Shown here: one piece after another, positions 1 through 64,000 of the stretch
Layout of the letters: every line of letters begins with the position of its first letter
How positions within the stretch are numbered: position 1 is the first letter of the stretch
Origin: a bacterium
GTDB taxonomy: Bacteria > Sysuimicrobiota > Sysuimicrobiia > Sysuimicrobiales > Segetimicrobiaceae
NCBI GenBank assembly: GCA_035308905.1
Contig: DATGFS010000030.1
Span: 139,966-203,965 of the forward strand
Length of the DNA stretch: 64,000 nt
Reading direction: 5' to 3'
Program-made: the position numbers and the translations under genes
The notes under the pieces: generated by a model
Seen by the model: the letters and a program-made list of their open reading frames with translations, nothing else
Database searches by the model: none
Told to the model about the DNA's origin: nothing

Positions 1-2828
1 TGCTCCAGAATCGGCCACAGCGCCCCGGGCCCCCCGTCTCCGCGACGGTCGACAATCGTCAGCGGCGCCCGGGGCGCCTGCTCGTGCACGATCGCCGTTG
101 CCGGGCACACGCGTGCGATGCCGCGGCAGAGCGTGCCGCTGCCCACGGCAAACACGGCCGCGCCGGCGAAGTCCGACACGGCCGCCCGCCAGTCCGGGGC
201 GGTGCCGCCGTCCACCACGACCGTCCCGACGCGAGGGGCAAACGCCGACACGCGGCCGGGTTCTCGCAGCACCTCCGTGGTGGCGACGAGCACGTCGACC
301 GCGCCGCGCCGCAGCATCTCGTCGAGCCGGTCCCGCGCCGTCAGCGGCAGAAGCCCGTGCGCGGTCTCGACGCAGACGCCGAGCGGCCGAAGGCGCGAGG
401 CCAGCTGCCCGGCCCGATGCACGGCGTGGCTCTTGGTGGGGACGACCACGAGCGCGCCGCGGCCGCCCGCGGCGGTCAGCGCGGCGGCCCCGGCGATCGC
501 GGTGGCCCGGCCGCGTCCCGGCGGCACCATGAGCGCCACCCGTCCTCCGCCGGCGAGCAGATCGAGCGCTTCGGCCAGCCCGGTCCGAAACGGCCGGCCG
601 CCGTTCAAGTAAATAGGAAGCCGCGCGAGTGCGTCCCGTACGCCTCCCGCCCGCCATCCGCGGACCGCCGCTCCCGGGCGCGAATCGGCCGCCCCGGCCG
701 GCGCCGGCGGGGCGAGCTCCTCCGGCGCGCGCTCGACGAACAGGTTGACGCCGGCCGCGCGCTCGCCGCCGCCGGTCACGCCGGCGACGGACGCGACGTA
801 GCGCACCCCGGCATCCATGAGCGGCGCGAGACGTCCGGCAAGCCGCGCGTTGAGGTATCCGACCGCGCCGCCGTCCTCGGTGCAGACCTGCACCGCGTGC
901 GGATCGTGGGGGTTCGCGGGTTCCCGGCGCAGCCGCACGCGGTCGCCCGCCCGCAGCGCCGCCACCACGGCCGGCCGGTCGCCGAACGTGACGCCGACGG
1001 CCTTGGTGTAGAACGCGGCCGCGTCTTCCACCGCCTCGTACCCGGCTTCACCGAGAAAGTCGTCCGCGCGCCGGAACAGGCGGTCCACGACGAGACCGGT
1101 ATCGCGCAGCACGGCGTCCAAGTCGATCCCGGGGACGTCGAGCGCGCGCAGGCGGAGACGCACGCGCTCGCCTGAGGGGGCCCCCCGGTCGATTTCCGGC
1201 GTGAACGCAAGGTCGACGGCCGCGCCGGTCAGGGTAAGCACGTCGATCCATCCCGCCATGGAGAACCCGATCGCATCGACAAACGTCGTCCCGTCCGTCA
1301 CGCCGATTCCGAGGTGCGCCCCGTCGCCGACGAGCCGGCGTGTGAGGGGGCGGACGTCACGCACACCGAGCACCGGGCTCGGATTGCCGAGACCAAACGG
1401 CGCCAGCCGGCCGAGCTCGGCGACGAGCGCCGGCGTCACGTCACCGAGCGTCACCTCCGCGTCGACCTGCACGCGCTCCGCGGGCCGGCCGGCCAGCGCC
1501 CCGGCGGCGCGCTCCGCGAAGCAGACGCGGAACGCGGGGATCGCGCCGGCCTCGATCGACAGCCCGGCGGCCATGGCGTGTCCGCCGAAGGCCACAAGGT
1601 GCTCGCCGCAGGCGGCCATGGCGCGCACGAGATCGAAGCCGGCCACGCTGCGCGCAGACCCGCGGCCGCCCGTTCCTGACAGGGCGATCGCCACCGCGGG
1701 GCGCCGGTACGCTTCGACGAGGCGTCCCGCGACCAATCCGACGACGCCGGGATGCCATCCCTCGCCCCCGACGACGATGCCCGCCGGCACACCCTCCGAC
1801 CGGGCCGCGCTCTCGACCTGGGCGACCGCGTCCGTCAGCACCTGGTCGAGGATCATCTGCCGCTCGCGATTCGCGTCGTCGAGCGCGTGTGCCAGCGCAC
1901 GCGCCTCCGCGGGATCGTCCGTCAGCAGAAGCTCGAGCGACGGGGTGGGGTCCCCGAGGCGGCCCGGCGCGTTGAGGCGCGGGGCGAGCTGCCATCCGAT
2001 GTGCCAGGCGTCCACCGGGCCCGCGATCGCCGCCTCCTCGAGCAGCGCCCGTACGCCGAGGGGAGGCTCCGTCCGCATCTGGTGAAGTCCCGCGGCGACG
2101 AGCCGGCGGTTGTCGCCGGTGAGCGGCACGACGTCGGCCACCGTTCCGAGCGCGGCGAGCGCCACAAGCCCGGCCGGCATCGCCGGCGCGCAGCCGAGCT
2201 CACGACGCAGTGCCCACGCGAAGAGAAACGCGAGGCCGGCCGCGCACGGCGCCGCGTCCTCGTCTCCGCGCACGCCCGGTTCGACAACGGCCGCGGCCGG
2301 CCGTTCCGGCGCCGGTTCGTGATGGTCGAGGACGACGACCTCGAGACCGAGCGCGCGCGCCCGGCCGACGGCGTCCACCGCGGTGATGCCGCAGTCGGCG
2401 GCGATCAGCAGTCCCGCGCCTTCGGCCGCGAGCGCTTCGACCGCCGGCACCCCGAGGCCGTAGCCGTCCCGGATCCGGTGCGGCAGGCGCGCACAAGGCG
2501 AAGCGCCGAGCGCCCGCAGGGTGCGCACGAGGATCGCCGTCGCGGTAATCCCGTCCACATCGTAGTCGCCGTGGATCGCGATCGGCCGGCCGGACCGGAC
2601 GGCGCCGGCCACCAACGCGACCGCCCCTTCCATCCCGGGGATTCGTGACGGATCGCCGAGATCGTCGAGGCACGGCGACAGAAACGCCCGCGCCGCCTCG
2701 AGCGTGGTCACGCCGCGGCGCCGCAGGAGCCCGGCGACCAGGGGAGACACCCCGAGGGCGCGTGCGAACTCCGCGGCACCCGCGTCCGCGGGCGCGACGT
2801 CCCACGCCGGCCGGTCGAGAACAGCCAT
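1..2828 (-). CDS. recJ: Single-stranded-DNA exonuclease RecJ (DHH/DHHA1/OB-fold core, start ATG 2828). It is fused in-frame to a C-terminal HIRAN domain and a further helicase-like region, and is 3'-partial because the frame stays open to position 1.
   Basis: Manual translation of the minus strand from 2828 gives MAVLDRPAWD...FARALGVSPLVAGLLRRRGVTTLEAARAFLSPCLDDLGDPSRIPGMEGAVALVAGAVRSGRPIAIHGDYDVDGITATAILVRT, the classic RecJ DHH motif. The OB-fold end (DAIGFSMAG...VRLRLRALDVPGID) falls near 1130. The frame then continues with no stop through VGVTFGDRPAVVAALRAGDRVRLRREPANPHDPHAVQVCTEDGGAVGYLNARLAGRLAPLMDAG (HIRAN consensus) and on to position 1. No ORF in this frame appears in the track, which fits an ORF running off the window edge. 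Confidence 0.8.
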   Translation of the reverse strand, partial: MAVLDRPAWDVAPADAGAAEFARALGVSPLVAGLLRRRGVTTLEAARAFLSPCLDDLGDPSRIPGMEGAVALVAGAVRSGRPIAIHGDYDVDGITATAILVRTLRALGASPCARLPHRIRDGYGLGVPAVEALAAEGAGLLIAADCGITAVDAVGRARALGLEVVVLDHHEPAPERPAAAVVEPGVRGDEDAAPCAAGLAFLFAWALRRELGCAPAMPAGLVALAALGTVADVVPLTGDNRRLVAAGLHQMRTEPPLGVRALLEEAAIAGPVDAWHIGWQLAPRLNAPGRLGDPTPSLELLLTDDPAEARALAHALDDANRERQMILDQVLTDAVAQVESAARSEGVPAGIVVGGEGWHPGVVGLVAGRLVEAYRRPAVAIALSGTGGRGSARSVAGFDLVRAMAACGEHLVAFGGHAMAAGLSIEAGAIPAFRVCFAERAAGALAGRPAERVQVDAEVTLGDVTPALVAELGRLAPFGLGNPSPVLGVRDVRPLTRRLVGDGAHLGIGVTDGTTFVDAIGFSMAGWIDVLTLTGAAVDLAFTPEIDRGAPSGERVRLRLRALDVPGIDLDAVLRDTGLVVDRLFRRADDFLGEAGYEAVEDAAAFYTKAVGVTFGDRPAVVAALRAGDRVRLRREPANPHDPHAVQVCTEDGGAVGYLNARLAGRLAPLMDAGVRYVASVAGVTGGGERAAGVNLFVERAPEELAPPAPAGAADSRPGAAVRGWRAGGVRDALARLPIYLNGGRPFRTGLAEALDLLAGGGRVALMVPPGRGRATAIAGAAALTAAGGRGALVVVPTKSHAVHRAGQLASRLRPLGVCVETAHGLLPLTARDRLDEMLRRGAVDVLVATTEVLREPGRVSAFAPRVGTVVVDGGTAPDWRAAVSDFAGAAVFAVGSGTLCRGIARVCPATAIVHEQAPRAPLTIVDRRGDGGPGALWPILE

Positions 2829-2888
2829 TATCCAACTATTATAGCGCGTTCGGGAAAATCGTCGCCGGTCAGGACAGGGCCCGGTCTC

Positions 2889-3230
2889 CTACCAGAGACG
2901 GCGCGTTTGACCGAGGTCGGACGATGTGTGCGAGGCGGGCGGAGCGGTCGCCGGCGGGACGTCGGGCGCGACGGGGGCCACGGCCGCTTGATGGGCCGCA
3001 AGCCGGCGCTCCAGATCGCGCAGGCGGCCGGCCAGATGGGCGTGCCGGGCCATCGACGGCAGGAACGTCAGCAGTGCCCCGAGGATGCCCGCGCCGACGA
3101 TCGCGAGCGCCAGCGACCCGGTGTAGATCGGCCACTGCCAGAACATCACGGTGACGGGGGTGGTGTTGCTGAGCGCGAACACCGTGGCCGCGAGGCAGAC
3201 GAGGATGAGCAGAACCGCGGCGCTCCGCAT
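2889..3230 (-). CDS. Small membrane protein, LapA-like (DUF1049: two TM helices plus a coiled-coil tail)
   Basis: The 113-aa ORF reads MRSAAVLLILVCLAATVFALS...WQWPIYTGSLALAIVGAGILGALLTFL followed by RLRDLERRLAAHQ, which matches the LapA/YciS domain architecture. It lies immediately downstream of secF in the same orientation. Confidence 0.55.
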   Translation of the reverse strand: MRSAAVLLILVCLAATVFALSNTTPVTVMFWQWPIYTGSLALAIVGAGILGALLTFLPSMARHAHLAGRLRDLERRLAAHQAAVAPVAPDVPPATAPPASHTSSDLGQTRRLW

Positions 3231-3240
3231 CCGGGGTCCT

Positions 3241-4287
3241 CTAGCGGCGGCGCCGGCGCCGCCGGCGCGACGTCACGGCGCGCGCGGCGCCGGGTACCAC
3301 CGCGGGCGCCTCGTCGGGCGTGCCCGCGCCGTCCGCGGCGGCCCGAACCTCGCGCGGCGTCTCGACCCGCTGCGGCCCGCGTCCGGGAGCCGCGGGAGCC
3401 CGCCGCTCGCCCCAGTTGTGCCAGTCGACCAGAATGCAGCTCGCGTTGAAGATCGAGGAGTAGCCGCCGGTGACGATGCTCACGACCAGGCCGAAGGCGA
3501 CGTCGCGGATCGTTTCCCCGCCGAAGACGTAGACCGCGCCGATCGCCAGCACGGCCGTCATCGCGGTGTTGATCGACCGCACCAGCGCCTCGAGAACGCT
3601 GCGGTTGACGAGGTGCTCGAACGGCTCGCGCGTCCGCATGCCGAGGTTCTCGCGAATCCGGTCGAAAATGACGATCGTGTCGTTGATCGAGTAGCCGGCC
3701 ACGGTCAGCAGCACGGCCAGGAACGACGAGTTGACCTCCCGCTGCGTCAGCGCGAACGCGCCGATGACGACCAGGAGGTCGTGGAGCAGCGCGATGTCCG
3801 CCGCGATCGCGAACCGCACCGAACGGAACCGGATCGAGATGAAGATGACCTGCAGCACGAGGCCGATCGCGACGCCGAGGATGGCGACGTTGCGCAGTTC
3901 GGCGCCGATCTCGGGGCCGACGGTATCCTCCCGCAGCATCGCCGTCGACGGCCACCGCGTCTTCGCCGCGTCGACGATGTCGTTCATCTGCGATTGCGAC
4001 AGCGGGCGGGTGCGGATGAACACCTCGGTGTCGCCGGACTTCTGGATGACCGCGTCGCCGAGCCCGAACCGGTCGAGCACCGATCGGACGTCCCCCACCG
4101 TGAACGGCTGGGTGATCCGCAGCTCGAGCGAGTTGCCGCCGGTGAAATCGACGCCCCAGTTGAGGGCGTGCCCGTCGTGCACGTGGTGGGCGTAGAGCGC
4201 GATCAGCCCGGGGAGGATGACGGCGAGCGACAGGGCGTACCACCAGCGCCGCCGGCCGATGATGTCGAAGGCGCGCACGTTACTCAC
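3241..4287 (-). CDS. secF: Protein translocase subunit SecF
   Basis: The 348-aa product has the SecF signature (FDIIGRRRWWYALSLAVIL...DFTGG...SIRFRSVRFAIAADIALLHD). It uses a GTG start overlapping the secD stop and carries a basic C-terminal tail. Confidence 0.93.
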   Translation of the reverse strand: MSNVRAFDIIGRRRWWYALSLAVILPGLIALYAHHVHDGHALNWGVDFTGGNSLELRITQPFTVGDVRSVLDRFGLGDAVIQKSGDTEVFIRTRPLSQSQMNDIVDAAKTRWPSTAMLREDTVGPEIGAELRNVAILGVAIGLVLQVIFISIRFRSVRFAIAADIALLHDLLVVIGAFALTQREVNSSFLAVLLTVAGYSINDTIVIFDRIRENLGMRTREPFEHLVNRSVLEALVRSINTAMTAVLAIGAVYVFGGETIRDVAFGLVVSIVTGGYSSIFNASCILVDWHNWGERRAPAAPGRGPQRVETPREVRAAADGAGTPDEAPAVVPGAARAVTSRRRRRRRR

Positions 4288-5710
4288 CGGCCCCGCCCCC
4301 GGATCCCCCGGCGGCCACGACCGACGGCTCCCGCGACCGGCCGGTCCATGCCAGCGACTGAATGTAGCGCGCCAGGCTCGTCTCCAGGATGAGATCGACG
4401 AAGACGCGCGTCACGACGATCGCGGTGAAGATGCTGGTGAGAATGCCGAGGATCAGCGTCACGGCGAAGCCGCGCACCGGGCCGGTGCCCAGCCACAAGA
4501 GGACCGCCGCGCCGATCAGCGTCGTCGTGTTCGAGTCGAAAATCGTGACCACCGCGCGGTTCCATCCCGTCGACACGGAGGCGCGGAGCGTCTTGTGGCC
4601 GCGCAGCTCTTCCTTGACCTTTTCGAAGATGATGACGTTCGCGTCGACCGCGACGCCGAGCGACAGGATGAACCCCGCGATGCCCGGCAGCGTGAGCGTG
4701 GCGCCGAGTGCCGTCAGCAGCGCGAACAGGATCAGCGTGTAGACGACGAGGGCCAGGTCGGCGAGGATGCCGGCGAGCCGGTAGTACAGCAGCATGAAGA
4801 GCCCGACCATGACGATCGCGACGTAGCCGGCGTGCACGCTGCGGTCGATCGAGTCGCGCCCGAGCAGCGGGCCGACGGTCCGGTTCTCCACCACGTGCAC
4901 GGGCAGCGGCAGCGCGCCGCCGCGCAGCAGCACGGCGAGTTCGCGCGCGGACTCGAGCGTAAACCCGCCTTCGATCACGCCCTTTCCGCCGGGGATCGGG
5001 GACTGAATCACCGGCGAGCTGATGACGACGTTGTCGAGCACGATCGTGAGGTACTTGCCGACGTTCTTCGTCGTGTAGTCTTCGAACGTTTTGGCGGCGG
5101 AGCTCTTGAACGTAAATCCGACCTGGGGGCGCCCGAACTGGTCGAACTGGACCTGCGCGTCGCTGAGGTCGGCGCCGGTGAGGATCACCTTCTTCGGGAC
5201 GTGCTGGGTCGTCTTATCCGGGAGCACCGAGGTGTCGACGCCCTGCCACGTGGTCCCCGCCGGCAGCGAGACCGGACCGGTGTCGACGAACTCCAGCAGC
5301 GCGGTCTTGCCGATGAGGTCGATGGCGCGCTGCGGATTTTGAATGCCGGGCAGCTCGACGAGGATGCGGTTCGGGCCCTGGCGGGTGATCGCGGGCTCGG
5401 CGAGGCCGAGCTGGTCGACGCGGTTGCGAATGATGCGCAGCACGCCGTCCATCGCATCGTTCGTGACCTGCGTCTGCGCGGTCGGCTCGGCCTGCAGCAC
5501 GATGTGGCTCCCGCCCTGCAGGTCGAGCCCGAGGTTCAGGTGCGGCCGCGGCGTCTGCAGCATCGGTGTCGCGCCGACGAGGCGAACCGGTTGAAACGCG
5601 ACGAAGAACGCAGCCAGCGCGATCAGCACGACGCCCAAGAGCCTGACCGGATTGCCGAGCTTCACCCTGTGAGACCCCTCGAGAGCGTGATCGAAGCCGT
5701 CCGCAAACAA
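4280..5710 (-). CDS. secD: Protein translocase subunit SecD
   Basis: The 476-aa product has a SecD periplasmic domain and the C-terminal 6-TM SecDF module (LDLQGGSHIVLQ...ILSLGVAVDANVIIFEKVKEE). It is translationally coupled to secF. Confidence 0.93.
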   Translation of the reverse strand: MFADGFDHALEGSHRVKLGNPVRLLGVVLIALAAFFVAFQPVRLVGATPMLQTPRPHLNLGLDLQGGSHIVLQAEPTAQTQVTNDAMDGVLRIIRNRVDQLGLAEPAITRQGPNRILVELPGIQNPQRAIDLIGKTALLEFVDTGPVSLPAGTTWQGVDTSVLPDKTTQHVPKKVILTGADLSDAQVQFDQFGRPQVGFTFKSSAAKTFEDYTTKNVGKYLTIVLDNVVISSPVIQSPIPGGKGVIEGGFTLESARELAVLLRGGALPLPVHVVENRTVGPLLGRDSIDRSVHAGYVAIVMVGLFMLLYYRLAGILADLALVVYTLILFALLTALGATLTLPGIAGFILSLGVAVDANVIIFEKVKEELRGHKTLRASVSTGWNRAVVTIFDSNTTTLIGAAVLLWLGTGPVRGFAVTLILGILTSIFTAIVVTRVFVDLILETSLARYIQSLAWTGRSREPSVVAAGGSGGGAGE

Positions 5711-5821
5711 AAAAAGCCTTGCGAACGCGTTTCATTATATCGGCGGCGCACGGCGAGTGTCAAACCTGCGCCCCGCGCCGGGCGCGACGGCGGGCCGGCG
5801 GCTGAGTCCGCGGCCGCCGCG

Positions 5822-6799
5822 TCAACGCAGGTCGCCCGGCTCGACGGCCGCGGGGCGAAACGGATCGCGCCGCGCGTTACGCCGGCCCTCGAGGACGTCG
5901 GCTTCGCGCCCCGGCGCCGGACGGTAGTGGGTCTCGAAGAACCCGAGCGCCGACTCCGCGAGGAGATGGTACGCGGCGGAGAAGATGCCGCGCGCCTCGA
6001 CGCCGTTCCAGCGCTCCGGCAGCACGTCCGCCGGCAGCCCCGGATCGACGAACAAAAATTTCCGGAACTCGTGCACGAGCCGCGTCTTCTCGCGGAACGC
6101 CTCCCCGCCCGGGAGGTCGAGGCCGCTGCCCGTCCGGGCCGCCGCCGCCCGCCAGGCGGCCAGGCGGGGCCGCCACGCATCTGCGAACGCGCCGTAGGCC
6201 GCGTCGATCGCCGGCAGGTCCCAATGCCGCGCGGCGAATGCCGCCGCGCCGCCGCCGGCGAGCCCGGCCGCAAACATCTCCGCGGGCCCGGCCCCGAACG
6301 CGTAGCGCTCCGCGAGCGCGGGCATCCGATTGAGGAGATCGTTGGGCGTCACGTGCACGCCGCGGGCAAGCGGCGCGAACCCCATCCACTCCAATTCACG
6401 CCGCAGCGCGGCGCGGCGCTCCCGGTCCGAGGCGGCCGGCAGGATGACGATCCGCCACAACCCGTCCCACCGCTCCGGACGCAGCTTGAAGATGCGGCCC
6501 GCCGCCTCTTCGATGCGGGCCTCGCCGCGGGGCGTGAGCGCGTAGTAGCCGGCGCGCCCGGCACGGATCGCGGCCAGCCAGCCCTGCCGCGTCGTTCGCG
6601 ACACCGCGGCGCGCACCGCCGACCCCGTAAAGCCGAGTTCGCCCATCAACGTGATCAGGCTGCCGATCCAGATGGTGCCGCCGTAATGGCGGACGTAGTC
6701 GCCAAACAGCGTGAAGAGCATCGACCGGGCGTGCATCCCGGTCGCGGCCGCGGGCGCCTCGCCAAGACCGGGGGGCGGCGTCGCGGGCATCTGCGCCAC
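5822..6799 (-). CDS. paaX: PaaX-family transcriptional regulator (phenylacetate catabolism repressor-like)
   Basis: The 325-aa product begins SMLFTLFGDYVRHYGGTIWIGSLITLMGELGF...VSRTTRQGWL, the PaaX N-terminal wHTH, and continues with the PaaX C-terminal domain. Confidence 0.75.
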   Translation of the reverse strand: MAQMPATPPPGLGEAPAAATGMHARSMLFTLFGDYVRHYGGTIWIGSLITLMGELGFTGSAVRAAVSRTTRQGWLAAIRAGRAGYYALTPRGEARIEEAAGRIFKLRPERWDGLWRIVILPAASDRERRAALRRELEWMGFAPLARGVHVTPNDLLNRMPALAERYAFGAGPAEMFAAGLAGGGAAAFAARHWDLPAIDAAYGAFADAWRPRLAAWRAAAARTGSGLDLPGGEAFREKTRLVHEFRKFLFVDPGLPADVLPERWNGVEARGIFSAAYHLLAESALGFFETHYRPAPGREADVLEGRRNARRDPFRPAAVEPGDLR

Positions 6800-6805
6800 C
6801 CGCCG

Positions 6806-8008
6806 CTAGGCGAGCCCTTCGACGATCGTCGCGATCCCCTGGCCGACGCCGATGCACATCGTCGCGAGCCCCCACCGCGCGCGCCGCCGGTCCATCTCGC
6901 GGACCAGCGTGAGGAGCAGGCGGGCGCCGCTCGCGCCGATCGGATGGCCGAGGGCGATCGCTCCGCCGTTCACGTTGAGCCGGGACCGGTCGATGCCAAG
7001 ATCGCGGACGCAGGCCAGCACCTGCGACGCGAACGCCTCGTTGAGCTCGATCAGATCGATCTCGTCGAGCGTGCGCCCGGCGCGGATCAGCGCCTTCTGC
7101 GTCGCGGGCACCGGGCCGATGCCCATATACGATGGATCGACGCCCGCGGCGGCCATCGCGGCGATCCGCGCGAGCGGCCGGCGGCCGTGCCGCTCCGCCC
7201 ATTCCGCGGAGGTCACGAGCAGGCACGCGGCGCCGTCGTTGATGCCCGAGGAGTTGCCCGCCGTGACGGTGCCGGCCGGCCGAAACGCCGGGCGCAGCGT
7301 CGCAAGGGTCTCGAAGGTCGTGTCCGGCCGCGGATGTTCATCGGTGTCGACGACGGTGGCGTCGCCGCGGGCCCGCGCGACGGTGACCGGGACGATCTCT
7401 TCCGCGAGGCGGCCCTCCCGCTGCGCGGCGGCGGCGCGCCGCTGGCTCTCCACGGCAAACTCGTCCTGCTCCTCGCGCGAGATGCCGTACCGCTCCGCCA
7501 CGTTTTCCGCGGTCTCGCCCATGCTGTAGAGCGGGAAGCGCTCCTCGAGCCGCGGGTTCGGAAAGCGCCAGCCGATCGTCGTATCTTGCAGGACCTGCGT
7601 GCCGCGGGGAAACGCGTGCGCCGGCTTGCCCATCACGAACGGCGCGCGGGTCATGCTCTCCACGCCGCCCGCGAGATACACGTCGCCGTCGCCGCCGGCG
7701 ATCGCACGCGCCGCGGCGTGGACGGCCTGCATCCCCGATCCGCAGAGCCGGTTGACGGTCTGTCCGGGGACGCCGTCCGGCAGGCCGGCCAGCAGCACCG
7801 CCATGCGCGCGACGTTGCGGTTGTCCTCGCCCGCCTGATTGGTGCAGCCCATCACGACGTCCTCGATCTCGGCCGGGTCGAGCGTGTTGCGCTGGACGAT
7901 CGATTCGATCATCCTGGCCGCGAGGTCGTCCGCCCTGACGTCGCGCAGCGCGCCGCCGTAGCGGCCGATCGCACTCCGCACGCCGTCGACAATCACCACG
8001 TCCCGCAT
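6806..8008 (-). CDS. Acetyl-CoA C-acyltransferase / 3-oxoadipyl-CoA thiolase (thiolase II family)
   Basis: The 400-aa product has the thiolase motifs ([11 protein letters not shown]...GVESMTRAP...[20 protein letters not shown]...CIGVGQGIA). Its position next to paaX suggests a PaaJ/PcaF-like role. Confidence 0.9.
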
Positions 8009-8059
8009 GTGTCGCGTCCCTCCACGATTCTCCGGCCGTCCACGCGCGCCCGGCGCGCC

Positions 8060-8854
8060 TTAGCGTCCCACGTACGCCGGCGCCCGTTTGGCGAGGAACG
8101 CCGCCACGCCCTCGCGGTGATCCTCGGACCGGCCGGCGATCTCCTGAAGGTAGGCCTCGTATTCGAGCGCCCCGCGCAGGTCGAGAGCGAGGGCGCGGTC
8201 CACGCCCCGCTTGATCAGCCCGTAGGCCCGCGTCGGTCCCTGGGCGAGCCGCGCGGCCCACTCCAGCGCGCGCGGCATCAGGTCGTCCGCCGGCACCACC
8301 CGGTTCACGAGCCCCAGCCGCTCGGAGGCGGCCGCGTCCACCGGCTCTGCAAAGAACATCATCTCGAGCGCGCGTCCGACGCCTACGAACCGCGGCAGCA
8401 GCCACGTGCCGCCCGAGTCCGGAATCAGGCCGACCCGCGTGAACACCTCGATGAAGCTGGCCCGGTCCGACGCCACGCGCAGGTCGGCGGCCAGCGCGAG
8501 GTTGCAGCCTGCGCCGGCGGCGACGCCGTTGACCGCGGCGACGACGGGCTTCTCCGTCGTCCGCAGACGGAGGATGATCCGGTTATACCGCGCGCGCAGC
8601 AGCGCGCCGAGCGAGGTTTCCCCCGGCGTGTGTCCGCGCAGGTCGGCGCCGGAGCAAAAGGCGCGGCCCGCGCCCGTCAGCACGACGCAGCGCACCTGCG
8701 CGTCGCCGTCGGCCTTGGCGAGCGCGTCCAACAGCTCCTCGCCCAGCTTGGCGTCGAAGGCGTTGAGCACGTCGGGCCGGTTGAGCGTGATCACCCGCAC
8801 GCCCTCGCGATCCTCGGTCAGCACCGTTTCGTACATCGCCGGGTTCCCTCCCAT
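8060..8854 (-). CDS. Enoyl-CoA hydratase/isomerase (crotonase family)
   Basis: The 264-aa product carries the crotonase fold motifs (VLTGAGRAFCSGADL...AAVNGVAAGAGCNLALAADLRVAS). Confidence 0.85.
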   Translation of the reverse strand: MGGNPAMYETVLTEDREGVRVITLNRPDVLNAFDAKLGEELLDALAKADGDAQVRCVVLTGAGRAFCSGADLRGHTPGETSLGALLRARYNRIILRLRTTEKPVVAAVNGVAAGAGCNLALAADLRVASDRASFIEVFTRVGLIPDSGGTWLLPRFVGVGRALEMMFFAEPVDAAASERLGLVNRVVPADDLMPRALEWAARLAQGPTRAYGLIKRGVDRALALDLRGALEYEAYLQEIAGRSEDHREGVAAFLAKRAPAYVGR

Positions 8855-8864
8855 CGGCTGCTCG

Positions 8865-9635
8865 TTACGCCCCCGCTTCGAGGACCGCGCGGGCCCGCTC
8901 GAAGACCGCGTCGAGCATCGGTTCGGTCAGCCTGCCGGTGTTGGTGTTCTGCCGGCTCGGATGATACGAGGCGATGAGCACCGGCCCGTGCGGCCCGAGG
9001 TTGTAGGCGGCTCCGTGCCCGAAGCGCAACGACCGCGTCGGCACCCCGCGCGAGGCGAACACGCGCCGGCAGACGTCGAACCCGATGCGGCCCAGGGCGA
9101 CGACCACCCGAACCCGCCGCAGCAGCGCGAGCTCTCGTTCGAGGAAGGGAAGGCAGCGGGCGATCTCCGCGGGCGCCGGCTTGTTCAACGGCGGCGCGCA
9201 GCGTACCGGCGCGGTCAGGTATGCATCGATCAGGCGCAGTCCGTCTCCTCGCCGCACCGACGTCGGCTGGCTGGCGAACCCCGCGCGATGCATCGCCCGG
9301 AACAGCCAGTCGCCGGAGCGGTCGCCGGTGAACATCCGGCCCGTGCGATTCGCCCCGTGCGCCGCGGGCGCCAGCCCCACGATCAGCAGGCGCGAGGCGG
9401 GATCGCCGAAGCCGGGGACCGGACGCCCCCAGTAGGTGCACGCCGAGAACTCACGTTTGCGGACCGCCGCCACCGCCTCACAGTGGCGGCGCAGACGCGG
9501 GCAGCGCGCGCACGCCACCACCTCGCGCGCCACCGCGCGCAGCGAGTCGCCCCGCGCGGGGAGCGGGCGTGCCGGCCGGCTCGCCGCCGGCAGCCGTGAA
9601 ATCGAAGCCGTCGGCGTGGTGGACGCGGCGGTCAC
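8865..9635 (-). CDS. Uracil-DNA glycosylase, family 4 (UdgA-like)
   Basis: The C-terminal ~210 aa of ORF 8865..10148 carry the family-4 UDG motifs (CARCPRL...[32 protein letters not shown]...HPS). The upstream ~170 aa are Arg-rich antisense junk and overlap a crotonase gene. The proposed start is the GTG at 9635, which forms a GTGA overlap with the stop of the upstream crotonase. Confidence 0.7.
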
Positions 9636-10405
9636 CGGCCCTGGAACTCCGGCCGGCGCTTCTCGAGAAACGCGCGGACGCCCTCGCGCTTGTCGTCTGT
9701 GCTGAAGAGCGCCTGGAAGCACCGGCGCTCGAACACGAGGCCGGCTTCGAGCGAGGATTCGTAGGCCTGCAGCACCGCCTCTTTCGCGAGCCGGACCGCG
9801 ATCGGGGCCTGCCGCGCGATCTCCGCGGCGAGGCGCTTCGCTTCGTCCAGACACAGCTCCGGCGGCACCACCCGTGAAACGAGCCCGGCCGCGAGGGCTT
9901 CCGGCGCCGTCAGGGCACGTCCCGTCAGCACCATCTCCATGGCGCGCGACTTGCCGACCGCGCGGGTGAGCCGCTGCGTTCCTCCGGCGCCGGGCATCAG
10001 GCCGAGCCGGATCTCCGGCTGCCCAAACTGGGCGCTCTCCGAGGCGACGATGATGTCGCACAGCATCGCCAGCTCGCAGCCGCCGCCGAGCGCGTAGCCC
10101 GATACCGCGGCGATGACGGGCTTGGCGATCCGCCGGATGCGCATCCACTGCTCGAACCGGTACGCTTTGATGACGTCGGCGGTCGTCGCCTCCGCCATTT
10201 CCCGCACGTCGGCGCCGGCCGCAAACACCCGGGGACCGCCCCAGAGCACGATGCAGCGCACCGCCGCGTCGCGGTCGCAGCCTTCCAGCGTCGCGGCGAG
10301 CTCTTCCATCAATGCCTGGCTCAACGCGTTGAGCACTTCCGGCCGGTTGAGCGTGACGAGGGCGACGCCGCCGTCGAGGGTCAGCAGAACTTGGTCGCCG
10401 GCCAT
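9632..10405 (-). CDS. Enoyl-CoA hydratase (crotonase family)
   Basis: The 257-aa product reads [13 protein letters not shown]...[17 protein letters not shown]...[33 protein letters not shown]. Confidence 0.85.
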
Positions 10406-10409
10406 CAGT

Positions 10410-11039
10410 TTACTGCGGAACGAGCGTCGGCGACAGCCCGCTCTGTCGAAGGTACGTCGCGAGGCGCTCGGCCGTCGCCCGGTCGAGATAGCCGCCGACC
10501 CACACCCGATACGGCGGCCCGTCCGTGACCGTCACCGCGTAGCCGCGGGCGCGAAGCCGCAGCGCCAGGGCTTGCGCGTTCTGCAGCTCCGGGAAACCCG
10601 CCACCTGCACGTGGAATCGTCCCGGAACAACAGGCACGGTTTGGGACGGGCGCGGCGCCGGCGCCGTAGGAACCGCGCTCGGCGCAGACGGTGCGGGCAT
10701 CGGGGTCGCCGCCCCGGGCTGGGCCGCGGATTGGGCCGGCCCCCCGATACTGGACGCGCCGGCGGCCGTCTGGGCGCCCGGCACGGGCGAGGCAGGCGGG
10801 GGTGTCGCGGTTCCGGCGGCGGGCGGGGTTCGGGTGACCGGCCCGGCCGTCACTCCCCCGCCCCGGACTGCGGGGGCGGGTGGCGCGACCGCGGACCTCG
10901 ACGCGTCCGGCGATCCGGTCGCGGCCGCCCCAGGAACGTGGCGAAAGGCTCCCTTCGCGAGCAGGAACCCGGCCGCGATCGACCCGCCGAAGAGGCCGGC
11001 CGCCAGGAAGAGCATCAGGATGCCCCGGCGTACCATCAC
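10410..11039 (-). CDS. SPOR-domain protein (N-terminal TM anchor, Pro/Ala-rich linker, C-terminal peptidoglycan-binding SPOR domain)
   Basis: The 209-aa product has an N-terminal TM (ILMLFLAAGLFGGSIAAGFLLA), a P/A/T-rich low-complexity linker, and a SPOR-like C-terminus (FHVQVAGFPELQNAQALALRLRARGYAVTV...YRVWVGGYLDRATAERL). Confidence 0.7.
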   Translation of the reverse strand: MMVRRGILMLFLAAGLFGGSIAAGFLLAKGAFRHVPGAAATGSPDASRSAVAPPAPAVRGGGVTAGPVTRTPPAAGTATPPPASPVPGAQTAAGASSIGGPAQSAAQPGAATPMPAPSAPSAVPTAPAPRPSQTVPVVPGRFHVQVAGFPELQNAQALALRLRARGYAVTVTDGPPYRVWVGGYLDRATAERLATYLRQSGLSPTLVPQ

Positions 11040-11103
11040 AGCACCCCCCTGTTCGCGGCCCCGACGCGAACCCTCCTGCCCCCGGCGGGCCGGTTGTCGC
11101 CGC

Positions 11104-12090
11104 TCAACGGATCACGCGGTGGTAGCGGTGATACGCCATCAGCAGGATGCCGCCGGCGACCAGCACCGCGTAGTAGGACACGATGCGATCGATCAGGACG
11201 CCGCTGCGGGCGACGGCGGTGGCGACCGCGTGCGGGGCGAGCACGGCGATGAGCCCCGCCTGCGAGACTTCCGTCACGCCCACCCCGCCCGGGACGAGCA
11301 GGGCCATCCCGAGAATCATGGCGCCGACGTAGGTGAAGACGAGGACCTGGGGCGGCAGCGCAACGCGGAGCGCCCCGAAGACCGCGATGACGCGCGCGAA
11401 GTCGAGGGCGATGCCGAGCGCGGTCAACGCGAGCAGCGCGCCCAAGGTGTGCCGGCGGCGCGAGACGGCAATGCTCGTACAGAGGAGATCGACGAACGCC
11501 AGCGCCCGGTTGCGGAGCGCGCGAAACGGCACGCCGCGAAGCAGCACGGCCGCGCCCGCCCGGACGTGATCCGGCGCCCCGGCGAGCAGCGCCGTGCCGA
11601 GAACGATCACCGCGATCAGCACCGGCAGCGCCGTGTTCGCGAGGACCGTCTGCCGCGGCAACATGACCGCGGCAAGCAGCAGGCCCGCGACGAGCGCGAC
11701 GATGTCGAGCAGCCGCTCGATCAGCATCGCCGACACGGACAGCCCGAGCCCGACGCCGTACGCATCGCGGAGCATGACGGCCTTGGCCAGTTCGAAGCTC
11801 CGCCCGGGCGTCATGCTGCCGGCCGCGACTCCGCAGACGACCGACACCGCGGCGAACCGCCCCGAGATTGTGGTATCCGTCAGGCGGCGGACCATATACC
11901 GCCACCGCACGGCCCGGACCACGATCTGCGCCGGCACCGCCAGCACCGCGAGGGCGAAGAGGAACGGCCGGACGTCCCGCAGCGCGCGGACGGCCGCCTG
12001 CAGATTCGTCGTCGCGCCGAAGAGGACCAGGATGACGACGCCGCCGGCCGAGAGCGCGTAGGTGATCCAGCGCGCCGACGGATGGGTCAT
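11104..12090 (-). CDS. Lysylphosphatidylglycerol-synthase-TM-region / flippase-like (UPF0104) membrane protein
   Basis: The C-terminal 328 aa of ORF 11104..13536 (start MTHPSARWITYALSAGGVVILVLFG) form a polytopic membrane protein with the UPF0104 pattern. The upstream part of the ORF overlaps valS and is treated as artifact. Confidence 0.65.
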   Translation of the reverse strand: MTHPSARWITYALSAGGVVILVLFGATTNLQAAVRALRDVRPFLFALAVLAVPAQIVVRAVRWRYMVRRLTDTTISGRFAAVSVVCGVAAGSMTPGRSFELAKAVMLRDAYGVGLGLSVSAMLIERLLDIVALVAGLLLAAVMLPRQTVLANTALPVLIAVIVLGTALLAGAPDHVRAGAAVLLRGVPFRALRNRALAFVDLLCTSIAVSRRRHTLGALLALTALGIALDFARVIAVFGALRVALPPQVLVFTYVGAMILGMALLVPGGVGVTEVSQAGLIAVLAPHAVATAVARSGVLIDRIVSYYAVLVAGGILLMAYHRYHRVIR

Positions 12091-12149
12091 CGCGCGGGCC
12101 GGCGCCGGCGGCGCCGCGGCGGCGATGGGGGCGCCCGACTCGGTCGGAC

Positions 12150-14933
12150 TCACCGCGGCCTCACGCCGCCGGACCCCGGCGGTGCGGGGCGGGACGGCGG
12201 GGCAAGATCGGCCAGATACCGGCGCAGCGTCCCGCGCCGCTCCACGAGGCCCTGCGCCCGCGCGCGGTCCGCGGCCACGACCTCCGCCGGCGCCTTCTGC
12301 ACGAACGCGGGATCCTCGAGCCGCCGGGTGACCCCGGCGAGGTCTCGCTCCAGCAAGGTCAGCTGTTTCTCGAACCGCTCCCGCGCCTTGGCGCGCAACT
12401 CGGGCGCCTCGACGTGGATCTCGATCCGGCCCCGCCCGTACGGCGAGGAGATGCCGAACGCTCCGTGCTCGTCGAGGCCCCGCACGGGCAGCCGGTCCGG
12501 ATCCAGGCGAACGAGGTGGGCGAGGTACGGCCGCAGGCGGTCCACCCGCTCGCGGTCGCCGTCGGCAACGTGGAGCGAGGCGTCCACCGGCTGTGTGGCA
12601 AGACCCAGTTCCGCGCGGATGCCGCGTACCGCGCCCGCGATCTCCATCACCTCGGCCATCGCGGTCTCGGCCGCCGCGTCGCGCCACGCATCCGGCGGCT
12701 CGGGCCACGGCGCCCGCATGACCGTCTCGCCCTCGTGCGGCAGCGCCTGCCAGATTTCTTCCGTGATCGCCGGCATCACCGGGTGCAGCAGGGCCATCGT
12801 CTGTCCGAGCACCCAGCCGAGGACGTGGCGCGTCTCCGCGGCCGGCTGCTCGGCGGCCCGCTCCAAATCCACCTTCGCCATCTCGAGGTACCAGTCGCAG
12901 AACTCGCTCCAGATGAACTCGTACAGCCGGTGGCACGCCGTGTGAAACTCGTAGGCCTCGAGGGCCGCGGTGACGTCGGAGGCGGCGCGCGCGAACCGGT
13001 CGAGGATCCAGCGGTTGGGCAGCGTCCGCGCGCCCCGCGGGCGGCCGGCCGGCACGTCGTGCCCCTCGAGGTGCAGGCGCGCGAGCCGGGCGGCGTTCCA
13101 GATTTTGTTGGCGAAGTTGCGGGTGTCCTCGACCATCTTCTCGGAGAAGCGCAGATCCTGCTCCCCCGTGCAGCGGTTGAGGAGCGCGAACCGCAGCGAA
13201 TCGGCGCCGTAGCGGTCGATCAGCAGCAGCGGGTCCATCCCGGTGCCGAGGCTCTTGCTCATCCGCCGGCCCTCGATGTTGAGCACGGTCGGGTTGATGT
13301 AGACGTCCGTGAACGGGATCTCGTGGCGCAGCTCCAGGCCGAACATGATCATGCGCGCCACCCACAGGAAGATGATGTCGCGCGCCGTCGCCAGCGTGTT
13401 CGTCGGATAGAAGTACTCGAGATCGGCGGTCTCGTCGGGCCACCCCAGCGTCGCCATCGGCCACAGCGCCGAGCTGAACCAGGTGTCGAGAACGTCCGGA
13501 TCCCGCGTGAGCTCCGTGCCGCCGCACTTCGGACACGACTTCGGGCGCTCGATGCCGGCGATCATCTCACCGCACTCACAGTGCCACATCGGGATCTGGT
13601 GCCCCCACCACAGCTGCCGGCTGATGTTCCAGTCCCGGATCTGGTCCATCCAATCAAGGAAAAACTTGGTCCAGCGCCCGGGATGAAACCGGACCCGTCC
13701 GTCGCGCACCGCCCCGATCGCCGGGGCGGCGAGTGCTTTCATCCGGCAGAACCACTGGTCGGAGATGTACGGTTCGATCGTCGTCTTGCAGCGGTCGCAC
13801 CGGCCGATGTTCGTCGTGTACGGCTCCTCGCGCACCAGCAGGCCGGCGGACCGGAGGTCATCCACGGCCGCCTGCCGCGCCTCCATCCGGTCGAGGCCCT
13901 CGTAGCGCGGGCCGCCCATGGTCATCCGGCCGTGGGGATCGAACGCGATCAGGACGGGCAGCTTGTGGTCCACGCCGATCTCGTAGTCGAGCAGATCGTG
14001 GCCCGGGGTGATCTTCACCGCGCCCGTGCCGAAGCCGCGCTCGACACGGCGGTCGGCGATCACCGGCACGGGGCGGTTCACGATCGGCACGACGACCTGC
14101 GTGCCCACCAGTTTCTTGTAGCGTTCGTCGCCGGGATGCACCGCCACGGCGACATCGGCGAGGATCGTCTCCGGCCGCTGCGTGGCGATCACGACACCGT
14201 CGTCCCCGCCGGCGCCGGGATACCGCACGTAATACAGGGTGCTCTGCTCCTCAACGTACTCCACTTCCAGGTCCGAGATGCTCGTCTGGTCCTTCGGGCA
14301 CCAGTTGATCATCCGCTTGCCCTTGTAGATGAAGCCTTTGTTGTACAGGCGGATGAAACACTCCGCCACCGCGCGCGAGTACCCCGGATCCATCGTGAAG
14401 ATGGTGCGCTTCCAGTCGCACGAGAGCAGCAGGCGCCGCATCTGACCGAGGATGGCCTGGCCGATCTCCTCGCGCCACTTCCACGTCTCTTCGAGGAACC
14501 GCTCGCGGCCGAGCGAGAACCGTGTGAGGCCCTCTTTGGCCAGCCGCCGATCCATCACCACGTGCACGGCGATGCCCGCGTGATCCATCCCCGGCTGGTA
14601 CAGCGCGTTGTGGCCGCGCATGCGGCTCCAGCGGATCAGGCAGTCCTGCACGCCGTTGTTGAGCGCGTGGCCCATGTGCAGTTCGCCGGTCACGTTGGGC
14701 AGCGGCATCATGATCGTGTACGGCCGGCGCGACGGGTCGGGAACGGCGCGGAAGTAGCCGCGCGCGTCCCAGGTTCGGTACCAGCGCTCCTCGGTCGCCG
14801 CCGGATCGTACGTCTTCGGCAGCTCCGCCCCGTCTTCGCGGGATCCCCGAGCGCCTTCGCGCCCTCCTGCCCCGTCTGCGCGGGACCTCCGGCCGCCTTC
14901 GCGCCCTCCTGCCGTCTTCGGTCCGTCCGCCAT
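12150..14933 (-). CDS. valS: Valine--tRNA ligase (ValS)
   Basis: The 927-aa product has the HMGH and KMSKS motifs (ELHMGHALN...RMSKSLGTG), an editing domain and a C-terminal coiled coil. The true start may be downstream of 14933: the first ~38 codons (AGGREGGRRSRADGAGGREGARGSREDG) are encoded by two copies of a dispersed repeat. Confidence 0.93.
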   Translation of the reverse strand: MADGPKTAGGREGGRRSRADGAGGREGARGSREDGAELPKTYDPAATEERWYRTWDARGYFRAVPDPSRRPYTIMMPLPNVTGELHMGHALNNGVQDCLIRWSRMRGHNALYQPGMDHAGIAVHVVMDRRLAKEGLTRFSLGRERFLEETWKWREEIGQAILGQMRRLLLSCDWKRTIFTMDPGYSRAVAECFIRLYNKGFIYKGKRMINWCPKDQTSISDLEVEYVEEQSTLYYVRYPGAGGDDGVVIATQRPETILADVAVAVHPGDERYKKLVGTQVVVPIVNRPVPVIADRRVERGFGTGAVKITPGHDLLDYEIGVDHKLPVLIAFDPHGRMTMGGPRYEGLDRMEARQAAVDDLRSAGLLVREEPYTTNIGRCDRCKTTIEPYISDQWFCRMKALAAPAIGAVRDGRVRFHPGRWTKFFLDWMDQIRDWNISRQLWWGHQIPMWHCECGEMIAGIERPKSCPKCGGTELTRDPDVLDTWFSSALWPMATLGWPDETADLEYFYPTNTLATARDIIFLWVARMIMFGLELRHEIPFTDVYINPTVLNIEGRRMSKSLGTGMDPLLLIDRYGADSLRFALLNRCTGEQDLRFSEKMVEDTRNFANKIWNAARLARLHLEGHDVPAGRPRGARTLPNRWILDRFARAASDVTAALEAYEFHTACHRLYEFIWSEFCDWYLEMAKVDLERAAEQPAAETRHVLGWVLGQTMALLHPVMPAITEEIWQALPHEGETVMRAPWPEPPDAWRDAAAETAMAEVMEIAGAVRGIRAELGLATQPVDASLHVADGDRERVDRLRPYLAHLVRLDPDRLPVRGLDEHGAFGISSPYGRGRIEIHVEAPELRAKARERFEKQLTLLERDLAGVTRRLEDPAFVQKAPAEVVAADRARAQGLVERRGTLRRYLADLAPPSRPAPPGSGGVRPR
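14828..14921. repeat. Two tandem copies (plus the start of a third) of a 42-nt GC-rich dispersed repeat (cccgtctgcgcgggacctccggccgccttcgcgccctcctgc) inside the valS 5' region
   Basis: Seen directly: 14828-14870 and 14871-14912 are about 88% identical to each other. Related copies occur at 35191-35234 and, inverted, at 30003-30067. Confidence 0.8.
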
Positions 14934-15250
14934 CCAGCCCGCCCCCTGCCCGTCTCGCGCCCTGGCTCACGCCGTAGGCCCAGGGCCTTCCGGCCGCCAT
15001 CCGGCGGCCTCCTGTAACATCAACGCCGCCTCACCCCAAAGGGCGAAGCGGCGCTTCGCGGTACCACCTTCATCCCACGGCCCGAAGGGGCCGCGGCTCG
15101 ACGCGCTGTCTCGGGCGCACCCGGCGAATCCGCGGCGTCAGGACGCCCCGTCTGGCGCGGGGCGAACGGCCGACGATCCGCTGCTCAGGGGCGACGTTCG
15201 GTTCGTGCGGCCCGGGGAGCTCTCACCAACCCTCCCCTCGCTTCGGACGC
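14934..15250 (-). promoter_or_regulatory. Putative T-box riboswitch leader of valS
   Basis: The minus strand reads GGTGGTACCGCG (plus-strand coordinates 15057-15068), the conserved core of the T-box motif (AGGGUGGNACCGCG). It is followed by an imperfect GC-rich hairpin (15025-15052) and a U-rich stretch about 80 nt upstream of the valS ORF. T-box control of aminoacyl-tRNA synthetase genes is established in Firmicutes, Actinobacteria and Chloroflexi. Confidence 0.45.
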
Positions 15251-15318
15251 CGCTCGGACCTACTCCTCCCCGTCCTCGCGTTTGCGTTGCGCGTATTATA
15301 ACATATCAGGAGATTCCC

Positions 15319-18300
15319 ATGGCTCTCCACCGCTTCCATCCACTCGTCGCGGAGTGGTTCGCCGAACGGTTCGGCGCGCCGACACCGGCGCAGGCCGGCG
15401 GCTGGCCGGCGATCGCGTCCGGCCGCGACACGCTCATCGCCGCGCCCACCGGATCGGGCAAGACGCTCGCCGGCTTTTTGTGGGCCGTCAACGCCCTGCT
15501 GCTCGAAGGGATGCGGGGCGCCGGCGGTCATCTGCCCGACGAGACGGCGGTTGTGTATGTCTCGCCCCTCAAGGCGCTCGGCAACGACGTCCACGCCAAC
15601 CTCGTCGGTCCTCTCGCCGAGATTCGCGAGCGGGCCGCCGCCGCGGGTGCGGTCCTGCCCGAAATCCGCGTCGCGGTTCGCTCCGGCGACACGCCGGCCG
15701 CCGACCGCGCGCGGATGCGCCGCCGGCCGCCGCACATCCTGATCACAACGCCGGAGTCGCTCTACATCCTGCTGACCGCGGACGGCAGCCGGACGTTTCT
15801 CAAGCATGCCCGCACGGTCATCGTGGACGAGATTCACGCGGTTGCGCAGGACAAGCGCGGGGCGCACCTCACGCTTTCGCTCGAGCGGCTCGACCGCCTG
15901 GCGGGACGGCGCCTCCAGCGCATCGGGTTGAGCGCGACGCAGAAACCCGTCGAGGAGATCGGCCGGCTGCTCACCGGCACCGCCGGCGACTGCGCGATCG
16001 TCGACGCCGGCCACCGCCGCCCGTGGGACCTGTCCATCGAGGTGCCCGGCCCGCCGCGGGGACCGATCGTCGCGAACGACGTGCGGGACGCCGTCTACGA
16101 CCGGCTCGCCGCGCTCGCGCAGAGCCACCGGACCACGCTGGTGTTCGTGAACACCCGGCGGCTGGCGGAGCGGGTCGCCCATCAGCTCGGCCAGCGCCTC
16201 GGCGAGTCGCAGGTGGCCGCGCACCACGGCAGCCTCTCGCGGCGCCTCCGGCTCGACGCGGAGCGCCGGCTCAAGAGCGGGGAGCTGCGCGTCGTCGTGG
16301 CGACCGCCTCGCTCGAGCTTGGCATCGACATCGGCCACGTCGATCTCGTCTGCCATCTCGGCACGCCATCGTCGATCGCCGTCCTCCTCCAGCGCGTCGG
16401 CCGGGCCGGGCACACGGTGGGCGGCGTCTCCCGCGGCATCCTCTTCCCGTTCACGCGAGACGAGATGCTGCAGTGCGCCGCGGCGGTGCGCGCCGCCCGG
16501 GCGGGGGAGCTCGACACGGTCGTGCTGCCCGAGAAACCGCTCGACGTCCTCGCGCAGCAGATGGTGGCGGTGGCCGCCGCCGAGGAGATTGCCGAGGACG
16601 AGTTGTACGCGCTCGTCCGGCGCGCGCACGCCTATCGCGATCTCGGCCGGCCGGAGTTCGACCAGCTCGTCGACATGCTGGCCGAAGGCGTCGCGCGGCG
16701 GTGGGGCCGCGGGGCCGCGTATCTTCACCGCGACCGCACCCGCGGGACGGTGCGGGGCCGCCGGGGCGCGCGCCTCGCCGCGATCACCTCGGGCGGCGCC
16801 ATTCCGGACACGGCCGATTACGACGTGATCCACGATCCCGAAGGCGTGCTCGTCGGCCGGGTCAACGAAGACTTCGCGGTCGAGAGCATGGCGGGCGACG
16901 TCTTCCTGCTCGGCAACACGTCGTGGCGCATCCGCCGCGTGGAGGCCGGGCGCGTCCGGGTGGAAGACGCCCACGGCGCGCCCCCGTCGGTGCCGTTCTG
17001 GCTCGGCGAATCGCCCGGCCGCAGCCGCGAGTTGTCGGCCGCGGTGTCGGCGCTGCGCGCGGCGATCGAGGCGCGGCTCGGCGATCCGGCCGCGGCGCAG
17101 GAGTGGCTCAGCCGCGAGACCGCCCTCGACGCCGACGGCGCGGCCCAGGCCGTCCAGTACCTCACCGAGACGCGCGCCGCCCTCGGCGGCGTGCCGGCGC
17201 AGGACTGGATCGTCGCCGAACGCTTCTTTGACGAAGCCGGCGGCATGCAGCTCGTTCTGCACACGCCGTTCGGCGCGCGGATCAACCGCGCGTGGGGCTT
17301 CGCATTGCGCAAGCGCTTCTGCCTGACGTTCGATTTCGAATTGCAGGCGGCGGCCACGGACGACGGCATCGTGCTGTCGCTCGGCCCGCAACACAGTTTT
17401 CCGCTGGAGACGGTGTTTCATTTCGTCCGGCCGGCGATGCTGCGCGACGACATCATTCAGGCGGTGCTCCCCTCGCCGCTGTTCACCACCCGGTGGCGGT
17501 GGAACGCGGCCCGCTCACTCGCCGTCCCGCGGTACCAGGGCGGCCGGCGCGTGCCGATGCCGATCCAGCGCATGCGCGCCGAGGATCTGCTCGCCGCGGT
17601 CTTTCCCGATCAGGTCGCGTGTCAGGACAACCATGCCGGGCCGATCACCCCGCCCGACCACCCGCTCGTCAACGAGACGATCGGCAACTGCCTCAACGAG
17701 GCCATGGACATGGCCGGGCTCGCGGCGGTGCTCGGGGAGATGGAGCGCGGCGCGATCCGTACCGCCGCCGTGGAGACCCCGGCGCCTTCACCGATCTCGC
17801 ACGAGATCCTGAACGCCAACCCGTACGCCTTTCTCGACGACGCGCCGCTCGAGGAGCGCCGCGCCCGCGCGGTCGCGCTGCGGCACGTCGGCCCCGGCGC
17901 CTCGGACGGACCGGGCGTACTTGACGCGGCCGCGATCGCCGACGTTGCCGCTCAGGCCTGGCCCGACATCCGCGGCGCCGACGATCTGCACGACCACCTG
18001 CTCACCGTGCGCCTCCTGCCGCTCGAGGATGCGGCGCCGTGGGACGCGCAGGCGCGCACGCTCGCGGCGGATCGGCGCGCCACCGTGGCCGTATGGCACG
18101 ACGCTTTCGGGCGCGAGCGCCGGGCCTATGTCGCGGCCGATCGGGCGCCCGACGTGGCTCGGGCCCTCGGCGAGGTGCGCTTCGAGCCCGAGCCGCCGCC
18201 GCTCGGCGTGACGCCGGACGATCTCGAACCGTCCGAAGCCGCGCGGCTGATCGTTCACGGCTGGGTGCAGTGCGTCGGACCGTTCACGTCCGCGGCGCTC

Positions 18301-19626
18301 GCCGCGCGCCTCGGCCTCTCGCACGGATCCGTGGAGACCGCGCTGGCCGCGCTCGAGGGGAGCGGCGTAATCTTGCGTGGGCGGTTCACCCCCGGGACGG
18401 CGGACGAGGAGTGGTGCGACCGGCGCCTCCTCGCGCGGATTCACCGGCTCACCCTCGGGCGGCTCCGGCGTGAGATCGACGCGGTCTCCCCGGCGACGTT
18501 CATGCGCTTCCTCCTGCGCTGGCAGCATCTTCAGCCCGGGACCCAACTGCACGGACGGGACGGTGTCGCGGAGGTCGTGGGAATTCTCCAGGGCCTCGAA
18601 GTGCCGGCCCCGGCCTGGGACGAGCACGTCCTCCCCGGCCGGGTGCGCCTGTACGATCCGGAGGATCTCAACGCGCTCTGCCTCAACGGTCTCGTCACCT
18701 GGGGACGTCTGAGCGCCGGCCCGACCGCGGGCCCGAGCGGCGAGGGCGCGCCGAACGGGACCCCGGCCAAGCGCGGGACGTCGCTGTCGCGGTCGGCGCC
18801 GATCGCGCTTCTGCTGCGCGAAGACCTCGGCGCGTTCGTCGAGCCGGACGGAGGCGGGCACGGCGATGCGGCCCTGCGCGGCGCGGCGGCCGACGTGTTC
18901 CGATATCTCGCGGAGCGGGGCGCTTCGTTTTTGACCGACGTCGCGCGCGGGATCGGCCGCATGCCCGCCGACACCGAGACGGCGCTCTGGGAGTTGGTCG
19001 CGAAGGGCCTCGTCAGCGGCGACGGGTTCGCGGGATTGCGCCGGCTCATCGACCGGAGCGATCCGAATCGCCGCCGCCGGTACCTTCAAATCAACATCGG
19101 GCACGTGGGGCGTCCTGCGCGGCGCGCGCTGCCGGCCGGCCGGTGGGCCGTCTGGCGGCCGGGCGACATCGCGCTGAAGCCGGACGAGCGCGACGCGGTC
19201 GTGGCCCGTCAGCTCCTCCGCCGGTACGGCGTCGTGTTCAGAGATCTCCTCGCCCGCGAGCGGGCGCTGCCGCCGTGGCGGCGGCTGCTTGACGTCTACC
19301 GGCGCTGGGAAGCGCAGGGCCAGGTGCGCGGGGGGCGCTTTGTCGCCGGCGTCGCGGGAGAGCAATACGCGCTGCCGGGCGCGGTCGAGACGCTGCGGGC
19401 CGTGCGTCGCGAGCCCGACGAGACGGCCGACGTGGTGATCTCGGCGGCGGATCCGCTCAACTTGGCCGGCATCCTCCTGCCGGGCGAGCGCATCTCTCCC
19501 CTGTCCGGCCTCGCGATTGTCCTTCGCAACGGCGTGATCGCGGACACCGGGCCGTACGGCGCGCTCCTGGCGAGCCGGCGGGCCGCAGCGGAGATGGCGG
19601 CCCGGACCGCGGCGCCCGCGTCGTGA
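15319..19626 (+). CDS. lhr: ATP-dependent helicase Lhr (large helicase-related protein, DEAD/DEAH SF2 core plus C-terminal domains)
   Basis: The product is about 1435 aa and begins HPLVAEWFAERFGAPTPAQAGGWPAIASGRDTLIAAPTGSGKTLAGFL, followed by DEIH and SATQ motifs and a long C-terminal region. The start is the ATG at 15319, preceded by GGAG. Confidence 0.9.
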   Translation: MALHRFHPLVAEWFAERFGAPTPAQAGGWPAIASGRDTLIAAPTGSGKTLAGFLWAVNALLLEGMRGAGGHLPDETAVVYVSPLKALGNDVHANLVGPLAEIRERAAAAGAVLPEIRVAVRSGDTPAADRARMRRRPPHILITTPESLYILLTADGSRTFLKHARTVIVDEIHAVAQDKRGAHLTLSLERLDRLAGRRLQRIGLSATQKPVEEIGRLLTGTAGDCAIVDAGHRRPWDLSIEVPGPPRGPIVANDVRDAVYDRLAALAQSHRTTLVFVNTRRLAERVAHQLGQRLGESQVAAHHGSLSRRLRLDAERRLKSGELRVVVATASLELGIDIGHVDLVCHLGTPSSIAVLLQRVGRAGHTVGGVSRGILFPFTRDEMLQCAAAVRAARAGELDTVVLPEKPLDVLAQQMVAVAAAEEIAEDELYALVRRAHAYRDLGRPEFDQLVDMLAEGVARRWGRGAAYLHRDRTRGTVRGRRGARLAAITSGGAIPDTADYDVIHDPEGVLVGRVNEDFAVESMAGDVFLLGNTSWRIRRVEAGRVRVEDAHGAPPSVPFWLGESPGRSRELSAAVSALRAAIEARLGDPAAAQEWLSRETALDADGAAQAVQYLTETRAALGGVPAQDWIVAERFFDEAGGMQLVLHTPFGARINRAWGFALRKRFCLTFDFELQAAATDDGIVLSLGPQHSFPLETVFHFVRPAMLRDDIIQAVLPSPLFTTRWRWNAARSLAVPRYQGGRRVPMPIQRMRAEDLLAAVFPDQVACQDNHAGPITPPDHPLVNETIGNCLNEAMDMAGLAAVLGEMERGAIRTAAVETPAPSPISHEILNANPYAFLDDAPLEERRARAVALRHVGPGASDGPGVLDAAAIADVAAQAWPDIRGADDLHDHLLTVRLLPLEDAAPWDAQARTLAADRRATVAVWHDAFGRERRAYVAADRAPDVARALGEVRFEPEPPPLGVTPDDLEPSEAARLIVHGWVQCVGPFTSAALAARLGLSHGSVETALAALEGSGVILRGRFTPGTADEEWCDRRLLARIHRLTLGRLRREIDAVSPATFMRFLLRWQHLQPGTQLHGRDGVAEVVGILQGLEVPAPAWDEHVLPGRVRLYDPEDLNALCLNGLVTWGRLSAGPTAGPSGEGAPNGTPAKRGTSLSRSAPIALLLREDLGAFVEPDGGGHGDAALRGAAADVFRYLAERGASFLTDVARGIGRMPADTETALWELVAKGLVSGDGFAGLRRLIDRSDPNRRRRYLQINIGHVGRPARRALPAGRWAVWRPGDIALKPDERDAVVARQLLRRYGVVFRDLLARERALPPWRRLLDVYRRWEAQGQVRGGRFVAGVAGEQYALPGAVETLRAVRREPDETADVVISAADPLNLAGILLPGERISPLSGLAIVLRNGVIADTGPYGALLASRRAAAEMAARTAAPAS

Positions 19627-20609
19627 GCGGCCGGAACCCGTCGGACCTGACGATCCTCATGATGATCGACGCCTACGTGCCGGCGGCGGCGCGGGAACGG
19701 TTCCGCGCCGCCGCGGAGGCCGCGGCGCCGGGCGCGCGCATTCTCATGCCGGCAACCCGCGACGAGGCGGTCGCCCTGGCCCCGGAGGCCGACATCGCCA
19801 CAGGGTGGTCCCTGCCGGCCGGGGTACTCGAGCACGGGCGGCGGCTCCAGTGGGTGCACGCGTTCACGGCCGGTGTGGACGGATTCGTGGCCCTTCCGGG
19901 CATTCGCGATCGCCGCGTCGTGCTCACGCGGACGGTCGGCGCGCACGTGGCGCTGCCGGACCACGTCATGGCGCTCGTCCTCGCGTTTGCGCGGCGGCTA
20001 CACCTCGACATACGCAACCAGGCCAACCGGGTGTGGGACCGTCCGGCCGGGATCGGCCGGGACGTGGCGGGCACGGTGCTCGGCATCCTCGGGCTGGGAC
20101 AGATCGGGAAACCGCTGGCCGCGCGCGCGGCGGCGTTCGGGATGCGCGTGATCGGCACCAAGCGGACGCCGGGGCCGGTGCCGCATCTCGATCTCGTCCT
20201 GCCGCCCGAGCGCACCGACGAGCTGCTCCGGGAAGCCGACTACGTCGTGACGCTCTTGCCGCTCACGCCGGAAACGAAAGGCCGCATGGGCGAGCGCGAG
20301 TTCCGCTTGATGAAGCCGGGCGCCTTCTTTATCAACGTGTCGCGCGGGCCGATCGTCCAGGAGGCGGCGTTGATCCGGGCGCTGCGCGAAGGCTGGATCG
20401 CCGGCGCCGGGTTGGACGTGTTCGACACCGAGCCGCTCCCCGGCGACCACCCGTTGTACGAGTTCCCGCAGGTGATCATCACGCCGCACGTCTCCGGGAT
20501 CACGCCGAAGTTCTTCGAGCGCATCGCGGCGATCATGGCAGAGAATATTCAGCGCTACGTGAAGGGCGAACCGCTCGCGAACGTTATCGACGTTGCACGC
20601 GGTTACTGA
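19623..20609 (+). CDS. D-isomer-specific 2-hydroxyacid dehydrogenase (NAD-binding; PGDH/GhrA-like)
   Basis: The 328-aa product carries GILGLGQIGKPLAARAAAFGMRVIG (Rossmann fold) and the catalytic R/E/H context (ITPHVSG). An alternative ATG start at 19659 is possible. The ORF overlaps the lhr stop. Confidence 0.85.
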   Translation: MSGRNPSDLTILMMIDAYVPAAARERFRAAAEAAAPGARILMPATRDEAVALAPEADIATGWSLPAGVLEHGRRLQWVHAFTAGVDGFVALPGIRDRRVVLTRTVGAHVALPDHVMALVLAFARRLHLDIRNQANRVWDRPAGIGRDVAGTVLGILGLGQIGKPLAARAAAFGMRVIGTKRTPGPVPHLDLVLPPERTDELLREADYVVTLLPLTPETKGRMGEREFRLMKPGAFFINVSRGPIVQEAALIRALREGWIAGAGLDVFDTEPLPGDHPLYEFPQVIITPHVSGITPKFFERIAAIMAENIQRYVKGEPLANVIDVARGY

Positions 20610-20689
20610 GGTCGCGCAAGAATCCCGTCATCCAACGACGGTCGGCGCCTCAGCCTCGGGATGTATCGGACTCGTCGCGCTGCCGGCGT

Positions 20690-21565
20690 CTAGTCCTCCC
20701 GCGACCGGAACGTCACGACGGCCGCTGTGAGCATCACGGCGAGAAACAGCACGATGATGGCGAGGTTCAGCCGGTACGGGTGCGCGACGAGCGCCTGCGC
20801 CAGCGGTGAGCCGGCGTAGACCATGCCGCGGAGCGCGTCGACGGCGTACGTCAGCGGGTCGATCCGCGTCAGCACCGCCATCCACAGCGGGAGGCCGCGC
20901 AGCGGAAAAAACGCGCCTGAGAGCAGCCACAGCGGCAGCACGAGAAAGTTCATCACCACCTGAAAGCCTTCCATCGTCTGCATGCGGGAGGCGATGACGA
21001 GTCCGAAGCTTGTCAGGGACGCGGCGACCAGCAGCATCACCAGCGCGATGCCGGCGATCTGGACGAGGCTGAGGTGCACGCCGACGAGCGGCGCCAGGAT
21101 CAGCAGCATCACGCCCTGGAGCGTCGCTACGGTCGCGCCGCCGGCGACCTTGCCGGCCACGATGCTGCCCCGTGCCACCGGCGCGACGAGGATTTCCTTC
21201 AGAAACCCGAACTCGCGGTCCCAGATGATCGAGATCGCGGAAAATATCGCCGTGAAGAGCACCGTCATTCCGAGGACGCCCGGGTACATGAACTCGAGGT
21301 AGCTGAAGCCGCGCGGCACCGCCGCCGACCGGAACGTCGCCCCGAATCCCGTCCCCATGATCGCGAGGTAGATCAGCGGCTGTCCGAGCGCCCCGAGGAT
21401 GCGGGCGCGCTCGGACACAAACCGGATCAGCTCGCGCAGCCAGATCGCGTACGCGGCGCGGAGTTCGTGACGCCAGCCGGTCGACGGCACGGCCGCGCCG
21501 GGCCGCGGCGGCATGGTGGCCCGCCCCGGCTCGGTGGGCGGCACCGGGCGTGCGGCGCTCGCCAT
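20690..21565 (-). CDS. ABC-2 type transporter permease
   Basis: The 291-aa product has 6 predicted TM helices and the ABC-2 signature (EFGFLKEILVAPV). It overlaps the stop of the upstream ATPase gene. Confidence 0.85.
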   Translation of the reverse strand: MASAARPVPPTEPGRATMPPRPGAAVPSTGWRHELRAAYAIWLRELIRFVSERARILGALGQPLIYLAIMGTGFGATFRSAAVPRGFSYLEFMYPGVLGMTVLFTAIFSAISIIWDREFGFLKEILVAPVARGSIVAGKVAGGATVATLQGVMLLILAPLVGVHLSLVQIAGIALVMLLVAASLTSFGLVIASRMQTMEGFQVVMNFLVLPLWLLSGAFFPLRGLPLWMAVLTRIDPLTYAVDALRGMVYAGSPLAQALVAHPYRLNLAIIVLFLAVMLTAAVVTFRSRED

Positions 21566-22545
21566 CAGCGGCGCCCCCAGGCCCGCGCCATCGTCCGCAA
21601 TTGGTCCGTCGCGGAGGCCGACTCGTCCCGGATCGCGTGGCCGGTCAGCTTGAGAAAGACGTCGTCCAGGGTGGGCTGCTTGACCGCAACCGCGGTCACG
21701 AGCGACGGAAACGCCGCGGCCACCCGCGGCACGAACTCCGCCCCCCGCTCCAGCTCCACGACCACGCGGCCGTCCGCGGCGCGCGCGCCGGCGCCGAAGC
21801 GCGCCTCGATCTCGCGGGCCAGCGCCGCGGCGTCCGGCGAGGTGATCGTGATCACGTCGCCTCCGACCTGCCGGCGCAGCGCGTCGGGCGTGTCAAGCGC
21901 GACGATGCGGCCGCCGTCGATGATCGCGATCCGATCGCAGTGCTCCGACTCCTCGATGTAGTGCGTCGTCATGAAAACCGTCACGCCTTCGCGCCGGCGG
22001 AGGTCGACGACGTACTCCCAGATGTGGTTGCGCGTCTGCAGGTCGAGCCCCAGCGTCGGCTCGTCGAGGAACAGCACCCTGGGCTTGTGCAGGAGGCCCC
22101 GGGCGATCTCCAGGCGCCGCTTCATCCCGCCGGAGTACGTCGCGACGAGCGCCCGCCGCCGCTCGCCGAGCTCCACCATCTCGAGCACGGCCTGAAGGCG
22201 CGGCTCGACCTCCGCGGCCGGCACGCCGTAGAGCATCGCGTGAAATCGCAGATTCTGCTCGGCGGTGAGGCGGTTGTCGAGGCTCGGGTCCTGGAAGACG
22301 ATGCCCATCGACCGCCGTACGTCGCCGGGGCGCGTGACCACATCGTAGCCGGCGAGCGAGGCGCGGCCCGACGTCGGCCGCAACAGCGTCGCCAGCACCT
22401 TGATCGTCGTGGTCTTTCCGGCGCCGTTCGGACCGAGGAAGCCGAAAATCTCGCCCGCGGCGACGGAAAAGGTCACGCCGCGCACGGCTTCGATCGGTCC
22501 GAAGCGCTTGATGAGGTCCTGTACGTCGATGATCGGCGTCTCCAT
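21565..22545 (-). CDS. ABC transporter ATP-binding protein (DrrA-like exporter ATPase)
   Basis: The 326-aa product has a Walker A motif (GPNGAGKTTT), the ABC signature (LSGGMKRRLEIA) and Walker B (LFLDEPT). Confidence 0.9.
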   Translation of the reverse strand: METPIIDVQDLIKRFGPIEAVRGVTFSVAAGEIFGFLGPNGAGKTTTIKVLATLLRPTSGRASLAGYDVVTRPGDVRRSMGIVFQDPSLDNRLTAEQNLRFHAMLYGVPAAEVEPRLQAVLEMVELGERRRALVATYSGGMKRRLEIARGLLHKPRVLFLDEPTLGLDLQTRNHIWEYVVDLRRREGVTVFMTTHYIEESEHCDRIAIIDGGRIVALDTPDALRRQVGGDVITITSPDAAALAREIEARFGAGARAADGRVVVELERGAEFVPRVAAAFPSLVTAVAVKQPTLDDVFLKLTGHAIRDESASATDQLRTMARAWGRR

Positions 22546-22716
22546 CTCTTACATCTTCCCCCGCGGTCCGCGCGATGCGATGGGCTGTAGGGTGCCGCCG
22601 CGGTATGGATCGTCGATGGAGGCCGGATGGAGATGATGTGAAGACCGCCCGGCGGCGACGGAAAACGGCGGCGAGACCTGGATCCCGCCGCCGTATCCGA
22701 CGCGTGTGCGCGTTCG

Positions 22717-25185
22717 TTATGCCTGAATCGACGGCTGCGACGGAGGCCGGCGCACCGCGACCGGCGGTGTCGTCAGCACCGGCAGCACCACGCCTTCGCC
22801 CAGCGCCTCCTCCAGCACCTGATCCATGTGCTCGACGAGCGCGAACCGCAGCTTCTTGCGCACGTTGTTCGGGATCTCGTGGAGATCCTTCTCGTTTTCC
22901 TTCGGCATCACGACGACCTTGATCCCGGCGCGATGCGCCGCGATCACCTTCTCCTTGAGGCCGCCGATCGGCAGCACCTTGCCGCGGAGCGTGATCTCGC
23001 CCGTCATCGCGACGTCCTTGCGCACCGGCCGGCCGGTCACGGCCGACGCCAGCGCAACCGCCATGGTGATCCCCGCGGACGGCCCGTCCTTGGGGACCGC
23101 GCCCGCCGGCACGTGGATGTGCAGGTCGTGCCGGGAGGCAAACGCCTCGTCGACCCCGAGCCGCCGGGCCCGGGCGCGGATGTAGCTCATCGCAGCCTGC
23201 GCGGACTCCTTCATCACGTCGCCGAGCTGCCCGGTGAGCGTGAGCTTCCCGTCGCCGTGCAGGAGCGACGCTTCGACCGTGATGATGTCGCCGCCCTGCT
23301 CCGTGTAGACCAGTCCCGTCGCCGCGCCGACCTCGTCCTCCAGTCCCGCGCTGCCGTACCGGAACTTCGGCGGCCCGAGGAACTTGTGGACGTTCTGCAC
23401 GGTGACTTTCTCCGCGGTCGTTTCCTCCTCGGCGACTTCGCGGGCGATCTTGCGGCAGATCGTGCCGACCTCCCGCTCGAGATTGCGCACCCCCGCTTCG
23501 CGGGTGTACTCCCGGATGACATGGCGCAGCGCGTCGTCGGTGAACGACGCCTGCTCCGGCGTCAGCCCGTTCTCCTTGAGCTGCTTCGGCAGCAGGAACT
23601 GGGTCGCGATGTGGTGCTTCTCCTCCTCGATGTAGCCGGAGAAGCGGATCACCTCGAGCCGGTCGCGGAGGGCGGGCGGCACGGTGTCCAGGATGTTGGC
23701 CGTCGTGATGAACATGACCTCACGCAGATCGAACGGCAGCTCCAGGTAGTGGTCGCTGAACGCGTTGTTCTGCTCCGGATCGAGCGCCTCGAGCAGCGCC
23801 GCCGACGGATCGCCGCGGAAGTCCATGCCGAGCTTGTCGATCTCGTCGAGCATGAAGACCGGGTTGCGGCTGCCGGCCGTGCGCATGCCCTGGACGATGC
23901 GGCCGGGCAGCGCGCCGACGTACGTCCGGCGGTGTCCGCGGATCTCCGCCTCGTCGCGCACGCCGCCGAGCGACACCCGCACGAACTTCCGGCCGAGCGC
24001 CCGCGCGATCGACTTGCCGAGGCTGGTCTTGCCGGTGCCGGGCGGCCCGACGAAGCACAGGATCGGCGCCTTCGACTCGGGCGCGAGCTTCCGCACCGCG
24101 AGGTACTCGACGACGCGGTCCTTGGCCTTGTCGAGGCCGTAGTGGTCCTCGTCCAGGATGCTGCGGGCCGCCTTCGTGTCGAGCCGGTCCTCGGTGCGCG
24201 TGTTCCAGGGCAGCGCGAGCATCCAGTCGAGGTAGGTACGGACCACGACCGCCTCCGCCACCATCGGCGGCATCTTCTCCAGCCGGCCGAGCTCCTCGAG
24301 CGCCTTCTCCTTGACCTTCTCCGGCAGCTTGGCGTCCTCGATCTTCTTGCGGTACTCGTCGACCTCGGCCGTACGCTCGTCCTTCTCGCCGAGCTCCTGC
24401 TGGATCGCCTTCATCTGCTCCTTGAGGAAGTACTCGCGCTGGCTCTTCTCCATCTGCTTGCGCACGCGGTTCTGGATCTTGCGCTCCAGCTCGAGGATGT
24501 TGATCTCCTTGGTGAGCGAGCCGCTCAGGATCTCGAGCCGCTCGCGCGGCGGGGCCTCGAGCAGGCGCTGCCGCGTGTCCACGCGGGTTTGCAGATGCTG
24601 CGCCACCAGGTCGGCCAGCCGGCCGGGCTCCTCGGTGGACATCACGAGCATGAACGCCTCGGGCGGAACGGACCGCGACAGGCGGGCGTAGCGCTCGAAC
24701 TGCGAACTCACGCCGCGCATGAGGGCCTCGATCTCGAGCGGCTTCTCCGTCGAGTCGGGCCGCGTCTCCGCGCGGACGTTGAAGAACGGCGCGGTGTGTA
24801 CGAACTCGGTGATCGCCCCGCGCACGAGCCCCTCGACGACGACCTGCACCGTGCCGTCGGGCTGCTTGCCGACTTGGAGGATCCGGCAGAACGTGCCGAT
24901 CGTGTACAGGCCGTCCGGTTCCGGCTGTTCCTCGTCGTCTTTCTTCTGTGCGACGAGCAGGATCATGCGCTCGGCGGTCAGGGCCGCCTCGAGCGCAGCC
25001 AGCGACTTCGGCCGACCGACGCCGAGGGGCACCACCATGCCCGGAAGCACGACCGTCCCCTTGAGCGGCAGCAGCGGCAGCACGCTCGGGTACGTGACCG
25101 GCTCCTGTGTTTTGGATGCCTCCGGCGCGGCTTGGATTTTTTCGGGTTTCAGCTCCGATTTCTGCTCCGGCTTATGCTCGGACAT
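22717..25185 (-). CDS. lon: ATP-dependent protease Lon (LonA)
   Basis: The 822-aa product has an N-terminal LON domain, an AAA+ module (GPPGTGKTS) and a protease domain with the catalytic Ser in [12 protein letters not shown] and the catalytic Lys in the GLKEK motif. Confidence 0.95.
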
Positions 25186-25447
25186 GAATGCCTCCCTGGG
25201 TTCGGCGATGTCGGGTTCCCATTACCATCCCATGTGCCCTACTATCTACATACGTATACGCGCGCCGCCCGCGCGGCGATTCCCGCCGGCCGGCGTGGCG
25301 GCCGGCAGCCATGTCATCCTAACCGGCCTTCATACCCCGAAAAACGGAGACGGAGCCGTGAGGCCCCGTCCCGGTCGAGTCCGTATCGACTTCTGCCCGG
25401 CCGACTTGGCGGCCGGCCACCGTGTAATCCCGGCGCCGATCGGCGTC

Positions 25448-26719
<1,272 letters not shown>

Positions 26720-26742
26720 GGCGCGTCTCCCCCTAGAGCCCG

Positions 26743-27360
26743 CTACCGCACCGGCTGTCCGAGCTGCCCCGGCGGACTCGGCTGCCGGGGTTGAATCACG
26801 TCGTCCACCAGACCGTACTCCTTCGCTTCCATCGCGCTCATCCAGAAGTTCCGGTCCGTGTCCTTTTCGATCCGCTCCCGCGGCTGGCCCGTGTGCTTCG
26901 CCAGGATTTCATCCAAGATTTGGCGGATCGCGATAAACTCCTTGGTCTGGATGTTAATATCCGCCACCGATCCCTGCGCCCCGCCCCACGGCTGGTGGAT
27001 CATCATCCGCGAATAGGGAAGCGCGAACCGCCGGCCCTTGGTTCCCCCGGCGAGGATGATCGCGCCCGCGCTGGCCGCCAGTCCCACGCAGATCGTCGAG
27101 ACCGGGCAGTGCAGGTACTGCATCGTGTCGTAGATCGCGAGCCCGGCCGTCGCGGAACCGCCGGGGCTGTTCACGTACAGCTGGATCTCCTTCTCCGGAT
27201 CTTCGTAGTCGAGATACAGCAGCTGGGCGATGATGAGATTGGCCATCTCATCCTCGATCCCGCCGCCGATGAAGATGAGGCGCTCCTTGAGCAGCCGCGA
27301 GTAGATATCGTAGGCCCGCTCGCCGCGCGCCGTTTGCTCGACAACCATGGGCACGTACAC
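26743..27360 (-). CDS. clpP: ATP-dependent Clp protease proteolytic subunit ClpP
   Basis: The product reads [28 protein letters not shown]...GLAASAG...MIHQP. The proposed start is the GTG at 27360, 11 nt downstream of GGAGGA. The ORF in the track (to 27438) adds ~26 unlikely N-terminal residues. Confidence 0.88.
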
Positions 27361-27438
27361 GGGTTCAATTATCCTCCGTTCGGGGGGCCCTGTCGAATGC
27401 AGGACCTCCAGCCGCAAAGCGGCCTCCTGCGCGGGCAA

Positions 27439-28740
27439 TCACGGGGAACTCGGAGGGGCCGGCTCAGGGGCCGCACCCGCCGCCGCGGGTGTCCCGGCGC
27501 CTGAAACCGCGTCGACCAGAAATGCCATCGCTCTGCGCCGCAGCAGGGTCTCCCGCAGGCCCTCCTGCCGGCCGCCCTCGGCCAGCCAGGCCTGCACCTT
27601 CGCGACGTCCTGTTTCAACTCCGCAGCGAGGTTCTCGACCTCGGCGCGCATCTCCTCCTCGGAAACGCTCAGCGCCTCGCGTTCCGCGACCGTTTCGAGG
27701 AGCAGCCGGCTGCGCACGCGCCGCAGCGCCCCCTCGCGCATGTCCGCGCGCAGGGCCGCTTCGTCCTTGCCGACGGCGCGCGCGTAGGAGTCCAGGGTGA
27801 GCCCCCGGCTGCGCAGCGTATCCGCGAGGTCGTGGAGCATGTGCTCCACTTCGTGCGCGACGAGGCTCTCCGGCACGTCAAAGGTGGACTGGGCGAGCAC
27901 CGCGTCGAGGACCCGCTCGCGGTGCGCGCGGTTTTCCTCCGCCGTCCGCTCCGCCGTCAGGCGCTCTCGGAGGCCGTCGCGCAGTTCGGCCAGGGTCTGG
28001 CGGTCGGAGACCGTGCGGGCGAACGCGTCGTCGAGCGCCGGCAGCTCCTTGCGGCGCACGTCGCCGATCTTCACCACGGCCTGCCCGGAGCCGGGAAGCG
28101 CCGTGGTGCGTTCCTCTCCGGCCGAGGCGCCCTCGAGCGCCGCCTCGACCGGTTCGGGCAAGAGGCCGCCCCCGACCTCGACCAGGAGCTCCTTACCCGC
28201 CTGCAGCCGCTCGTGCCCCTCCGGGGCGGTGACGACGGTCAGCAGTATAAAATCCCCGCGGCGCGCCGGCTCGGAAACGCTCGAAAGCCGCCCGTGGCGC
28301 GCGCGGATGTCCTCGATCGCGCGGTCGACGTCCGCGTCGGTGACCGGGGTTTGTTCGGCGGCGACCCGGATCTGCCGGTAGTCCGGCAGCGTGATCGCAG
28401 GGTAGACGTCGACGATGGCGGTGAGGTGCAGCCCCTTGCCGTCGGCGGCGTCCTTGACCTCGATCGACGGCCGCGTAATCGGCGACACGCCGGTCTGCGC
28501 GACCGCCTCCGAATACTGCTCGGGCACGAGCTGGCGCAGCGCCTCCTCGCGGAGGGTCTCCGCGCCGACGTGCTTCTCGAGAATCGGCCGGGGCGCCTTG
28601 CCGCGCCGGAAGCCCGGCACCTGCACGCGGCGGACCAGCTGTGTGTAGGCCCGGTCCATCGCGCGGGCGAGGGCGTCCTCCGCCACGTCGATCTCGAGCA
28701 CGACGCGGCTCGCGGGTTCGGTCCGCATTTCCACTTTCAT
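27439..28740 (-). CDS. tig: Trigger factor (ribosome-associated PPIase chaperone)
   Basis: The 433-aa product has a trigger-factor N-terminal ribosome-binding motif (GFRRGKAPR), a PPIase domain and a C-terminal domain. The start is the ATG at 28740, preceded by AAGGAG. Confidence 0.9.
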   Translation of the reverse strand: MKVEMRTEPASRVVLEIDVAEDALARAMDRAYTQLVRRVQVPGFRRGKAPRPILEKHVGAETLREEALRQLVPEQYSEAVAQTGVSPITRPSIEVKDAADGKGLHLTAIVDVYPAITLPDYRQIRVAAEQTPVTDADVDRAIEDIRARHGRLSSVSEPARRGDFILLTVVTAPEGHERLQAGKELLVEVGGGLLPEPVEAALEGASAGEERTTALPGSGQAVVKIGDVRRKELPALDDAFARTVSDRQTLAELRDGLRERLTAERTAEENRAHRERVLDAVLAQSTFDVPESLVAHEVEHMLHDLADTLRSRGLTLDSYARAVGKDEAALRADMREGALRRVRSRLLLETVAEREALSVSEEEMRAEVENLAAELKQDVAKVQAWLAEGGRQEGLRETLLRRRAMAFLVDAVSGAGTPAAAGAAPEPAPPSSP

Positions 28741-28817
28741 CTCACGAGACGCTCCTTGATCCGTGGGTCCGGACGCAGTGTACTGAGCGTCCCGCCGACG
28801 GTCAAGGATCACCGCGG

Positions 28818-29921
28818 TTAGAAGACGACGACGCTGCGCGCCACCTCTCCCCGCTCCAACGCTTCGTAGGCCGTGTTGATTTCCTCGAACGGATACGTGC
28901 GCGTGAGCAGCTCATCGAGCTTGAGGCGGCCGCCGCGATAGAGGTCGATCAGTTTCGGAATGTCGACCCGGGGACGGCTCGACCCGTACACGGAGCCCGT
29001 GAGCACCCGTTCCTCGAACACGAGCGACATCACGGGGACCGAGACTTCAGTCGTCATCGGCGTCACGCCGATGATGACGGCCGTGCCGCGCTTCGCCAGC
29101 ACGTCGTAGGCCTGCCGCATCACCCGCGGCACCCCGATCGCCTCGAACGCGTAGTCCACGCCCCGGCCCCCGGTGAGCGACCGGATGCGGACCACCGGAT
29201 CTTCGGCCGACGCGTCGACCGTGTGGGTCGCGCCGAACTGCCGCGCGTACTCGAGTTTCCGCGCCAACACGTCCACGGCGACGATCGTCGCGGCGCCGGC
29301 CAGCGCGGCCCCCTGGATCGCGTTGAGCCCGATGCCGCCCGCGCCGAACACGGCGACGCTCGTCCCCGGCCGGACCTGCGCGGCGTTGACCACGGCGCCG
29401 ACGCCGGTGATCACGGCGCAGCCGAACAATGCCGCGCGGTCGAGGGGCAGATCGTTCGGGATCTTGAGCAGCGCCTTCTCCGGCATTACCGCGTACTGCG
29501 AGAAGCTCGAGACGCCCGCGAAATGCTTGAGCTCGGTGTCGCCGAGCGCGAGGCGCGTGGTGCCGTCCGGGAGATAGCCCGTCATGCGGACCGCGGTCCC
29601 CGACGGACACAGCGCCGGGCGGCCCGCCGTGCAGTACTCGCATTCGCCGCAGCTGAGCCGCCACAGCGGGATCACGTGGTCGCCCGGCCGGAGCGACGCG
29701 ACGCCGGGGCCGGTCTCTTCGACGACGCCCGCCCCTTCGTGCCCCAGGACCGCGGGCAGCGGCGCGAAGAGATGCCCCGTCATGACGTGCAGGTCGCTGT
29801 GGCAGACGCCGGCGGCGGCCATGCGGATCAGGACTTCCCCCGCCTTCGGCGGCCGGACCTCAATGTCGTGGATCTCGAGCTTCCGGCCCGCTTCAAACAG
29901 CACCGCGGCTTTGGACTTCAT
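28818..29921 (-). CDS. Zinc-dependent alcohol dehydrogenase (class III / MDR family)
   Basis: The 367-aa product has catalytic zinc ligands (GVCHSDLH...GHEGAG), structural zinc cysteines (CGECEYC) and a Rossmann fold (GAGGIGLNA). Confidence 0.9.
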   Translation of the reverse strand: MKSKAAVLFEAGRKLEIHDIEVRPPKAGEVLIRMAAAGVCHSDLHVMTGHLFAPLPAVLGHEGAGVVEETGPGVASLRPGDHVIPLWRLSCGECEYCTAGRPALCPSGTAVRMTGYLPDGTTRLALGDTELKHFAGVSSFSQYAVMPEKALLKIPNDLPLDRAALFGCAVITGVGAVVNAAQVRPGTSVAVFGAGGIGLNAIQGAALAGAATIVAVDVLARKLEYARQFGATHTVDASAEDPVVRIRSLTGGRGVDYAFEAIGVPRVMRQAYDVLAKRGTAVIIGVTPMTTEVSVPVMSLVFEERVLTGSVYGSSRPRVDIPKLIDLYRGGRLKLDELLTRTYPFEEINTAYEALERGEVARSVVVF

Positions 29922-30002
29922 CGGCCGAGCCTCCCTGGACGCGCGCGGATGAGGATCGCAGCCCGCCGCGTGGGGGGTTCACCCGGACCACCGGAACCGC
30001 CT

Positions 30003-30067
30003 GCAGGAGGCCGCGCGGCAACGCGCGCGGCCGGAGGTCCTGCGCAGACGGGGCAGGAGGCCGCGCG
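30003..30067. repeat. Inverted-orientation copy of the dispersed 42-45 nt repeat, lying in the divergent adh / M20-peptidase intergenic region
   Basis: The segment ggccggaggtcctgcgcagacggggcaggaggccgcgcg matches the reverse complement of the repeat at 14871-14912 and is flanked by direct caggaggccgcgcg motifs. Confidence 0.7.
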
Positions 30068-30377
30068 ACGTTTCTGAAGACCGCACGAGGTGCACGCGCC
30101 GAGAGCGCCGGCACCCGGAAGGGAGCCGATGACGGGCACATCGCGGCGACGGAGGTCATCCCGCCGGCACGTCGGCGCGTCGCCGATCGGGCTGGGGTAC
30201 ACCAAGCCCAACCATTATCTGGAGATGGCCAGGGCGCTGCGGGAGAACCGCGATCAGCTCTCCTATGCCTAGCTGCGGGGAGCCCGACTACAACGCGGTC
30301 TGCGAGGTCATCCCGCAGGGGCCGGCCGCGGGGCAAACCCGGCCGGGCGAGGAAGGCCGCGGCGTGCGGCGCGCGCC

Positions 30378-31667
30378 TTGACCCCGGAGCGCGTGTCCGC
30401 GGTAACGGCGCGCATCGACGCGCTTCGCGACGCGCTGATCGAAGATCTCGCCGCGCTGGTGCGGATCCCCACCGTCGTCGGGCACGAAGGACCCGGCCAG
30501 GCGTGGATCGCCGAGCGCTACCGGGCGCTCGGGCTCGAGACCCGGCTCCTCCCGGTCGATTTCGACGCCGTGAGGCGCCACCGCGCCTACTGCGGCTGGA
30601 AGGCCGAGGCGGCCGCCTACAAAGGCCGCCCCAACGTGATCGGCGTGCTGCCGGGCGACCCGAGCGCCAAAAGCCTCATCCTGAACGGCCACATGGACGT
30701 CGTCTCCGCGGAGCCGGAGTCGCGGTGGACGTACGGTCCGTGGAATCCGACGGTCGTGGACGGCCGCATGTACGGCCGCGGCGCGAACGACATGAAGGCC
30801 GGCCTCGTCGCCAACTACGTCGCGCTCCGTGCGATCCTCGACGCCGGCCTGCGCCCGCGCGGCACCGTGCAGCTGCATTCGACGATCGAGGAAGAGGCCG
30901 GCGGGGGCGGCGGCGCGCTGGCCGTGCTCCTCGCCGGCCACACCGCGGACGGCTTCATCGCGACCGAGCCGTGCGCGCACCGCATCCGCATCGGCAACGG
31001 CGGCATCATGTACTTCCGCGTGCGGGTCGAGGGCAAGACCGCGCACGCCGGGAACGCCCACCTCGGCGTCAACGCCGCCGTCAAGACGGCGCCGATCCTG
31101 CTCGCGCTGGGCCGGCTCGACGAGGCCCGCGCCCGGCGGCACGAAGGCTCGCCGTTCGCGGACGGGTCGCGCGGCCGCGCGTGTCATCTCAGCGTCGGCT
31201 CCGTGCGCGCGGGCGACTGGCCGTCAACGGTCGCGGGCTCGGCGGAGATCGAGGCGCGCGTCGGCTACCTGCCCGGCGAGACGCGCGAGGACGTGCGGGC
31301 CGAAGTTGAACGGGCGTGCCGGGACGCCGTGGCCGGCGATCCCTGGATGCGCGAGCATCCGCCGGCGATCGAGTGGTTCGGCTGGGACGCCGAGCCCTGG
31401 CAGGAAGACGAGCGTCATCCATTTATTACGACGCTGCGGGAAGCCGGCCGCGACGTGCTCGAACATCCGATCGAGACGTTCAGCCGCACCTCCGGCGTCG
31501 ACTCGCGCTTCGCGCACTACTTCGGGTTCCCCGGCGTCTGCTGGGGCCACCGCGGCGACAACAACCACGGCGTCGACGAGTGGACCGACCTCGACAGCGT
31601 CATGCAGTCGACGAAAGTCATCGCGCTGATGATCATGAGGTGGTGCGGGGCTGTGCCGGGGACTTAA
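30378..31667 (+). CDS. M20-family metallopeptidase (ArgE/DapE/acetylornithine deacetylase-like)
   Basis: The 429-aa product has metal-binding motifs (NGHMDVV...GANDMKAG...STIEEEAGGGG) and a dimerisation domain. It uses a TTG start. Confidence 0.85.
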   Translation: MTPERVSAVTARIDALRDALIEDLAALVRIPTVVGHEGPGQAWIAERYRALGLETRLLPVDFDAVRRHRAYCGWKAEAAAYKGRPNVIGVLPGDPSAKSLILNGHMDVVSAEPESRWTYGPWNPTVVDGRMYGRGANDMKAGLVANYVALRAILDAGLRPRGTVQLHSTIEEEAGGGGGALAVLLAGHTADGFIATEPCAHRIRIGNGGIMYFRVRVEGKTAHAGNAHLGVNAAVKTAPILLALGRLDEARARRHEGSPFADGSRGRACHLSVGSVRAGDWPSTVAGSAEIEARVGYLPGETREDVRAEVERACRDAVAGDPWMREHPPAIEWFGWDAEPWQEDERHPFITTLREAGRDVLEHPIETFSRTSGVDSRFAHYFGFPGVCWGHRGDNNHGVDEWTDLDSVMQSTKVIALMIMRWCGAVPGT

Positions 31668-31732
31668 GCGAAAAGGAGGACCGGGAAGCCCCGGTCCCCC
31701 TTGGCATGGCAGCCGTAGATGGCTCCTACAGG

Positions 31733-32041
31733 CTACCTAGCCTTGACCAGTTCCCCTGCCAGCTTGTGGCCGATCACTTCGCCCGTCGTCACCGACGCGG
31801 CAGTCGGCAGCGTGCCCGGATTTTTCCTGACCCACTCCGCTGCCACCCTGTTCGATTCCTCAGCGCCGGTTTTGTCCTGAAAGAGGCTCGTAGAGAACAT
31901 CGTGCCGTCTCCAGCGTCCGTGAAGTAGTACCCGACGAACCCAGGGACCGCGCTGATCAACGGCATGAACGTCTCGCGGACATGCCGTCCAATCTCGCGG
32001 GGATGGGATACCTTTTCGTAGCGGCGGACACTCGCGTGCAT
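31733..32041 (-). CDS. Small ABM/Dabb-like (antibiotic-biosynthesis-monooxygenase fold) protein
   Basis: The 102-aa product reads MHASVRRYEKVSHPREIGRHVRETFMPLISAVPGFVGYYF...AAEWVRKN. The ATG at 32041 is preceded by GGAGGTAGGAG. Confidence 0.4.
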   Translation of the reverse strand: MHASVRRYEKVSHPREIGRHVRETFMPLISAVPGFVGYYFTDAGDGTMFSTSLFQDKTGAEESNRVAAEWVRKNPGTLPTAASVTTGEVIGHKLAGELVKAR

Positions 32042-32137
32042 GGCTCCTACCTCCGTCTCTTCATAGGGAGTCGATCTGTCCAGCGGTTCGTGGTGCGGTG
32101 GTACCGTTATCGAGTGAAACAAGGACAGGCCGCGGCA

Positions 32138-32383
32138 TCACAGCCGCTGCCGCGCCAAGTAATCGCGGCCACGGATGGTGATCAGGGCTCGTCCCGCTCC
32201 CTTGACGTGCCTGTTCCACGCCACCAGCGCGTAGTCCGCGCAATAGAGTAGATGGCGCTCCACCACATCTTTCGCCAAGTCGAGATTCTTCGCCAGCGTC
32301 GCACTATCGGTGCCGTGCGGCTCATCGCGGACCAAGGCCAACACGCGGTTCCGGTCATCGTCTATGGCCACGGTGATCCTCCT
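32138..32383 (-). CDS. Hypothetical small protein (possible winged-helix)
   Basis: The ORF in the track (32138..32449) contains an internal GTG with a strong AAGGAGG RBS. The shortened product is VAIDDDRNRVLALVRDEPHGTDSATLAKNLDLAKDVVERHLLYCADYALV... Confidence 0.3.
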   Translation of the reverse strand, partial: RRITVAIDDDRNRVLALVRDEPHGTDSATLAKNLDLAKDVVERHLLYCADYALVAWNRHVKGAGRALITIRGRDYLARQRL

Positions 32384-32642
32384 TGTCTCAGTTGGACAGC
32401 ACACCATAAGCCGGGGTCGGTCACAATCGCTGTGACCCCGGAGTTGCACGTGCGCCTAAGATTTCTTGCAGGGATCAACGGGAGCCCGAGGCACGGATGA
32501 TGGGCTCCCCGACTCAGCCTTGCCCCGAGTAGTGAGCCTCCGAGGCGCCAATCCTTGGGGACGGATTGTTCGGGAGCCACACGGAAGAGAGGAGAACACG
32601 CTAAGTATGCGCTTACTCGCGCATGAACGCAAGGACGATAAT

Positions 32643-32719
32643 TGGTGCGCCCGGAGGGACTCGAACCCCCGGCCCGCTGCTTCGAAGGCAGCCGCTCTCT
32701 CCGACTGAGCTACGGGCGC
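32643..32719 (-). tRNA. tRNA-Arg (anticodon TCG)
   Basis: Manual fold: acceptor stem GCGCCCG/CGGGCGC, D-arm GCTC-AGTCGGAGA-GAGC, anticodon loop CTTCGAA, T-arm GGGGG-TTCGAGT-CCCTC, with an encoded CCA. Confidence 0.85.
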
Positions 32720-32775
32720 GCGACGACGGCGTTCCGCCGCCTGGTCCCCGCAAGGGGACGACGATCGATCCAATG

Positions 32776-32865
32776 TGGTGCGGGCGGAGGGATTTGAACC
32801 CCCACGAGCCTCGCGGCCCACCAGGTCCTAAGCCTGGTGCGTCTGCCAGGTTCCGCCACGCCCGC
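32776..32865 (-). tRNA. tRNA-Leu (anticodon TAG), long variable arm
   Basis: The gene is 90 nt: acceptor GCGGGCG/CGCCCGC, anticodon stem-loop CCAGG-CTTAGGA-CCTGG, a long variable arm and T-loop TTCAAAT, with an encoded CCA. Confidence 0.85.
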
Positions 32866-32930
32866 GGTCCGACGCGTTCCGATTTTACGGCCGCTTGTCG
32901 GTCGCCGTCAAACACGCTAGAATGACGCGG

Positions 32931-33006
32931 GGGCCGTTAGCACAACTGGCAGTGCAGGGGACTCTTAATCCCAAGGTTGTAGGTTCGAGTCCTACACGGC
33001 CCACCA
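32931..33006 (+). tRNA. tRNA-Lys (anticodon CTT)
   Basis: The gene is 76 nt: acceptor GGGCCGT/ACGGCCC, U8, A14, G18G19, anticodon loop CTCTTAA, T-arm GTAGG-TTCGAGT-CCTAC, discriminator A and CCA. Confidence 0.8.
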
Positions 33007-33038
33007 TTTCTCCGATCAGCCGCCCGCGTGCTGCGTTC

Positions 33039-33293
33039 TCACAGGAACATTTCGTCCACGTAGCACCAGCGCCAGTTCTCACCCGGCTCGAACGATTGGA
33101 TGATCGGATGCCGGACGGCGTGGAAATGCTTGGTGGCGTGACGGTTCTTCGAGTCGTCGCAGCAACCGACGTGTCCGCACGTGAGGCACAGCCGGAGATG
33201 CACCCAGGTGTCGCCCATCTCGAGGCATTCCTTGCACCCTTTGCCCGACGGGGTCACGTTGTGTATTTGATTCTGATGCGTGCAGGTCGCCAT
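33039..33293 (-). CDS. UBP-type zinc-finger (zf-UBP) domain protein
   Basis: The 84-aa product shows the Cys/His spacing typical of zf-UBP: CKECLEMGDTWVHLRLCLTCGHVGCCDDSKNRHATKHFHAVRHP. Confidence 0.6.
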   Translation of the reverse strand: MATCTHQNQIHNVTPSGKGCKECLEMGDTWVHLRLCLTCGHVGCCDDSKNRHATKHFHAVRHPIIQSFEPGENWRWCYVDEMFL

Positions 33294-33347
33294 ACCGCCT
33301 CCGGGACGTCAGCCGTCGCTTCTTCGATAACCGCTACGCCGGCCGTC

Positions 33348-34247
33348 CTATCGAAATTCCAGGTTCTCGCGGTCCCAGTGTCCGAGCGTCGCGGCCACCT
33401 CGTATGTACTTTGCAGAAAGTCCAGCACGACGGCCCGCGGGTCTTCCGCGGATCGCACGTCATCGTACATCAGTATGAAATTGGAGAACTCTTTATTGTA
33501 GGACGCCGCGGCGGGGCGGATGCGGGCCTCCTTGAAGCCGGGCGGCTCGGGCGCCGCGTACGAATAAAACGCCGCACCGGTCACGCCGCCGCTCCCGGGC
33601 CAGAAGCCGCAGCTGCTCACTTCGTGCGAATATCCTTCGCGGGTCATGGAATCGGCGCCCGCAATGGGCGGCGCGCGGCGGCCCGAAAAGCGCGTCACGG
33701 CCAGATCGAAGCCGCCCCAGAAGAAATGGACCGGACTCGCCTTGCCGACGAACCGCCCCCGAAACTCCTTGAGGATGGTGTCGGCCCGCAGCAGGATGCG
33801 CCAGAATCGATGCGCGTACGCCGCATCGTACGCGGCGTGCCGGGTGTCCTCTTCAAAGCGAATCGGGTTCGGGTACTCCGATGGCTTCGTCCAGATCCTG
33901 ACATCGATCGCGAGCCCCTGGAGCGCCCGTATCACGTCGTGATAGAAATCGGCAACCGATCGAGGCCGCAGCGCGATCGTCTCGGTCCGTCCGTTGCTCG
34001 TCTGAAGCACCAGGACGTGATCGATGAAATCGAAGGTCGCGTCGAAGGTGCCGTCGCCGTATGGGATCGGCGTCGTGGTCAGGCCGCGCGACGTCAGGTA
34101 GAAGGGCACCTGCCACCAATGATTGACGTGCGGCGTGAGTTTGAGGCGGATCTTGCCGAGGATCTGCGTCCACATGTGCAGCGTATCGCGCGTCTCCTGC
34201 CATGCCTCGAGGGGCAGCGCGGGCCATGCCTCCGTCCCGTCCATCGA
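33348..34247 (-). CDS. Conserved hypothetical protein (DUF5996-like)
   Basis: The C-terminal ~300 aa of ORF 33348..35204, starting at MDGTEAWPALPLEAWQETRDTLHMWTQILGKIRL, reads ...NHWWQVPFYLTSRGLTT...FWGGFDLAVTRFSGR. The upstream part of the ORF is Arg-rich antisense to sdhC. Confidence 0.55.
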   Translation of the reverse strand, partial: SMDGTEAWPALPLEAWQETRDTLHMWTQILGKIRLKLTPHVNHWWQVPFYLTSRGLTTTPIPYGDGTFDATFDFIDHVLVLQTSNGRTETIALRPRSVADFYHDVIRALQGLAIDVRIWTKPSEYPNPIRFEEDTRHAAYDAAYAHRFWRILLRADTILKEFRGRFVGKASPVHFFWGGFDLAVTRFSGRRAPPIAGADSMTREGYSHEVSSCGFWPGSGGVTGAAFYSYAAPEPPGFKEARIRPAAASYNKEFSNFILMYDDVRSAEDPRAVVLDFLQSTYEVAATLGHWDRENLEFR

Positions 34248-34345
34248 GAGTCCTCCTAACCGGCCGAGTCGCACCCTGCCTTCCGTTACGCGGCCTTCTC
34301 TCCTGCCCTGTCTCGCGCTCTCCCTCGCTGAAACCGCCTGCGCGG

Positions 34346-35158
34346 CTACGGACGCCAGCCCAGCAGCACCGCGAGCGCCGGCAGCGACAGCGACACCGTG
34401 AGCACCACGACCGCCACGAACGACGGCGCTGCCGCGGCCTCGCCGCGGCGATCGAGGACCTCGAGCGTCATGAGGCGCAGTCCGTCCAGCGCGTGGTACA
34501 CGACGGCCGCGACCAGCCCGACCTCCATCGGGACGAGGTACGGCATCGCGTAGGCCGCGACCGTCCGGTCGTAGAGCGCCGGCGCGAACGGGAACAACGC
34601 GACGTCGAGCACGTGCAGCAAGAGGAAGCCGAGAATCCCGGCGCCGGCGGCGCGGTTGAGCGCGAACGCCCACTGCCCCGAATAGCTCCAGCGGCCGATC
34701 GGCTCGCGCCGGGTGATTCGCCAGATCAGGACCGCGACGGCCGCCGCCACGCCGGCGTAGGTCGCCGTGGCGACGGCGACGAGGCCGCCGACCAGCGCGG
34801 CCGGGATCCACGTCTGCGAGGACAGCGGTCCGGCGTCGCGGTGGACCGGGGAGCCGGCGAGGACGGCCGCGGTGCCGAGGGCAAGGAAGCCGGCCGCGGC
34901 GGCGCCGGCCGCCGCATCCAGGGCCGCCCGCGCGCCCGCGCGCCGGACGACGTCCCGCACCATGCCGTGGACGCCGGCGACGCCGTGCGTGAGCGCGAGC
35001 AGAAGCAGCGTCCAATCGAACACGCGCCAGGCGCCGGCCCCGTCCCGCGGGCCCCAGCGCGCGGCGACAAACGCGGAGGTCGTCGCGGACGGCGCCGAGG
35101 CGTAGTGCACGACAAATAGATGGATGAACACGAGCGCGACCATGAGCAGGCCGCTCAC
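34346..35158 (-). CDS. sdhC: Succinate dehydrogenase / fumarate reductase cytochrome b subunit (single large b-type anchor, Bacillus-like SdhC)
   Basis: The 270-aa polytopic membrane protein has conserved His residues in its TM helices. It lies immediately downstream of sdhA and sdhB. Confidence 0.75.
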   Translation of the reverse strand: MSGLLMVALVFIHLFVVHYASAPSATTSAFVAARWGPRDGAGAWRVFDWTLLLLALTHGVAGVHGMVRDVVRRAGARAALDAAAGAAAAGFLALGTAAVLAGSPVHRDAGPLSSQTWIPAALVGGLVAVATATYAGVAAAVAVLIWRITRREPIGRWSYSGQWAFALNRAAGAGILGFLLLHVLDVALFPFAPALYDRTVAAYAMPYLVPMEVGLVAAVVYHALDGLRLMTLEVLDRRGEAAAAPSFVAVVVLTVSLSLPALAVLLGWRP

Positions 35159-35190
35159 CCGGAGGTAGTACCACGCGAACGACTGCCGGA

Positions 35191-35234
35191 CCCCGTCTGC
35201 GCAAGGCCTCCGGCCGCCTTCGCGCCCTCCTGCC
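35191..35234. repeat. Copy of the dispersed GC-rich repeat in the sdhB-sdhC intergenic spacer
   Basis: The segment ccccgtctgcgcaaggcctccggccgccttcgcgccctcctgcc is about 90% identical to 14870-14913. Confidence 0.8.
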
Positions 35235-35243
35235 GGCCGCGGC

Positions 35244-35948
35244 CTATCGATGGACGGCGCCCTTTCGGAGCAACTGAATAGAGAGCAGCGGGTTCACGCC
35301 GACGGGACAGGCGGTGACGCAGTTGCCGACGCTGTGGCAGCCGAAGACGCCGCCGTCCGCGGCCACGCGCCGCAGCCGCTCGAGCCCGGCGCTGTCGCGG
35401 GTGTCGGCGGCGACCGCATAGGCGCGGTTGAGCGCCGCGGGGCCGAGAAACTCCGGGACGATGCCCACCACCGGACACGCGGAGTAGCACGCGCCGCAGG
35501 AAATGCAGTCGATCTGCCGGTTGATGACCCCGCGCACCGGATCGCCCGGGGGCACGACCGCGGGCTCGGGCGCCGCGCCGATGAGCGAGCCTGTCTCGCC
35601 GACGTAGAAAGGATCCACCGCCCGGTACTTCTCGAAAAACGGACCGAGATCCACCAGCAGGTCCTTCGTCACCGGAAGCGAGCGCAGCGGCTCGACGCTG
35701 ACCGGCCCCCTCAGCCTCTCGAGGCGGCGCTGGCAGGCGAGGCCCTCGCGGCCGTTGATCACCATCGCGCAGGATCCGCACATACCGGCCCGGCACGAGT
35801 ACCGGAACGCCAGCGTCGGGTCGAGGGACTCGAGAATCCAAAACAGCGCGTCGAGCACGCTCATCATGGGGCGCGCCTCGACCGCGTAGGCCTGCCAGCG
35901 CGGCCGGCGGTCCACGGCCGGGTCGTAGCGTCTGACGCGAACGATCAC
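35244..35948 (-). CDS. sdhB: Succinate dehydrogenase iron-sulfur subunit
   Basis: The product has a 2Fe-2S cluster motif (CRAGMCGSCAMVINGREGLACQ), a 4Fe-4S motif (CISCGACYSACP) and a 3Fe-4S motif (CHSVGNCVTACP). The proposed GTG start at 35948 overlaps the sdhA stop; the upstream part of the ORF in the track is junk. Confidence 0.9.
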   Translation of the reverse strand: MIVRVRRYDPAVDRRPRWQAYAVEARPMMSVLDALFWILESLDPTLAFRYSCRAGMCGSCAMVINGREGLACQRRLERLRGPVSVEPLRSLPVTKDLLVDLGPFFEKYRAVDPFYVGETGSLIGAAPEPAVVPPGDPVRGVINRQIDCISCGACYSACPVVGIVPEFLGPAALNRAYAVAADTRDSAGLERLRRVAADGGVFGCHSVGNCVTACPVGVNPLLSIQLLRKGAVHR

Positions 35949-37693
35949 GTGCGGGCGGCTCCCGGCCGGCCGGCTCCCTGCTCCCGCGGCGTCTGCACGT
36001 CGGCCGGCCTGAGGCGCGGCAGGCGCACGGGCTCCGTCCACGGCTCGCGTCCCGCCGCCTGATGGATGTTGACCAGCCAGTGCGCGTCGTCGCGCTCGGG
36101 GAAATCCCGCCGCGCGTGGGAGCCGCGGCTCTCGCGCCGGTACAGGGCCGCCGCGACAGTGAGCCGGGCCGCGGTGAGGAGGTTGCGGACGTCGAGGACC
36201 TGCTGCCATGCCAGGTTCGCGCGGACCCCGGCCGGAGCGCCAGCACGCGCCAGCCGGTCCTCGAGGCCGCCGATCGCATCGAGCGCGCGCCGGAGTCCGG
36301 GCTCATCGCGCACGAGCCCCGCGTCGAGCCACATCGTCCGCTGGAGCGCGTCGCGGATCGCGAAGGCGCTCTCGCCGGACCCGCGGCCGAGCGGCCCGGT
36401 CGCGGCGCGGTGCGCTTCCTCCGCCTCGCGCTCGTCCAGGGGCGCGTCGGCACCGGCGGCGCACAGATCCGCCGCGGTGAGCCCCGCGCGGGTCCCGAAG
36501 ACGCACGACTCCGCCACTCCGTTGCCGCCGAGGCGGTTGGCGCCGTGCACGCCGCCCGAATCTTCGCCGGCGACGAGCAGCCCCGACATCGCCGTCCGGC
36601 ACCCGGGGTCGATGCGCACCCCGCCCATGTGGAAATGCGCCGTTGGGGTCACTTCCACCGGCCGCCGCGCGAGATCGTAGCCGACTTCCGCGCAGCGCCG
36701 CGCCATCCCGGGAAAGGTCCGGAGGACGAACTCGGCGCCGAGATGGGACGCGTCGAGCAGCACGCCGCCCGCCGGCGTCCCGCGTCCGGCCATGATCTCG
36801 AGGTAGCTCGCGCGGGCCACGACGTCGCGCGTCGCGCGCTCCATCCGCTCGGGATCGTAGCGCGCCATGAACCGCTCGCCCTGCGCGTTGAGGAGGTGCG
36901 CGCCCGCGCCGCGCAGCCCCTCCTCGAGCACCATGCCCGACAGGCGCGACGCGCCGGCGAGCAGCCCTGTCGGGTGGAACTGCATCATCTCCATGTCGAT
37001 GAGGTCGCAGCCGGCCCGGTACGCCATCGCGTACCCGTCTCCGGTCTTCTCGAGCGACGGTGCCGAGAACGTGTACATCCTCGGACCGCCCCCGGTCGCG
37101 AGCACGACCACCCGCGCCTGCGCCAGGATGAACTCCCCGGTCGCGTGCCGGAGGAGCAGCGCCCCGGAGATTCCGCCTCCCGGACGGTCGTGGATCAGGT
37201 CGACCGCGCGGGTCTCGTCGAGGAGAGCAATGTCGCGCGCGAACAGCTGGTCGTGAAGGCGGCTCACGATCTCGATGCCGGTCAGGTCGCCGCGATGCAC
37301 CGTCCGGTCGAACGACTGGCCGGCGAACGCCTTCTGGTGGATGCGCCCGTCCTCGCGCCGGTCGAAGAAGACGCCGATCTTCGTCTCGAGCCGCCGGACG
37401 ATCTCCGGCGCCTCGGACACGAGCACCCAGGCCAGCTCCTGGTCGTTCAGGAACTGGCCCCCAAGGATCGTATCGCGGAAGTGCAGCTCGGGCGAGTCCC
37501 GTGGATCGAGGGCGGCGTTGAAGCCGCCCTGGACGAGGCGGGTGCAGCCGCTCTTTCCGATCGGGCCTTTGCTGGCGACGACGATGCGGAGGCTGGGAGC
37601 GGCATCGTAGGCGTGCAGCGCGGCCATGAGCCCGGCGCCGCCGCTGCCGAGAATCAGAATGTCACACCGCAGCGTCTCCCACGGCGCCGTCAC
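35945..37693 (-). CDS. sdhA: Succinate dehydrogenase flavoprotein subunit
   Basis: The product has an FAD-binding N-terminus (DILILGSGGAGLMAALHA), a covalent-FAD histidine region (FHPTGL) and the active-site HFHMGG motif. Confidence 0.9.
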   Translation of the reverse strand: MTAPWETLRCDILILGSGGAGLMAALHAYDAAPSLRIVVASKGPIGKSGCTRLVQGGFNAALDPRDSPELHFRDTILGGQFLNDQELAWVLVSEAPEIVRRLETKIGVFFDRREDGRIHQKAFAGQSFDRTVHRGDLTGIEIVSRLHDQLFARDIALLDETRAVDLIHDRPGGGISGALLLRHATGEFILAQARVVVLATGGGPRMYTFSAPSLEKTGDGYAMAYRAGCDLIDMEMMQFHPTGLLAGASRLSGMVLEEGLRGAGAHLLNAQGERFMARYDPERMERATRDVVARASYLEIMAGRGTPAGGVLLDASHLGAEFVLRTFPGMARRCAEVGYDLARRPVEVTPTAHFHMGGVRIDPGCRTAMSGLLVAGEDSGGVHGANRLGGNGVAESCVFGTRAGLTAADLCAAGADAPLDEREAEEAHRAATGPLGRGSGESAFAIRDALQRTMWLDAGLVRDEPGLRRALDAIGGLEDRLARAGAPAGVRANLAWQQVLDVRNLLTAARLTVAAALYRRESRGSHARRDFPERDDAHWLVNIHQAAGREPWTEPVRLPRLRPADVQTPREQGAGRPGAART

Positions 37694-38289
37694 GGAGCGA
37701 GTCCCAGCTTCGCGTAGATCTCGGCGAGGCGCGCCTGCGCGGTGCGGGCGACGTCGCGGTACAGGCTCGCGCCTTCCGAGTCCATCGCGACCGTCAGCGG
37801 CCCGAACGCCCGCACGCGGAACTCCCACAGGCACTCCGGCATCAGGTCTTCCCAGTAGACGTGCTCGATCGCCTCGACCTGCTCCGTCTCCACCGACGCG
37901 GCGCCGCCGACGATCGCGAAATACGCGCCGCCGAACTCGCGGAACGCGGCGCTGCTGTCGTCGCCCAGGCCGCCCTTCCCGATGATCGCGCGGACGCCGT
38001 AGTCGTGCAGGAGCCCCCGCGTGAAGCGGTCCATCCGCGTGCTCGTGGTGGTGCCGATCGTCATCGGCTCGTAACCGCTCGGCGCGGCCGCGGACCGGCG
38101 GACGTTGGGCGCGACGTGCAGCAGCACGCCGCCTCGGAGGTCGGCGGGCGGCGCCTGCCCGCGGTCGAAGATCCGGATCAGCGTCGCGTCACGGATCCCC
38201 CAGATGATCCCGTCGAGCGTCACGCTGTCGCCGGCGCGAAGGCGCCGGACGTCATCTTCAGAGAGCGGCGTCCGCAGCCGGTAGTCCAT
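37690..38289 (-). CDS. Fe-S-dependent (class I) fumarate hydratase, beta subunit
   Basis: The 199-aa product matches the FumB/TtdB family (GIIWGIRDATLIRIF...GKGGLGDD). Confidence 0.85.
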   Translation of the reverse strand: MDYRLRTPLSEDDVRRLRAGDSVTLDGIIWGIRDATLIRIFDRGQAPPADLRGGVLLHVAPNVRRSAAAPSGYEPMTIGTTTSTRMDRFTRGLLHDYGVRAIIGKGGLGDDSSAAFREFGGAYFAIVGGAASVETEQVEAIEHVYWEDLMPECLWEFRVRAFGPLTVAMDSEGASLYRDVARTAQARLAEIYAKLGLAP

Positions 38290-38304
38290 CGGCGGCTCGC
38301 GGGC

Positions 38305-39201
38305 TCAGTACCCGATATCGACGCGCCCGTCGGCGTAGACGCGGGCGCGCCGGCGTTCGCCGCGCCAGCACTGCATGTTCACGGCGACGGGGTTGAGCGT
38401 GATGTGCGTCCAGGCGGTCTCGATGTGCACGTCCAGCACGGTCGTGTCGCCGCCGAGCCCCATCGGGCCGATGCCCGTGCTGTTGAGGGCGTCCCGCAGC
38501 TCCACCTCCAGCGCGGCGGTCTTGGGGTCGGGATGCCGCTGCCCGACCGGACGCAGCGTCGCCTTCTTGGCCAGCGTCATGCAGAGGTCCGACGAGCCGC
38601 CGATCCCGACACCGACGATGGTCGGCGGGCACGGCCGCCCCCCGGCCGCCACGCAGGTCTCGAGGATGAACTTCTTGACCCCGGCCTCGCCGTCCGCGGG
38701 CAGCAGCATCTTGAGGAACGACATGCTCTCCGAGCCGGAGCCCTTCGGCATCATCACGATGTCGATGTGGTCGATCGCGCTCGAGAACTCGATGTGGAAG
38801 ACGGGGATCCCCTCGCCGCTGCTGGTCTGACGATTCTCGCGCGCGATCGGCGACACGATGCTCGACCGGAGGGGCGTCTCGCGCGTCGCCCGCTCCACGC
38901 CTCGCCGCAGCGCGTCCAGCATCGCCGCCCCGTCGACCGCGATGCCCCGGCCGATCGTGATCCAGAAAATGGGGATGCCGGTGTCCTGGCAGACGAGCGT
39001 CTGCTTGCGGTCGGACACCTCCATCGCGCGCAGCATCGTGTTCAGCATGCCGCGCGCACCCCGCTGCGTCTCCCGCTCGGCGGCCCGGCGCAGCGCGTCG
39101 CGCACGTCGGGAGGAATGTCGATCTGGGCCTCCACGTACAGCCGCCGCCCCAGGTCTTCGAAGAGCGCGTCCGCGTTCACGAGCGTCGCAGTCCCATCCA
39201 T
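38305..39201 (-). CDS. Fe-S-dependent (class I) fumarate hydratase, alpha subunit
   Basis: The 298-aa product matches the FumA/TtdA catalytic domain (CQDTGIPIFWI...GGRPCPP...). Confidence 0.85.
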   Translation of the reverse strand: MDGTATLVNADALFEDLGRRLYVEAQIDIPPDVRDALRRAAERETQRGARGMLNTMLRAMEVSDRKQTLVCQDTGIPIFWITIGRGIAVDGAAMLDALRRGVERATRETPLRSSIVSPIARENRQTSSGEGIPVFHIEFSSAIDHIDIVMMPKGSGSESMSFLKMLLPADGEAGVKKFILETCVAAGGRPCPPTIVGVGIGGSSDLCMTLAKKATLRPVGQRHPDPKTAALEVELRDALNSTGIGPMGLGGDTTVLDVHIETAWTHITLNPVAVNMQCWRGERRRARVYADGRVDIGY

Positions 39202-39394
39202 ACGATCACTCCGGCGTTACCCCAATGACGTCGGCCCGCACCTGACTGCGCGGGGTTCTGCTGCCGGAGAGCACGCTCCTCCTGCGGCGGGCACGGGATT
39301 CGCAGGCCCCCGCTCGGGCGTTGACATAGTTGACAGACAGATGGGCCGCGGAGAACCGCGTCCTCGCGGACCACGACGACCGGACGGTGCGTAC

Positions 39395-40312
39395 ATGCGG
39401 CTCGAAGGCATCCACCACATCACCGCGATCACGGCCGACGCGCGGCGAAACTTGGAATTCTACACCGGCGTGCTCGGGCTGCGGCTGGTCAAGAAATCGG
39501 TCAACCAGGACGACCCGACGGCGTACCACCTGTTCTACGGCGACGAGGACGGCAGCGCCGGCGCAGACCTCACGTTCTTCGAATACCCCGGCGTCGAACG
39601 CGGCCGGACCGGCGCCGGCATGGTGCACCGGATCGTCTGGCGCGTCGCCTCCGGGACGGCCCTGGCGTTCTGGGCCGGACGGCTGCGCCGCGCGGGCCTC
39701 GAGGTCGCCCGCGAGGGCGATCATCTGCGGTTCGACGATCCGGAGGGCCTGGGGTTCGAGCTGCGCGCGGTCGAGACGCAGGACGCGCCGCTGGTCGCCC
39801 GGCATCCGGAGATCCCCGCGGACGTCGCGCTGCGGGGGTTCGACGGCGTCCGCGCCTACAGCGTGGAGCCGGAGGGGAGCCGTACCTTCCTGGAAGCAAG
39901 TCTGGGGTTCGCCGCGGCCGGATCCGGAGGGTTTGACGTGCGGGGAGAGCGCCGCGGATCCTTCTACGCCTACGACCCGGCCCCGCGTCGAGGCAGCGGC
40001 GGCGCCGGCACGGTTCACCACGTCGCGTGGGCGTCGCGGTCCGAGGATCACGAAGCGTGGCGCGAGCGGGTATCGCGCGGCGGCGGCCACCCCACCCCGA
40101 TCATCGACCGTTTCTATTTCCGCTCGATCTACTTCCGGGAGCCGAGCGGCGTGCTCTTCGAGATCGCCACGATCGGTCCCGGGTTTGCGGTCGATGAGCC
40201 ATTGGAGCGTCTCGGCGAATCGCTGTCGCTCCCGCCGTCACTCGCGCAGCTCCGCGCCGAGCTGGAGCGCGTGCTCACGCCGCTCCCGAACCCGCGGCGT
40301 TCCGCCGGCTAA
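39395..40312 (+). CDS. VOC-family ring-cleaving dioxygenase / glyoxalase-like protein (MhqO/YfiE-like, two VOC modules)
   Basis: The 305-aa product begins MRLEGIHHITAITADARRNLEFYTGVLGLRLVKK and ends with ...HVAWASRSEDHEAWRERV...FYFRSIYFREPSGVLFEIAT. Confidence 0.8.
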   Translation: MRLEGIHHITAITADARRNLEFYTGVLGLRLVKKSVNQDDPTAYHLFYGDEDGSAGADLTFFEYPGVERGRTGAGMVHRIVWRVASGTALAFWAGRLRRAGLEVAREGDHLRFDDPEGLGFELRAVETQDAPLVARHPEIPADVALRGFDGVRAYSVEPEGSRTFLEASLGFAAAGSGGFDVRGERRGSFYAYDPAPRRGSGGAGTVHHVAWASRSEDHEAWRERVSRGGGHPTPIIDRFYFRSIYFREPSGVLFEIATIGPGFAVDEPLERLGESLSLPPSLAQLRAELERVLTPLPNPRRSAG

Positions 40313-40917
40313 TTGCCGCGCTGGAAGTACGCCTGCCCCGCCGCGAGGGATCCCACCACCGGGATGACGGTGGTAAGTTCAAGCACATCGAAGAGCCGGC
40401 GGACGTGCGGGCGCAGTCCCGCCACCGCCAGCCGCGCGGGATTGGCCTCACCGGCGCGCTTCAAGATGCCGAGCCCCGAGCCGTCGATGTATGTCACGTC
40501 CGCCAGATCGACGATGGCCCGCGCGCACCAGAGAAACGCCGTGGCGACAGCGTCGGCGAAACGCGGCGCGGTCGCGATATCGACTTCGCCCTCCACGTGG
40601 ACCACGGTGGCTTCCGAGAGCGTCTCCAGCCAGCAGTAAAGCGGCGCGCCGCCTGCCGCGCCGGCGATGCGGTGCCGCCTGACCATGCGCAGCGCGCCGC
40701 CGCGGACACGTACAAACGTATACAGCGGGAACGCGGGAGGCACGGCGTCATCAGTGTCACGGGGGCCGGACGGCCGCCGGCCCGCCGGTTCGATCGCGCG
40801 AAGAAGCCTGGCGTACGATGCCGCACATTCAATGCGCGCTTCCTGATACCGGTACGACAGCCTGGCAAAGCGTTGTTGGTTCCGGAGAACGTCGGCCAAC
40901 AGCTCCATGGTGGTCAT
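40309..40917 (-). CDS. STAS-domain protein (anti-sigma-factor-antagonist fold) with an ~90-aa N-terminal extension
   Basis: The C-terminus reads VVHVEGEVDIATAPRFADAV...IVDLADVTYIDGSGLGILKRA...VAGLRPHVRRLFDVLEL, matching the SpoIIAA/STAS fold. Confidence 0.55.
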   Translation of the reverse strand: MTTMELLADVLRNQQRFARLSYRYQEARIECAASYARLLRAIEPAGRRPSGPRDTDDAVPPAFPLYTFVRVRGGALRMVRRHRIAGAAGGAPLYCWLETLSEATVVHVEGEVDIATAPRFADAVATAFLWCARAIVDLADVTYIDGSGLGILKRAGEANPARLAVAGLRPHVRRLFDVLELTTVIPVVGSLAAGQAYFQRGN

Positions 40918-41097
40918 CGCGCCCCCCCCGTGCCGCCGTCCGGATCGGACGGCGGATCACGCAGCCTTCAGCCGCGCGGCCCTTCGGGAACTGCGTCGCT
41001 GCGAGGTTGGGTGCGATGGGTTCGATGCGCCGGTTCGCGGGGCGCCTCCGGGCTCCTGCCTGCCGACGCCGAACTTAGGCGCCAAGCACAGCGGGGA

Positions 41098-42102
41098 TCA
41101 CCTCCCGCCGAAGAACGAGGGCAGCGGCATGTCGCGCATCGTGCGCAGGCCGGGGGGCGCCAGGAGGATCTTGGGGATCGTGTTGACGGCGATCGAGGCC
41201 GTCACCACGTCTCCGTGGAATCCGCCCTGCACCCGCGACGCGAGGTTCGGATGGCCGGTGATGGTCACCGCGTCGTACGACTCCGGCGCGCCCAGATACG
41301 CTTCCATGTGCAGCGTAATCAGAGGGGAACCGTTCTTCCCGTATCCGATGCCGTCTTGGATCAGACCGCAGACCTGGCCGGGCTGCACGGTAAGATACTC
41401 GCTGGCCACCCGGCTCTCGGCCACCTTGGGCGCGATCGTGTCGGTGATCTGGCCGAGCTTCCAGCCCAGCGCGTCGGCGATCATGGCGATGGACTCCGTC
41501 AGGCCGACGTGGCGGACGGTGCCGGCGGCGACGCGTTCCTCGAACGCGGCGACGCTGAGACCGGCCCCGATCTTCTGCTGAAACGGCAGCCGCCGGATGC
41601 CGGCGTCCTGGATCCGGTCGACGCGGACCGCTTCGACACGCTCGCAGGCGGCGGTCAGCACGATGGGCAGCGTATCCATAACGAAGCCGGGGTTGACGCC
41701 GGTGCCGACGACCGCCACCTTGGCTTTCCTGGCGAGCGCGTCAATCCGTTTCGCCAGCGGGCGGTTCGTGCGGTACGGGTAGGCCAATTCTTCCGTCGTC
41801 GAGACGATGGGGACGCGAAGCCTGAGCACCGTCTCGATCTGGGGCATCGCGGACCGGAGAGAACTCCGGGTACACAGCACCACGACATCGGGTTTGGACT
41901 TCCGGATCGCCGCGGCGGGATCGTCCGTCACCCGCACGCCGACCCTCCGGTCCAAGCCCGCGATGTCTCCGAGGTCCTTGCCCACCTTCGCGGGATCGAT
42001 GTCGATGCCGGCGACAACCTTGAAGCCCTTGCGGGCCGTGACCTGCCGGAGTATCCCGATGCCGATGGGGCCGAGCCCGTAGTGCGCGACACGAATGGCC
42101 AT
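41098..42102 (-). CDS. NAD(P)-dependent oxidoreductase, DapB-like / amine-dehydrogenase (2,4-diaminopentanoate dehydrogenase) family
   Basis: The 334-aa product has an N-terminal Rossmann fold (IRVAHYGLGPIGIGI) and a DapB-C-like domain. Confidence 0.65.
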   Translation of the reverse strand: MAIRVAHYGLGPIGIGILRQVTARKGFKVVAGIDIDPAKVGKDLGDIAGLDRRVGVRVTDDPAAAIRKSKPDVVVLCTRSSLRSAMPQIETVLRLRVPIVSTTEELAYPYRTNRPLAKRIDALARKAKVAVVGTGVNPGFVMDTLPIVLTAACERVEAVRVDRIQDAGIRRLPFQQKIGAGLSVAAFEERVAAGTVRHVGLTESIAMIADALGWKLGQITDTIAPKVAESRVASEYLTVQPGQVCGLIQDGIGYGKNGSPLITLHMEAYLGAPESYDAVTITGHPNLASRVQGGFHGDVVTASIAVNTIPKILLAPPGLRTMRDMPLPSFFGGR

Positions 42103-42246
42103 CTCCGACCACCCCCCGTGAATAATCCGTCACGGACGGTGCGCCGTCAAGAAACTCCACGCCGGCTTCAATTACATGGTGGCCGGCAGCGGAACGGACG
42201 GCAGGGTGTGCGCCGCCGGCGTCGGTGGGTCGTGCGCGCGCCGCTG

Positions 42247-42900
42247 TTAGTTGGGTCGATCCAAGCCGTGCGTGCGGCCGTATCCGGCGAGGGCCTTCCG
42301 CATCGCGCGGCGCCCGCGGAACAGCCGGCTCATCACGGTGCCGCGGGGGATGCCGAGCGTGTCGGCGATCTCTTGATAACTGAAGCCCTCGAGGTCGGCG
42401 AGCACTACGCACGCCCGGAAGACCTCCGGCAGCTTCATCAGCGCATCGCGGACCTCCGCCTCCATCACCGTGTCGGCCACGAGGGTCTCCGGCGTCTCGT
42501 GCACGACGAACGCGGGATCCTGTCCCTCCATCTCGTCCACGGTCGGCACGGTGCGCGTCGTCGCGCGGTAGCGGTCGATGTGCGCATTGTGGAGGATCCG
42601 GAACAGCCACGCCTTCGGGTTGGTGCCGGCGCGGTAGGTGTGCAGCGACCGCCACGCGCGCAGAAACGTCTCCTGTACGAGGTCCTCGGCGTCCTGAGGC
42701 CGGCCCGTCAGCCGCAGCGCGGTGCGGTACAACGCGTCGAGGTGGGCTTTTACCATCTCCTCGAGCAGCGCCGCTTCCGGCGAGACCCGGGTGTCCGGGA
42801 TCGACGGCGCAGGATTGCCGAGCCGTCCGCGCGGCAGCAGCGTCCGTACCACGTCGTTCTGGTTCGTCTGCGCTTCGCGTACTTGTTCCACGATGTTCAC
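42247..42900 (-). CDS. ECF (sigma-70 family) RNA polymerase sigma factor
   Basis: The 217-aa product has region 2 (DAEDLVQETFLRAWRSLHTYR) and region 4 (SYQEIADTLGIPRGTVMSRLFRGRRAMR). Its ATG overlaps the TetR stop (ATGA). Confidence 0.85.
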   Translation of the reverse strand: MNIVEQVREAQTNQNDVVRTLLPRGRLGNPAPSIPDTRVSPEAALLEEMVKAHLDALYRTALRLTGRPQDAEDLVQETFLRAWRSLHTYRAGTNPKAWLFRILHNAHIDRYRATTRTVPTVDEMEGQDPAFVVHETPETLVADTVMEAEVRDALMKLPEVFRACVVLADLEGFSYQEIADTLGIPRGTVMSRLFRGRRAMRKALAGYGRTHGLDRPN

Positions 42901-43484
42901 CTGCTCTCGAGAAGTATCAGCGTCGCCTGCGCCGCCCGCACCGGACCCGCGTGACCGTAGGCCTTGCTGAGCAGCACGGCGCCTTCAACCTGGCTCACCA
43001 GCGCGGTCGCGATCCGGTCGACGTCGAGGTCGGACCGGAACTCGCCGCTGCGGACGCCGTCGTGAAGGCAGACCACAACGGCCGCCTCCCAGCGCCGGAA
43101 CAGCCCGCTCAATCGCTCGCGAAACTTTGGATGATCACCGGCGAGCTCGGCGGCGAGATTCCCGAAGGGACACCCCCGCCGGCAGGCGTCGGCTTCGAGC
43201 CCGTCGGTGATCGCCGCGAGAAACTGTTCGAGGCGCTGCCGGGCCGGACGCCGCCTATCTTGAAGCGTTCCCTCGATCGCGCTTACACGAAACCGCTCGG
43301 CCAGGTGGTCGAGCACCACAAGTCCCAACTCTTCCTTACTGGCGAAATGGTAGTACAGATTGCTGCGGCACACCCCGCTCGCGGCGATGATCTCGTCGAG
43401 GGACGTCGGCTGGAAGCCGCGCTCATGAAACAGCCGCGCCGCGGCCTCTAGGATACGCTCCCGATTGCCACAATCTCGTTTCAT
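42897..43484 (-). CDS. TetR/AcrR-family transcriptional regulator
   Basis: The product has an N-terminal HTH (RERILEAAARLFHERGFQPTSLDEIIAASGVCRSNLYYHFASKEEL) and is translationally coupled to the downstream ECF sigma gene. Confidence 0.85.
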   Translation of the reverse strand: MKRDCGNRERILEAAARLFHERGFQPTSLDEIIAASGVCRSNLYYHFASKEELGLVVLDHLAERFRVSAIEGTLQDRRRPARQRLEQFLAAITDGLEADACRRGCPFGNLAAELAGDHPKFRERLSGLFRRWEAAVVVCLHDGVRSGEFRSDLDVDRIATALVSQVEGAVLLSKAYGHAGPVRAAQATLILLESR

Positions 43485-43525
43485 TGTCCCCGGCGTCCGC
43501 GTGCCGCCCACGCCGATCGTGCCTC

Positions 43526-43562
43526 CCTAGGACCATTCGAACCTAGGACTGATCCGTCCTAG
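43526..43562. promoter_or_regulatory. Candidate TetR operator: a CCTAGGAC direct repeat plus the perfect 7-bp-arm palindrome CTAGGACtgatccGTCCTAG, in the divergent TetR / lipoprotein intergenic region
   Basis: Seen directly in cctaggaccattcgaacctaggactgatccgtcctag. TetR regulators commonly bind palindromes in their own divergent promoter region. Confidence 0.4.
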
Positions 43563-43615
43563 TCAATCTTAAGTGTTCGCCTAAACAATGTCAACGGTCG
43601 CTGCCAGGCGCAGAG

Positions 43616-44785
43616 TTGTGCTATCGTGGGCGATGTCCGATGAGAGCCTGGCGATCCGGCCTTCTGCCTGCGGTAATGACGGCCCTGGCCCTAGTTGCAG
43701 GTTGCACCCGACCCCTCACCACCCGTCCCGCCGGCCCGCACCCTGGACCAAGCGGTGCCCGGCCGCCGGCCGCGGCGCCGGCGCCATCCGTCTCCTCGCT
43801 GCCCTGGGGGAGCCGGGAGCCGAACAAGTACCTGCCCGCCGACGTCCTCATCGCGGATGCCGCGAACAACCGCATCCTGCTCGTCACGCCGGACAAGCAC
43901 ATCGTCTGGCAGATGCCCGAGACCGGGCAACCCTCCCCGCTTCGGGACGACGATGACGTGTTCTTCGGACCGCACTGGGACGAAATCATCACGAACGAAG
44001 AGGACCATCATCTCATCTCGATCATCGACTTCAAGACGCGCAGGATCGTCTGGTCCTACGGACATCCCGGGGTGCCCGGGACCGCACCGGGGTTCCTGAA
44101 CACCCCGGACGACGCGTTTCTCTACGATCGGGACGGCGGCCTGATCACGGTGGCGGACATCAAGAATCAGCGGATCCTGTTCATCGACCGCGGGACGAAG
44201 CGCATCGTCAAACAGTACGGGCACACCGGCGTCATGCGGATCGCCCCGCCGGCTTACTTCTCAGCCCCAAACGGCGACTTTCCCGCCCCGGACGGCGGCA
44301 TGCTCGTCACGCAGATCAACGGGAACGACGCGATCCTGCTCGACCGCGACGGCCGGGTCGTCTGGACGCTGCGTTTTCCTGGGACCCTCTCGTATCCGTC
44401 CGACGCCAACTTCACGCCGGACGGCAACGTGATCTGCGCCTTCTATACAAATCCCGGCGCCGTGGTGTTGATGTCGCCCGCCGGCACGCTCTTGTGGCGG
44501 TACCGCGTCCTCTCGGGCGAGGGCCGGCTGAACCATCCGTCGCTCGCCGTGCAGCTGCCCAACCGCATGGTGCTGCTCAACGACGATTTCAACCACCGCG
44601 TCATCGTGATCGACCCGCAGACGAACAAGATCGTGTGGCAGTATGGACACACCGGAGTCCCGGGCAGCGCGCCCGGTTATCTCAACGTCCCCGACGGCGT
44701 GGACGTCCTGCCCGCGGGGGTTACGCCCGGGGTCCGCGGTTCGATCGGACGCCACCTCTGGAGCTACCCGGGCAACGGCTACTAA
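43616..44785 (+). CDS. Secreted lipoprotein with NHL/PQQ-like beta-propeller repeats
   Basis: The product has a signal peptide and lipobox (AVMTALALVAGC). A motif of the form I(V)W.YGH.GV.G.APG.LN.PD recurs about every 45-90 aa. Confidence 0.65.
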   Translation: MCYRGRCPMRAWRSGLLPAVMTALALVAGCTRPLTTRPAGPHPGPSGARPPAAAPAPSVSSLPWGSREPNKYLPADVLIADAANNRILLVTPDKHIVWQMPETGQPSPLRDDDDVFFGPHWDEIITNEEDHHLISIIDFKTRRIVWSYGHPGVPGTAPGFLNTPDDAFLYDRDGGLITVADIKNQRILFIDRGTKRIVKQYGHTGVMRIAPPAYFSAPNGDFPAPDGGMLVTQINGNDAILLDRDGRVVWTLRFPGTLSYPSDANFTPDGNVICAFYTNPGAVVLMSPAGTLLWRYRVLSGEGRLNHPSLAVQLPNRMVLLNDDFNHRVIVIDPQTNKIVWQYGHTGVPGSAPGYLNVPDGVDVLPAGVTPGVRGSIGRHLWSYPGNGY

Positions 44786-45381
44786 GGCACCGGGCGGCGG
44801 CCGGCCAGCACCGCGTCCACCGCGCGGCGCCAGACCGCGGGATCGAGCTGCTCGCCGGGGAACTTGCCCTGGATCCGTCCGTCCGCGTCGATGAAGAACG
44901 TCTCGGGCACCCCCGTCGTCCCAAACAGCCGGCCCACGCTGCCGTCGGGATCGCGCAGGTTGAGGTACGTCACTTTGTACTGGGCGAGAAACGCGCGCGC
45001 GGGGGATTCGAGATCCTGCGTATCCACCCCCACGACGAGCAGGCCGCGGGACCGGTAGTCGCGCGCCACGCCGCTGAGCAGCGGGGCTTCTTCCCGGCAC
45101 GGCACGCACCACGACGCCCAAAAGTTGAGGACCACCGCGTGGCCCCGCAGATCGCGCAGCGCCACCGCGCGCGGCGCGGCCGCGCCGGCCTGCGGCCGAA
45201 CCGCGTCCCCCGCCGGCAGGCTCTGCAGCACCAACGCCGGCACGGGCGGCGTCTCTCCGCGGGCGAGGGCCGCCCCGATCGCGAGGGCGCGATCGCGGCG
45301 CACGGACGCGGCGGCGAGAAGCGCCACCAAGGCCACGACCGGCAGCAGCAGCGCGGCCCAGCGGCCCAAGCCGCGGCTCAC
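44782..45381 (-). CDS. TlpA/ResA-like thiol:disulfide oxidoreductase (thioredoxin fold; N-terminal TM anchor)
   Basis: The product has a single TM helix (WAALLLPVVALVALLAAA) and a redoxin domain with WCVPC (VVLNFWASWCVPCREEAP). The GTG start at 45381 forms a GTGA overlap with the stop of the upstream gene. Confidence 0.8.
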   Translation of the reverse strand: MSRGLGRWAALLLPVVALVALLAAASVRRDRALAIGAALARGETPPVPALVLQSLPAGDAVRPQAGAAAPRAVALRDLRGHAVVLNFWASWCVPCREEAPLLSGVARDYRSRGLLVVGVDTQDLESPARAFLAQYKVTYLNLRDPDGSVGRLFGTTGVPETFFIDADGRIQGKFPGEQLDPAVWRRAVDAVLAGRRPVP

Positions 45382-46637
45382 GGCGCCGCCGTCATGGCGG
45401 TCCGCGGCGACTGCGCGCTCACGAGCCCCAACGCGTGCAGCGCGTACACGTAGAAGGCGGCATTCCAGACGAACGGCACCTCGGACGAATAGAACCGGCG
45501 CATCAGCGGAATCCCGGCCGGCAGGTACACCTCGTTGACCGCTCCGCTGCGCACGTACCACTTGCCGATCCGCTCGAGATCCCGCACCGCGCCCTCGCGA
45601 TCGCCGAGCCGCGCCTTGTTGACCGCGTTGAGCGAGCCGAGCCACGGCCAGATGAGCGTGCGGTGGTAGTCGGGAATGCCCGCCAGATAGTACATCGGAT
45701 ACACCTGCCACCACGGATAGACGGGATCGCAGGTGCGAAGCGGCGTGCCGGCGTCGAGGCCGCGCGCGGCGATGTAGGCAAGAATGCGCCGCGCCTGTTC
45801 GTCGGTCGCCGCGCCGAAGAAGACCGCGGCGACGTTGCCGTCGGACGAAAACGCGCCGCGGCGCGGACCGTGCACCCAATCGACGAAGTAGTCGCCGTTC
45901 CAGAAAACCGACTGCAGACGCGACGCCACGGCGTCCGCCGCCTGCGACGCGCGGCCTCCCGCCTCCGGGTCGCCGAGCGCCCGGGCCAGCGCCGCGAACG
46001 CGCGCAGCGCCGCATAGTACAGCACGTTGATATTGAAGACCTTGGTGCGCTTCATGATCGAATCCATCCAGTCCGCGAGGTAGTGCGTCTCGAGCAGGCC
46101 GTCCTCGTCGCGGTCCTGCGTGCGCAGCCAGCCGAGCACCCGGTCCGCGGCGGGCAGGAGCCGTTCGCACACCCCGCCCTCGTTGGTCCGAAGAAAATAC
46201 TCGTGCACCGCCAGCACGTAGACCGCCGCCGTATCGACGGGATCGCGGAAGATCCCCCCCGCGCGACCGACCACTTTCGGGCGGCTGCGCAGCGTGTTGT
46301 AGCCGCTGAGGTGGTGGCCCACAAATTCGACGCGGACGGGGATGCTGCCGGACGACGGCTGGTAGCGCGCAAACATCTCGAGCTGCGCCCGGGCCTGCGC
46401 CGCGTCGCCGAGCGCCAGGGCGCCGAACACGGCCCACAGCCCGTCGCGCGCCCAATAGGCGTTGAATTTGAGCCGGCCCGCCACGATGCCGTCGGGATTG
46501 TAGCACGCGCGCAGATCGCGTACGGCGATGCGGTAGGCATGCAACAGCGTCTCGGTCCGGTCCGCGCTCCCGGCCGGCACCTGACCGGCGCCACTATCAT
46601 CAGCGCCGGCCGCGCCGGCCTGATCGTCTGCCATCAT
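45378..46637 (-). CDS. Six-hairpin glycoside hydrolase, amylo-alpha-1,6-glucosidase (GDE_C)-like
   Basis: The product has an (alpha/alpha)6-barrel glycosidase pattern (YNPDGIVAGRLKFNAYWARDG...HEYF...DGLLE...YYLAG). The start could be either the ATG at 46637 or the one at 46718. Confidence 0.65.
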   Translation of the reverse strand: MMADDQAGAAGADDSGAGQVPAGSADRTETLLHAYRIAVRDLRACYNPDGIVAGRLKFNAYWARDGLWAVFGALALGDAAQARAQLEMFARYQPSSGSIPVRVEFVGHHLSGYNTLRSRPKVVGRAGGIFRDPVDTAAVYVLAVHEYFLRTNEGGVCERLLPAADRVLGWLRTQDRDEDGLLETHYLADWMDSIMKRTKVFNINVLYYAALRAFAALARALGDPEAGGRASQAADAVASRLQSVFWNGDYFVDWVHGPRRGAFSSDGNVAAVFFGAATDEQARRILAYIAARGLDAGTPLRTCDPVYPWWQVYPMYYLAGIPDYHRTLIWPWLGSLNAVNKARLGDREGAVRDLERIGKWYVRSGAVNEVYLPAGIPLMRRFYSSEVPFVWNAAFYVYALHALGLVSAQSPRTAMTAAP

Positions 46638-46717
46638 CTCCGCTGAAGGGGTTCGGATGGGTACGAGACGGGCCCTCCCTCGCTCGGACGAGTAGGCGGC
46701 GGAGCCGGGGCCGGCCA

Positions 46718-46913
46718 TTGACAGTGTCTCCCGCGCATGCTACAGTTTGCTCCCGTCTCGACGAGGGCGATCCGCAAGGCCCGGACGCGGTTTACAAGAG
46801 TACGACACAGTTCGGGCCCAAAGCGCGGATGCGTCCCTAGGGCGGGGATATCGGCGGCTGTGACAGCCAAGAGCGAGCGTGCACTCGCACTCGGCGGCGG
46901 CCGCCGATCGTTT
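46718..46913 (+). ncRNA. Candidate small RNA transcription unit: near-consensus sigma-70 promoter (TTGACA-17-TACAGT, 46718-46746) and an intrinsic terminator (hairpin 46890-46906 plus U-tract), about 160 nt
   Basis: Seen directly. The -35 TTGACA and -10 TACAGT are separated by exactly 17 nt. The hairpin TCGGCG-loop-CGCCGA is followed by TCGTTTT. The unit has no coding potential and is antisense to the 5' leader of the glycosidase gene. Confidence 0.3.
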
Positions 46914-46945
46914 TGGGCGCGCCCCGGCGAACGCGCGCACGGATC

Positions 46946-47644
46946 CTAGGGCGGCCCGGCCGGACGGGCGTAGTGGAACCCGGTCGGCGCGTCCGACGGC
47001 GGGACGTCGAGGTGGGCCGATCGCGAGATCGTCACGTTGAGCCCAACGCCGTCGAGACCGTCCACGATCCCGCCCCGCACGAGGAGCGCGCCTTCGAGCG
47101 TCGCGGGGTCGCCGATCGCCACGATCTTGAAGGGGTCGCGCAGCACCCACCGGCGGACCCGCACGCCGCCCCGAGCCGCGGCGAAACCCTCCACGGCCAG
47201 GACCCGCACCCCGTTTACGGACATCGCCTCCGCACCGGCGGCCCACAGTTCGTTCACCACCGCGGAGAGATCCTGAGCCTGCGGCGTGACCACGCGCCGC
47301 GGCGAGGCGGCCACCGTCACGACGAGGCCGGGGCCCCCGACCGGCTGGCGGCCGAGCACGAACGACAGGTCGGTCACCTCGCGCCGCATTTGCGCGGTCA
47401 TGCTCTCGCCGCCGGCCTCCGCTGTGCGATAGTCGTCGAGCTTCTTTCGAAGAGACGCCAGTTCGTCGCGCAGGCTGCGATCCGCCTCTTGCTGCCGGCG
47501 CAGCAGCACGCTGAGATCCTCGAGGCGCCGCGATGGAAGCGCCGCGCCGGCCCTCAACGCCTGGTTGGCGCGAATCTGCAGGACGAACAGAAACCCCGCC
47601 AACAGCAGCAGAATCGCGAAACCGACCTGCCACTGCCGCTTCAC
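46946..47644 (-). CDS. DUF881-domain protein (membrane-anchored, coiled-coil; cell-division/sporulation-associated family in Gram-positives)
   Basis: The 232-aa product has an N-terminal TM helix, a coiled coil, and a C-terminal domain (GPGLVVTVAA...DLSAVVNELWAAGAEAMSVNGVRV) typical of DUF881. Confidence 0.7.
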   Translation of the reverse strand: MKRQWQVGFAILLLLAGFLFVLQIRANQALRAGAALPSRRLEDLSVLLRRQQEADRSLRDELASLRKKLDDYRTAEAGGESMTAQMRREVTDLSFVLGRQPVGGPGLVVTVAASPRRVVTPQAQDLSAVVNELWAAGAEAMSVNGVRVLAVEGFAAARGGVRVRRWVLRDPFKIVAIGDPATLEGALLVRGGIVDGLDGVGLNVTISRSAHLDVPPSDAPTGFHYARPAGPP

Positions 47645-47846
47645 CTGCTCTCTCCCACTGCAGCGTCATATGAATACGGCCCCACCGCATGGGAGTTGAC
47701 CATCTCCCAGGCAACGGGGTCCACGTATAGCTGATAACGGGAGAAAAACCGTGAAATCTCAAGCATTGACGATATAATACGCTAAAATTGGGCTTTTCTT
47801 CAATCTCATGTTCTTGATATGGCACGCTAATCTTACGAGAATGTAG

Positions 47847-49541
<1,695 letters not shown>

Positions 49542-49635
49542 GATCGCCGGACGCCGCGGGCAGGCGGCGGAAGGTGCGGGTGGCGACGAGGCCGGGGCGA
49601 ACGCCCCGGCCTCGTCGCCGTCAGACCGCGGGATT

Positions 49636-49851
49636 TCACGACTCCGTCACTTCGACCTCGGCCGCCCGCAGCATCCGGCCCATCTGCTGGTTCGCGCGGC
49701 CGGCCACCAGGACAACCATCGTGCCGTACCGCGGATCCACCACCTGCACGACCGCGGGCGCGTCGAGTCCGGGCGCGCGAACCTTGTCACCGACCCGGAT
49801 CGGCCGCCCCTGCCGATCGGTCATCTGCGCTGCCGCCGGCACCGCCATCTC
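49636..49851 (-). CDS. Hypothetical small protein (71 aa)
   Basis: The product is MAVPAAAQMTDRQGRPIRVGDKVRAPGLDAPAVVQVVDPRYGTMVVLVAGRANQQMGRMLRAAEVEVTES. It is convergent with groEL, has no recognised family, and could be spurious. Confidence 0.3.
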   Translation of the reverse strand, partial: EMAVPAAAQMTDRQGRPIRVGDKVRAPGLDAPAVVQVVDPRYGTMVVLVAGRANQQMGRMLRAAEVEVTES

Positions 49852-49876
49852 ATGCCCCCTCCCCTGTTCCCCGGCT

Positions 49877-50677
49877 CTACGGCCGGTGATACCGATTCCC
49901 TTCGCGCCTGGCGCGTCCTTCCCGCACAAGCTTCAACAGATGGGCCCGCACCGTGTTCTCGGCGGCGGGATGCAGCGCGGGATCCAGATCCCGGTAGATC
50001 ACGCCGACGATCTCGCCGGGCGTCCGCGCGCCGCCGGCCAGCGCGTCGAGCACCTGCCCTTCGCGCATGCGCCGATGGGCCAGGTACTCGGCCACACGCG
50101 CGGCCGGATCCTCGATCAGCGGTCCGTGTCCGGGGGCGATCAGCACGAGGTCGAGCCGCGCGACCCGTTCGAGGGACGCGAGATATTCCTCGAGCGCGCG
50201 CTCCCGCGGCTCCAAGACGACCGTCCCGGCGCCCAGGATGAGGTCGCCGGAAAACAACACCCGCTCCGCGGCCCAGTAGAACGCGACATGGTCGGCCGCG
50301 TGGCCGGGCGTGTGCAGCGCGCGCAGCGCGACGCCGCCCTCTTCCACCGTCTCGCCGTCCGCGAGCGGGGCGCCGCCCCCTTCCCACCGCCGGATCGGCG
50401 CGCTCCCGCCCGACGCGGCCGCGAGCGCCGCGGCGGCGCCGAGGTGGTCGCGGTGACCGTGGGTGACGAGGATCAACGCGACGTCTCCGCCGCCGGCGCG
50501 CGCACCCTCGAGCACCGCGTTCACGTGCGCCGGATCGTCGGGTCCGGGATCGACGACAATGACGCGATCCCGTCCGGCCAGGTACGTATTGGTGCCGTCG
50601 AGCGTGAACGCTGACGAGTTGGCGGCGGTGACGGTGCGAAACGCGGGCCGAAACGGTAACGCGGGCGTCGAGGCCAT
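49877..50677 (-). CDS. MBL-fold metallo-hydrolase (hydroxyacylglutathione-hydrolase-like)
   Basis: The 266-aa product has the metal-binding motif (LVTHGHRDHLG) and HTPGHAADH. Confidence 0.8.
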   Translation of the reverse strand: MASTPALPFRPAFRTVTAANSSAFTLDGTNTYLAGRDRVIVVDPGPDDPAHVNAVLEGARAGGGDVALILVTHGHRDHLGAAAALAAASGGSAPIRRWEGGGAPLADGETVEEGGVALRALHTPGHAADHVAFYWAAERVLFSGDLILGAGTVVLEPRERALEEYLASLERVARLDLVLIAPGHGPLIEDPAARVAEYLAHRRMREGQVLDALAGGARTPGEIVGVIYRDLDPALHPAAENTVRAHLLKLVREGRARREGNRYHRP

Positions 50678-50806
50678 GGACAGGAAGCGAAATTCGGATC
50701 GGCACCGGCGCATCCCTGCCGCGGCCGATAAAACGCCGCTCCTCAGGGGAAAGACGGCAACTGAGGCTCTACTGGACGTAGTCATCGCCAGGAGGTGACA
50801 GAATCG

Positions 50807-51181
50807 ATGAGACTGTTCCAGGTGGGACTGGTCGCGGCGGCCGTCGCGATCTCGGCGTCGACGGCGTTTGCCCAGCCGACTGTTGAAGGTCAGGTTCAGA
50901 CGATCACCATCCACTGCTTCGGCGCGGTGCCCGATACGTGCTCGGGCGTCGTCGACGTCTCGACCGGAGCAGGATCCGGGTACATCACGCGCATCTTCAT
51001 CCCCACCGGCGCCCGGATCGGGTACGGCAGCGCGCGCGTGCCGGTGACCGCGATCGAGGCCGGCGATCGCGTACGGATCGACTACACGGCGTCGGACTCG
51101 GGCAATACGGCCACGGCCGCGACCATCCTCGTGAAACCCGGAGCAAGCCCGTCGAGTGACGACCGGCAATCAGGGATGTAG
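50807..51181 (+). CDS. Small secreted hypothetical protein
   Basis: The product has a signal peptide (MRLFQVGLVAAAVAISASTAFAQ). AGGAGG lies 10 nt upstream of the ATG. Two Cys in the mature protein could form a disulfide. Confidence 0.5.
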   Translation: MRLFQVGLVAAAVAISASTAFAQPTVEGQVQTITIHCFGAVPDTCSGVVDVSTGAGSGYITRIFIPTGARIGYGSARVPVTAIEAGDRVRIDYTASDSGNTATAATILVKPGASPSSDDRQSGM

Positions 51182-51309
51182 CGCCTCGTGCCGGGCGCGG
51201 CCTTCGGCCGCCTCCGGCACGACAGCCTCACGGCCGGTGCCCGCGCCCTACGGCGCGGGCACCGGCGCGTCCGGGCCACGATCGCAGGCGCCGTTGCGGC
51301 GCCGGGCGA

Positions 51310-52524
51310 ATGGTGAGTTCTGTCGTGCCCCCCCTCTATCTCGCGCTCGGCTTCCTCGCCACGGCCGCGCTCGTCTCCGCGGTTGTGGCGCGCGCCCGGC
51401 TGCCCTACACGGTGGCCCTCGTCGTGGTGGGGCTCGCGGCGGGAACGGCGCACCTCGTACCGCCGATCACCGTGGGACCCGATGTGATCGTCACCGCGCT
51501 GATCCTTCCCCTGCTCTTCGAGGGCGCGGTCCGGATCCCGCGGCGTCACCTCAGGACCTACGCGCCACTGATCGTCGCGCTCGCCGTCCCGGGCACCGTC
51601 GTGTCCGCGGCGGCCATCGCCGGCGCCGCGCTGCTGGGCCATGTGCCGTGGCGCGCCGCGCTCCTGTTGGGCGCCGTCTGCGCGGCGACCGACCCGGCCG
51701 GCGTGATCGCGCTTGTGCGGGAGGCGGCCCTCGACGAGCGGCTCGGGACCGTCCTCGAAGGTGAAGCGGTCGTTAACGACGCCGTCGCGATCGTCTTGTT
51801 CGGTCTGGCCATGGCGTCGCCGCCCGACGTCGGCCCCGCCGCCGCGTCGTTCGTCTGGCTTCTCGCCGCGGGCGCCGCCGCCGGGTTTGCCGTCGGGGCG
51901 GCGGCGGCGTACATGCTGCGCGGCATCACCGACCCCGTCGTCGAAGCGATCGGCAGCCTCGTCGCCGCCGTCGCCGCCTACGTGGTCTCGGAGACGGTCC
52001 ACGCGAGCGGCGTGATCGGCGTCGTCGCCGCGGGACTGGCGTTCGCGGAGCTGGCCGGCCAGAGTCTCACGCCCGCCGGATCGGAAACGGTGCGCGTCGT
52101 CTGGGACGTCATCGCGTTTCTGGCGAACTCGGCGCTGTTTCTGCTGGTCGGTCTCGTCGTCCCGCTGCCGCTGCTGGCCCGCTACGGCGGGCTGATTGCC
52201 GTTGTCGTCCTCGCCGCGCTGGCGTCCCGCGCCCTTATCGTCTACGGTTTTACCGCGCTGCTGGCGCGCGGCGCCGCGCCGTTCCCGACGGTCTGGCGGC
52301 ACCTGATGGTCTGGGGCGGGTTACGCGGCGGGGTCGCGGTGGCGCTCGTCCTCGCGCTGCCGCCGATGCTGCCGCAGCGCGAAGCCGTGGCGGCGGGCAT
52401 CTTGGGTACGGTCGTCTGGACGCTGGTCGGTCAGGGGCTGTTGATGCGGCCAATCATGCTGTTGCTCGGGCTGGACCGCGCCGTCCCGCACGAGCCTCGA
52501 CCAGCTCCGAACGAAGCGCGTTAG
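51310..52524 (+). CDS. Na+/H+ (cation:proton) antiporter, CPA1/NhaP family
   Basis: The 404-aa polytopic protein has the TDP motif (AVCAATDPAGV) and a VVNDAVAIVLF segment. Confidence 0.85.
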   Translation: MVSSVVPPLYLALGFLATAALVSAVVARARLPYTVALVVVGLAAGTAHLVPPITVGPDVIVTALILPLLFEGAVRIPRRHLRTYAPLIVALAVPGTVVSAAAIAGAALLGHVPWRAALLLGAVCAATDPAGVIALVREAALDERLGTVLEGEAVVNDAVAIVLFGLAMASPPDVGPAAASFVWLLAAGAAAGFAVGAAAAYMLRGITDPVVEAIGSLVAAVAAYVVSETVHASGVIGVVAAGLAFAELAGQSLTPAGSETVRVVWDVIAFLANSALFLLVGLVVPLPLLARYGGLIAVVVLAALASRALIVYGFTALLARGAAPFPTVWRHLMVWGGLRGGVAVALVLALPPMLPQREAVAAGILGTVVWTLVGQGLLMRPIMLLLGLDRAVPHEPRPAPNEAR

Positions 52525-52759
52525 CCGGTGCGTTCGTCCTCGGCTTCGCGGTCGATCTGCTCCAGGCGGGCGCGCCAGCGCTCGTCCAGGAGCCGTTCGG
52601 CCTGTTCTTGCGTGACGCCGTTGACGACCAGCCGCTCTTCTCCCGCGGGATCGTCACACGCGGCGACCCAGCGGCGCTTGGCCGCGTCCCACTCCACCAC
52701 CACGCCCGTCATCTCCGCGCGTTCCTCGTCGAGCATGAGGACCCTCCGCCGGTGCGTCG

Positions 52760-52835
52760 TGGGGTGGCTGACGGGAATCGAACCCGCAACCCCCAGAGCC
52801 ACAGTCTGGTGCTCTGCCTTTGAGCTACAGCCACC
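52760..52835 (-). tRNA. tRNA-His (anticodon GTG) with encoded G-1 and CCA
   Basis: Manual fold: G-1 followed by acceptor GTGGCTG/CAGCCAC, anticodon stem-loop CCAGA-CTGTGGC-TCTGG, T-arm GCGGG-TTCGATT-CCCGT and discriminator C. Confidence 0.88.
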
Positions 52836-52861
52836 ACGTGACGTGATTGTAGCATTCAGGC

Positions 52862-52955
52862 GACGGCCGCGCATACCGCGGCCTAGTCCCCGTTAGGGGG
52901 CGACGGCCGCGCATACCGCGGCCTAGTCCCCGTTAGGGAGCGACGGCCGCGTCGA
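52862..52955. repeat. Tandem direct repeat: two full copies (plus the start of a third) of the unit gcgacggccgcgcataccgcggcctagtccccgttaggg, each containing the perfect hairpin GGCCGCG-cat/ac-CGCGGCC
   Basis: Seen directly: 52862-52902 and 52903-52943 differ at one base. The repeats lie between tRNA-His and the convergent DUF167 gene. Confidence 0.8.
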
Positions 52956-53166
52956 CCTCGACGAGCTTGTGGCGGCCGCGGTGTCCGCGCACGATACGCA
53001 CGCGGCCGCGCCCGACGCCGAAGTGGCCGGCCAGCGCGGCGACGACCGCCTCGTTGGCCTCACCCTCGTGCGGCGCCGCGCTCACGGCCACGTGAAACGT
53101 CCCGTCGGCGCGACGCTCGACGCCGGGCCGGCGCGCCCGCGGCGTGACGTGGACCGTGATACGCAC
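52933..53166 (-). CDS. DUF167 (YggU-like) family protein
   Basis: The product reads VRITVHVTPRARRPGVERRADGTFHVAVSAAPHEGEANEAVVAALAGHFGV...VRIVRGHRGRHKLVEV, the DUF167 pattern. The N-terminal part of the ORF in the track is Arg-rich and probably not translated. Confidence 0.6.
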   Translation of the reverse strand: MRITVHVTPRARRPGVERRADGTFHVAVSAAPHEGEANEAVVAALAGHFGVGRGRVRIVRGHRGRHKLVEVDAAVAP

Positions 53167-53180
53167 GGCGTGCTCCCCCG

Positions 53181-56159
53181 TCAGGCGTCCCGGGCGGCGG
53201 GCGTCTCGCCGGGCAGCGCGAGCGCCAGCGCTTCCGCGAGGTGCAGCGCGCGCCGGCCCGTGCCGTGGGCGATCTGCTGGCGGCACGACGTGCCCGATGC
53301 GACCAGCAGCGTCTCCGCCGGCGCCGCCCGCACCGTCTTGAACAGCACGCGCTCGCCCATAGCGATCGAGATGTCGTAATGCTCGCGCTCGACGCCGAAG
53401 GAGCCGGCCATGCCGCAGCAGCCGGAGTCGATCTCGTCGACCGACGCGCCGGGCACCGCCCGCAGGGCGGCGAGGGCCGGGCCCGTCCGGATCATCGCCT
53501 TCTGATGACAGTGGCCGTGCATCAGCACACGCCGGTCGGCCGGCGTGTACGGCGGGCGGATTCCCGCCGCATCGAGCACGCCGAGATACTCTTCGAACGC
53601 GTAGGTCGCCCGGGCGACCGCGTCCGCGGCACCGCCGCGCAGCAGATCCGGGTACTCATCTTTGAAGGTCACGATGCAGGACGGCTCCAGTCCCACGATC
53701 GGCATGCCGGCCTCGGCGAACGGCCGCAGCCGCTCGATCGTGCGGGCGGCGAGCCGCTGGGCCTGCCGCAGCATCCCGTTGCTGATCATCGGGCGCCCGC
53801 AGCACGACAGCGGGACGAGCTCGACGCGGCATCCGGCCGATTCGAGCACCCGTACGGCGGCCCGCCCGATCGACGGGTAATAGTACTCCGTGAACGTATC
53901 CACGAACAACGCGACCCGTCCCTGCCCCGGCACCCCGAGGAATCCCGCTCCTGCCGGCGCGCCGGCGGACGAGGGGGCGCGCTCCCGCCACCATTGCGTG
54001 AAGCGGCGGCGCGCGAAGGGCGGCAGCCGCCGCCGGGCGTCGATGCCCGCGATCCGCTCGAGCGCCCACCGTACCGGCGCGCTGCCGAGCAGCCGGTTCG
54101 CGAGGGGCGCCGCCGCGCAGCCGAGCGGCCCGAGCGCGGCGACGTGGCCGAAGAGCCGCGCCCGCAGCGGCAGCCCGTGCCGTGCGTAGTATCCGGCGAG
54201 AAACTCGTGCTTGAGCTTGGCCATGTCGACGTTACTGGGACACTCGGCCTTGCACGCCTTGCAGCCGATACAGAGATCCATCACGTCGTACAGTTCGCGG
54301 CTCGTCAGCGACCCCGCCGGCAGCACACCGGAGATCGCCGCCCGCAGCGCGTTGGCGCGGCCGCGCGTGCTGTGCGCCTCTTCGAGCGTGAGCATGTAAG
54401 ACGGGCACATCGTCCCGCCGCGCGGCTTCCGGCACGCGCCGATACCGCTGCAGAGCTCGATCGAGGCCCGCACCCCTCCGTCGCGGCTGAAGTCCTGGAC
54501 CGTCGCGGGAGCGGGCCCGGGCTCCGGCCGGTACCGCAGCGATTCGGTCATCGGCGGCGCATCGACGATCTTCCCGGGGTTCATACGGCCTTCCGGATCG
54601 AACGCTGCCTTGATCCCGCGGAACGCGGCGTAGAGCCGGGAGCCGAACATCTTCTCCACAAACTCGCCGCGCGACAGGCCGTCGCCATGCTCGCCGCTCA
54701 GCGCCCCGCCGAACTCGGCGACGAGGGCGGCAATCTCCTCGGCGATCTGACGCATCTCCGCGACGTCCCGGGGCTCATGGAGGTCGAGGATCGGACGGGT
54801 GTGCAGAAGGCCGACGCTCGCGTGGCCGTAGAACGACGCGTCGGTCCCGTGGCGCCGCACGATCTCCCGGAAGCGGCGCGTGTACTCGGCGATGCGGGCG
54901 GGATCGACCGCGCTGTCCTCGACGAACGCGACCGGCTTGCGGGCGCTTTTCATGCCGAGCAGCAGTCCGACGCCGGCCTCGCGAACCGCCCAAAGGTTGG
55001 CCTGGGCCGCGGGGTCGAGGATCCGCCGCATCGTCCCCCGGTAGCCCTCCCGGCGCATTCGGGCCTCCAGGCCGTCGAGCGCCGGCGCCAGCGCGGCCTG
55101 GCTCTCGCCGGCGTACTCGACCGCGATCAACGCGCCGGGGTTCCCGTCGACGAACGTCAGGCGCTGACTCAGCTCGCCTGTTTGGCGGGCGAGCTCCACG
55201 ATGTACCGGTCCGTGAGCTCCACCGCCGCCGGCTTCGTCGACAGAATTTCCGGGGTGTACTCGAGCGCGGGCACGAGGTCGTCGAACTGAAACACCGCGA
55301 GCACGGTCGCGGGCGGCCGGCGCGCCAGCCGCACCGTCGCCTCGGTCACGATCGCGAGCGTCCCTTCGGAGCCGGCGACCAGCTTGCCGAGATTCACCGC
55401 GCCGCCCGCGGGAAACTCGTCGAGATTGTAGCCGCCGACCCGCCGTTGGATGCGCGGAAATCGCCGCGCGACCTCGTCCCGGGCGCCCGCCACGATCCGG
55501 GCGACCTCGCGGTAGAGCCGTCCTTCCGCGCCGCCGCCCTGCGCCCGCCGCGCCGCCTCGTCCGGCGGGATGTCCTCGAAGACGACCGGCGTGCCGTCCG
55601 CCAGCCACGCGCGCATCGCGAGCAGCGTGTCGACCGTCTTTCCGTAGACGATCGACCTGGAACCGGAGGAATTGTTGCCGATCATCCCGCCGATCGTCGC
55701 GCGGCTGCTCGTCGACGTCTCCGGGCCGTAGATGAGCCCGCTCGGCGCGAGCGCCCGCAGCAGCTCGTGTCGCACGACCCCGGGCTGCACGCGGGCCCAC
55801 CCGGCCTCGGCGTTGATCTCGACGACGCTGTTCATGTACTTCGAGAAATCGAGCACGATCGCGCGGCCGACGGTCTGGCCGGCCAGACTGGTGCCGCCGC
55901 CCCTCGGCAAGAGCGGCGCCTGGGCGGCGCGCGCGGCCTCGATCACGGCCTGCACGTCGTCCGCGTCGCGCGGCAGGACGACGCCGAGCGGCTCGATCTC
56001 GTAGATGCTGGCGTCGGTGCTGTAGAGGGCGCGCGAGACCGCGTCGAACCGTACCTCGCCCCGTACGCGCCGGCGAAGGTCGTGGACGAGATCGCGCAGG
56101 TCGGCGGGCGGCACCGCTCCGACGGGCGCAGCCGTGGTGGCCCGGCGGGTGAAGCTCAA
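53181..56159 (-). CDS. FAD-binding (GlcD-like) and Fe-S-binding (GlpC/GlcF-like) fusion oxidoreductase (D-lactate/glycolate dehydrogenase-like)
   Basis: The 992-aa product has an N-terminal FAD_binding_4 domain (LPRGGGTSLAGQ), an FAD-oxidase C-terminal domain, two ferredoxin-type CxxCxxC clusters (CIGCKACKAECP) and CCG domains (CCGRP, CCGMAG). Confidence 0.88.
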   Translation of the reverse strand: MSFTRRATTAAPVGAVPPADLRDLVHDLRRRVRGEVRFDAVSRALYSTDASIYEIEPLGVVLPRDADDVQAVIEAARAAQAPLLPRGGGTSLAGQTVGRAIVLDFSKYMNSVVEINAEAGWARVQPGVVRHELLRALAPSGLIYGPETSTSSRATIGGMIGNNSSGSRSIVYGKTVDTLLAMRAWLADGTPVVFEDIPPDEAARRAQGGGAEGRLYREVARIVAGARDEVARRFPRIQRRVGGYNLDEFPAGGAVNLGKLVAGSEGTLAIVTEATVRLARRPPATVLAVFQFDDLVPALEYTPEILSTKPAAVELTDRYIVELARQTGELSQRLTFVDGNPGALIAVEYAGESQAALAPALDGLEARMRREGYRGTMRRILDPAAQANLWAVREAGVGLLLGMKSARKPVAFVEDSAVDPARIAEYTRRFREIVRRHGTDASFYGHASVGLLHTRPILDLHEPRDVAEMRQIAEEIAALVAEFGGALSGEHGDGLSRGEFVEKMFGSRLYAAFRGIKAAFDPEGRMNPGKIVDAPPMTESLRYRPEPGPAPATVQDFSRDGGVRASIELCSGIGACRKPRGGTMCPSYMLTLEEAHSTRGRANALRAAISGVLPAGSLTSRELYDVMDLCIGCKACKAECPSNVDMAKLKHEFLAGYYARHGLPLRARLFGHVAALGPLGCAAAPLANRLLGSAPVRWALERIAGIDARRRLPPFARRRFTQWWRERAPSSAGAPAGAGFLGVPGQGRVALFVDTFTEYYYPSIGRAAVRVLESAGCRVELVPLSCCGRPMISNGMLRQAQRLAARTIERLRPFAEAGMPIVGLEPSCIVTFKDEYPDLLRGGAADAVARATYAFEEYLGVLDAAGIRPPYTPADRRVLMHGHCHQKAMIRTGPALAALRAVPGASVDEIDSGCCGMAGSFGVEREHYDISIAMGERVLFKTVRAAPAETLLVASGTSCRQQIAHGTGRRALHLAEALALALPGETPAARDA

Positions 56160-57101
56160 CTAGGTCGCGCGGGCGGCACCGAGTGGCTCGCGGGCCGGGC
56201 TCCAGGTGAGTCGGTTGGGAAGCGGCGAGTGATCCGCGGTCAGCAGCACGAGAATGCCGTCGAGGTCGGCCGCCCCGACGCCGAGACACGGCCCGTAGTC
56301 GGCGGTCGGCCCGGGTGTGACGCCGTGCGCCCGCAGCCGCGCCGCGGCGCGAGCGAGGTCGTCCGCCCCGGGGAGCCGGACCGTGAAGTACCAGAGGCCC
56401 GGGCCGGTGGGCGCCGCGGGTGGAATGCCCTGCCCCGCCCACACGTTGGTCCCGAGGTGATGATGGTAGCCACCCGCCGACAGGAACAGCGCGCCCGTAT
56501 ATCGCCGGAGCGTCACGTCGAAGCCGAGCGCCTCGTGATAGAAGGCCTCCGCGCGGCGGAGATCGGAGACCCGCAGGTGGACGTGTCCGAGGCGGGTGCC
56601 TTCGGGGGCCGGCGCGGACCGATCGCCGCCCGCGGCGAGCAGGTCCCGCAGATCGAGCTCACGGGTGGTCATGTCCACCTGGTCGCTGTTCCAGGGCCAC
56701 TGCTCCTGGGGCCGATCGGCATAGAGCTCCAGGCCGTTGCCCTCCGGATCACGCAGGTACAGGGCCTCGCTGACGAGATGGTCGGATGCCCCGTCGAGCG
56801 CGACGTCGTGCTCGAGAAGACGCCGCAGCAGGCGTCCGAGCGCGGCGCGGCCGGGCAGCAGAAACGCCGCGTGGTACAGTCCAGAGCGCCGGCGCGGCCC
56901 GGGCGCCGGGTCCGCGGTGGCGGTGAGCCCGAGTGCGAACGGGTAGCGGCCGTCGGCCGACAGCATCACCGTCTCATCGCCGCGCCACGCCTCACGGAAC
57001 CCCAGCACATCGCGGTAAAATCCCAACGCACGGTCGAGATCGGCAACGCGCAGGTGCACGTGTCCGACGGTCGTTCGGGGATCGAGCAGCGTCTCGGTCA
57101 T
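56160..57101 (-). CDS. VOC-family (glyoxalase/bleomycin-resistance/extradiol dioxygenase fold) two-module protein
   Basis: The product starts MTETLLDPRTTVGHVHLRVADLDRALGFYRDVLGF and has a second module reading LGHVHLRVSDLRRAEAFYHEALGF. The start is the ATG at 57101; the upstream part of the ORF is Arg-rich junk. Confidence 0.75.
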   Translation of the reverse strand: MTETLLDPRTTVGHVHLRVADLDRALGFYRDVLGFREAWRGDETVMLSADGRYPFALGLTATADPAPGPRRRSGLYHAAFLLPGRAALGRLLRRLLEHDVALDGASDHLVSEALYLRDPEGNGLELYADRPQEQWPWNSDQVDMTTRELDLRDLLAAGGDRSAPAPEGTRLGHVHLRVSDLRRAEAFYHEALGFDVTLRRYTGALFLSAGGYHHHLGTNVWAGQGIPPAAPTGPGLWYFTVRLPGADDLARAAARLRAHGVTPGPTADYGPCLGVGAADLDGILVLLTADHSPLPNRLTWSPAREPLGAARAT

Positions 57102-57163
57102 TACGGTGGCGTTCGCGGTGGCGCGGGCCCCATCCTCCGGCCTCGGGCCGCGGGCGCCCGGCC

Positions 57164-57307
57164 ATGATTCGCCTCGTCTGCCCGCACTGCGGCGTGCAGT
57201 TTCTGCGGCTCGAGGCGCCGGACGGGGACGAGCCCGTCGAATGTCCGCACTGTCACCGCCGGTTCGTGCCCGACGAGGAAGAGTACGTCGATCCCGAAGA
57301 CGTCTGA
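57164..57307 (+). CDS. Small zinc-ribbon protein (47 aa, CPxCG...CPxC)
   Basis: The product is MIRLVCPHCGVQFLRLEAPDGDEPVECPHCHRRFVPDEEEYVDPEDV, with two CxxC pairs in zinc-ribbon spacing and an acidic tail. Confidence 0.45.
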   Translation: MIRLVCPHCGVQFLRLEAPDGDEPVECPHCHRRFVPDEEEYVDPEDV

Positions 57308-57349
57308 CGGACCGCGTGTGCGGTCCACCGCGAAAGGAGTGATTGATCC

Positions 57350-57754
57350 ATGGCGACGGATCCCGCGAAGCGCGGACAGACAAACCAGCCGGCCGGCGCA
57401 ACCGGTCTGGCCGACCGGCGGTGCGTCCCCTGCCAGGGAGGCACGCCGCCGCTCACCCGCGCCGAGTTCGCGCCCCTGCTCGCGCAACTCGACGGGTGGC
57501 AGGTGGAGGACGAGCGGATGCTCGTGAAGGTCTTCCGGTCCAAGAACTTCGTCCAGGCCGTCGAGTTTGTGAACGCGATCACGCCGGTGGCGGAGGCGGA
57601 AAATCACCATCCCGACCTGCGCGTGAGCTGGGGACAGGTGCGGGTGGAGTTGTGGACGCACAAGATCAACGGCCTCAGCGAAGCGGACTTCGTGATGGCG
57701 GCGAAGATCGACCGGGTCTACGCGCGGCCGTCCGCCGCGGCGGGCGGAAGTTAG
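57350..57754 (+). CDS. Pterin-4a-carbinolamine dehydratase (PCD/DCoH, PhhB-like)
   Basis: The 134-aa product reads EAENHHPDLRVSWGQVRVELWTHKINGLSEADFVMAAKID, the PCD active-site motif. Confidence 0.85.
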   Translation: MATDPAKRGQTNQPAGATGLADRRCVPCQGGTPPLTRAEFAPLLAQLDGWQVEDERMLVKVFRSKNFVQAVEFVNAITPVAEAENHHPDLRVSWGQVRVELWTHKINGLSEADFVMAAKIDRVYARPSAAAGGS

Positions 57755-57762
57755 CTCCGGCG

Positions 57763-59232
57763 CTAATCGAGCGGCGGGCGCCGGCCGGCCCAGGGCTGAA
57801 CGGCCTCGAACCCGGCGGCGGCGCACAGCACCGTCGCGTCGGCGTGCCAGCGGCCGATGATCTGCAGTCCCACCGGCAGCCCCGCCCGCGTCCATCCGCA
57901 CGGCACCGACACGGCCGGGTGCCCCGTCAGGTTGAACGGAAAGGTAAACGTGAGCCGCTCCAAGAGGGTCGGCGCCGGGCGGCCGTCGATGACGGCGCCG
58001 CTGTCCGGTTCGACCGGCCAGGCCGCGACCGGCATCGTCGGCGTCAGCAGCAGATCGTAGTCCTCAAACAACCGTCCCACCGCCTGGTAGAACGGCGCCC
58101 GGGCGAGCAGGGCGCGGCCGTAGTCGAGCGCGCTCATGCGGCCGGCGTCGACGATCATGCGCATGAGCGACGGCTCGATCCAGTCGGGATGCTCGCGCGC
58201 CCGATCCTGATGGCGCGCCGCGACGCCGACGTGCCAGATGTACCGGTGCGGCTCGCGCATGTCCGGCCATCCGAGATCCGGCGCGTCGAGCGCGCAGCCC
58301 AAATCGGCGAACCGGCGCGCCGACGTCTCCGTGATCGTCCGCACCTCCGGGTCCACGGGAAGACAGCCGAGGTCCGCGCTCCACGCGACCCGCAGTCCGC
58401 GAAGATCACGATCGCAGGCAGCGACGTAGTCCTCGGCCGGCGCGTCGATCGATAAGGGATCGCGCGGGTCCGGGCCGGCGAGCGCGGCAAGCATGAGCGC
58501 CGCGTCGCGCACGGTTCGCGTGATCGGTCCGTTGTGGGAGCGCGACGCCCAGTAATCGGGACTCGGGTGGTACGGCACCCGGCCGAACGAGGGCTTGAGA
58601 CCGACGACGCCGCACAGCGACGCCGGGCACCGGATTGAGCCGGCGCCGTCCGAACCGTGGGCCAGCGGCCCCAGCCCGGCCGCGACCCCGGCCGCGGCGC
58701 CTCCCGACGATCCGCCGGACGTCCGATCCCGCCCCCACGGATTGCGGCACGGCGGACCGATCAAGTTGTCGCTCATGTCCTTGTGCCCGAAGTGCGGCGT
58801 GTTGGTCTTGCCGACAAGCACGCCGCCGGTCGCGCGCAGCCGCCCGGCCGCCGCGCCGTCTGTCGATGGGACGTGGCGTTCGAACCACCGGGAGCCGTAG
58901 GTGGTCCGCACGCCGGCCGTGTCCTCGAGGTCCTTCACCGAGTACGGAATGCCGTCGAGCGGTCCCTTGCGCTCGCCGCGCCGCGCGCGTGCCTCCGCGT
59001 CGCGCGCCTGGGCGCGGGCAAGGTCGGCGGTCACCGTGATGTAGGCGTTGAGCGCGGGATTGACGCGCCCGATCCGCGCGAGCACCGCCTCCGTGATCTC
59101 GACCGGCGAGACGTCGCCGGCCCGGATGAGACGGTCCAGTTCGAGCACGGGGGTGAAGCACAGATCGTTCGCCGCCATAGATGCCTCCATAGCCCACGCT
59201 GGCTGCCACCGTGGTTCTACCGTCGCAATCAC
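57763..59232 (-). CDS. Amidase (amidase-signature family, GatA-like)
   Basis: The 489-aa product has the AS signature GGSSGGAAAGVAAGLGPLAHGSDGAGSIRCPASLCGVVGLKPSFGRV and the catalytic Ser-cisSer-Lys context (KDL...). Confidence 0.9.
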   Translation of the reverse strand: MIATVEPRWQPAWAMEASMAANDLCFTPVLELDRLIRAGDVSPVEITEAVLARIGRVNPALNAYITVTADLARAQARDAEARARRGERKGPLDGIPYSVKDLEDTAGVRTTYGSRWFERHVPSTDGAAAGRLRATGGVLVGKTNTPHFGHKDMSDNLIGPPCRNPWGRDRTSGGSSGGAAAGVAAGLGPLAHGSDGAGSIRCPASLCGVVGLKPSFGRVPYHPSPDYWASRSHNGPITRTVRDAALMLAALAGPDPRDPLSIDAPAEDYVAACDRDLRGLRVAWSADLGCLPVDPEVRTITETSARRFADLGCALDAPDLGWPDMREPHRYIWHVGVAARHQDRAREHPDWIEPSLMRMIVDAGRMSALDYGRALLARAPFYQAVGRLFEDYDLLLTPTMPVAAWPVEPDSGAVIDGRPAPTLLERLTFTFPFNLTGHPAVSVPCGWTRAGLPVGLQIIGRWHADATVLCAAAGFEAVQPWAGRRPPLD

Positions 59233-59250
59233 ATGTCCCGCCGTAACACA

Positions 59251-59433
59251 CTATCGCTCCGGCGCCAACGTGATTTCCAGCGTCAAGGTCAGCAGGCTCG
59301 CAAGGGCATGGCGAAACATATTCTCGTCGTCGGCGACGAGTACTCGAATCTTCCGGAGAACCTGGCTCACCGTTCTTCCACCCGCAAACCGCGCGAAGGG
59401 GCAGTCGGACCTGACCCACCACGCCAGCATCAT
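59251..59433 (-). pseudogene. Remnant of a response-regulator receiver domain (N-terminal ~20 aa only), lying at the left edge of a lower-GC island
   Basis: The ORF encodes ...RKIRVLVADDENMFRHALASLL, which matches the N-terminus of NarL/LuxR-type receiver domains (MIRVLIADDHPLFREGL). It then diverges and stops (LTLTLEITLAPER*). Confidence 0.45.
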
Positions 59434-59581
59434 GATCTCAACCAGTATCAGCCCGACCGTGATCCGGAAGAGCCAGATGGGTCTTCCGGTCTTTGGGTCA
59501 AACGTGTCAGTCTACGAAAGCACGATTTCTGTCACCACCCCCAGAGTTGTCAGATGTTCATCGCTTCGGTTGAAGTTTCCA

Positions 59582-61285
59582 TCATGGGCTGAAAGCGGGG
59601 CTCCAGCTGTTCCCTGGTGGTGTGTCTAGGCGAATCAAATGCGATCCGTTTGTATTCATCATGTAGATGTGCGACCAAGCCGTGAACGCTATTTTGGTGC
59701 CGTCTGGGTTGAATATGGGCGCGTCAACTTCGTGGAGGTTAGTGAGACGTGTGTCCTTTGTGCCATTTGTATTCATCACGTGGATTTGCCCATCGTTCCA
59801 AGAGAGGAACGCGATCTGGCGACTATCCGGGCTGAACACGGGTTCAAAACCTCCGCCCGTGGTCTTGGTCAGCAAGATCGCATTCGTTCCGTCGAGGCTC
59901 ATGACGTAAATCTCGGGCAGTCCTCGATCGCGCTGCGAGGTGAATGCTATCTTCCGACCGTCCGGACTGAGTGAAACACTGTTAAATTGAAGGGAGTTGG
60001 TTTTTCCGCGCAGGTCGGTCAAGCGGACTACGTTGGCGCCATCAGCGTTCATCATATAGATCTGGGTGCTTCCGCCTCGATCGGAGTCGAACACCATCTT
60101 CCGACCGTCCGGACTGAACTCAGGAGAAGAGCTGCTCCCCGGGGGGGATGTCAAGCGGACTACGCGGGAGCCATCGGCGTTCATCATATAGATTTGCGTG
60201 CTCCCGTCTCGATCGGAGTCAAACGCAATCCTCGCGCCATCCGGGCTGAACGTCGGGTTGTCGTTTGTTCTGGGAGGAGTCGTCAGGCGGGTCACATGCG
60301 ACCCGTCCGCACCCATGATGTAGATTTGATCGGTTCGGCCGATCCGGTTCTGGCCGGAGGTGAAGGCGATCCTGCGACCGTCGGGGCTGAACGCAATTTG
60401 TTTAGGAACATCGGGAACCCTGGGAAAGCGGGCCAGGCTGGACCCGTCCGCATTGATGACATAGAACTGGGAGCTCCCGTCACAATCAGACAAGAAAACG
60501 ATGCGCCCCGGGACCGGTCGGGTGTGTCCGACCAGCAAGGGTCCCTGCACCCCGCAGAGGGGGCTCTCCATCAAGGCGACCAGCAGCGCCAGAGATGCCG
60601 TCGCCCTCCAAGCAATGGCTGGCCCCCAACGTTCAGTCCACAAGATCCAGCCGGGGCGCCGCAACAGCAGCACGAAGGCGATCCCCGTGACCGCCCCCAT
60701 TACTGCTCCGCCCGCGGCATAGCCCGCAAGCTCGCCTATGTTCGCACCGTAGCGAACGCCGGTACCAAAGCCAATGACGATTCCAACACCGTAACCCGCA
60801 GCGAAGCCGATGACATTCGCCAACACCCACAGACCTGCCCGGGAAAGCTGCCAGCGGAGGACCAGTCCTTCGAGAGTCCCGACGACCAACCCTATGAGGA
60901 AGCCATAACTTGGCCAGTATGCCCAATCTCCCATATGGCCTGCATGGACGATATGGGCTAGCCAGTTAGCTAAGGGCGTGCCTAGAAGACGATTCGCGTA
61001 ATCGCCTGCTGCAAAGCCCAAGGCATTCGCAGCCAGCCACGGCGAACACCGGAGGGCGTGCCGTCGCCGGATGACAAGCCATTGCATTACTCCCACCGCG
61101 GCGCCTGCAACAGGGAGTCCGCTCCCAGTGGCTCCGAGAGCCACGGCAAAGACGACGCCGTTGTATCCGAGCGCGGGGAATAGGAGGGATACTACTAACA
61201 TCCATACAGCACCGGCGACTAGGCCCCCAGCAGTCGCCAGCAACCACTGAATGCAGAAGACAAGTTCGTCCAGAAAAACTCTCAT
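59582..61285 (-). CDS. Membrane-anchored TolB-like (PD40 / WD40-like beta-propeller) protein with an N-terminal polytopic module built from internal Gly/Ala-rich TM repeats
   Basis: The C-terminal ~300 aa carry repeated PD40 units (FSPDGRRIAF...QIYIM/MNADGS...RLT). The N-terminal ~270 aa consist of hydrophobic G/A-rich segments, each ending in a basic motif (GVMQWLVIRRR / GLVLRWQLSRAG / IAFVLLLRRPGW). The start is the ATG at 61285. The region is lower in GC than the rest of the window. Confidence 0.75.
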   Translation of the reverse strand: MRVFLDELVFCIQWLLATAGGLVAGAVWMLVVSLLFPALGYNGVVFAVALGATGSGLPVAGAAVGVMQWLVIRRRHALRCSPWLAANALGFAAGDYANRLLGTPLANWLAHIVHAGHMGDWAYWPSYGFLIGLVVGTLEGLVLRWQLSRAGLWVLANVIGFAAGYGVGIVIGFGTGVRYGANIGELAGYAAGGAVMGAVTGIAFVLLLRRPGWILWTERWGPAIAWRATASLALLVALMESPLCGVQGPLLVGHTRPVPGRIVFLSDCDGSSQFYVINADGSSLARFPRVPDVPKQIAFSPDGRRIAFTSGQNRIGRTDQIYIMGADGSHVTRLTTPPRTNDNPTFSPDGARIAFDSDRDGSTQIYMMNADGSRVVRLTSPPGSSSSPEFSPDGRKMVFDSDRGGSTQIYMMNADGANVVRLTDLRGKTNSLQFNSVSLSPDGRKIAFTSQRDRGLPEIYVMSLDGTNAILLTKTTGGGFEPVFSPDSRQIAFLSWNDGQIHVMNTNGTKDTRLTNLHEVDAPIFNPDGTKIAFTAWSHIYMMNTNGSHLIRLDTPPGNSWSPAFSP

Positions 61286-61400
61286 GATGTCCGCTCCCGC
61301 AATTCTCCTACCGTCGCCGCTGATCGCTGGGGGGCCATGACATAAATGAGTGGGCATCAGCTAAAGAGCCCAATCGCTTCAAAATGCCCCATTATGGGTG

Positions 61401-62870
61401 CTAAGGATCGGGCCTCTCCGTGACCTCTGCCCCTGCCAACACGGCGACGAGCGCGGCAATACCAGATGGGTGCGTCACATCGCCGGGCTGGAAGTCCGCA
61501 TATTGCGCTCCGGGGTCGAAGTGAAAACCGTGGCGCATCTCCGCCAGAAACACTGCTGGATCTTGGCCGGCTTTTCCAAACCATCTCAGTTCCTCATATT
61601 CGAACCGGCCCAAAACGACCGTCACCGCATCGGTAAGAATCGTGCCCGTGTCGGCGTCTCTCGTACTTATGGCCCAGTGGACACTGTGGGTCTCCAGATC
61701 AAGAGTCGGCTTGTCCCGCCAACCGATGAGTTCATACGGACCCAGTCCTTTGGCTGCCCGCCTTTTGTTGTTGGCTTTGGTCGCCGCATTTACTCTCTTG
61801 AGGATGCCGCCGGCATCGAGGGTGTTCCCAATCCAATCGTCCAGGCGGACATACCCGCCTCTGACGTGCCGGAACGTGACAAACTCCCCTGTTTCTCGAT
61901 TGAGAACGACGACATCCGTGGGCAACCTGAATCGTGTGCCCTGGGCCGTCTGCCGAAAAGGTCCGATGCCCTGGGTGGTCATCCAAAAGCGGGCGGTAGC
62001 CGCCGCCCCGGTAAGCACAGCCCGGCTTTCGTCGACAATGAGCGTCGCCCTTGATTCAGTGAGAGGGAACGTGCCGCCCCGCTGCCACGGCAGCTGCTGC
62101 AGAACATTCTGTCGCTCGGCATCCGTCTTCGGGACACCCGGAGAGGAAGAGACAGAAGGTTCTTCCTGGTAGTCCGGCCGAGCCGCGGGCGTATTGGCGT
62201 CAACGATGTCTGCCCAAAACTCAATCGCTTTGGCAGGCCTCTTGAGAGAAGGCGTCTGGGTATGCGTTTCCAAAGAGATCCCGAAACGATACGGGAATTC
62301 GTTTTCCAGGTAGCCTTCCAGATCTGAACCGCAATGGATTATGTCCGTCTGCCAGACGGAAAATATGGGGTTGCCCTCTTCGTGCGGGCGATCGGGAATG
62401 TACCGGTGGCCGTAGATGGGAATCAATCTTGGCGCTTCGGTCATCAATTGCTTGATTTTTCCCAAGCGGTCCTCTAAGATTGGCGGTTTTTCCCCCCATG
62501 CCTCAAGCCAAATGCCGTTTTTGACATCAAAGCAGATGCCTTCATACGGATGATTTAGTCTTTCGCGAATCTCCGCCTCACTCGCCCGTCGCCAGTTCAG
62601 CCATCCCGACAACCGACCTCGCGGTTTGCTCATCCGCGTGTCGACAGGCAAGCCCAGAGACAAAAATAGTCGCAAGTCAGGAGGAAAGCGGAAGTCAAAT
62701 TTGCGCTCGAGGTCGTCGAGTTCTTGGTCTGTCAAGCCACGTTCGAATTTCACAGGCAAGTATCGTTGCGTCTGGCCGAAAATCTTATATCTCCCTGCTG
62801 TCCACTCAAGGTGGCTTCGAACGTAGCGGTAGTCCATACCGACAGCGGCATCGCCGCGCGGGTAGGGCAT
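61401..62870 (-). CDS. SUKH (SMI1/KNR4)-domain protein with an uncharacterised ~250-aa C-terminal domain
   Basis: The N-terminal half reads LTDQELDDLERKFDFRFPPDLRLFLSLGLP...IPIYGHRYIPDRPHEEGNPIFSVWQTDIIHCGSDLEGYL, which matches the SUKH-1/SMI1-KNR4 fold; these act as immunity proteins of polymorphic toxin systems. The C-terminal half has no recognised family. The start is the ATG at 62870. Confidence 0.6.
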   Translation of the reverse strand: MPYPRGDAAVGMDYRYVRSHLEWTAGRYKIFGQTQRYLPVKFERGLTDQELDDLERKFDFRFPPDLRLFLSLGLPVDTRMSKPRGRLSGWLNWRRASEAEIRERLNHPYEGICFDVKNGIWLEAWGEKPPILEDRLGKIKQLMTEAPRLIPIYGHRYIPDRPHEEGNPIFSVWQTDIIHCGSDLEGYLENEFPYRFGISLETHTQTPSLKRPAKAIEFWADIVDANTPAARPDYQEEPSVSSSPGVPKTDAERQNVLQQLPWQRGGTFPLTESRATLIVDESRAVLTGAAATARFWMTTQGIGPFRQTAQGTRFRLPTDVVVLNRETGEFVTFRHVRGGYVRLDDWIGNTLDAGGILKRVNAATKANNKRRAAKGLGPYELIGWRDKPTLDLETHSVHWAISTRDADTGTILTDAVTVVLGRFEYEELRWFGKAGQDPAVFLAEMRHGFHFDPGAQYADFQPGDVTHPSGIAALVAVLAGAEVTERPDP

Positions 62871-63280
62871 CGTTTTCTTCCCTACGATTGCATAGTTTTT
62901 GCTCTTGGCATCCGTTTCTTCCCGTAACGCTCTCCGGTACGTCCTGGCGAACGAGAGAGTCACTAAAAAATCAGCAAGACGATAGACGGCCACCACTCCA
63001 TCGACGTGAACCCCTCTCCCCGGGGAGCGGCCAATCAAGAAGACCTTACTGACCGTACGATCTCGCCAGCGCTAACCTGTCAGCTCAATTCAGTTGAAAC
63101 GCCCTTGCTTCCTCGCTATCCGTTGAGTTGCATTCCGACATCGTTCACCGCATTCGACTCCTCAGCCTATTATCGACATTTTCCACATGCGAGCACACTC
63201 CATATCAGTATTCAGTCGCCGGGTTGCAGCGAACGCTCCCAACCGGCATTGTGCTGGAAACGAAGAGAGAACACCCTGCA

Positions 63281-64000
63281 TCATGGAGTTGGGGTTGCGA
63301 TATAGCCATGCTCCTTGCCGCCCGCATCCCTAAAGGATCCCACGATTTGTCCAGCGGCGTTGATACCGTTGGTAGAGGTCCCCGTCGAGCCCGGGGGATC
63401 GAACGTGGTGAACGTGCCCTCGGAGGTCCGCAGGTAGCCATGGGTCTTGTTGTCCGCGTCCTTGAACTCGCCCACGATCTGTCCGGCGTCATTGATCCCG
63501 GCGGCATCGGTCCAGGCCGCGCCTGGAACATCGATCGTAGTGAAGGTGCCCCCAGCAGTTCGCAAAAAGCCTGCGTCCGCAACCTCGCCCACGATCTCCG
63601 CCGAGTCGTTGATCCCGTAGGCGAAGGTCGCCATCGCGCCGGGAACATCGAACGTGGTAAAGGTGCCGCCGGAGGTGCGCAGGTAGCCATGGGTCTTGCC
63701 GCCCGCGTCGTTGAAGACGCCCACGATCTGCCCGGCGGTATTGATGCCCGCGGCACCGGTCCCCCTTGCCTTCGGAACATCCAACGTGGTAAAGGTGCCC
63801 GCAGAGGTTCGCAAAAAGCCATGGAACTTACCGCCCGCGTCCCTGAAGGATCCCACGATCTGTCCGGCGGCGTTGATCCCAGTGGCAAGGGTCGCCGTCG
63901 AGCCCGGAGGATCGATCGTCGTGAAGGTGCTCTCGGCTATGCGTAGATAGCCATGAGTCTTGCCACTCACGTCCCAGAACACGCCCACGATTTGCCCGGC
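63281..64000 (-). CDS. HAF-family extracellular repeat protein (5'-partial; the N-terminus lies beyond the window end)
   Basis: Six or more ~40-aa repeats of the form GIN.AGQIVG.F.DAGGK.HGFLRT.GGTFTT.DVPG match the TIGR03803 'HAF' extracellular repeat. The window ends mid-protein. Confidence 0.7.
   Translation of the reverse strand, partial: AGQIVGVFWDVSGKTHGYLRIAESTFTTIDPPGSTATLATGINAAGQIVGSFRDAGGKFHGFLRTSAGTFTTLDVPKARGTGAAGINTAGQIVGVFNDAGGKTHGYLRTSGGTFTTFDVPGAMATFAYGINDSAEIVGEVADAGFLRTAGGTFTTIDVPGAAWTDAAGINDAGQIVGEFKDADNKTHGYLRTSEGTFTTFDPPGSTGTSTNGINAAGQIVGSFRDAGGKEHGYIATPTP

Follow-up and report, generated by a model that had tools for sequence, protein, structure and literature searches.

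The window analysed here, a stretch of 64,000 nucleotides of bacterial DNA, opens within a long recJ gene on the minus strand, of which it contains the 5' part (positions 1–2828). The gene starts with an ATG at 2828 (MAVLDRPAW...) and its minus-strand translation is free of stops for 942 of approximately 1190 codons, down to base 3; the frame is still open at the window edge and runs off at base 1. The first-pass annotation had remarked on the open frame and on its absence from the list of ORFs, which arises because ORFs running off an end go unlisted. Translation from 2828 gave one open frame, in which all of the motifs quoted in that annotation could be located. The encoded segment comprises a RecJ core, a HIRAN domain and the N-terminal lobe of a putative pseudo-helicase resembling RecQ.

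The upstream neighbour of recJ (2889–3230, minus strand) encodes a small membrane protein with a LapA domain (Pfam PF06305, E = 4.9e-9), and further upstream lie secF (3241–4287, minus strand) and secD (4280–5710, minus strand), a pair matched by the Pfam models SecD_SecF_C, SecDF_P1_head and SecD_1st. The gene order secD-secF-lapA-recJ, all in the same orientation in the window, recurs at the orthologous loci L001 and L002, where a LapA-domain gene likewise adjoins a long recJ, and RelA/SpoT is encoded directly downstream of recJ in L002 and L003. The long recJ gene occupies the usual secD-secF-lapA-recJ-relA position. L001 has a MazEF-like toxin-antitoxin pair inserted directly upstream of recJ, which the window lacks. 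When the six-frame translation of the window was scanned locally with HMMs, no second RecJ, HIRAN or RecQ-like gene emerged; the only match was an Lhr-type helicase at 15205–19626.

The N-terminal 550 residues are predicted to form a complete bacterial RecJ, a 5'-to-3' single-strand DNA exonuclease. They match the NCBIfam model TIGR00644 (recJ) at equivalog level (430.7 bits, cut-off 396.9, residues 28–547) and contain all of the motifs that define RecJ membership: DxD, D and DHH in the DHH domain, GGH in the DHHA1 domain, and the OB fold. The DHH catalytic domain (aa 83–228; 2145–2582, minus strand; Pfam PF01368, E = 2.1e-17) contains the ADCG and DHH motifs as well as HGDYDVDG (2550–2573, minus strand), part of the HGDYDVDGITA sequence from which a RecJ had already been recognised. 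Asp88, Asp90, Asp92, Asp145, Asp168, His169 and His170 are near-invariant among 60 family members, as are Gly415, Gly416 and His417 of the GGH motif in the DHHA1 domain (aa 352–434; 1527–1775, minus strand; Pfam PF02272, E = 2.1e-11). The OB-fold domain (Pfam RecJ_OB; aa 455–547; 1188–1466, minus strand) ends at approximately nucleotide 1188, and not near 1130 as first proposed. It is followed by a family-specific helical linker (aa 548–605; 1014–1187, minus strand) with the consensus PGxDxxxVLxDTGxxxxRLFxRAxDxLG, which is conserved in all orthologues. An AF2 model of the window protein, computed from a 60-sequence alignment (mean pLDDT 89.3, pTM 0.83), places helices at residues 570–591 of this linker.

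The linker leads into a predicted HIRAN domain (aa 606–700; 729–1013, minus strand). HIRAN is a small β-barrel that in human HLTF grips a free 3'-OH end. Residues 606–683 match Pfam PF08797 with 56.8 bits (E = 2.1e-15; gathering score 24.7), which upholds the earlier assignment of about 100 residues to this domain; the orthologues score 52–59 bits. The motifs LRAGDRVRL and NPHD are located at 930–956 and 903–914, respectively. HIRAN chains of HLTF are matched at E = 2e-7, and in the alignment the NPYD of HLTF falls on NPHD. Asp642 is the equivalent of HLTF Asp94, the 3'-OH-binding residue of the N-P-x-D motif, and is invariant among 51 family members, together with Gly612, Ala645, Gly657 and Gly693; Asn639 is present in 49 of the 51. 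The position of HLTF Tyr93 is occupied by His641 and is variable in the family (His in 17, Phe in 11, Tyr in 8 and Val in 6 members). Phe615 is a putative equivalent of HLTF Tyr72; this position is Phe or Tyr in 49 of 51 members. In HLTF, the 3'-OH is read by Asp94, and the two terminal bases are pinched by Tyr72 and Tyr93 (PMC5773155, PMC4666394). As modelled by AF2 (pLDDT ~90), the domain has strands at residues 605–611, 630–635, 646–650, 655–659, 677–685 and 693–700 and two helices at 618–623 and 661–672, in agreement with the six strands and two helices of HLTF HIRAN (PMC5773155). A low-complexity linker (aa 701–745; 594–728, minus strand) follows, which is probably disordered (pLDDT <50 for residues 704–721) and is the least conserved segment of the protein (80% identity and a dN/dS of 0.41 relative to L001).

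The last segment within the window (aa 746–942; 3–593, minus strand) appears to be a RecA-like lobe, the N-terminal one of an SF2 helicase of RecQ type, in which the ATPase motifs are dead. The Pfam DEAD model matches residues 753–873 of the window protein with E = 0.0024 and 18.1 bits, under the cut-off of 26. Putative remnants of motifs I (PPGRGRAT, 501–524), Ia (PTKSHAVHRAGQL, 402–440) and II (VVVDGG, within VVVDGGTAPDW, 189–221; all minus strand) occupy the same alignment columns as GTGRGKS, YPLRALVNDQ and VVDEAHH, respectively, in active relatives. The window protein lacks the Walker A sequence GxGK[ST] of motif I and the DExH of motif II, and has AVGSG in place of the TAT of motif III. 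Motif VI was read from L001, because this region lies beyond the window; there, LAACGAALAGRRP replaces QxxGRAGR with its arginine finger. Among members of the window clade, the Walker A lysine position is taken by Arg, Trp, Val, Gly, Ser or Glu and is therefore not conserved. Motifs I, II, III and VI have thus been lost in the window clade while the fold is retained, and the helicase module of this clade would have no ATPase activity.

This segment has the features of a RecA-like SF2 motor lobe, with RecQ as the closest type, and RecQ structures ranked first in a Foldseek search with the C-terminal module; the query was a mediocre AF2 model from a 10-sequence alignment (pLDDT 60, pTM 0.39), used for ranking only. 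In active family members, RecQ is the nearest match to the helicase part (TIGR01389, 199 bits, E = 1e-58), which has the consensus motifs YPLRALVxDQ, TATA and QxxGRAGRDG. Scores for recQ_fam (TIGR00614) stay under the cut-off of 219.8, at 189 bits for the best active relative and ~26 bits for L002, and Pfam searches of orthologues and active relatives gave no match for RQC, RecQ_Zn_bind or HRDC. In the orthologues, a Helicase_C lobe (Pfam, above cut-off) and a winged-helix-like end follow, for a total of ~1190 residues; since the window is without the last ~250 codons, the C-lobe and tail of its protein are inferred from these orthologues. The first-pass annotation was right to see a degenerate RecQ-type SF2 region, and the N-lobe that it described is indeed what the window contains, but the module is not an N-lobe alone. 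The HMM searches that it proposed recovered DHH, DHHA1, RecJ_OB, HIRAN and, in orthologues, Helicase_C; only DEAD fell below its cut-off in the window protein.

Long RecJ proteins of ~1200 residues form a sizeable family. At E ≤ 1e-30, an exhaustive HMMER search yielded 186 cluster representatives; of the 150 that were listed, 82 are at least 1000 residues long. A word-indexed protein search had badly undercounted the family, probably on account of low-complexity GC-rich sequence (3 matches with the C-terminal 377 residues of the window protein, 15 with a 6-sequence profile), which the exhaustive search corrected. Named members belong to Bacillota, Actinomycetota and metagenome-assembled genomes (MAGs) labelled Armatimonadota, and cultured hosts include Peptococcus simiae, Fuchsiella alkaliacetigena and Natroniella sp. 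We tallied motifs in the 82 listed proteins, the window protein and two full-length orthologues. HIRAN accompanies intact GxGK[ST] and DExH motifs in 41 of these 85 proteins and degenerate motifs in 15; a further 20 have intact motifs without HIRAN, and eight have neither. The RecQ-type motifs GTGRGKS, DEAHH and QxxGRAGRDG are kept in most members. In a neighbour-joining tree without support values, the proteins of the window clade, all of them degenerate, form a monophyletic group whose sisters are active proteins from Bacillota MAGs, which suggests that the pseudo-helicase state of this clade is derived. The architecture, initially described as unrecognised, is therefore not unique to this genome, being found in several phyla and mostly with an intact helicase. 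A literature search found no paper describing a RecJ-HIRAN or RecJ-helicase fusion, and nothing useful on the S. aureus RecJ structure 8y30.

Could the fusion be an artefact? A true stop or frameshift near 1100–1200 might have been lost by sequencing or assembly error, making the HIRAN and helicase-like part a separate gene. Stops are rare in very GC-rich DNA and long spurious ORFs occur, such as a 1586-residue ORF at 4217–8977 on the plus strand, which has no Pfam match and overlaps real minus-strand genes. However, GC3 (0.80–0.96) and GC2 (0.44–0.72) are steady in the recJ frame over the whole stretch and thus give no sign of a frame change, and dN/dS is below 1 in each segment. The product is 89% identical to the full-length 1194-residue ORF L001:6303–9887, and the same fusion occurs in L002 (full-length, 1170 residues), L003 and metagenome fragments. 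The RecJ_OB-linker-HIRAN junction is uninterrupted in L001, L002, L003, P0002, P0005–P0008, P0010, P0011 and P0013, and in dozens of representatives from independent projects, down to ~30% identity. As the fusion is kept in independent assemblies down to 44–46% identity, a hidden stop or frameshift is excluded; an artefact of this kind is scarcely conceivable, and the in-frame fusion originally proposed stands. It is almost as improbable that the protein belongs to a mobile or anti-phage defence system instead of chromosomal repair. HIRAN and SF2 helicases each occur in conflict systems, standalone HIRAN proteins are found in phages and toxin-antitoxin contexts (e.g. the HipA family, PMC8262856), and L001 has its MazEF-like pair. 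Against this, the housekeeping synteny around recJ extends across orthologues of 44–89% identity, the RecJ part is an equivalog-level match, and the window is without the toxin-antitoxin insertion.

Two further alternatives concern the helicase-like module. An active motor using non-canonical nucleotide-binding residues, for instance an arginine for the Walker A lysine, would explain why the fold is kept at full length, why most clade members still have an aspartate at the site of motif II, and why PPGRG is conserved in part of the clade. We regard it as improbable given that the lysine position is unconserved, that the Glu and His of motif II, the TAT of motif III and the Q..GRAGR arginine finger of motif VI are all replaced, that Pfam DEAD scores under its cut-off, and that evolution of the lobes is much slower in active relatives. 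A more serious competitor, still unlikely in our estimation, is that the C-terminal part is a functionless relic heading for deletion, so that only RecJ, perhaps with HIRAN, matters. Between the window and L001, dN/dS is 0.125 for RecJ, 0.20 for HIRAN and 0.415 for the N-lobe. Mean pairwise identity within the dead clade is 0.61 for HIRAN, 0.50 for RecJ and 0.28–0.34 for the helicase lobes, compared with 0.48, 0.42 and 0.45–0.51, respectively, in active neighbours. HIRAN appears to be the most conserved part of the protein in the window clade, with the strongest constraint, and the fast-evolving lobes (28–34% identity, dN/dS ~0.4) could have no scaffold role and be drifting to loss. Shorter architectures occur in related lineages: HIRAN is missing from several clades, and RecJ of the Bacillus/Staphylococcus type retains just a short C-terminal domain. 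On the other hand, in all of the ~10 clade members, whose RecJ parts diverge to 43% identity, both lobes and the tail are present at full length, without truncation or frameshift. The modelled N-lobe is well packed (pLDDT ~90), the winged-helix-like C-terminal region retains the family-wide motifs YRxLR, F.E.G and RRDL..S.R..EG, and dN/dS is still clearly below 1. Judged from sequence comparison, the helicase lobes of the dead clade seem relaxed yet retained.

We consider it probable that the window protein is the RecJ of its own host cell and goes back to a resection enzyme that combined RecJ, HIRAN and a RecQ-like helicase in one chain, the motor of which has become an ATP-independent DNA-binding scaffold. 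The ancestral protein, with an intact helicase that persists in many Bacillota and Actinomycetota, would have been a single-chain RecQ and RecJ pair resecting DNA ends and gaps for RecFOR/RecA. We infer the DNA-end specificity and the division of labour between the domains to be as follows. At a break, a gap or a stalled fork, HIRAN would capture the 3'-OH end, fray the terminal base pairs and hold or protect the 3' strand; the dead helicase lobes and winged helix would act as a passive clamp or wedge at the single-strand/double-strand junction; and RecJ would thread and degrade the complementary 5' strand. Translocation might draw on the processive hydrolysis of RecJ itself or on a separate helicase. 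A bolder, frankly speculative extension is that long RecJ is a single-chain RecQ-RecJ resection machine with a 3'-end sensor, whose motor turned into an ATP-independent clamp in the window lineage and independently in Halanaerobiales, with HIRAN capture and fraying replacing the helicase in giving RecJ access to blunt, 3'-tailed and fork substrates. If so, bacterial recombinational repair would gain its first example of 3'-end recognition of the HIRAN type, and resection could be started without ATP.

RecJ and RecQ feature in textbooks as the nuclease and the helicase of the RecF pathway; the way in which they meet one another and the correct DNA end is not well understood. The natural and widespread fusion of RecJ to a RecQ-like helicase is strong 'Rosetta-stone' evidence that the two work as one unit on one DNA end, and the HIRAN domain between them suggests that 3'-OH reading also serves bacterial resection; to our knowledge, work on such reading has so far dealt with fork remodellers of eukaryotes (HLTF/Rad5). 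Family members form natural sets of matched variants that differ in the presence of HIRAN and in whether the motor is live or dead; as some hosts are cultured as well, the role of each module is directly testable. The named members are annotated as RecJ only, save for one Coriobacteriales MAG protein called a DEAD/DEAH box helicase; because these ~1200-residue proteins nearly all pass as plain RecJ, their helicase and HIRAN modules are hidden from genome-based repair inventories.

RecJ alone requires a 5' single-stranded tail, and at blunt or 3'-tailed ends the 3'-5' helicase RecQ is required (PMC4846377). The window family shares the RecJ core (TIGR00644) with E. coli and D. radiodurans, and the helicase of its active members is closest to RecQ. 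However, RecJ and RecQ of the RecF pathway are separate proteins, which were not found to contact each other directly in D. radiodurans (PMC4846377), whereas here they form one chain with HIRAN in between, and the helicase of the window clade has no ATPase motifs. The family also differs from RecQ in that the RQC Zn/winged-helix and HRDC domains are undetected and recQ_fam scores below cut-off even in active relatives. HLTF/Rad5 resembles the window family in having HIRAN N-terminal to an SF2 motor, the conserved 3'-OH-binding Asp of N-P-x-D and the same predicted fold; the window family differs in its RecQ-like motor (SNF2 in HLTF/Rad5), the absence of a RING domain, a 5'-3' exonuclease as the partner activity, His at the position equivalent to Tyr93, and a bacterial host. 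Bacillus/Staphylococcus-type long RecJ (~750–790 residues) has neither HIRAN nor helicase lobes and ends in a PF10141 (ssDNA-exonuc_C) domain. Unlike these proteins, the tails of the orthologues L001 and L002, and of P0017, gave no PF10141 match (the window's own tail lies outside the stretch); elsewhere, the tail of P0059 scored 30.6 bits against 26.4, and P0085 and P0035 matched weakly. WRN, which carries a 3'-5' exonuclease and a RecQ helicase and whose structures were among the fold-search matches, and bacterial exonuclease-DinG fusions (SaDinG, PMC12345164) likewise join a nuclease and an SF2 helicase in a single chain, but their nuclease is of the DnaQ/DEDD type with 3'-5' polarity, compared with DHH and 5'-3' here, they are without HIRAN, and their helicases are active. 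Finally, Cdc45, a nuclease-inactive RecJ fold bound to the MCM helicase (PMC4846377), likewise keeps a catalytic fold as a DNA-binding or scaffold part; in the window clade the roles would be reversed, with the nuclease alive and the helicase dead.

The long recJ frame starts with an ATG at 2828 on the minus strand (MAVLDRPAW...) and continues for 942 codons to window base 3, leaving two bases and no stop codon up to the window edge. The first-pass annotation had described this frame as still open at position 1, and translation bears this out; each motif that it quoted was also found in place. The absence of the frame from the ORF track has the explanation given there, because the ORF lister does not report frames that run off an end. 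Along the whole frame, each 150-nt block has a GC3 of 0.80-0.96 and a GC2 of 0.44-0.72; this pattern is unbroken, and thus nothing points to a frame change where RecJ meets HIRAN. When one genome per species was scanned, the same protein was found at three loci, in all of which it aligns with the window protein from end to end: a 1194-aa ORF in an unclassified soil MAG (L001; 89% identical over the whole protein), a 1170-aa ORF in 'Armatimonadetes bacterium CSP1-3' (L002; 46% identical over the whole protein), and an ORF of at least 953 aa in an unclassified MAG, whose contig ends inside the ORF (L003; 44% identical). The RecJ-HIRAN-helicase junctions are also covered by metagenome fragments from other projects. 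Since the same fusion occurs in all three loci and in these fragments, the alternative that a real in-frame stop had been hidden by a sequencing or reading error is ruled out, as is a frameshift between RecJ and HIRAN.

Residues 28-547 of the window protein match RecJ at equivalog level (NCBIfam, 430.7 bits; cut-off 396.9), with Pfam placing DHH at residues 83-228, DHHA1 at 352-434 and RecJ_OB at 455-547. The proposed HIRAN domain is confirmed by a significant Pfam match at residues 606-683 (E 2.1e-15; 56.8 bits, gathering score 24.7). Solved structures of the HLTF HIRAN domain match the same segment (E 2e-7), with HLTF NPYD aligned to NPHD. AlphaFold2, given a family alignment of 60 sequences, modelled the window's 942 residues with confidence (mean pLDDT 89.3, pTM 0.83). 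The predicted HIRAN domain consists of six strands and two helices (pLDDT ~90), the topology described for HLTF HIRAN (PMC5773155). Further along, a sub-threshold Pfam DEAD match (residues 753-873, E 0.0024) falls within a predicted RecA-like parallel α/β lobe (residues 746-915, pLDDT ~90). The first-pass annotation had read this region as a helicase N-lobe. The SF2 lobe itself is present in the window, but in the orthologues the module goes on: beyond the window edge, there is a second helicase lobe, for which L001 and L002 exceed the Pfam Helicase_C cut-off, and then a conserved tail of ~150 aa that a lower-confidence model folds as helix-helix-helix-hairpin, resembling a winged helix.

A word-indexed search implied that the family was tiny, but an exhaustive HMMER search among 1.84 billion representatives corrected this, returning 186 at E<=1e-30. 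Among the best 150 of these, 82 proteins have at least 1000 aa; these, plus the window protein and its orthologues L001 and L002, make up a set of 85 that was aligned and classified. HIRAN is present, and the Walker A (GxGK[ST]) and DExH motifs are intact, in 41/85; in 20 the motifs are intact and HIRAN is absent. Degenerate motifs are found in 15 proteins with HIRAN, the window protein, L001 and L002 included, and in eight without it, and one protein is mixed in both respects. In the active members the consensus has motifs of RecQ type (MGTGRGKS, YPLRALVxDQ, TTPEF, VVDExHH, TATA, QxxGRAGRDG), and the models that score best on their helicase part are those of RecQ (TIGR01389, 199 bits, E 1e-58). 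The match is limited to the motor core and lies below the recQ_fam cut-off; no RQC, Zn-binding or HRDC domain was detected in the active members or in the orthologues of the window protein. Named active members with HIRAN come from Peptococcus simiae (WP_408977392.1), a Peptococcaceae MAG, and Bacillota and Actinomycetota MAGs; degenerate ones come from Fuchsiella alkaliacetigena (WP_248663770.1) and Natroniella sp. (WP_408954824.1), and those of the window's clade from MAGs labelled Armatimonadetes/Armatimonadota. In a number of proteins (P0085, P0093, P0097, P0109, P0112, P0146 and others; ~1020-1140 aa) RecJ is joined directly to an active RecQ-like helicase. The P0146 cluster includes P0203 (MDR1016528.1), a Coriobacteriales MAG protein named 'DEAD/DEAH box helicase'. 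These HIRAN-less active members are interleaved with HIRAN-bearing ones in the tree, which suggests that HIRAN was lost repeatedly. An unusually long relative (P0150, 1848 aa) has profile matches in four separate stretches and degenerate helicase motifs.

The non-canonical catalytic motifs that the first-pass annotation had noted stand out in a column alignment with active relatives. In the window's clade, motif 0 changes from RPYRPRQQE to RPFRTGLAE, motif I from MGTGRGKS to VPPGRGRA, motif Ia from YPLRALVNDQ to VPTKSHAVHRAGQ, motif II from VVDESHH to VVDGGTA, and motif III from TATA to AVGSG; taken from L001, motif V changes from STSAFGEGIDI to TTVALDEEALP and motif VI from QQSGRAGRDG to LAACGAALAGRRP. 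Within the clade, the position of the Walker A lysine is not constant and is occupied by R, W, V, G, S or E. A neighbour-joining tree computed from 517 columns of the RecJ core, without support values, places the window protein together with L001, P0017, P0018, L002, P0020-22, P0024 and P0104, all of which have degenerate helicase motifs; their sisters are active Bacillota MAG proteins. Judged by these sequences, the window's clade is a derived branch with a predicted dead ATPase. Other degenerate groups, such as that of the Halanaerobiales, are placed elsewhere in this tree, so that the inferred history of the family includes loss of the motifs more than once. The Halanaerobiales proteins (P0090, P0126, P0132 and P0135, from F. 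alkaliacetigena and Natroniella sp.) form a second independent degenerate clade, in which the HIRAN match is weaker; these cultured bacteria are possible organisms for testing a long RecJ with a dead motor.

Mean pairwise identity in the dead clade is 0.50 for RecJ, 0.61 for HIRAN and 0.28-0.34 for the helicase lobes; in the active neighbours the values are 0.42, 0.48 and 0.45-0.51. The dN/dS values between the window protein and L001 (RecJ, 0.125; HIRAN, 0.20; N-lobe, 0.415) come from a single pair and are therefore indicative only. These evolutionary rates agree with a helicase that has probably lost catalysis while retaining its fold. No part of the protein is better conserved in the dead clade than HIRAN, which argues that HIRAN has a function that outlived the motor or gained importance after the motor was lost. 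In the 51 family members that match HIRAN strongly, G612, D642, A645, G657 and G693 are invariant and T608, K609, F615, R618, N639, T685, G686 and N695 nearly so. D642 is aligned with D94 of HLTF, the residue that reads the primer strand's 3'-OH (PMC5773155), and F615 is the putative equivalent of HLTF Y72; the position of HLTF Y93 is taken by H, F, Y or V.

Upstream of long recJ and on the same (minus) strand lie genes for a LapA-domain membrane protein (2889-3230), secF (3241-4287) and secD (4280-5710). The order secD-secF-lapA-recJ is common to the window, L001 and L002, and a RelA/SpoT gene directly follows long recJ in L002 and L003. This is the housekeeping neighbourhood of recJ that is known from Firmicutes, as in the Bacillus gene order; given this gene order, a mobile or defence island was rejected as the setting. 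In L001, ~670 bp of inserted DNA (5692-6251) separate lapA (5294-5635) from the recJ fusion (6303) and encode an 82-aa RHH/CopG antitoxin and a 99-aa PemK/MazF toxin; the corresponding gap in the window is 60 bp (2829-2888). Upstream of secD the minus strand encodes a PaaX-family regulator (5822-6799), syntenic in L001 too, a thiolase (6806-8008) and an enoyl-CoA hydratase (8060-8854). A 1586-aa ORF on the plus strand (4217-8977) has no Pfam match, overlaps the minus-strand secD, PaaX, thiolase and enoyl-CoA hydratase genes, and was rejected as spurious antisense, a type of ORF typical of very GC-rich DNA. A 426-aa protein (8865-10148, minus strand) has a family-4 uracil-DNA-glycosylase domain confined to residues ~240-417; its N-terminal 240 aa have no match in Pfam or NCBIfam. 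The 64-kb window contains no other RecJ, HIRAN or RecQ-like gene. Its only other SF2 helicase, and the sole other helicase matching the family HMM, is a large Lhr-type protein of 1473 aa (15205-19626, plus strand; PRK13767, 670 bits, and PRK09751, 664 bits, both below NCBIfam cut-offs). tRNA genes form a cluster of three (32646-32719 and 32779-32865, minus strand; 32931-33003, plus strand), with a single one at 52763-52834 (minus strand).

RecJ by itself requires a free 5' single-stranded tail, and on blunt or 3'-tailed ends it requires a 3'-5' helicase such as RecQ (PMC4846377). In active long RecJ, the RecQ-like motor of the fusion would move 3'-5' on the 3'-ended strand while the RecJ part degrades the displaced 5' strand, with both advancing the same way into the duplex. 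From its place between them, HIRAN may recognise the 3'-OH end, fray it and hold it. In the window's clade, HIRAN could act with the winged helix and the presumably inert lobes to provide ATP-independent recognition of ends or junctions and to separate the strands by binding; progress would be driven by RecJ's own processive hydrolysis or by an unlinked helicase. A stalled fork, where nascent 3' and 5' ends are close together, would be an equally plausible substrate.

The long RecJ sequences can be found in public databases, nearly all under the name RecJ; among the named members, all except the Coriobacteriales protein are annotated as plain RecJ. In a search of 8 million papers and preprints, an incomplete coverage of the literature, we found no description of a RecJ-HIRAN-RecQ-like chain or of its dead-motor derivative. 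As an architecture, the fusion is solid, conserved and testable, but it has so far been deduced at the level of domains only. Its elements have known counterparts. Firmicute RecJ proteins with a C-terminal add-on are known (PF10141; S. aureus 8y30), and the tail of one long RecJ family member matches PF10141, which hints at common descent. Fusions of a nuclease with a helicase are also of a known kind, and in this respect long RecJ resembles WRN, exonuclease-DinG and AddAB/RecBCD; in having HIRAN placed before an SF2 motor, likewise a known arrangement, it resembles HLTF/Rad5.

Follow-up and report, generated by a model that had tools for sequence, protein, structure and literature searches.

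A probable mosaic accessory islet of lower GC content between a core amidase gene and tRNA-Arg(TCT) in an uncultured high-GC soil bacterium

A stretch of 64,000 nucleotides of bacterial DNA (the window) ends in a tract of visibly lower GC content, which raises the questions of whether the tract was acquired, how far it reaches, and whether an SMI1/KNR4-like protein encoded in it belongs to a toxin-immunity system. An initial annotation of the window had described a surface or conflict module with a possible toxin partner beyond position 64,000. The next 8.9 kb were read from a near-identical contig, L001, and are given here in virtual coordinates that extend the window numbering. All sequence data come from metagenome assemblies, and the organisms are uncultured. 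Over the islet the window and L001 are identical, two long k141 assemblies agree in the arrangement, and the break in a k=31 Logan assembly falls exactly at a 53-bp repeat described below. From its composition and boundaries, its genes and scars, and the variation seen between relatives, we put at about 0.7 the probability that the tract is a mosaic accessory islet, derived from lower-GC donors in several steps, reshaped by recombination and partly decayed, in an uncultured soil bacterium of ~72% GC.

The GC content in 500-nt steps dropped from 0.70-0.74 over 57,000-59,249 to 0.52-0.64 over 59,250-64,000, a level matched nowhere else in the window at the 2-kb scale, and the tetranucleotide distance in 4-kb windows reached z = 10 at 59-63 kb, so that the drop near ~59.24 kb noticed by the initial annotation was borne out. 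The same was true of codon usage. GC3 was 0.870 +/- 0.042 in 32 frame-consistent background ORFs and 0.85-0.92 in the called flanking genes, against 0.64 for the SMI1-DUF2167 gene, 0.67 for the TM-PD40 gene, 0.74 for the HAF gene, 0.77 for the LuxR gene and 0.79 for the DUF4352-like gene; the two lowest values correspond to z = -5.6 and -4.9 relative to the 32 background ORFs. The composition and codon usage of the islet are strongly atypical and graded from gene to gene. Low GC3 could in principle also result from weak selection or another mutational regime in a native, fast-evolving locus; homologues of the islet genes were found on contigs of lower GC (0.546 for L003, 0.59-0.61 for L025-L027, 0.58 for L030 and 0.596 for L032). 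The islet was probably acquired horizontally, as judged from these sequence data. A GC dip at 47.8-49.5 kb, considered as a second island, turned out to be GroEL with a GC3 of 0.919.

The tract does not end at 64,000 but runs on in L001. The islet measures ~8.9 kb, from window position 59,241 to virtual ~68,124, with the core amidase gene on one side and tRNA-Arg(TCT) on the other, and the window covers its inner 4.8 kb. From the tRNA side the order is tRNA-Arg, a LuxR-type STAND regulator, a secreted DUF4352-like protein, PD40/HAF gene fragments, a complete HAF-repeat protein, an SMI1-like+DUF2167 fusion, a polytopic-TM PD40 propeller, a chimeric remnant and the core amidase (Table 1). The genes that the initial annotation had listed (short ORF, propeller, SMI1/DUF2167 protein and HAF) were all present on the minus strand. 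The left flank of L001 consists of tRNA-Arg, with its 3' end facing the islet, and an epimerase; no tRNA was found at the window-side border of the islet.

Table 1. Coordinates of features in and around the islet (window numbering unless L001 or virtual positions are given)
Feature	Position	Strand	Size	Remarks
53-bp direct repeat, copy 2	59242..59294	(.)	53 bp	blastn 53/53 identity; inner islet edge, adjoins core amidase
Chimeric ORF	59251..59433	minus	60 aa	contains RVLVADDENMFRHALASLL
Receiver-domain-like piece of chimeric ORF	about 59,290-59,352	minus		front of the ORF
TM-PD40 membrane protein	59582..61285	minus	567 aa	Pfam PD40 3.5e-42; longest ORF reaches 61,357
PD40 beta-propeller of TM-PD40	59,582-60,490	minus		C-terminal part
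Polytopic module of TM-PD40	60,491-61,285	minus	~265 aa	N-terminal part
SMI1-DUF2167 fusion	61401..62870	minus	489 aa	from first in-frame ATG; ORF extends to 63,038
DUF2167 (PF09935) in fusion	about 61,434-62,078	minus		C-terminal part
Divergent SMI1/KNR4-like domain	about 62,193-62,759	minus		N-terminal to DUF2167
Ancestral start and membrane-anchor remnant of SMI1-DUF2167 gene	62963..63001	minus		DNA alignment
HAF-repeat secreted protein	63281..64000, cut by window end	minus	287 aa when complete	starts at virtual 64,144; complete ORF L001 8727-9590
PD40/HAF fragment	L001 8440-8673			frameshifted PD40 piece fused to HAF piece
53-bp direct repeat, copy 1	virtual 64,484-64,536 = L001 8335-8387		53 bp	beyond window
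tRNA-Arg(TCT)	L001 4671-4746			far boundary, virtual ~68,125; 41 nt from LuxR stop codon

The two genes nearest the tRNA are transcribed divergently. The regulator has the organization of MalT/AfsR-like LuxR STAND regulators, with an N-terminal NB-ARC/AAA_16 region (NB-ARC 28.2 bits against a threshold of 23.5), central TPR_12/TPR_MalT repeats (TPR_12, 52 against 30.1) and a C-terminal GerE helix-turn-helix (63.9 against 23.5). It differs from them in its pairing with the divergent DUF4352-like protein, which carries a signal peptide; the pairing is also found in two further contigs, where amino-acid identity is 96-97% for LuxR and 92-93% for the DUF4352-like protein. The HAF-repeat protein, correctly expected to run past 64,000, is complete in L001. 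It has a signal peptide (MRRSWAWLGIMIVCCTLGVTLPAQA) and matched TIGR02913 HAF_rpt in five stretches (98.5 bits against a cut-off of 22.65, E 1.5e-28). Members of this family are often PEP-CTERM proteins; the islet protein lacks that signal, ending in ...KEHGYIATPTP with no hydrophobic stretch, and no exosortase family was present among the Pfam matches of the called genes of L001. The complete 287-aa protein contains no toxin domain.

The propeller protein had been called TolB-like, and this description stood in part. A PD40 beta-propeller of seven repeat units (repeat families D2 and D4), such as is found in TolB and PD40 sensor propellers, does lie behind a transmembrane region, but the protein was rejected as a TolB orthologue since the TIGR02800 equivalog score, 233.6 bits, is below the cut-off of 343.15. 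Unlike TolB, it has neither the TolB N-terminal domain nor tol-pal neighbours, and carries instead a polytopic module with about six hydrophobic segments by hydropathy and an internal repeat (z = 3.6), which matched no Pfam family. The nearest homologues of the propeller are 'Tol biopolymer transport system component' domains on wHTH or Ser/Thr-kinase modules, and the full architecture is common to only one other protein, P0168 (45% identity, 92% coverage).

The third gene had been annotated as SUKH/SMI1 joined to a domain of unknown function. HMM searches identified the C-terminal half as DUF2167, at E 1.9e-26 and 93.2 bits against a gathering score of 25 (residues 321-535 of the 545-aa ORF, profile positions 4-210 of 238), whereas the N-terminal half remained below threshold for SMI1_KNR4 (17.9 bits against 25.4). 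An AF2 model of the N-terminal domain (pLDDT 84.8) gave 3d5p, 2prv, FBXO3 and Knr4 as best PDB matches in Foldseek, all with E of at least 0.23, and a search of the PDB with the domain sequence and a 50-sequence profile gave no match (E > 0.4). The SUKH assignment remains sub-threshold. A full-length AF2 model was unusable (pLDDT 39.7). The domain resembles the SUKH/SMI1-KNR4 superfamily (PF09346; 3d5p, 2prv YobK, Knr4) in its N-terminal motif, GLTDxEL...FxFPPDLRxFL, in having SMI1_KNR4/SUKH models as its sole Pfam signal, and in that the top Foldseek matches are all of the SUKH fold. Of ten relatives scanned, nine were SMI1-like, and sub-threshold SMI1_KNR4 matches came from eight. It differs from the superfamily in being larger (~190 aa), in forming a family of its own that is widespread in the library used, in its unique fusion to DUF2167, in its ancestral membrane anchoring, and in the absence of a toxin partner. 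Standalone proteins of ~190-200 aa and a plant 'Knr4/Smi1-like' protein also belong to this family, which is therefore not an immunity family in any specific sense.

The copy of the fusion gene in the window has lost its anchor. A DNA alignment located the ancestral start upstream of the present reading frame: the remnant (ATG GAG TGG...) translates as MEWWPSIVLLIF and then hits a stop codon since 1 nt has been deleted by comparison with P0002, an orthologue of 89% identity, which reads MEWLPSVALLILLMILSFARTYRR... at this place. The deletion severs the ancestral membrane anchor, and a TM helix is predicted in P0002 and absent from the window protein. Canonical DUF2167 proteins ('membrane-anchored protein') are ~290 aa long, possess a signal peptide and carry TM anchors at the C-terminus. 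In the fusion, the domain follows the SMI1-like domain and has no C-terminal TM anchors, and its tail differs by frameshifts between the two known fusion orthologues. In P0001/P0002 on the one hand and P0003 on the other, the same N-terminal domain is linked to two C-terminal domains that are unrelated. It is a remote possibility that the membrane-anchored SMI1-like domain forms the invariant part of a new family whose C-terminal domains (DUF2167 or M78/SprT-like) can be exchanged. Among 1.84 billion representatives, the fusion to DUF2167 is confined to its own 50%-identity cluster. A cluster look-up returned almost no names, and a literature search for DUF2167 yielded one genome announcement only.

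Several scars are visible within the islet. The 53-bp direct repeat comprises the last 14 codons of the DUF4352-like gene, its stop codon and a further 9 nt, and the two copies are spaced by 5242 (repeat search, family D7). Copy 2 overlaps the short ORF that had been interpreted as a receiver-domain remnant left by an insertion or rearrangement. In this chimeric ORF a receiver-domain-like N-terminal piece, KIRVLVADDENMFRHALASLL, is followed in frame by the last 14 DUF4352-like codons, LTLTLEITLAPER and stop, as read at the junction in the sequence. The ORF is a recombination scar and no functional regulator. The junction upholds the scar; the receiver identity has no statistical support, as no Response_reg Pfam match was obtained at E <= 10, and in tblastn of the piece against a plasmid collection 7 of the 12 best places were annotated response-regulator gene starts at weak E values of 0.4-5. 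The HAF gene together with the PD40/HAF fragment makes up a ~1.3-kb insertion relative to contigs L002 and L029. With its lost TM anchor, gene fragments and chimeric ORF, the present copy of the islet is partly decayed, and the earlier picture of a compositional island with rearrangement scars agrees with the 53-bp repeat, the chimeric ORF, the PD40/HAF fragment and the frameshifted anchor.

Gene order is not kept among relatives, in line with the island proposed earlier. Four related metagenome contigs keep the DUF4352-like gene, and the LuxR gene was also seen in two. The LuxR+DUF4352 block has ~95% nucleotide identity in L002 and L024, and L029 (92%) retains the DUF4352-like gene with its upstream region and nothing else of the block. 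What follows downstream is different in each contig: PD40/HAF fragments and HAF in L001, the SMI1-DUF2167 gene and then a CoA-transferase in L002, Peptidase_S26 and DinB_2 in L024, and a small Cys-rich secreted protein and adenylate cyclase in L029. The left flank of the block is an MFS transporter in L002, as opposed to tRNA-Arg and the epimerase in L001. On the amidase side, L004 (87% amidase identity) keeps the series amidase, pterin dehydratase, glyoxalase and FAD-oxidase, with normal-GC GspE-like and GAF/HD-GYP genes upstream of the amidase; L005 (85%) has methyltransferase- and luciferase-like ORFs there, judged by eye, and its homology in the amidase region begins 16 nt past repeat copy 2, at L001 13645. 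In these two closest species no islet precedes the amidase; other genes of normal GC stand there, and tRNA-Arg is missing. In none of the relatives found did tRNA-Arg or the epimerase directly adjoin the amidase as in a clean empty site. Synteny generally breaks upstream of the amidase from one species to another.

The content of the islet bears on the proposal of a polymorphic toxin-immunity or conflict module, in which the SMI1/SUKH protein would be the immunity protein of a toxin encoded close by or shortly past the window end. SMI1_KNR4/SUKH models are the only ones matched, below threshold, by the N-terminal domain and its family; YobK (2prv), which is known as a SUKH immunity protein, is among the best structural neighbours; the occurrence of the domain on two unrelated C-terminal domains is reminiscent of modular conflict proteins; and the locus is hypervariable. 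We nevertheless give this proposal hardly any credence. The 10 kb to each side are free of toxin domains, and genes of the RHS, LXG, WXG and filamentous-haemagglutinin types are absent. The 8.9 kb beyond 64,000, where a toxin had been suspected, hold the remainder of HAF, the DUF4352-like gene, LuxR-STAND, tRNA-Arg and core genes, and the gene upstream of SMI1-DUF2167 is the complete HAF gene or, in L002, the DUF4352-like gene. The putative immunity protein is itself a fusion of 489-545 aa rather than a small immunity protein, with a frameshifted anchor in the present copy. SMI1-DUF2167, HAF and the DUF4352-like protein had no match in PADLOC-DB, and the matches of TM-PD40 (E 0.006) and LuxR were weak and generic (TPR, HTH, AAA). 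Of the "surface or conflict module", the envelope and surface genes stand and the conflict reading does not. In the absence of a 'missing toxin' the locus is therefore not to be counted as a polymorphic-toxin or defence system; the islet is an ordinary kind of feature with no toxin-immunity module.

As to how the islet arrived, a classical integrase-mediated island in the 3' end of tRNA-Arg(TCT), with integrase and distal att since lost, is suggested by the tRNA abutting the low-GC tract, 3' end toward the islet, by the atypical composition and by the missing islet on the amidase side of relatives. Such an origin is unlikely: no integrase, transposase, excisionase or recombinase was found among called genes and ORFs in or next to the islet, and the further look past 64,000 for PEP-CTERM, exosortase or integrase genes found none; no further copy of the 25-nt tRNA 3' end occurs in L001 at up to three mismatches, and the window holds only chance-level 17-mers of it. 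In L002, moreover, the LuxR-DUF4352-SMI1/DUF2167 block sits between the MFS transporter and the CoA-transferase without a tRNA, and the internal junctions suggest homologous or illegitimate recombination. PHROGs gave generic matches only, blastn against plasmids gave no match, and no terminal inverted or direct repeats were found at the ends of the shared LuxR...SMI1-DUF2167 block. The perfect 53-bp repeats flank a 5.24-kb segment with HAF, SMI1-DUF2167, TM-PD40 and the receiver remnant, which could be imagined to integrate, excise or amplify at the 3' end of the DUF4352-like gene as a cassette captured by Campbell-type recombination. L002 and L024 cease to be homologous to L001 exactly where the repeat ends on the right. 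On its left side, copy 2 is joined illegitimately to the receiver-like fragment, as a circle-closing junction would give, and Logan contig L031 reaches exactly from one repeat to the other, its ends overlapping by 30 nt. Such an overlap is, however, expected of any repeat-bounded segment in a k=31 graph, no recombinase is present, and a simple deletion that joined a response-regulator gene to a second DUF4352 copy accounts for these observations as well. In L002 SMI1-DUF2167 directly follows the DUF4352-like gene without repeat structure, and L029 shares 34 nt past the repeat end; the junction accordingly does not fall at one fixed site, and a mobile cassette is very improbable indeed. Also highly unlikely in our view is the broader idea that strains recurrently exchange envelope cassettes behind the conserved LuxR-STAND/DUF4352 pair, at a near-site-specific point where the DUF4352-like gene ends (stop codon to about 9-45 nt past it). 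The 5.24-kb segment would then be such a cassette and may still be able to excise or amplify. Scans of metagenome contigs with the repeat DNA pattern and the DUF4352 alignment gave no matches.

We favour a mosaic islet that would have been acquired stepwise from lower-GC donors and remodelled afterwards by homologous and illegitimate recombination. The part that stays constant would be the divergent pair of the MalT/LuxR-type STAND regulator (NB-ARC/AAA - TPR - GerE HTH) and the DUF4352-like protein. Downstream of the pair, from about 9-45 nt past the DUF4352 stop codon, a putative swap zone would receive strain-specific envelope or secreted-protein genes, here the HAF-repeat protein, the membrane-tethered SMI1-like+DUF2167 fusion and the polytopic-TM PD40 propeller. 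The STAND regulator may sense a signal and drive this variable set of putative cell-surface proteins, where both the role in surface variation and the LuxR control of the downstream genes are inferred from the locus; a promoter and terminator scan gave nothing above shuffles. The islet shares with small tRNA-adjacent islands or 'islets' its atypical GC and codon usage, tRNA neighbour, strain-to-strain gene replacement, gene remnants, junctions marked by direct repeats, and a cargo in which surface and regulatory proteins abound. It differs from them in the lack of an integrase, tRNA-derived att repeats and mobility genes, in a direct repeat that stems from the 3' end of a cargo gene, and in the presence of the core block at a non-tRNA site in L002. 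Since the searches brought up neither an integrase or transposase nor an att repeat derived from the tRNA, any mechanism of acquisition is conjectural.

The result is mainly a clean-up. What is left is a well-documented case, from an uncultured soil lineage of high GC, of a small accessory locus built up and later worn down by recombination. The SMI1-like+DUF2167 protein is a minor lead, as this 'Rosetta-stone' fusion hints that two domains of unknown function cooperate at the membrane. The conserved LuxR-STAND/DUF4352 pair with its changing downstream genes is a second minor lead.

In 500-nt windows, the GC content is 0.70-0.74 up to and including the amidase gene, drops to 0.55 at 59,250-59,749 and then runs at 0.52-0.64 up to the window end, the lowest values anywhere in the window at the 2-kb scale. 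GC3 is 0.85-0.92 in the 13 called flanking genes and 0.64 in the SMI1-like+DUF2167 gene, 0.67 in TM-PD40, 0.74 in the HAF gene, 0.77 in LuxR and 0.79 in the DUF4352-like gene. The two lowest values lie at z = -5.6 and -4.9 relative to a background of 32 frame-consistent ORFs (0.870 +/- 0.042), and the tetranucleotide distance peaks in the same region at z = 10. The compositional drop at 59.24 kb is thus real and strong, and the graded GC3 suggests that pieces of the region differ in age or source. A dip at 47.8-49.5 kb was considered as a second island and rejected. It corresponds to GroEL, which has a GC content of 0.654 but a GC3 of 0.919, and so stems from amino-acid composition. A moderate dip at 31-34 kb (0.63-0.66) contains a cluster of tRNA genes for Arg(TCG), Leu(TAG) and Lys(CTT).

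The exact 489-aa product of the SMI1-like+DUF2167 gene is also encoded by L001, a 52.7-kb ENA metagenome contig that matches the window at 99.97% identity over 12.6 kb, with all four differences outside the low-GC tract. This contig supplies 8.9 kb past 64,000 (inside the tract, L001 = 72,871 - window position). On L001 the GC content is 0.58-0.67 until about 4,750, where a tRNA-Arg(TCT) gene lies, and thereafter returns to about 0.69-0.72. The tract is therefore an islet bounded by tRNA-Arg and the amidase gene. It extends for about 8.9 kb, from window 59,241 to approximately 68,124 in coordinates continued through L001. Its arrangement is solid: two k=141 assemblies, with a k-mer longer than the direct repeat described below, agree on it exactly. 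Elsewhere, a 1-nt indel separates the window from the otherwise identical L001 in a FAD-oxidase/Fe-S/CCG ORF, which is a single 992-aa ORF in the window and two genes (486 + 524 aa) in the L001 calls; it is probably an assembly error or a strain variant in one of the two assemblies. Beside tRNA-His, offset blastn self-matches also showed a short tandem near-repeat (period about 40 nt).

Features of the islet, in order from tRNA-Arg to the amidase gene, and further features of the window and other contigs (window coordinates unless a contig is named)
Feature	Coordinates	Strand	Remarks
tRNA-Arg(TCT)	L001 4671-4746		41 nt from stop codon of last islet gene
1. LuxR-family STAND regulator, 767 aa		opposite to other islet genes	Pfam: NB-ARC 28.2 bits, AAA_16, TPR_12 52 bits, TPR_MalT, GerE 63.9 bits
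2. DUF4352-like protein, 320 aa		divergent from LuxR	signal peptide; weak DUF4352 match, E 0.003
53-bp direct repeat, copy 1	L001 8335-8387		perfect; copies 5,242 bp apart
3. Gene wreckage, ~340 nt			PD40 blade-and-a-half in two frames, then HAF-like piece
4. HAF-repeat protein, complete, 287 aa	63,281 past 64,000	-	TIGR02913, 1.5e-28; signal peptide
5. SMI1-like+DUF2167 protein	61,401-62,870	-	
6. TM-PD40, 567 aa	59,582-61,285	-	N-terminal polytopic TM module + seven PD40 units
7. 60-aa ORF	59,251-59,433		
53-bp direct repeat, copy 2	59,242-59,294 (L001 13577-13629)		
tRNA-Arg(TCG), -Leu(TAG), -Lys(CTT) cluster	32643-33006		
GroEL	47847-49541	+	
tRNA-His	52760-52834		
Tandem near-repeat	~52859-52951		
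FAD-oxidase/Fe-S/CCG ORF	53181-56159	-	1-nt indel at 54769
P0003 gene	L003 3050-4369		
Weak DUF4352-like ORF	L003 64-489		E 0.045

The DUF4352-like gene was called on L001 as 289 aa starting with MPQDP, which misses the signal peptide (L001 7416-7508, corresponding to 65,363-65,455); the 320-aa protein starting MRRVSTVLTCLFIAALLSVSAAAG is supported by orthologues and by the ORF. In the wreckage behind it, the PD40 fragment matches the TM-PD40 protein (E ~1e-7), and the HAF-like piece ...YVMDFGGKFTRIDVPGA, which directly abuts it, matches the HAF protein (E ~1e-3); this chimeric fragment carries an internal frameshift. The 287-aa HAF protein has neither a PEP-CTERM tail nor a toxin domain. The TM module of TM-PD40 comprises about six hydrophobic segments and contains an internal repeat of the form G..VG..(Q/E).LV(I/L)R....W(L/V).AN..GFAAG (z = 3.6). 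No integrase, transposase, toxin or exosortase was found among the called genes or ORFs; PADLOC and PHROGs gave no specific match for the islet, and blastn against plasmids gave no match.

The SMI1-like+DUF2167 gene of the window carries a 1-nt deletion relative to P0002, an 89%-identical orthologue. P0002 starts with MEWLPSVALLILLMILSFARTYRR..., a predicted TM helix. The equivalent ATG in the window, at 63,001, reads MEWWPSIVLLIF and then runs into a stop because of the deletion, and the long ORF goes on in another frame with no predicted TM segment. The C-terminal tails of the two proteins differ by indels, and neither has the TM anchors that canonical DUF2167 proteins carry. When 1.84 billion representatives were searched exhaustively with HMMER (E <= 1e-3), 2,360 relatives were returned, and both halves were covered by the query's own cluster only. 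Nearly all other listed matches were either proteins of mostly 190-200 aa (some longer) aligning to residues ~38-226 at about 45% identity, or DUF2167 proteins of mostly about 290 aa. The family of the N-terminal domain includes one plant member named 'Knr4/Smi1-like' and gave only sub-threshold matches, scoring 17-22 bits against SMI1_KNR4, below the gathering score of 25.4. An AF2 model of the domain from a 50-sequence alignment was confident (pLDDT 84.8), and its best Foldseek neighbours in the PDB were a Bacteroides SMI1/KNR4 protein (3d5p), YobK (2prv), FBXO3 and yeast Knr4, all of them weak (E 0.23-5, TM 0.27-0.49). PDB sequence and profile searches with the domain were empty. Given the sub-threshold scores and weak neighbours, the domain is labelled 'SUKH-like, divergent', a putative SUKH member. 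P0003, a protein encoded on another contig (L003), has a 78%-identical N-terminal domain, a TM anchor and a different C-terminal domain with weak Peptidase_M78 and SprT-like matches and an HQxxH motif instead of HExxH. L003 has a GC content of 55% and carries a weak DUF4352-like ORF 2.5 kb upstream of the P0003 gene.

The closest species-level genomes were located through the amidase gene, at 87% (L004) and 85% (L005) identity. In L004 the synteny of amidase, pterin dehydratase, glyoxalase and FAD-oxidase is kept downstream, and the genes upstream of amidase are GspE-like and GAF/HD-GYP genes of normal GC; in L005, methyltransferase- and luciferase-like ORFs, recognized by eye from translations, lie upstream. 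Neither has a tRNA or any islet gene upstream of amidase. Since neither composition and codon usage are uniform nor synteny is conserved in relatives, the low-GC island at the right end proposed in the initial annotation stands.

Close copies of the DUF4352-like gene were found on four other metagenome contigs. L002 (whole gene) and L024 (first 266 codons) also carry LuxR, at about 95% nucleotide identity; on L029 (92%) the shared part is confined to the DUF4352-like gene and the region upstream of it, and on L030 (75%) to that gene alone. The surroundings differ. On L002, LuxR, DUF4352 and SMI1-DUF2167 are flanked by genes for an MFS transporter and a CoA-transferase, without HAF or TM-PD40; behind the DUF4352-like gene come Peptidase_S26 and DinB_2 on L024, and a small secreted protein rich in Cys and then an adenylate cyclase on L029. 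On L024 (2088-2163) the stop codon TAG of the DUF4352-like gene is changed to TCG, and the resulting 24-aa extension overlaps the start of the Peptidase_S26 gene. Homology of L002 and L024 to L001 stops with repeat copy 1, whose right end is exactly L001 8387, and that of L029 runs 34 nt further, followed by 29 nt common to L002. It follows from these ends that the HAF segment (approximately L001 8422-9728) was inserted into a DUF4352-SMI1 intergenic region that predates it. DUF4352 homologues at a greater distance (58-74% identity) and relatives of TM-PD40 and the SMI1-like domain lie on contigs of GC 0.55-0.64, which fits lower-GC donor lineages.

The insertion or rearrangement scar suspected at the left border is confirmed and can now be defined better. 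The 53-bp repeat consists of the last 14 codons of the DUF4352-like gene, its stop codon and 9 nt, and the 60-aa ORF is a chimera in which KIRVLVADDENMFRHALASLL is fused in frame to the DUF4352 tail LTLTLEITLAPER*. The N-terminal piece had no Pfam match and its best tblastn places, at the starts of annotated response-regulator genes, were not significant (E 0.4-5), but it is plausibly a receiver domain fragment. Homology of L005 to L001 starts 16 nt outside copy 2, placing the repeat at the edge of core DNA. Two simple histories can explain the repeat. A circular DNA may have integrated by homologous recombination within the DUF4352-like gene, at its 3' end, and the receiver|DUF4352 joint would then be the circle-closing junction; alternatively, a deletion may have occurred between a response-regulator gene and a second copy of DUF4352. 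A k=31 Logan assembly yields two contigs that end at the repeat. L031 (SRR5579862, 5272 nt) equals L001 8358-13629, exactly repeat to repeat, its first 30 nt being identical to its last 30 nt, and L034 begins at L001 13600 with the final 30 nt of the repeat and continues into amidase. Such ends are expected for a repeat-bounded segment and would equally arise from a circular or tandem form.

Taken together, the data fit a mosaic accessory islet within a synteny-breakpoint region. The pair of LuxR regulator and secreted protein would be its relatively stable part and the DNA downstream a swap zone for envelope-protein genes, with the window's copy eroding. The region had been proposed as a surface or conflict module with a SUKH immunity protein and a toxin possibly beyond 64,000. 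The conflict reading is unsupported, because the 8.9 kb of sequence past 64,000 contains no toxin; the surface part is plausible, and going only by the domains present and the targeting signals we infer that the islet may serve the regulated display of variable surface proteins. Low-GC islets that adjoin a tRNA and hold decayed cargo are already known and common; the breakpoint that recurs behind the DUF4352-like gene and the unique fusion of SMI1-like and DUF2167 domains are modest leads.
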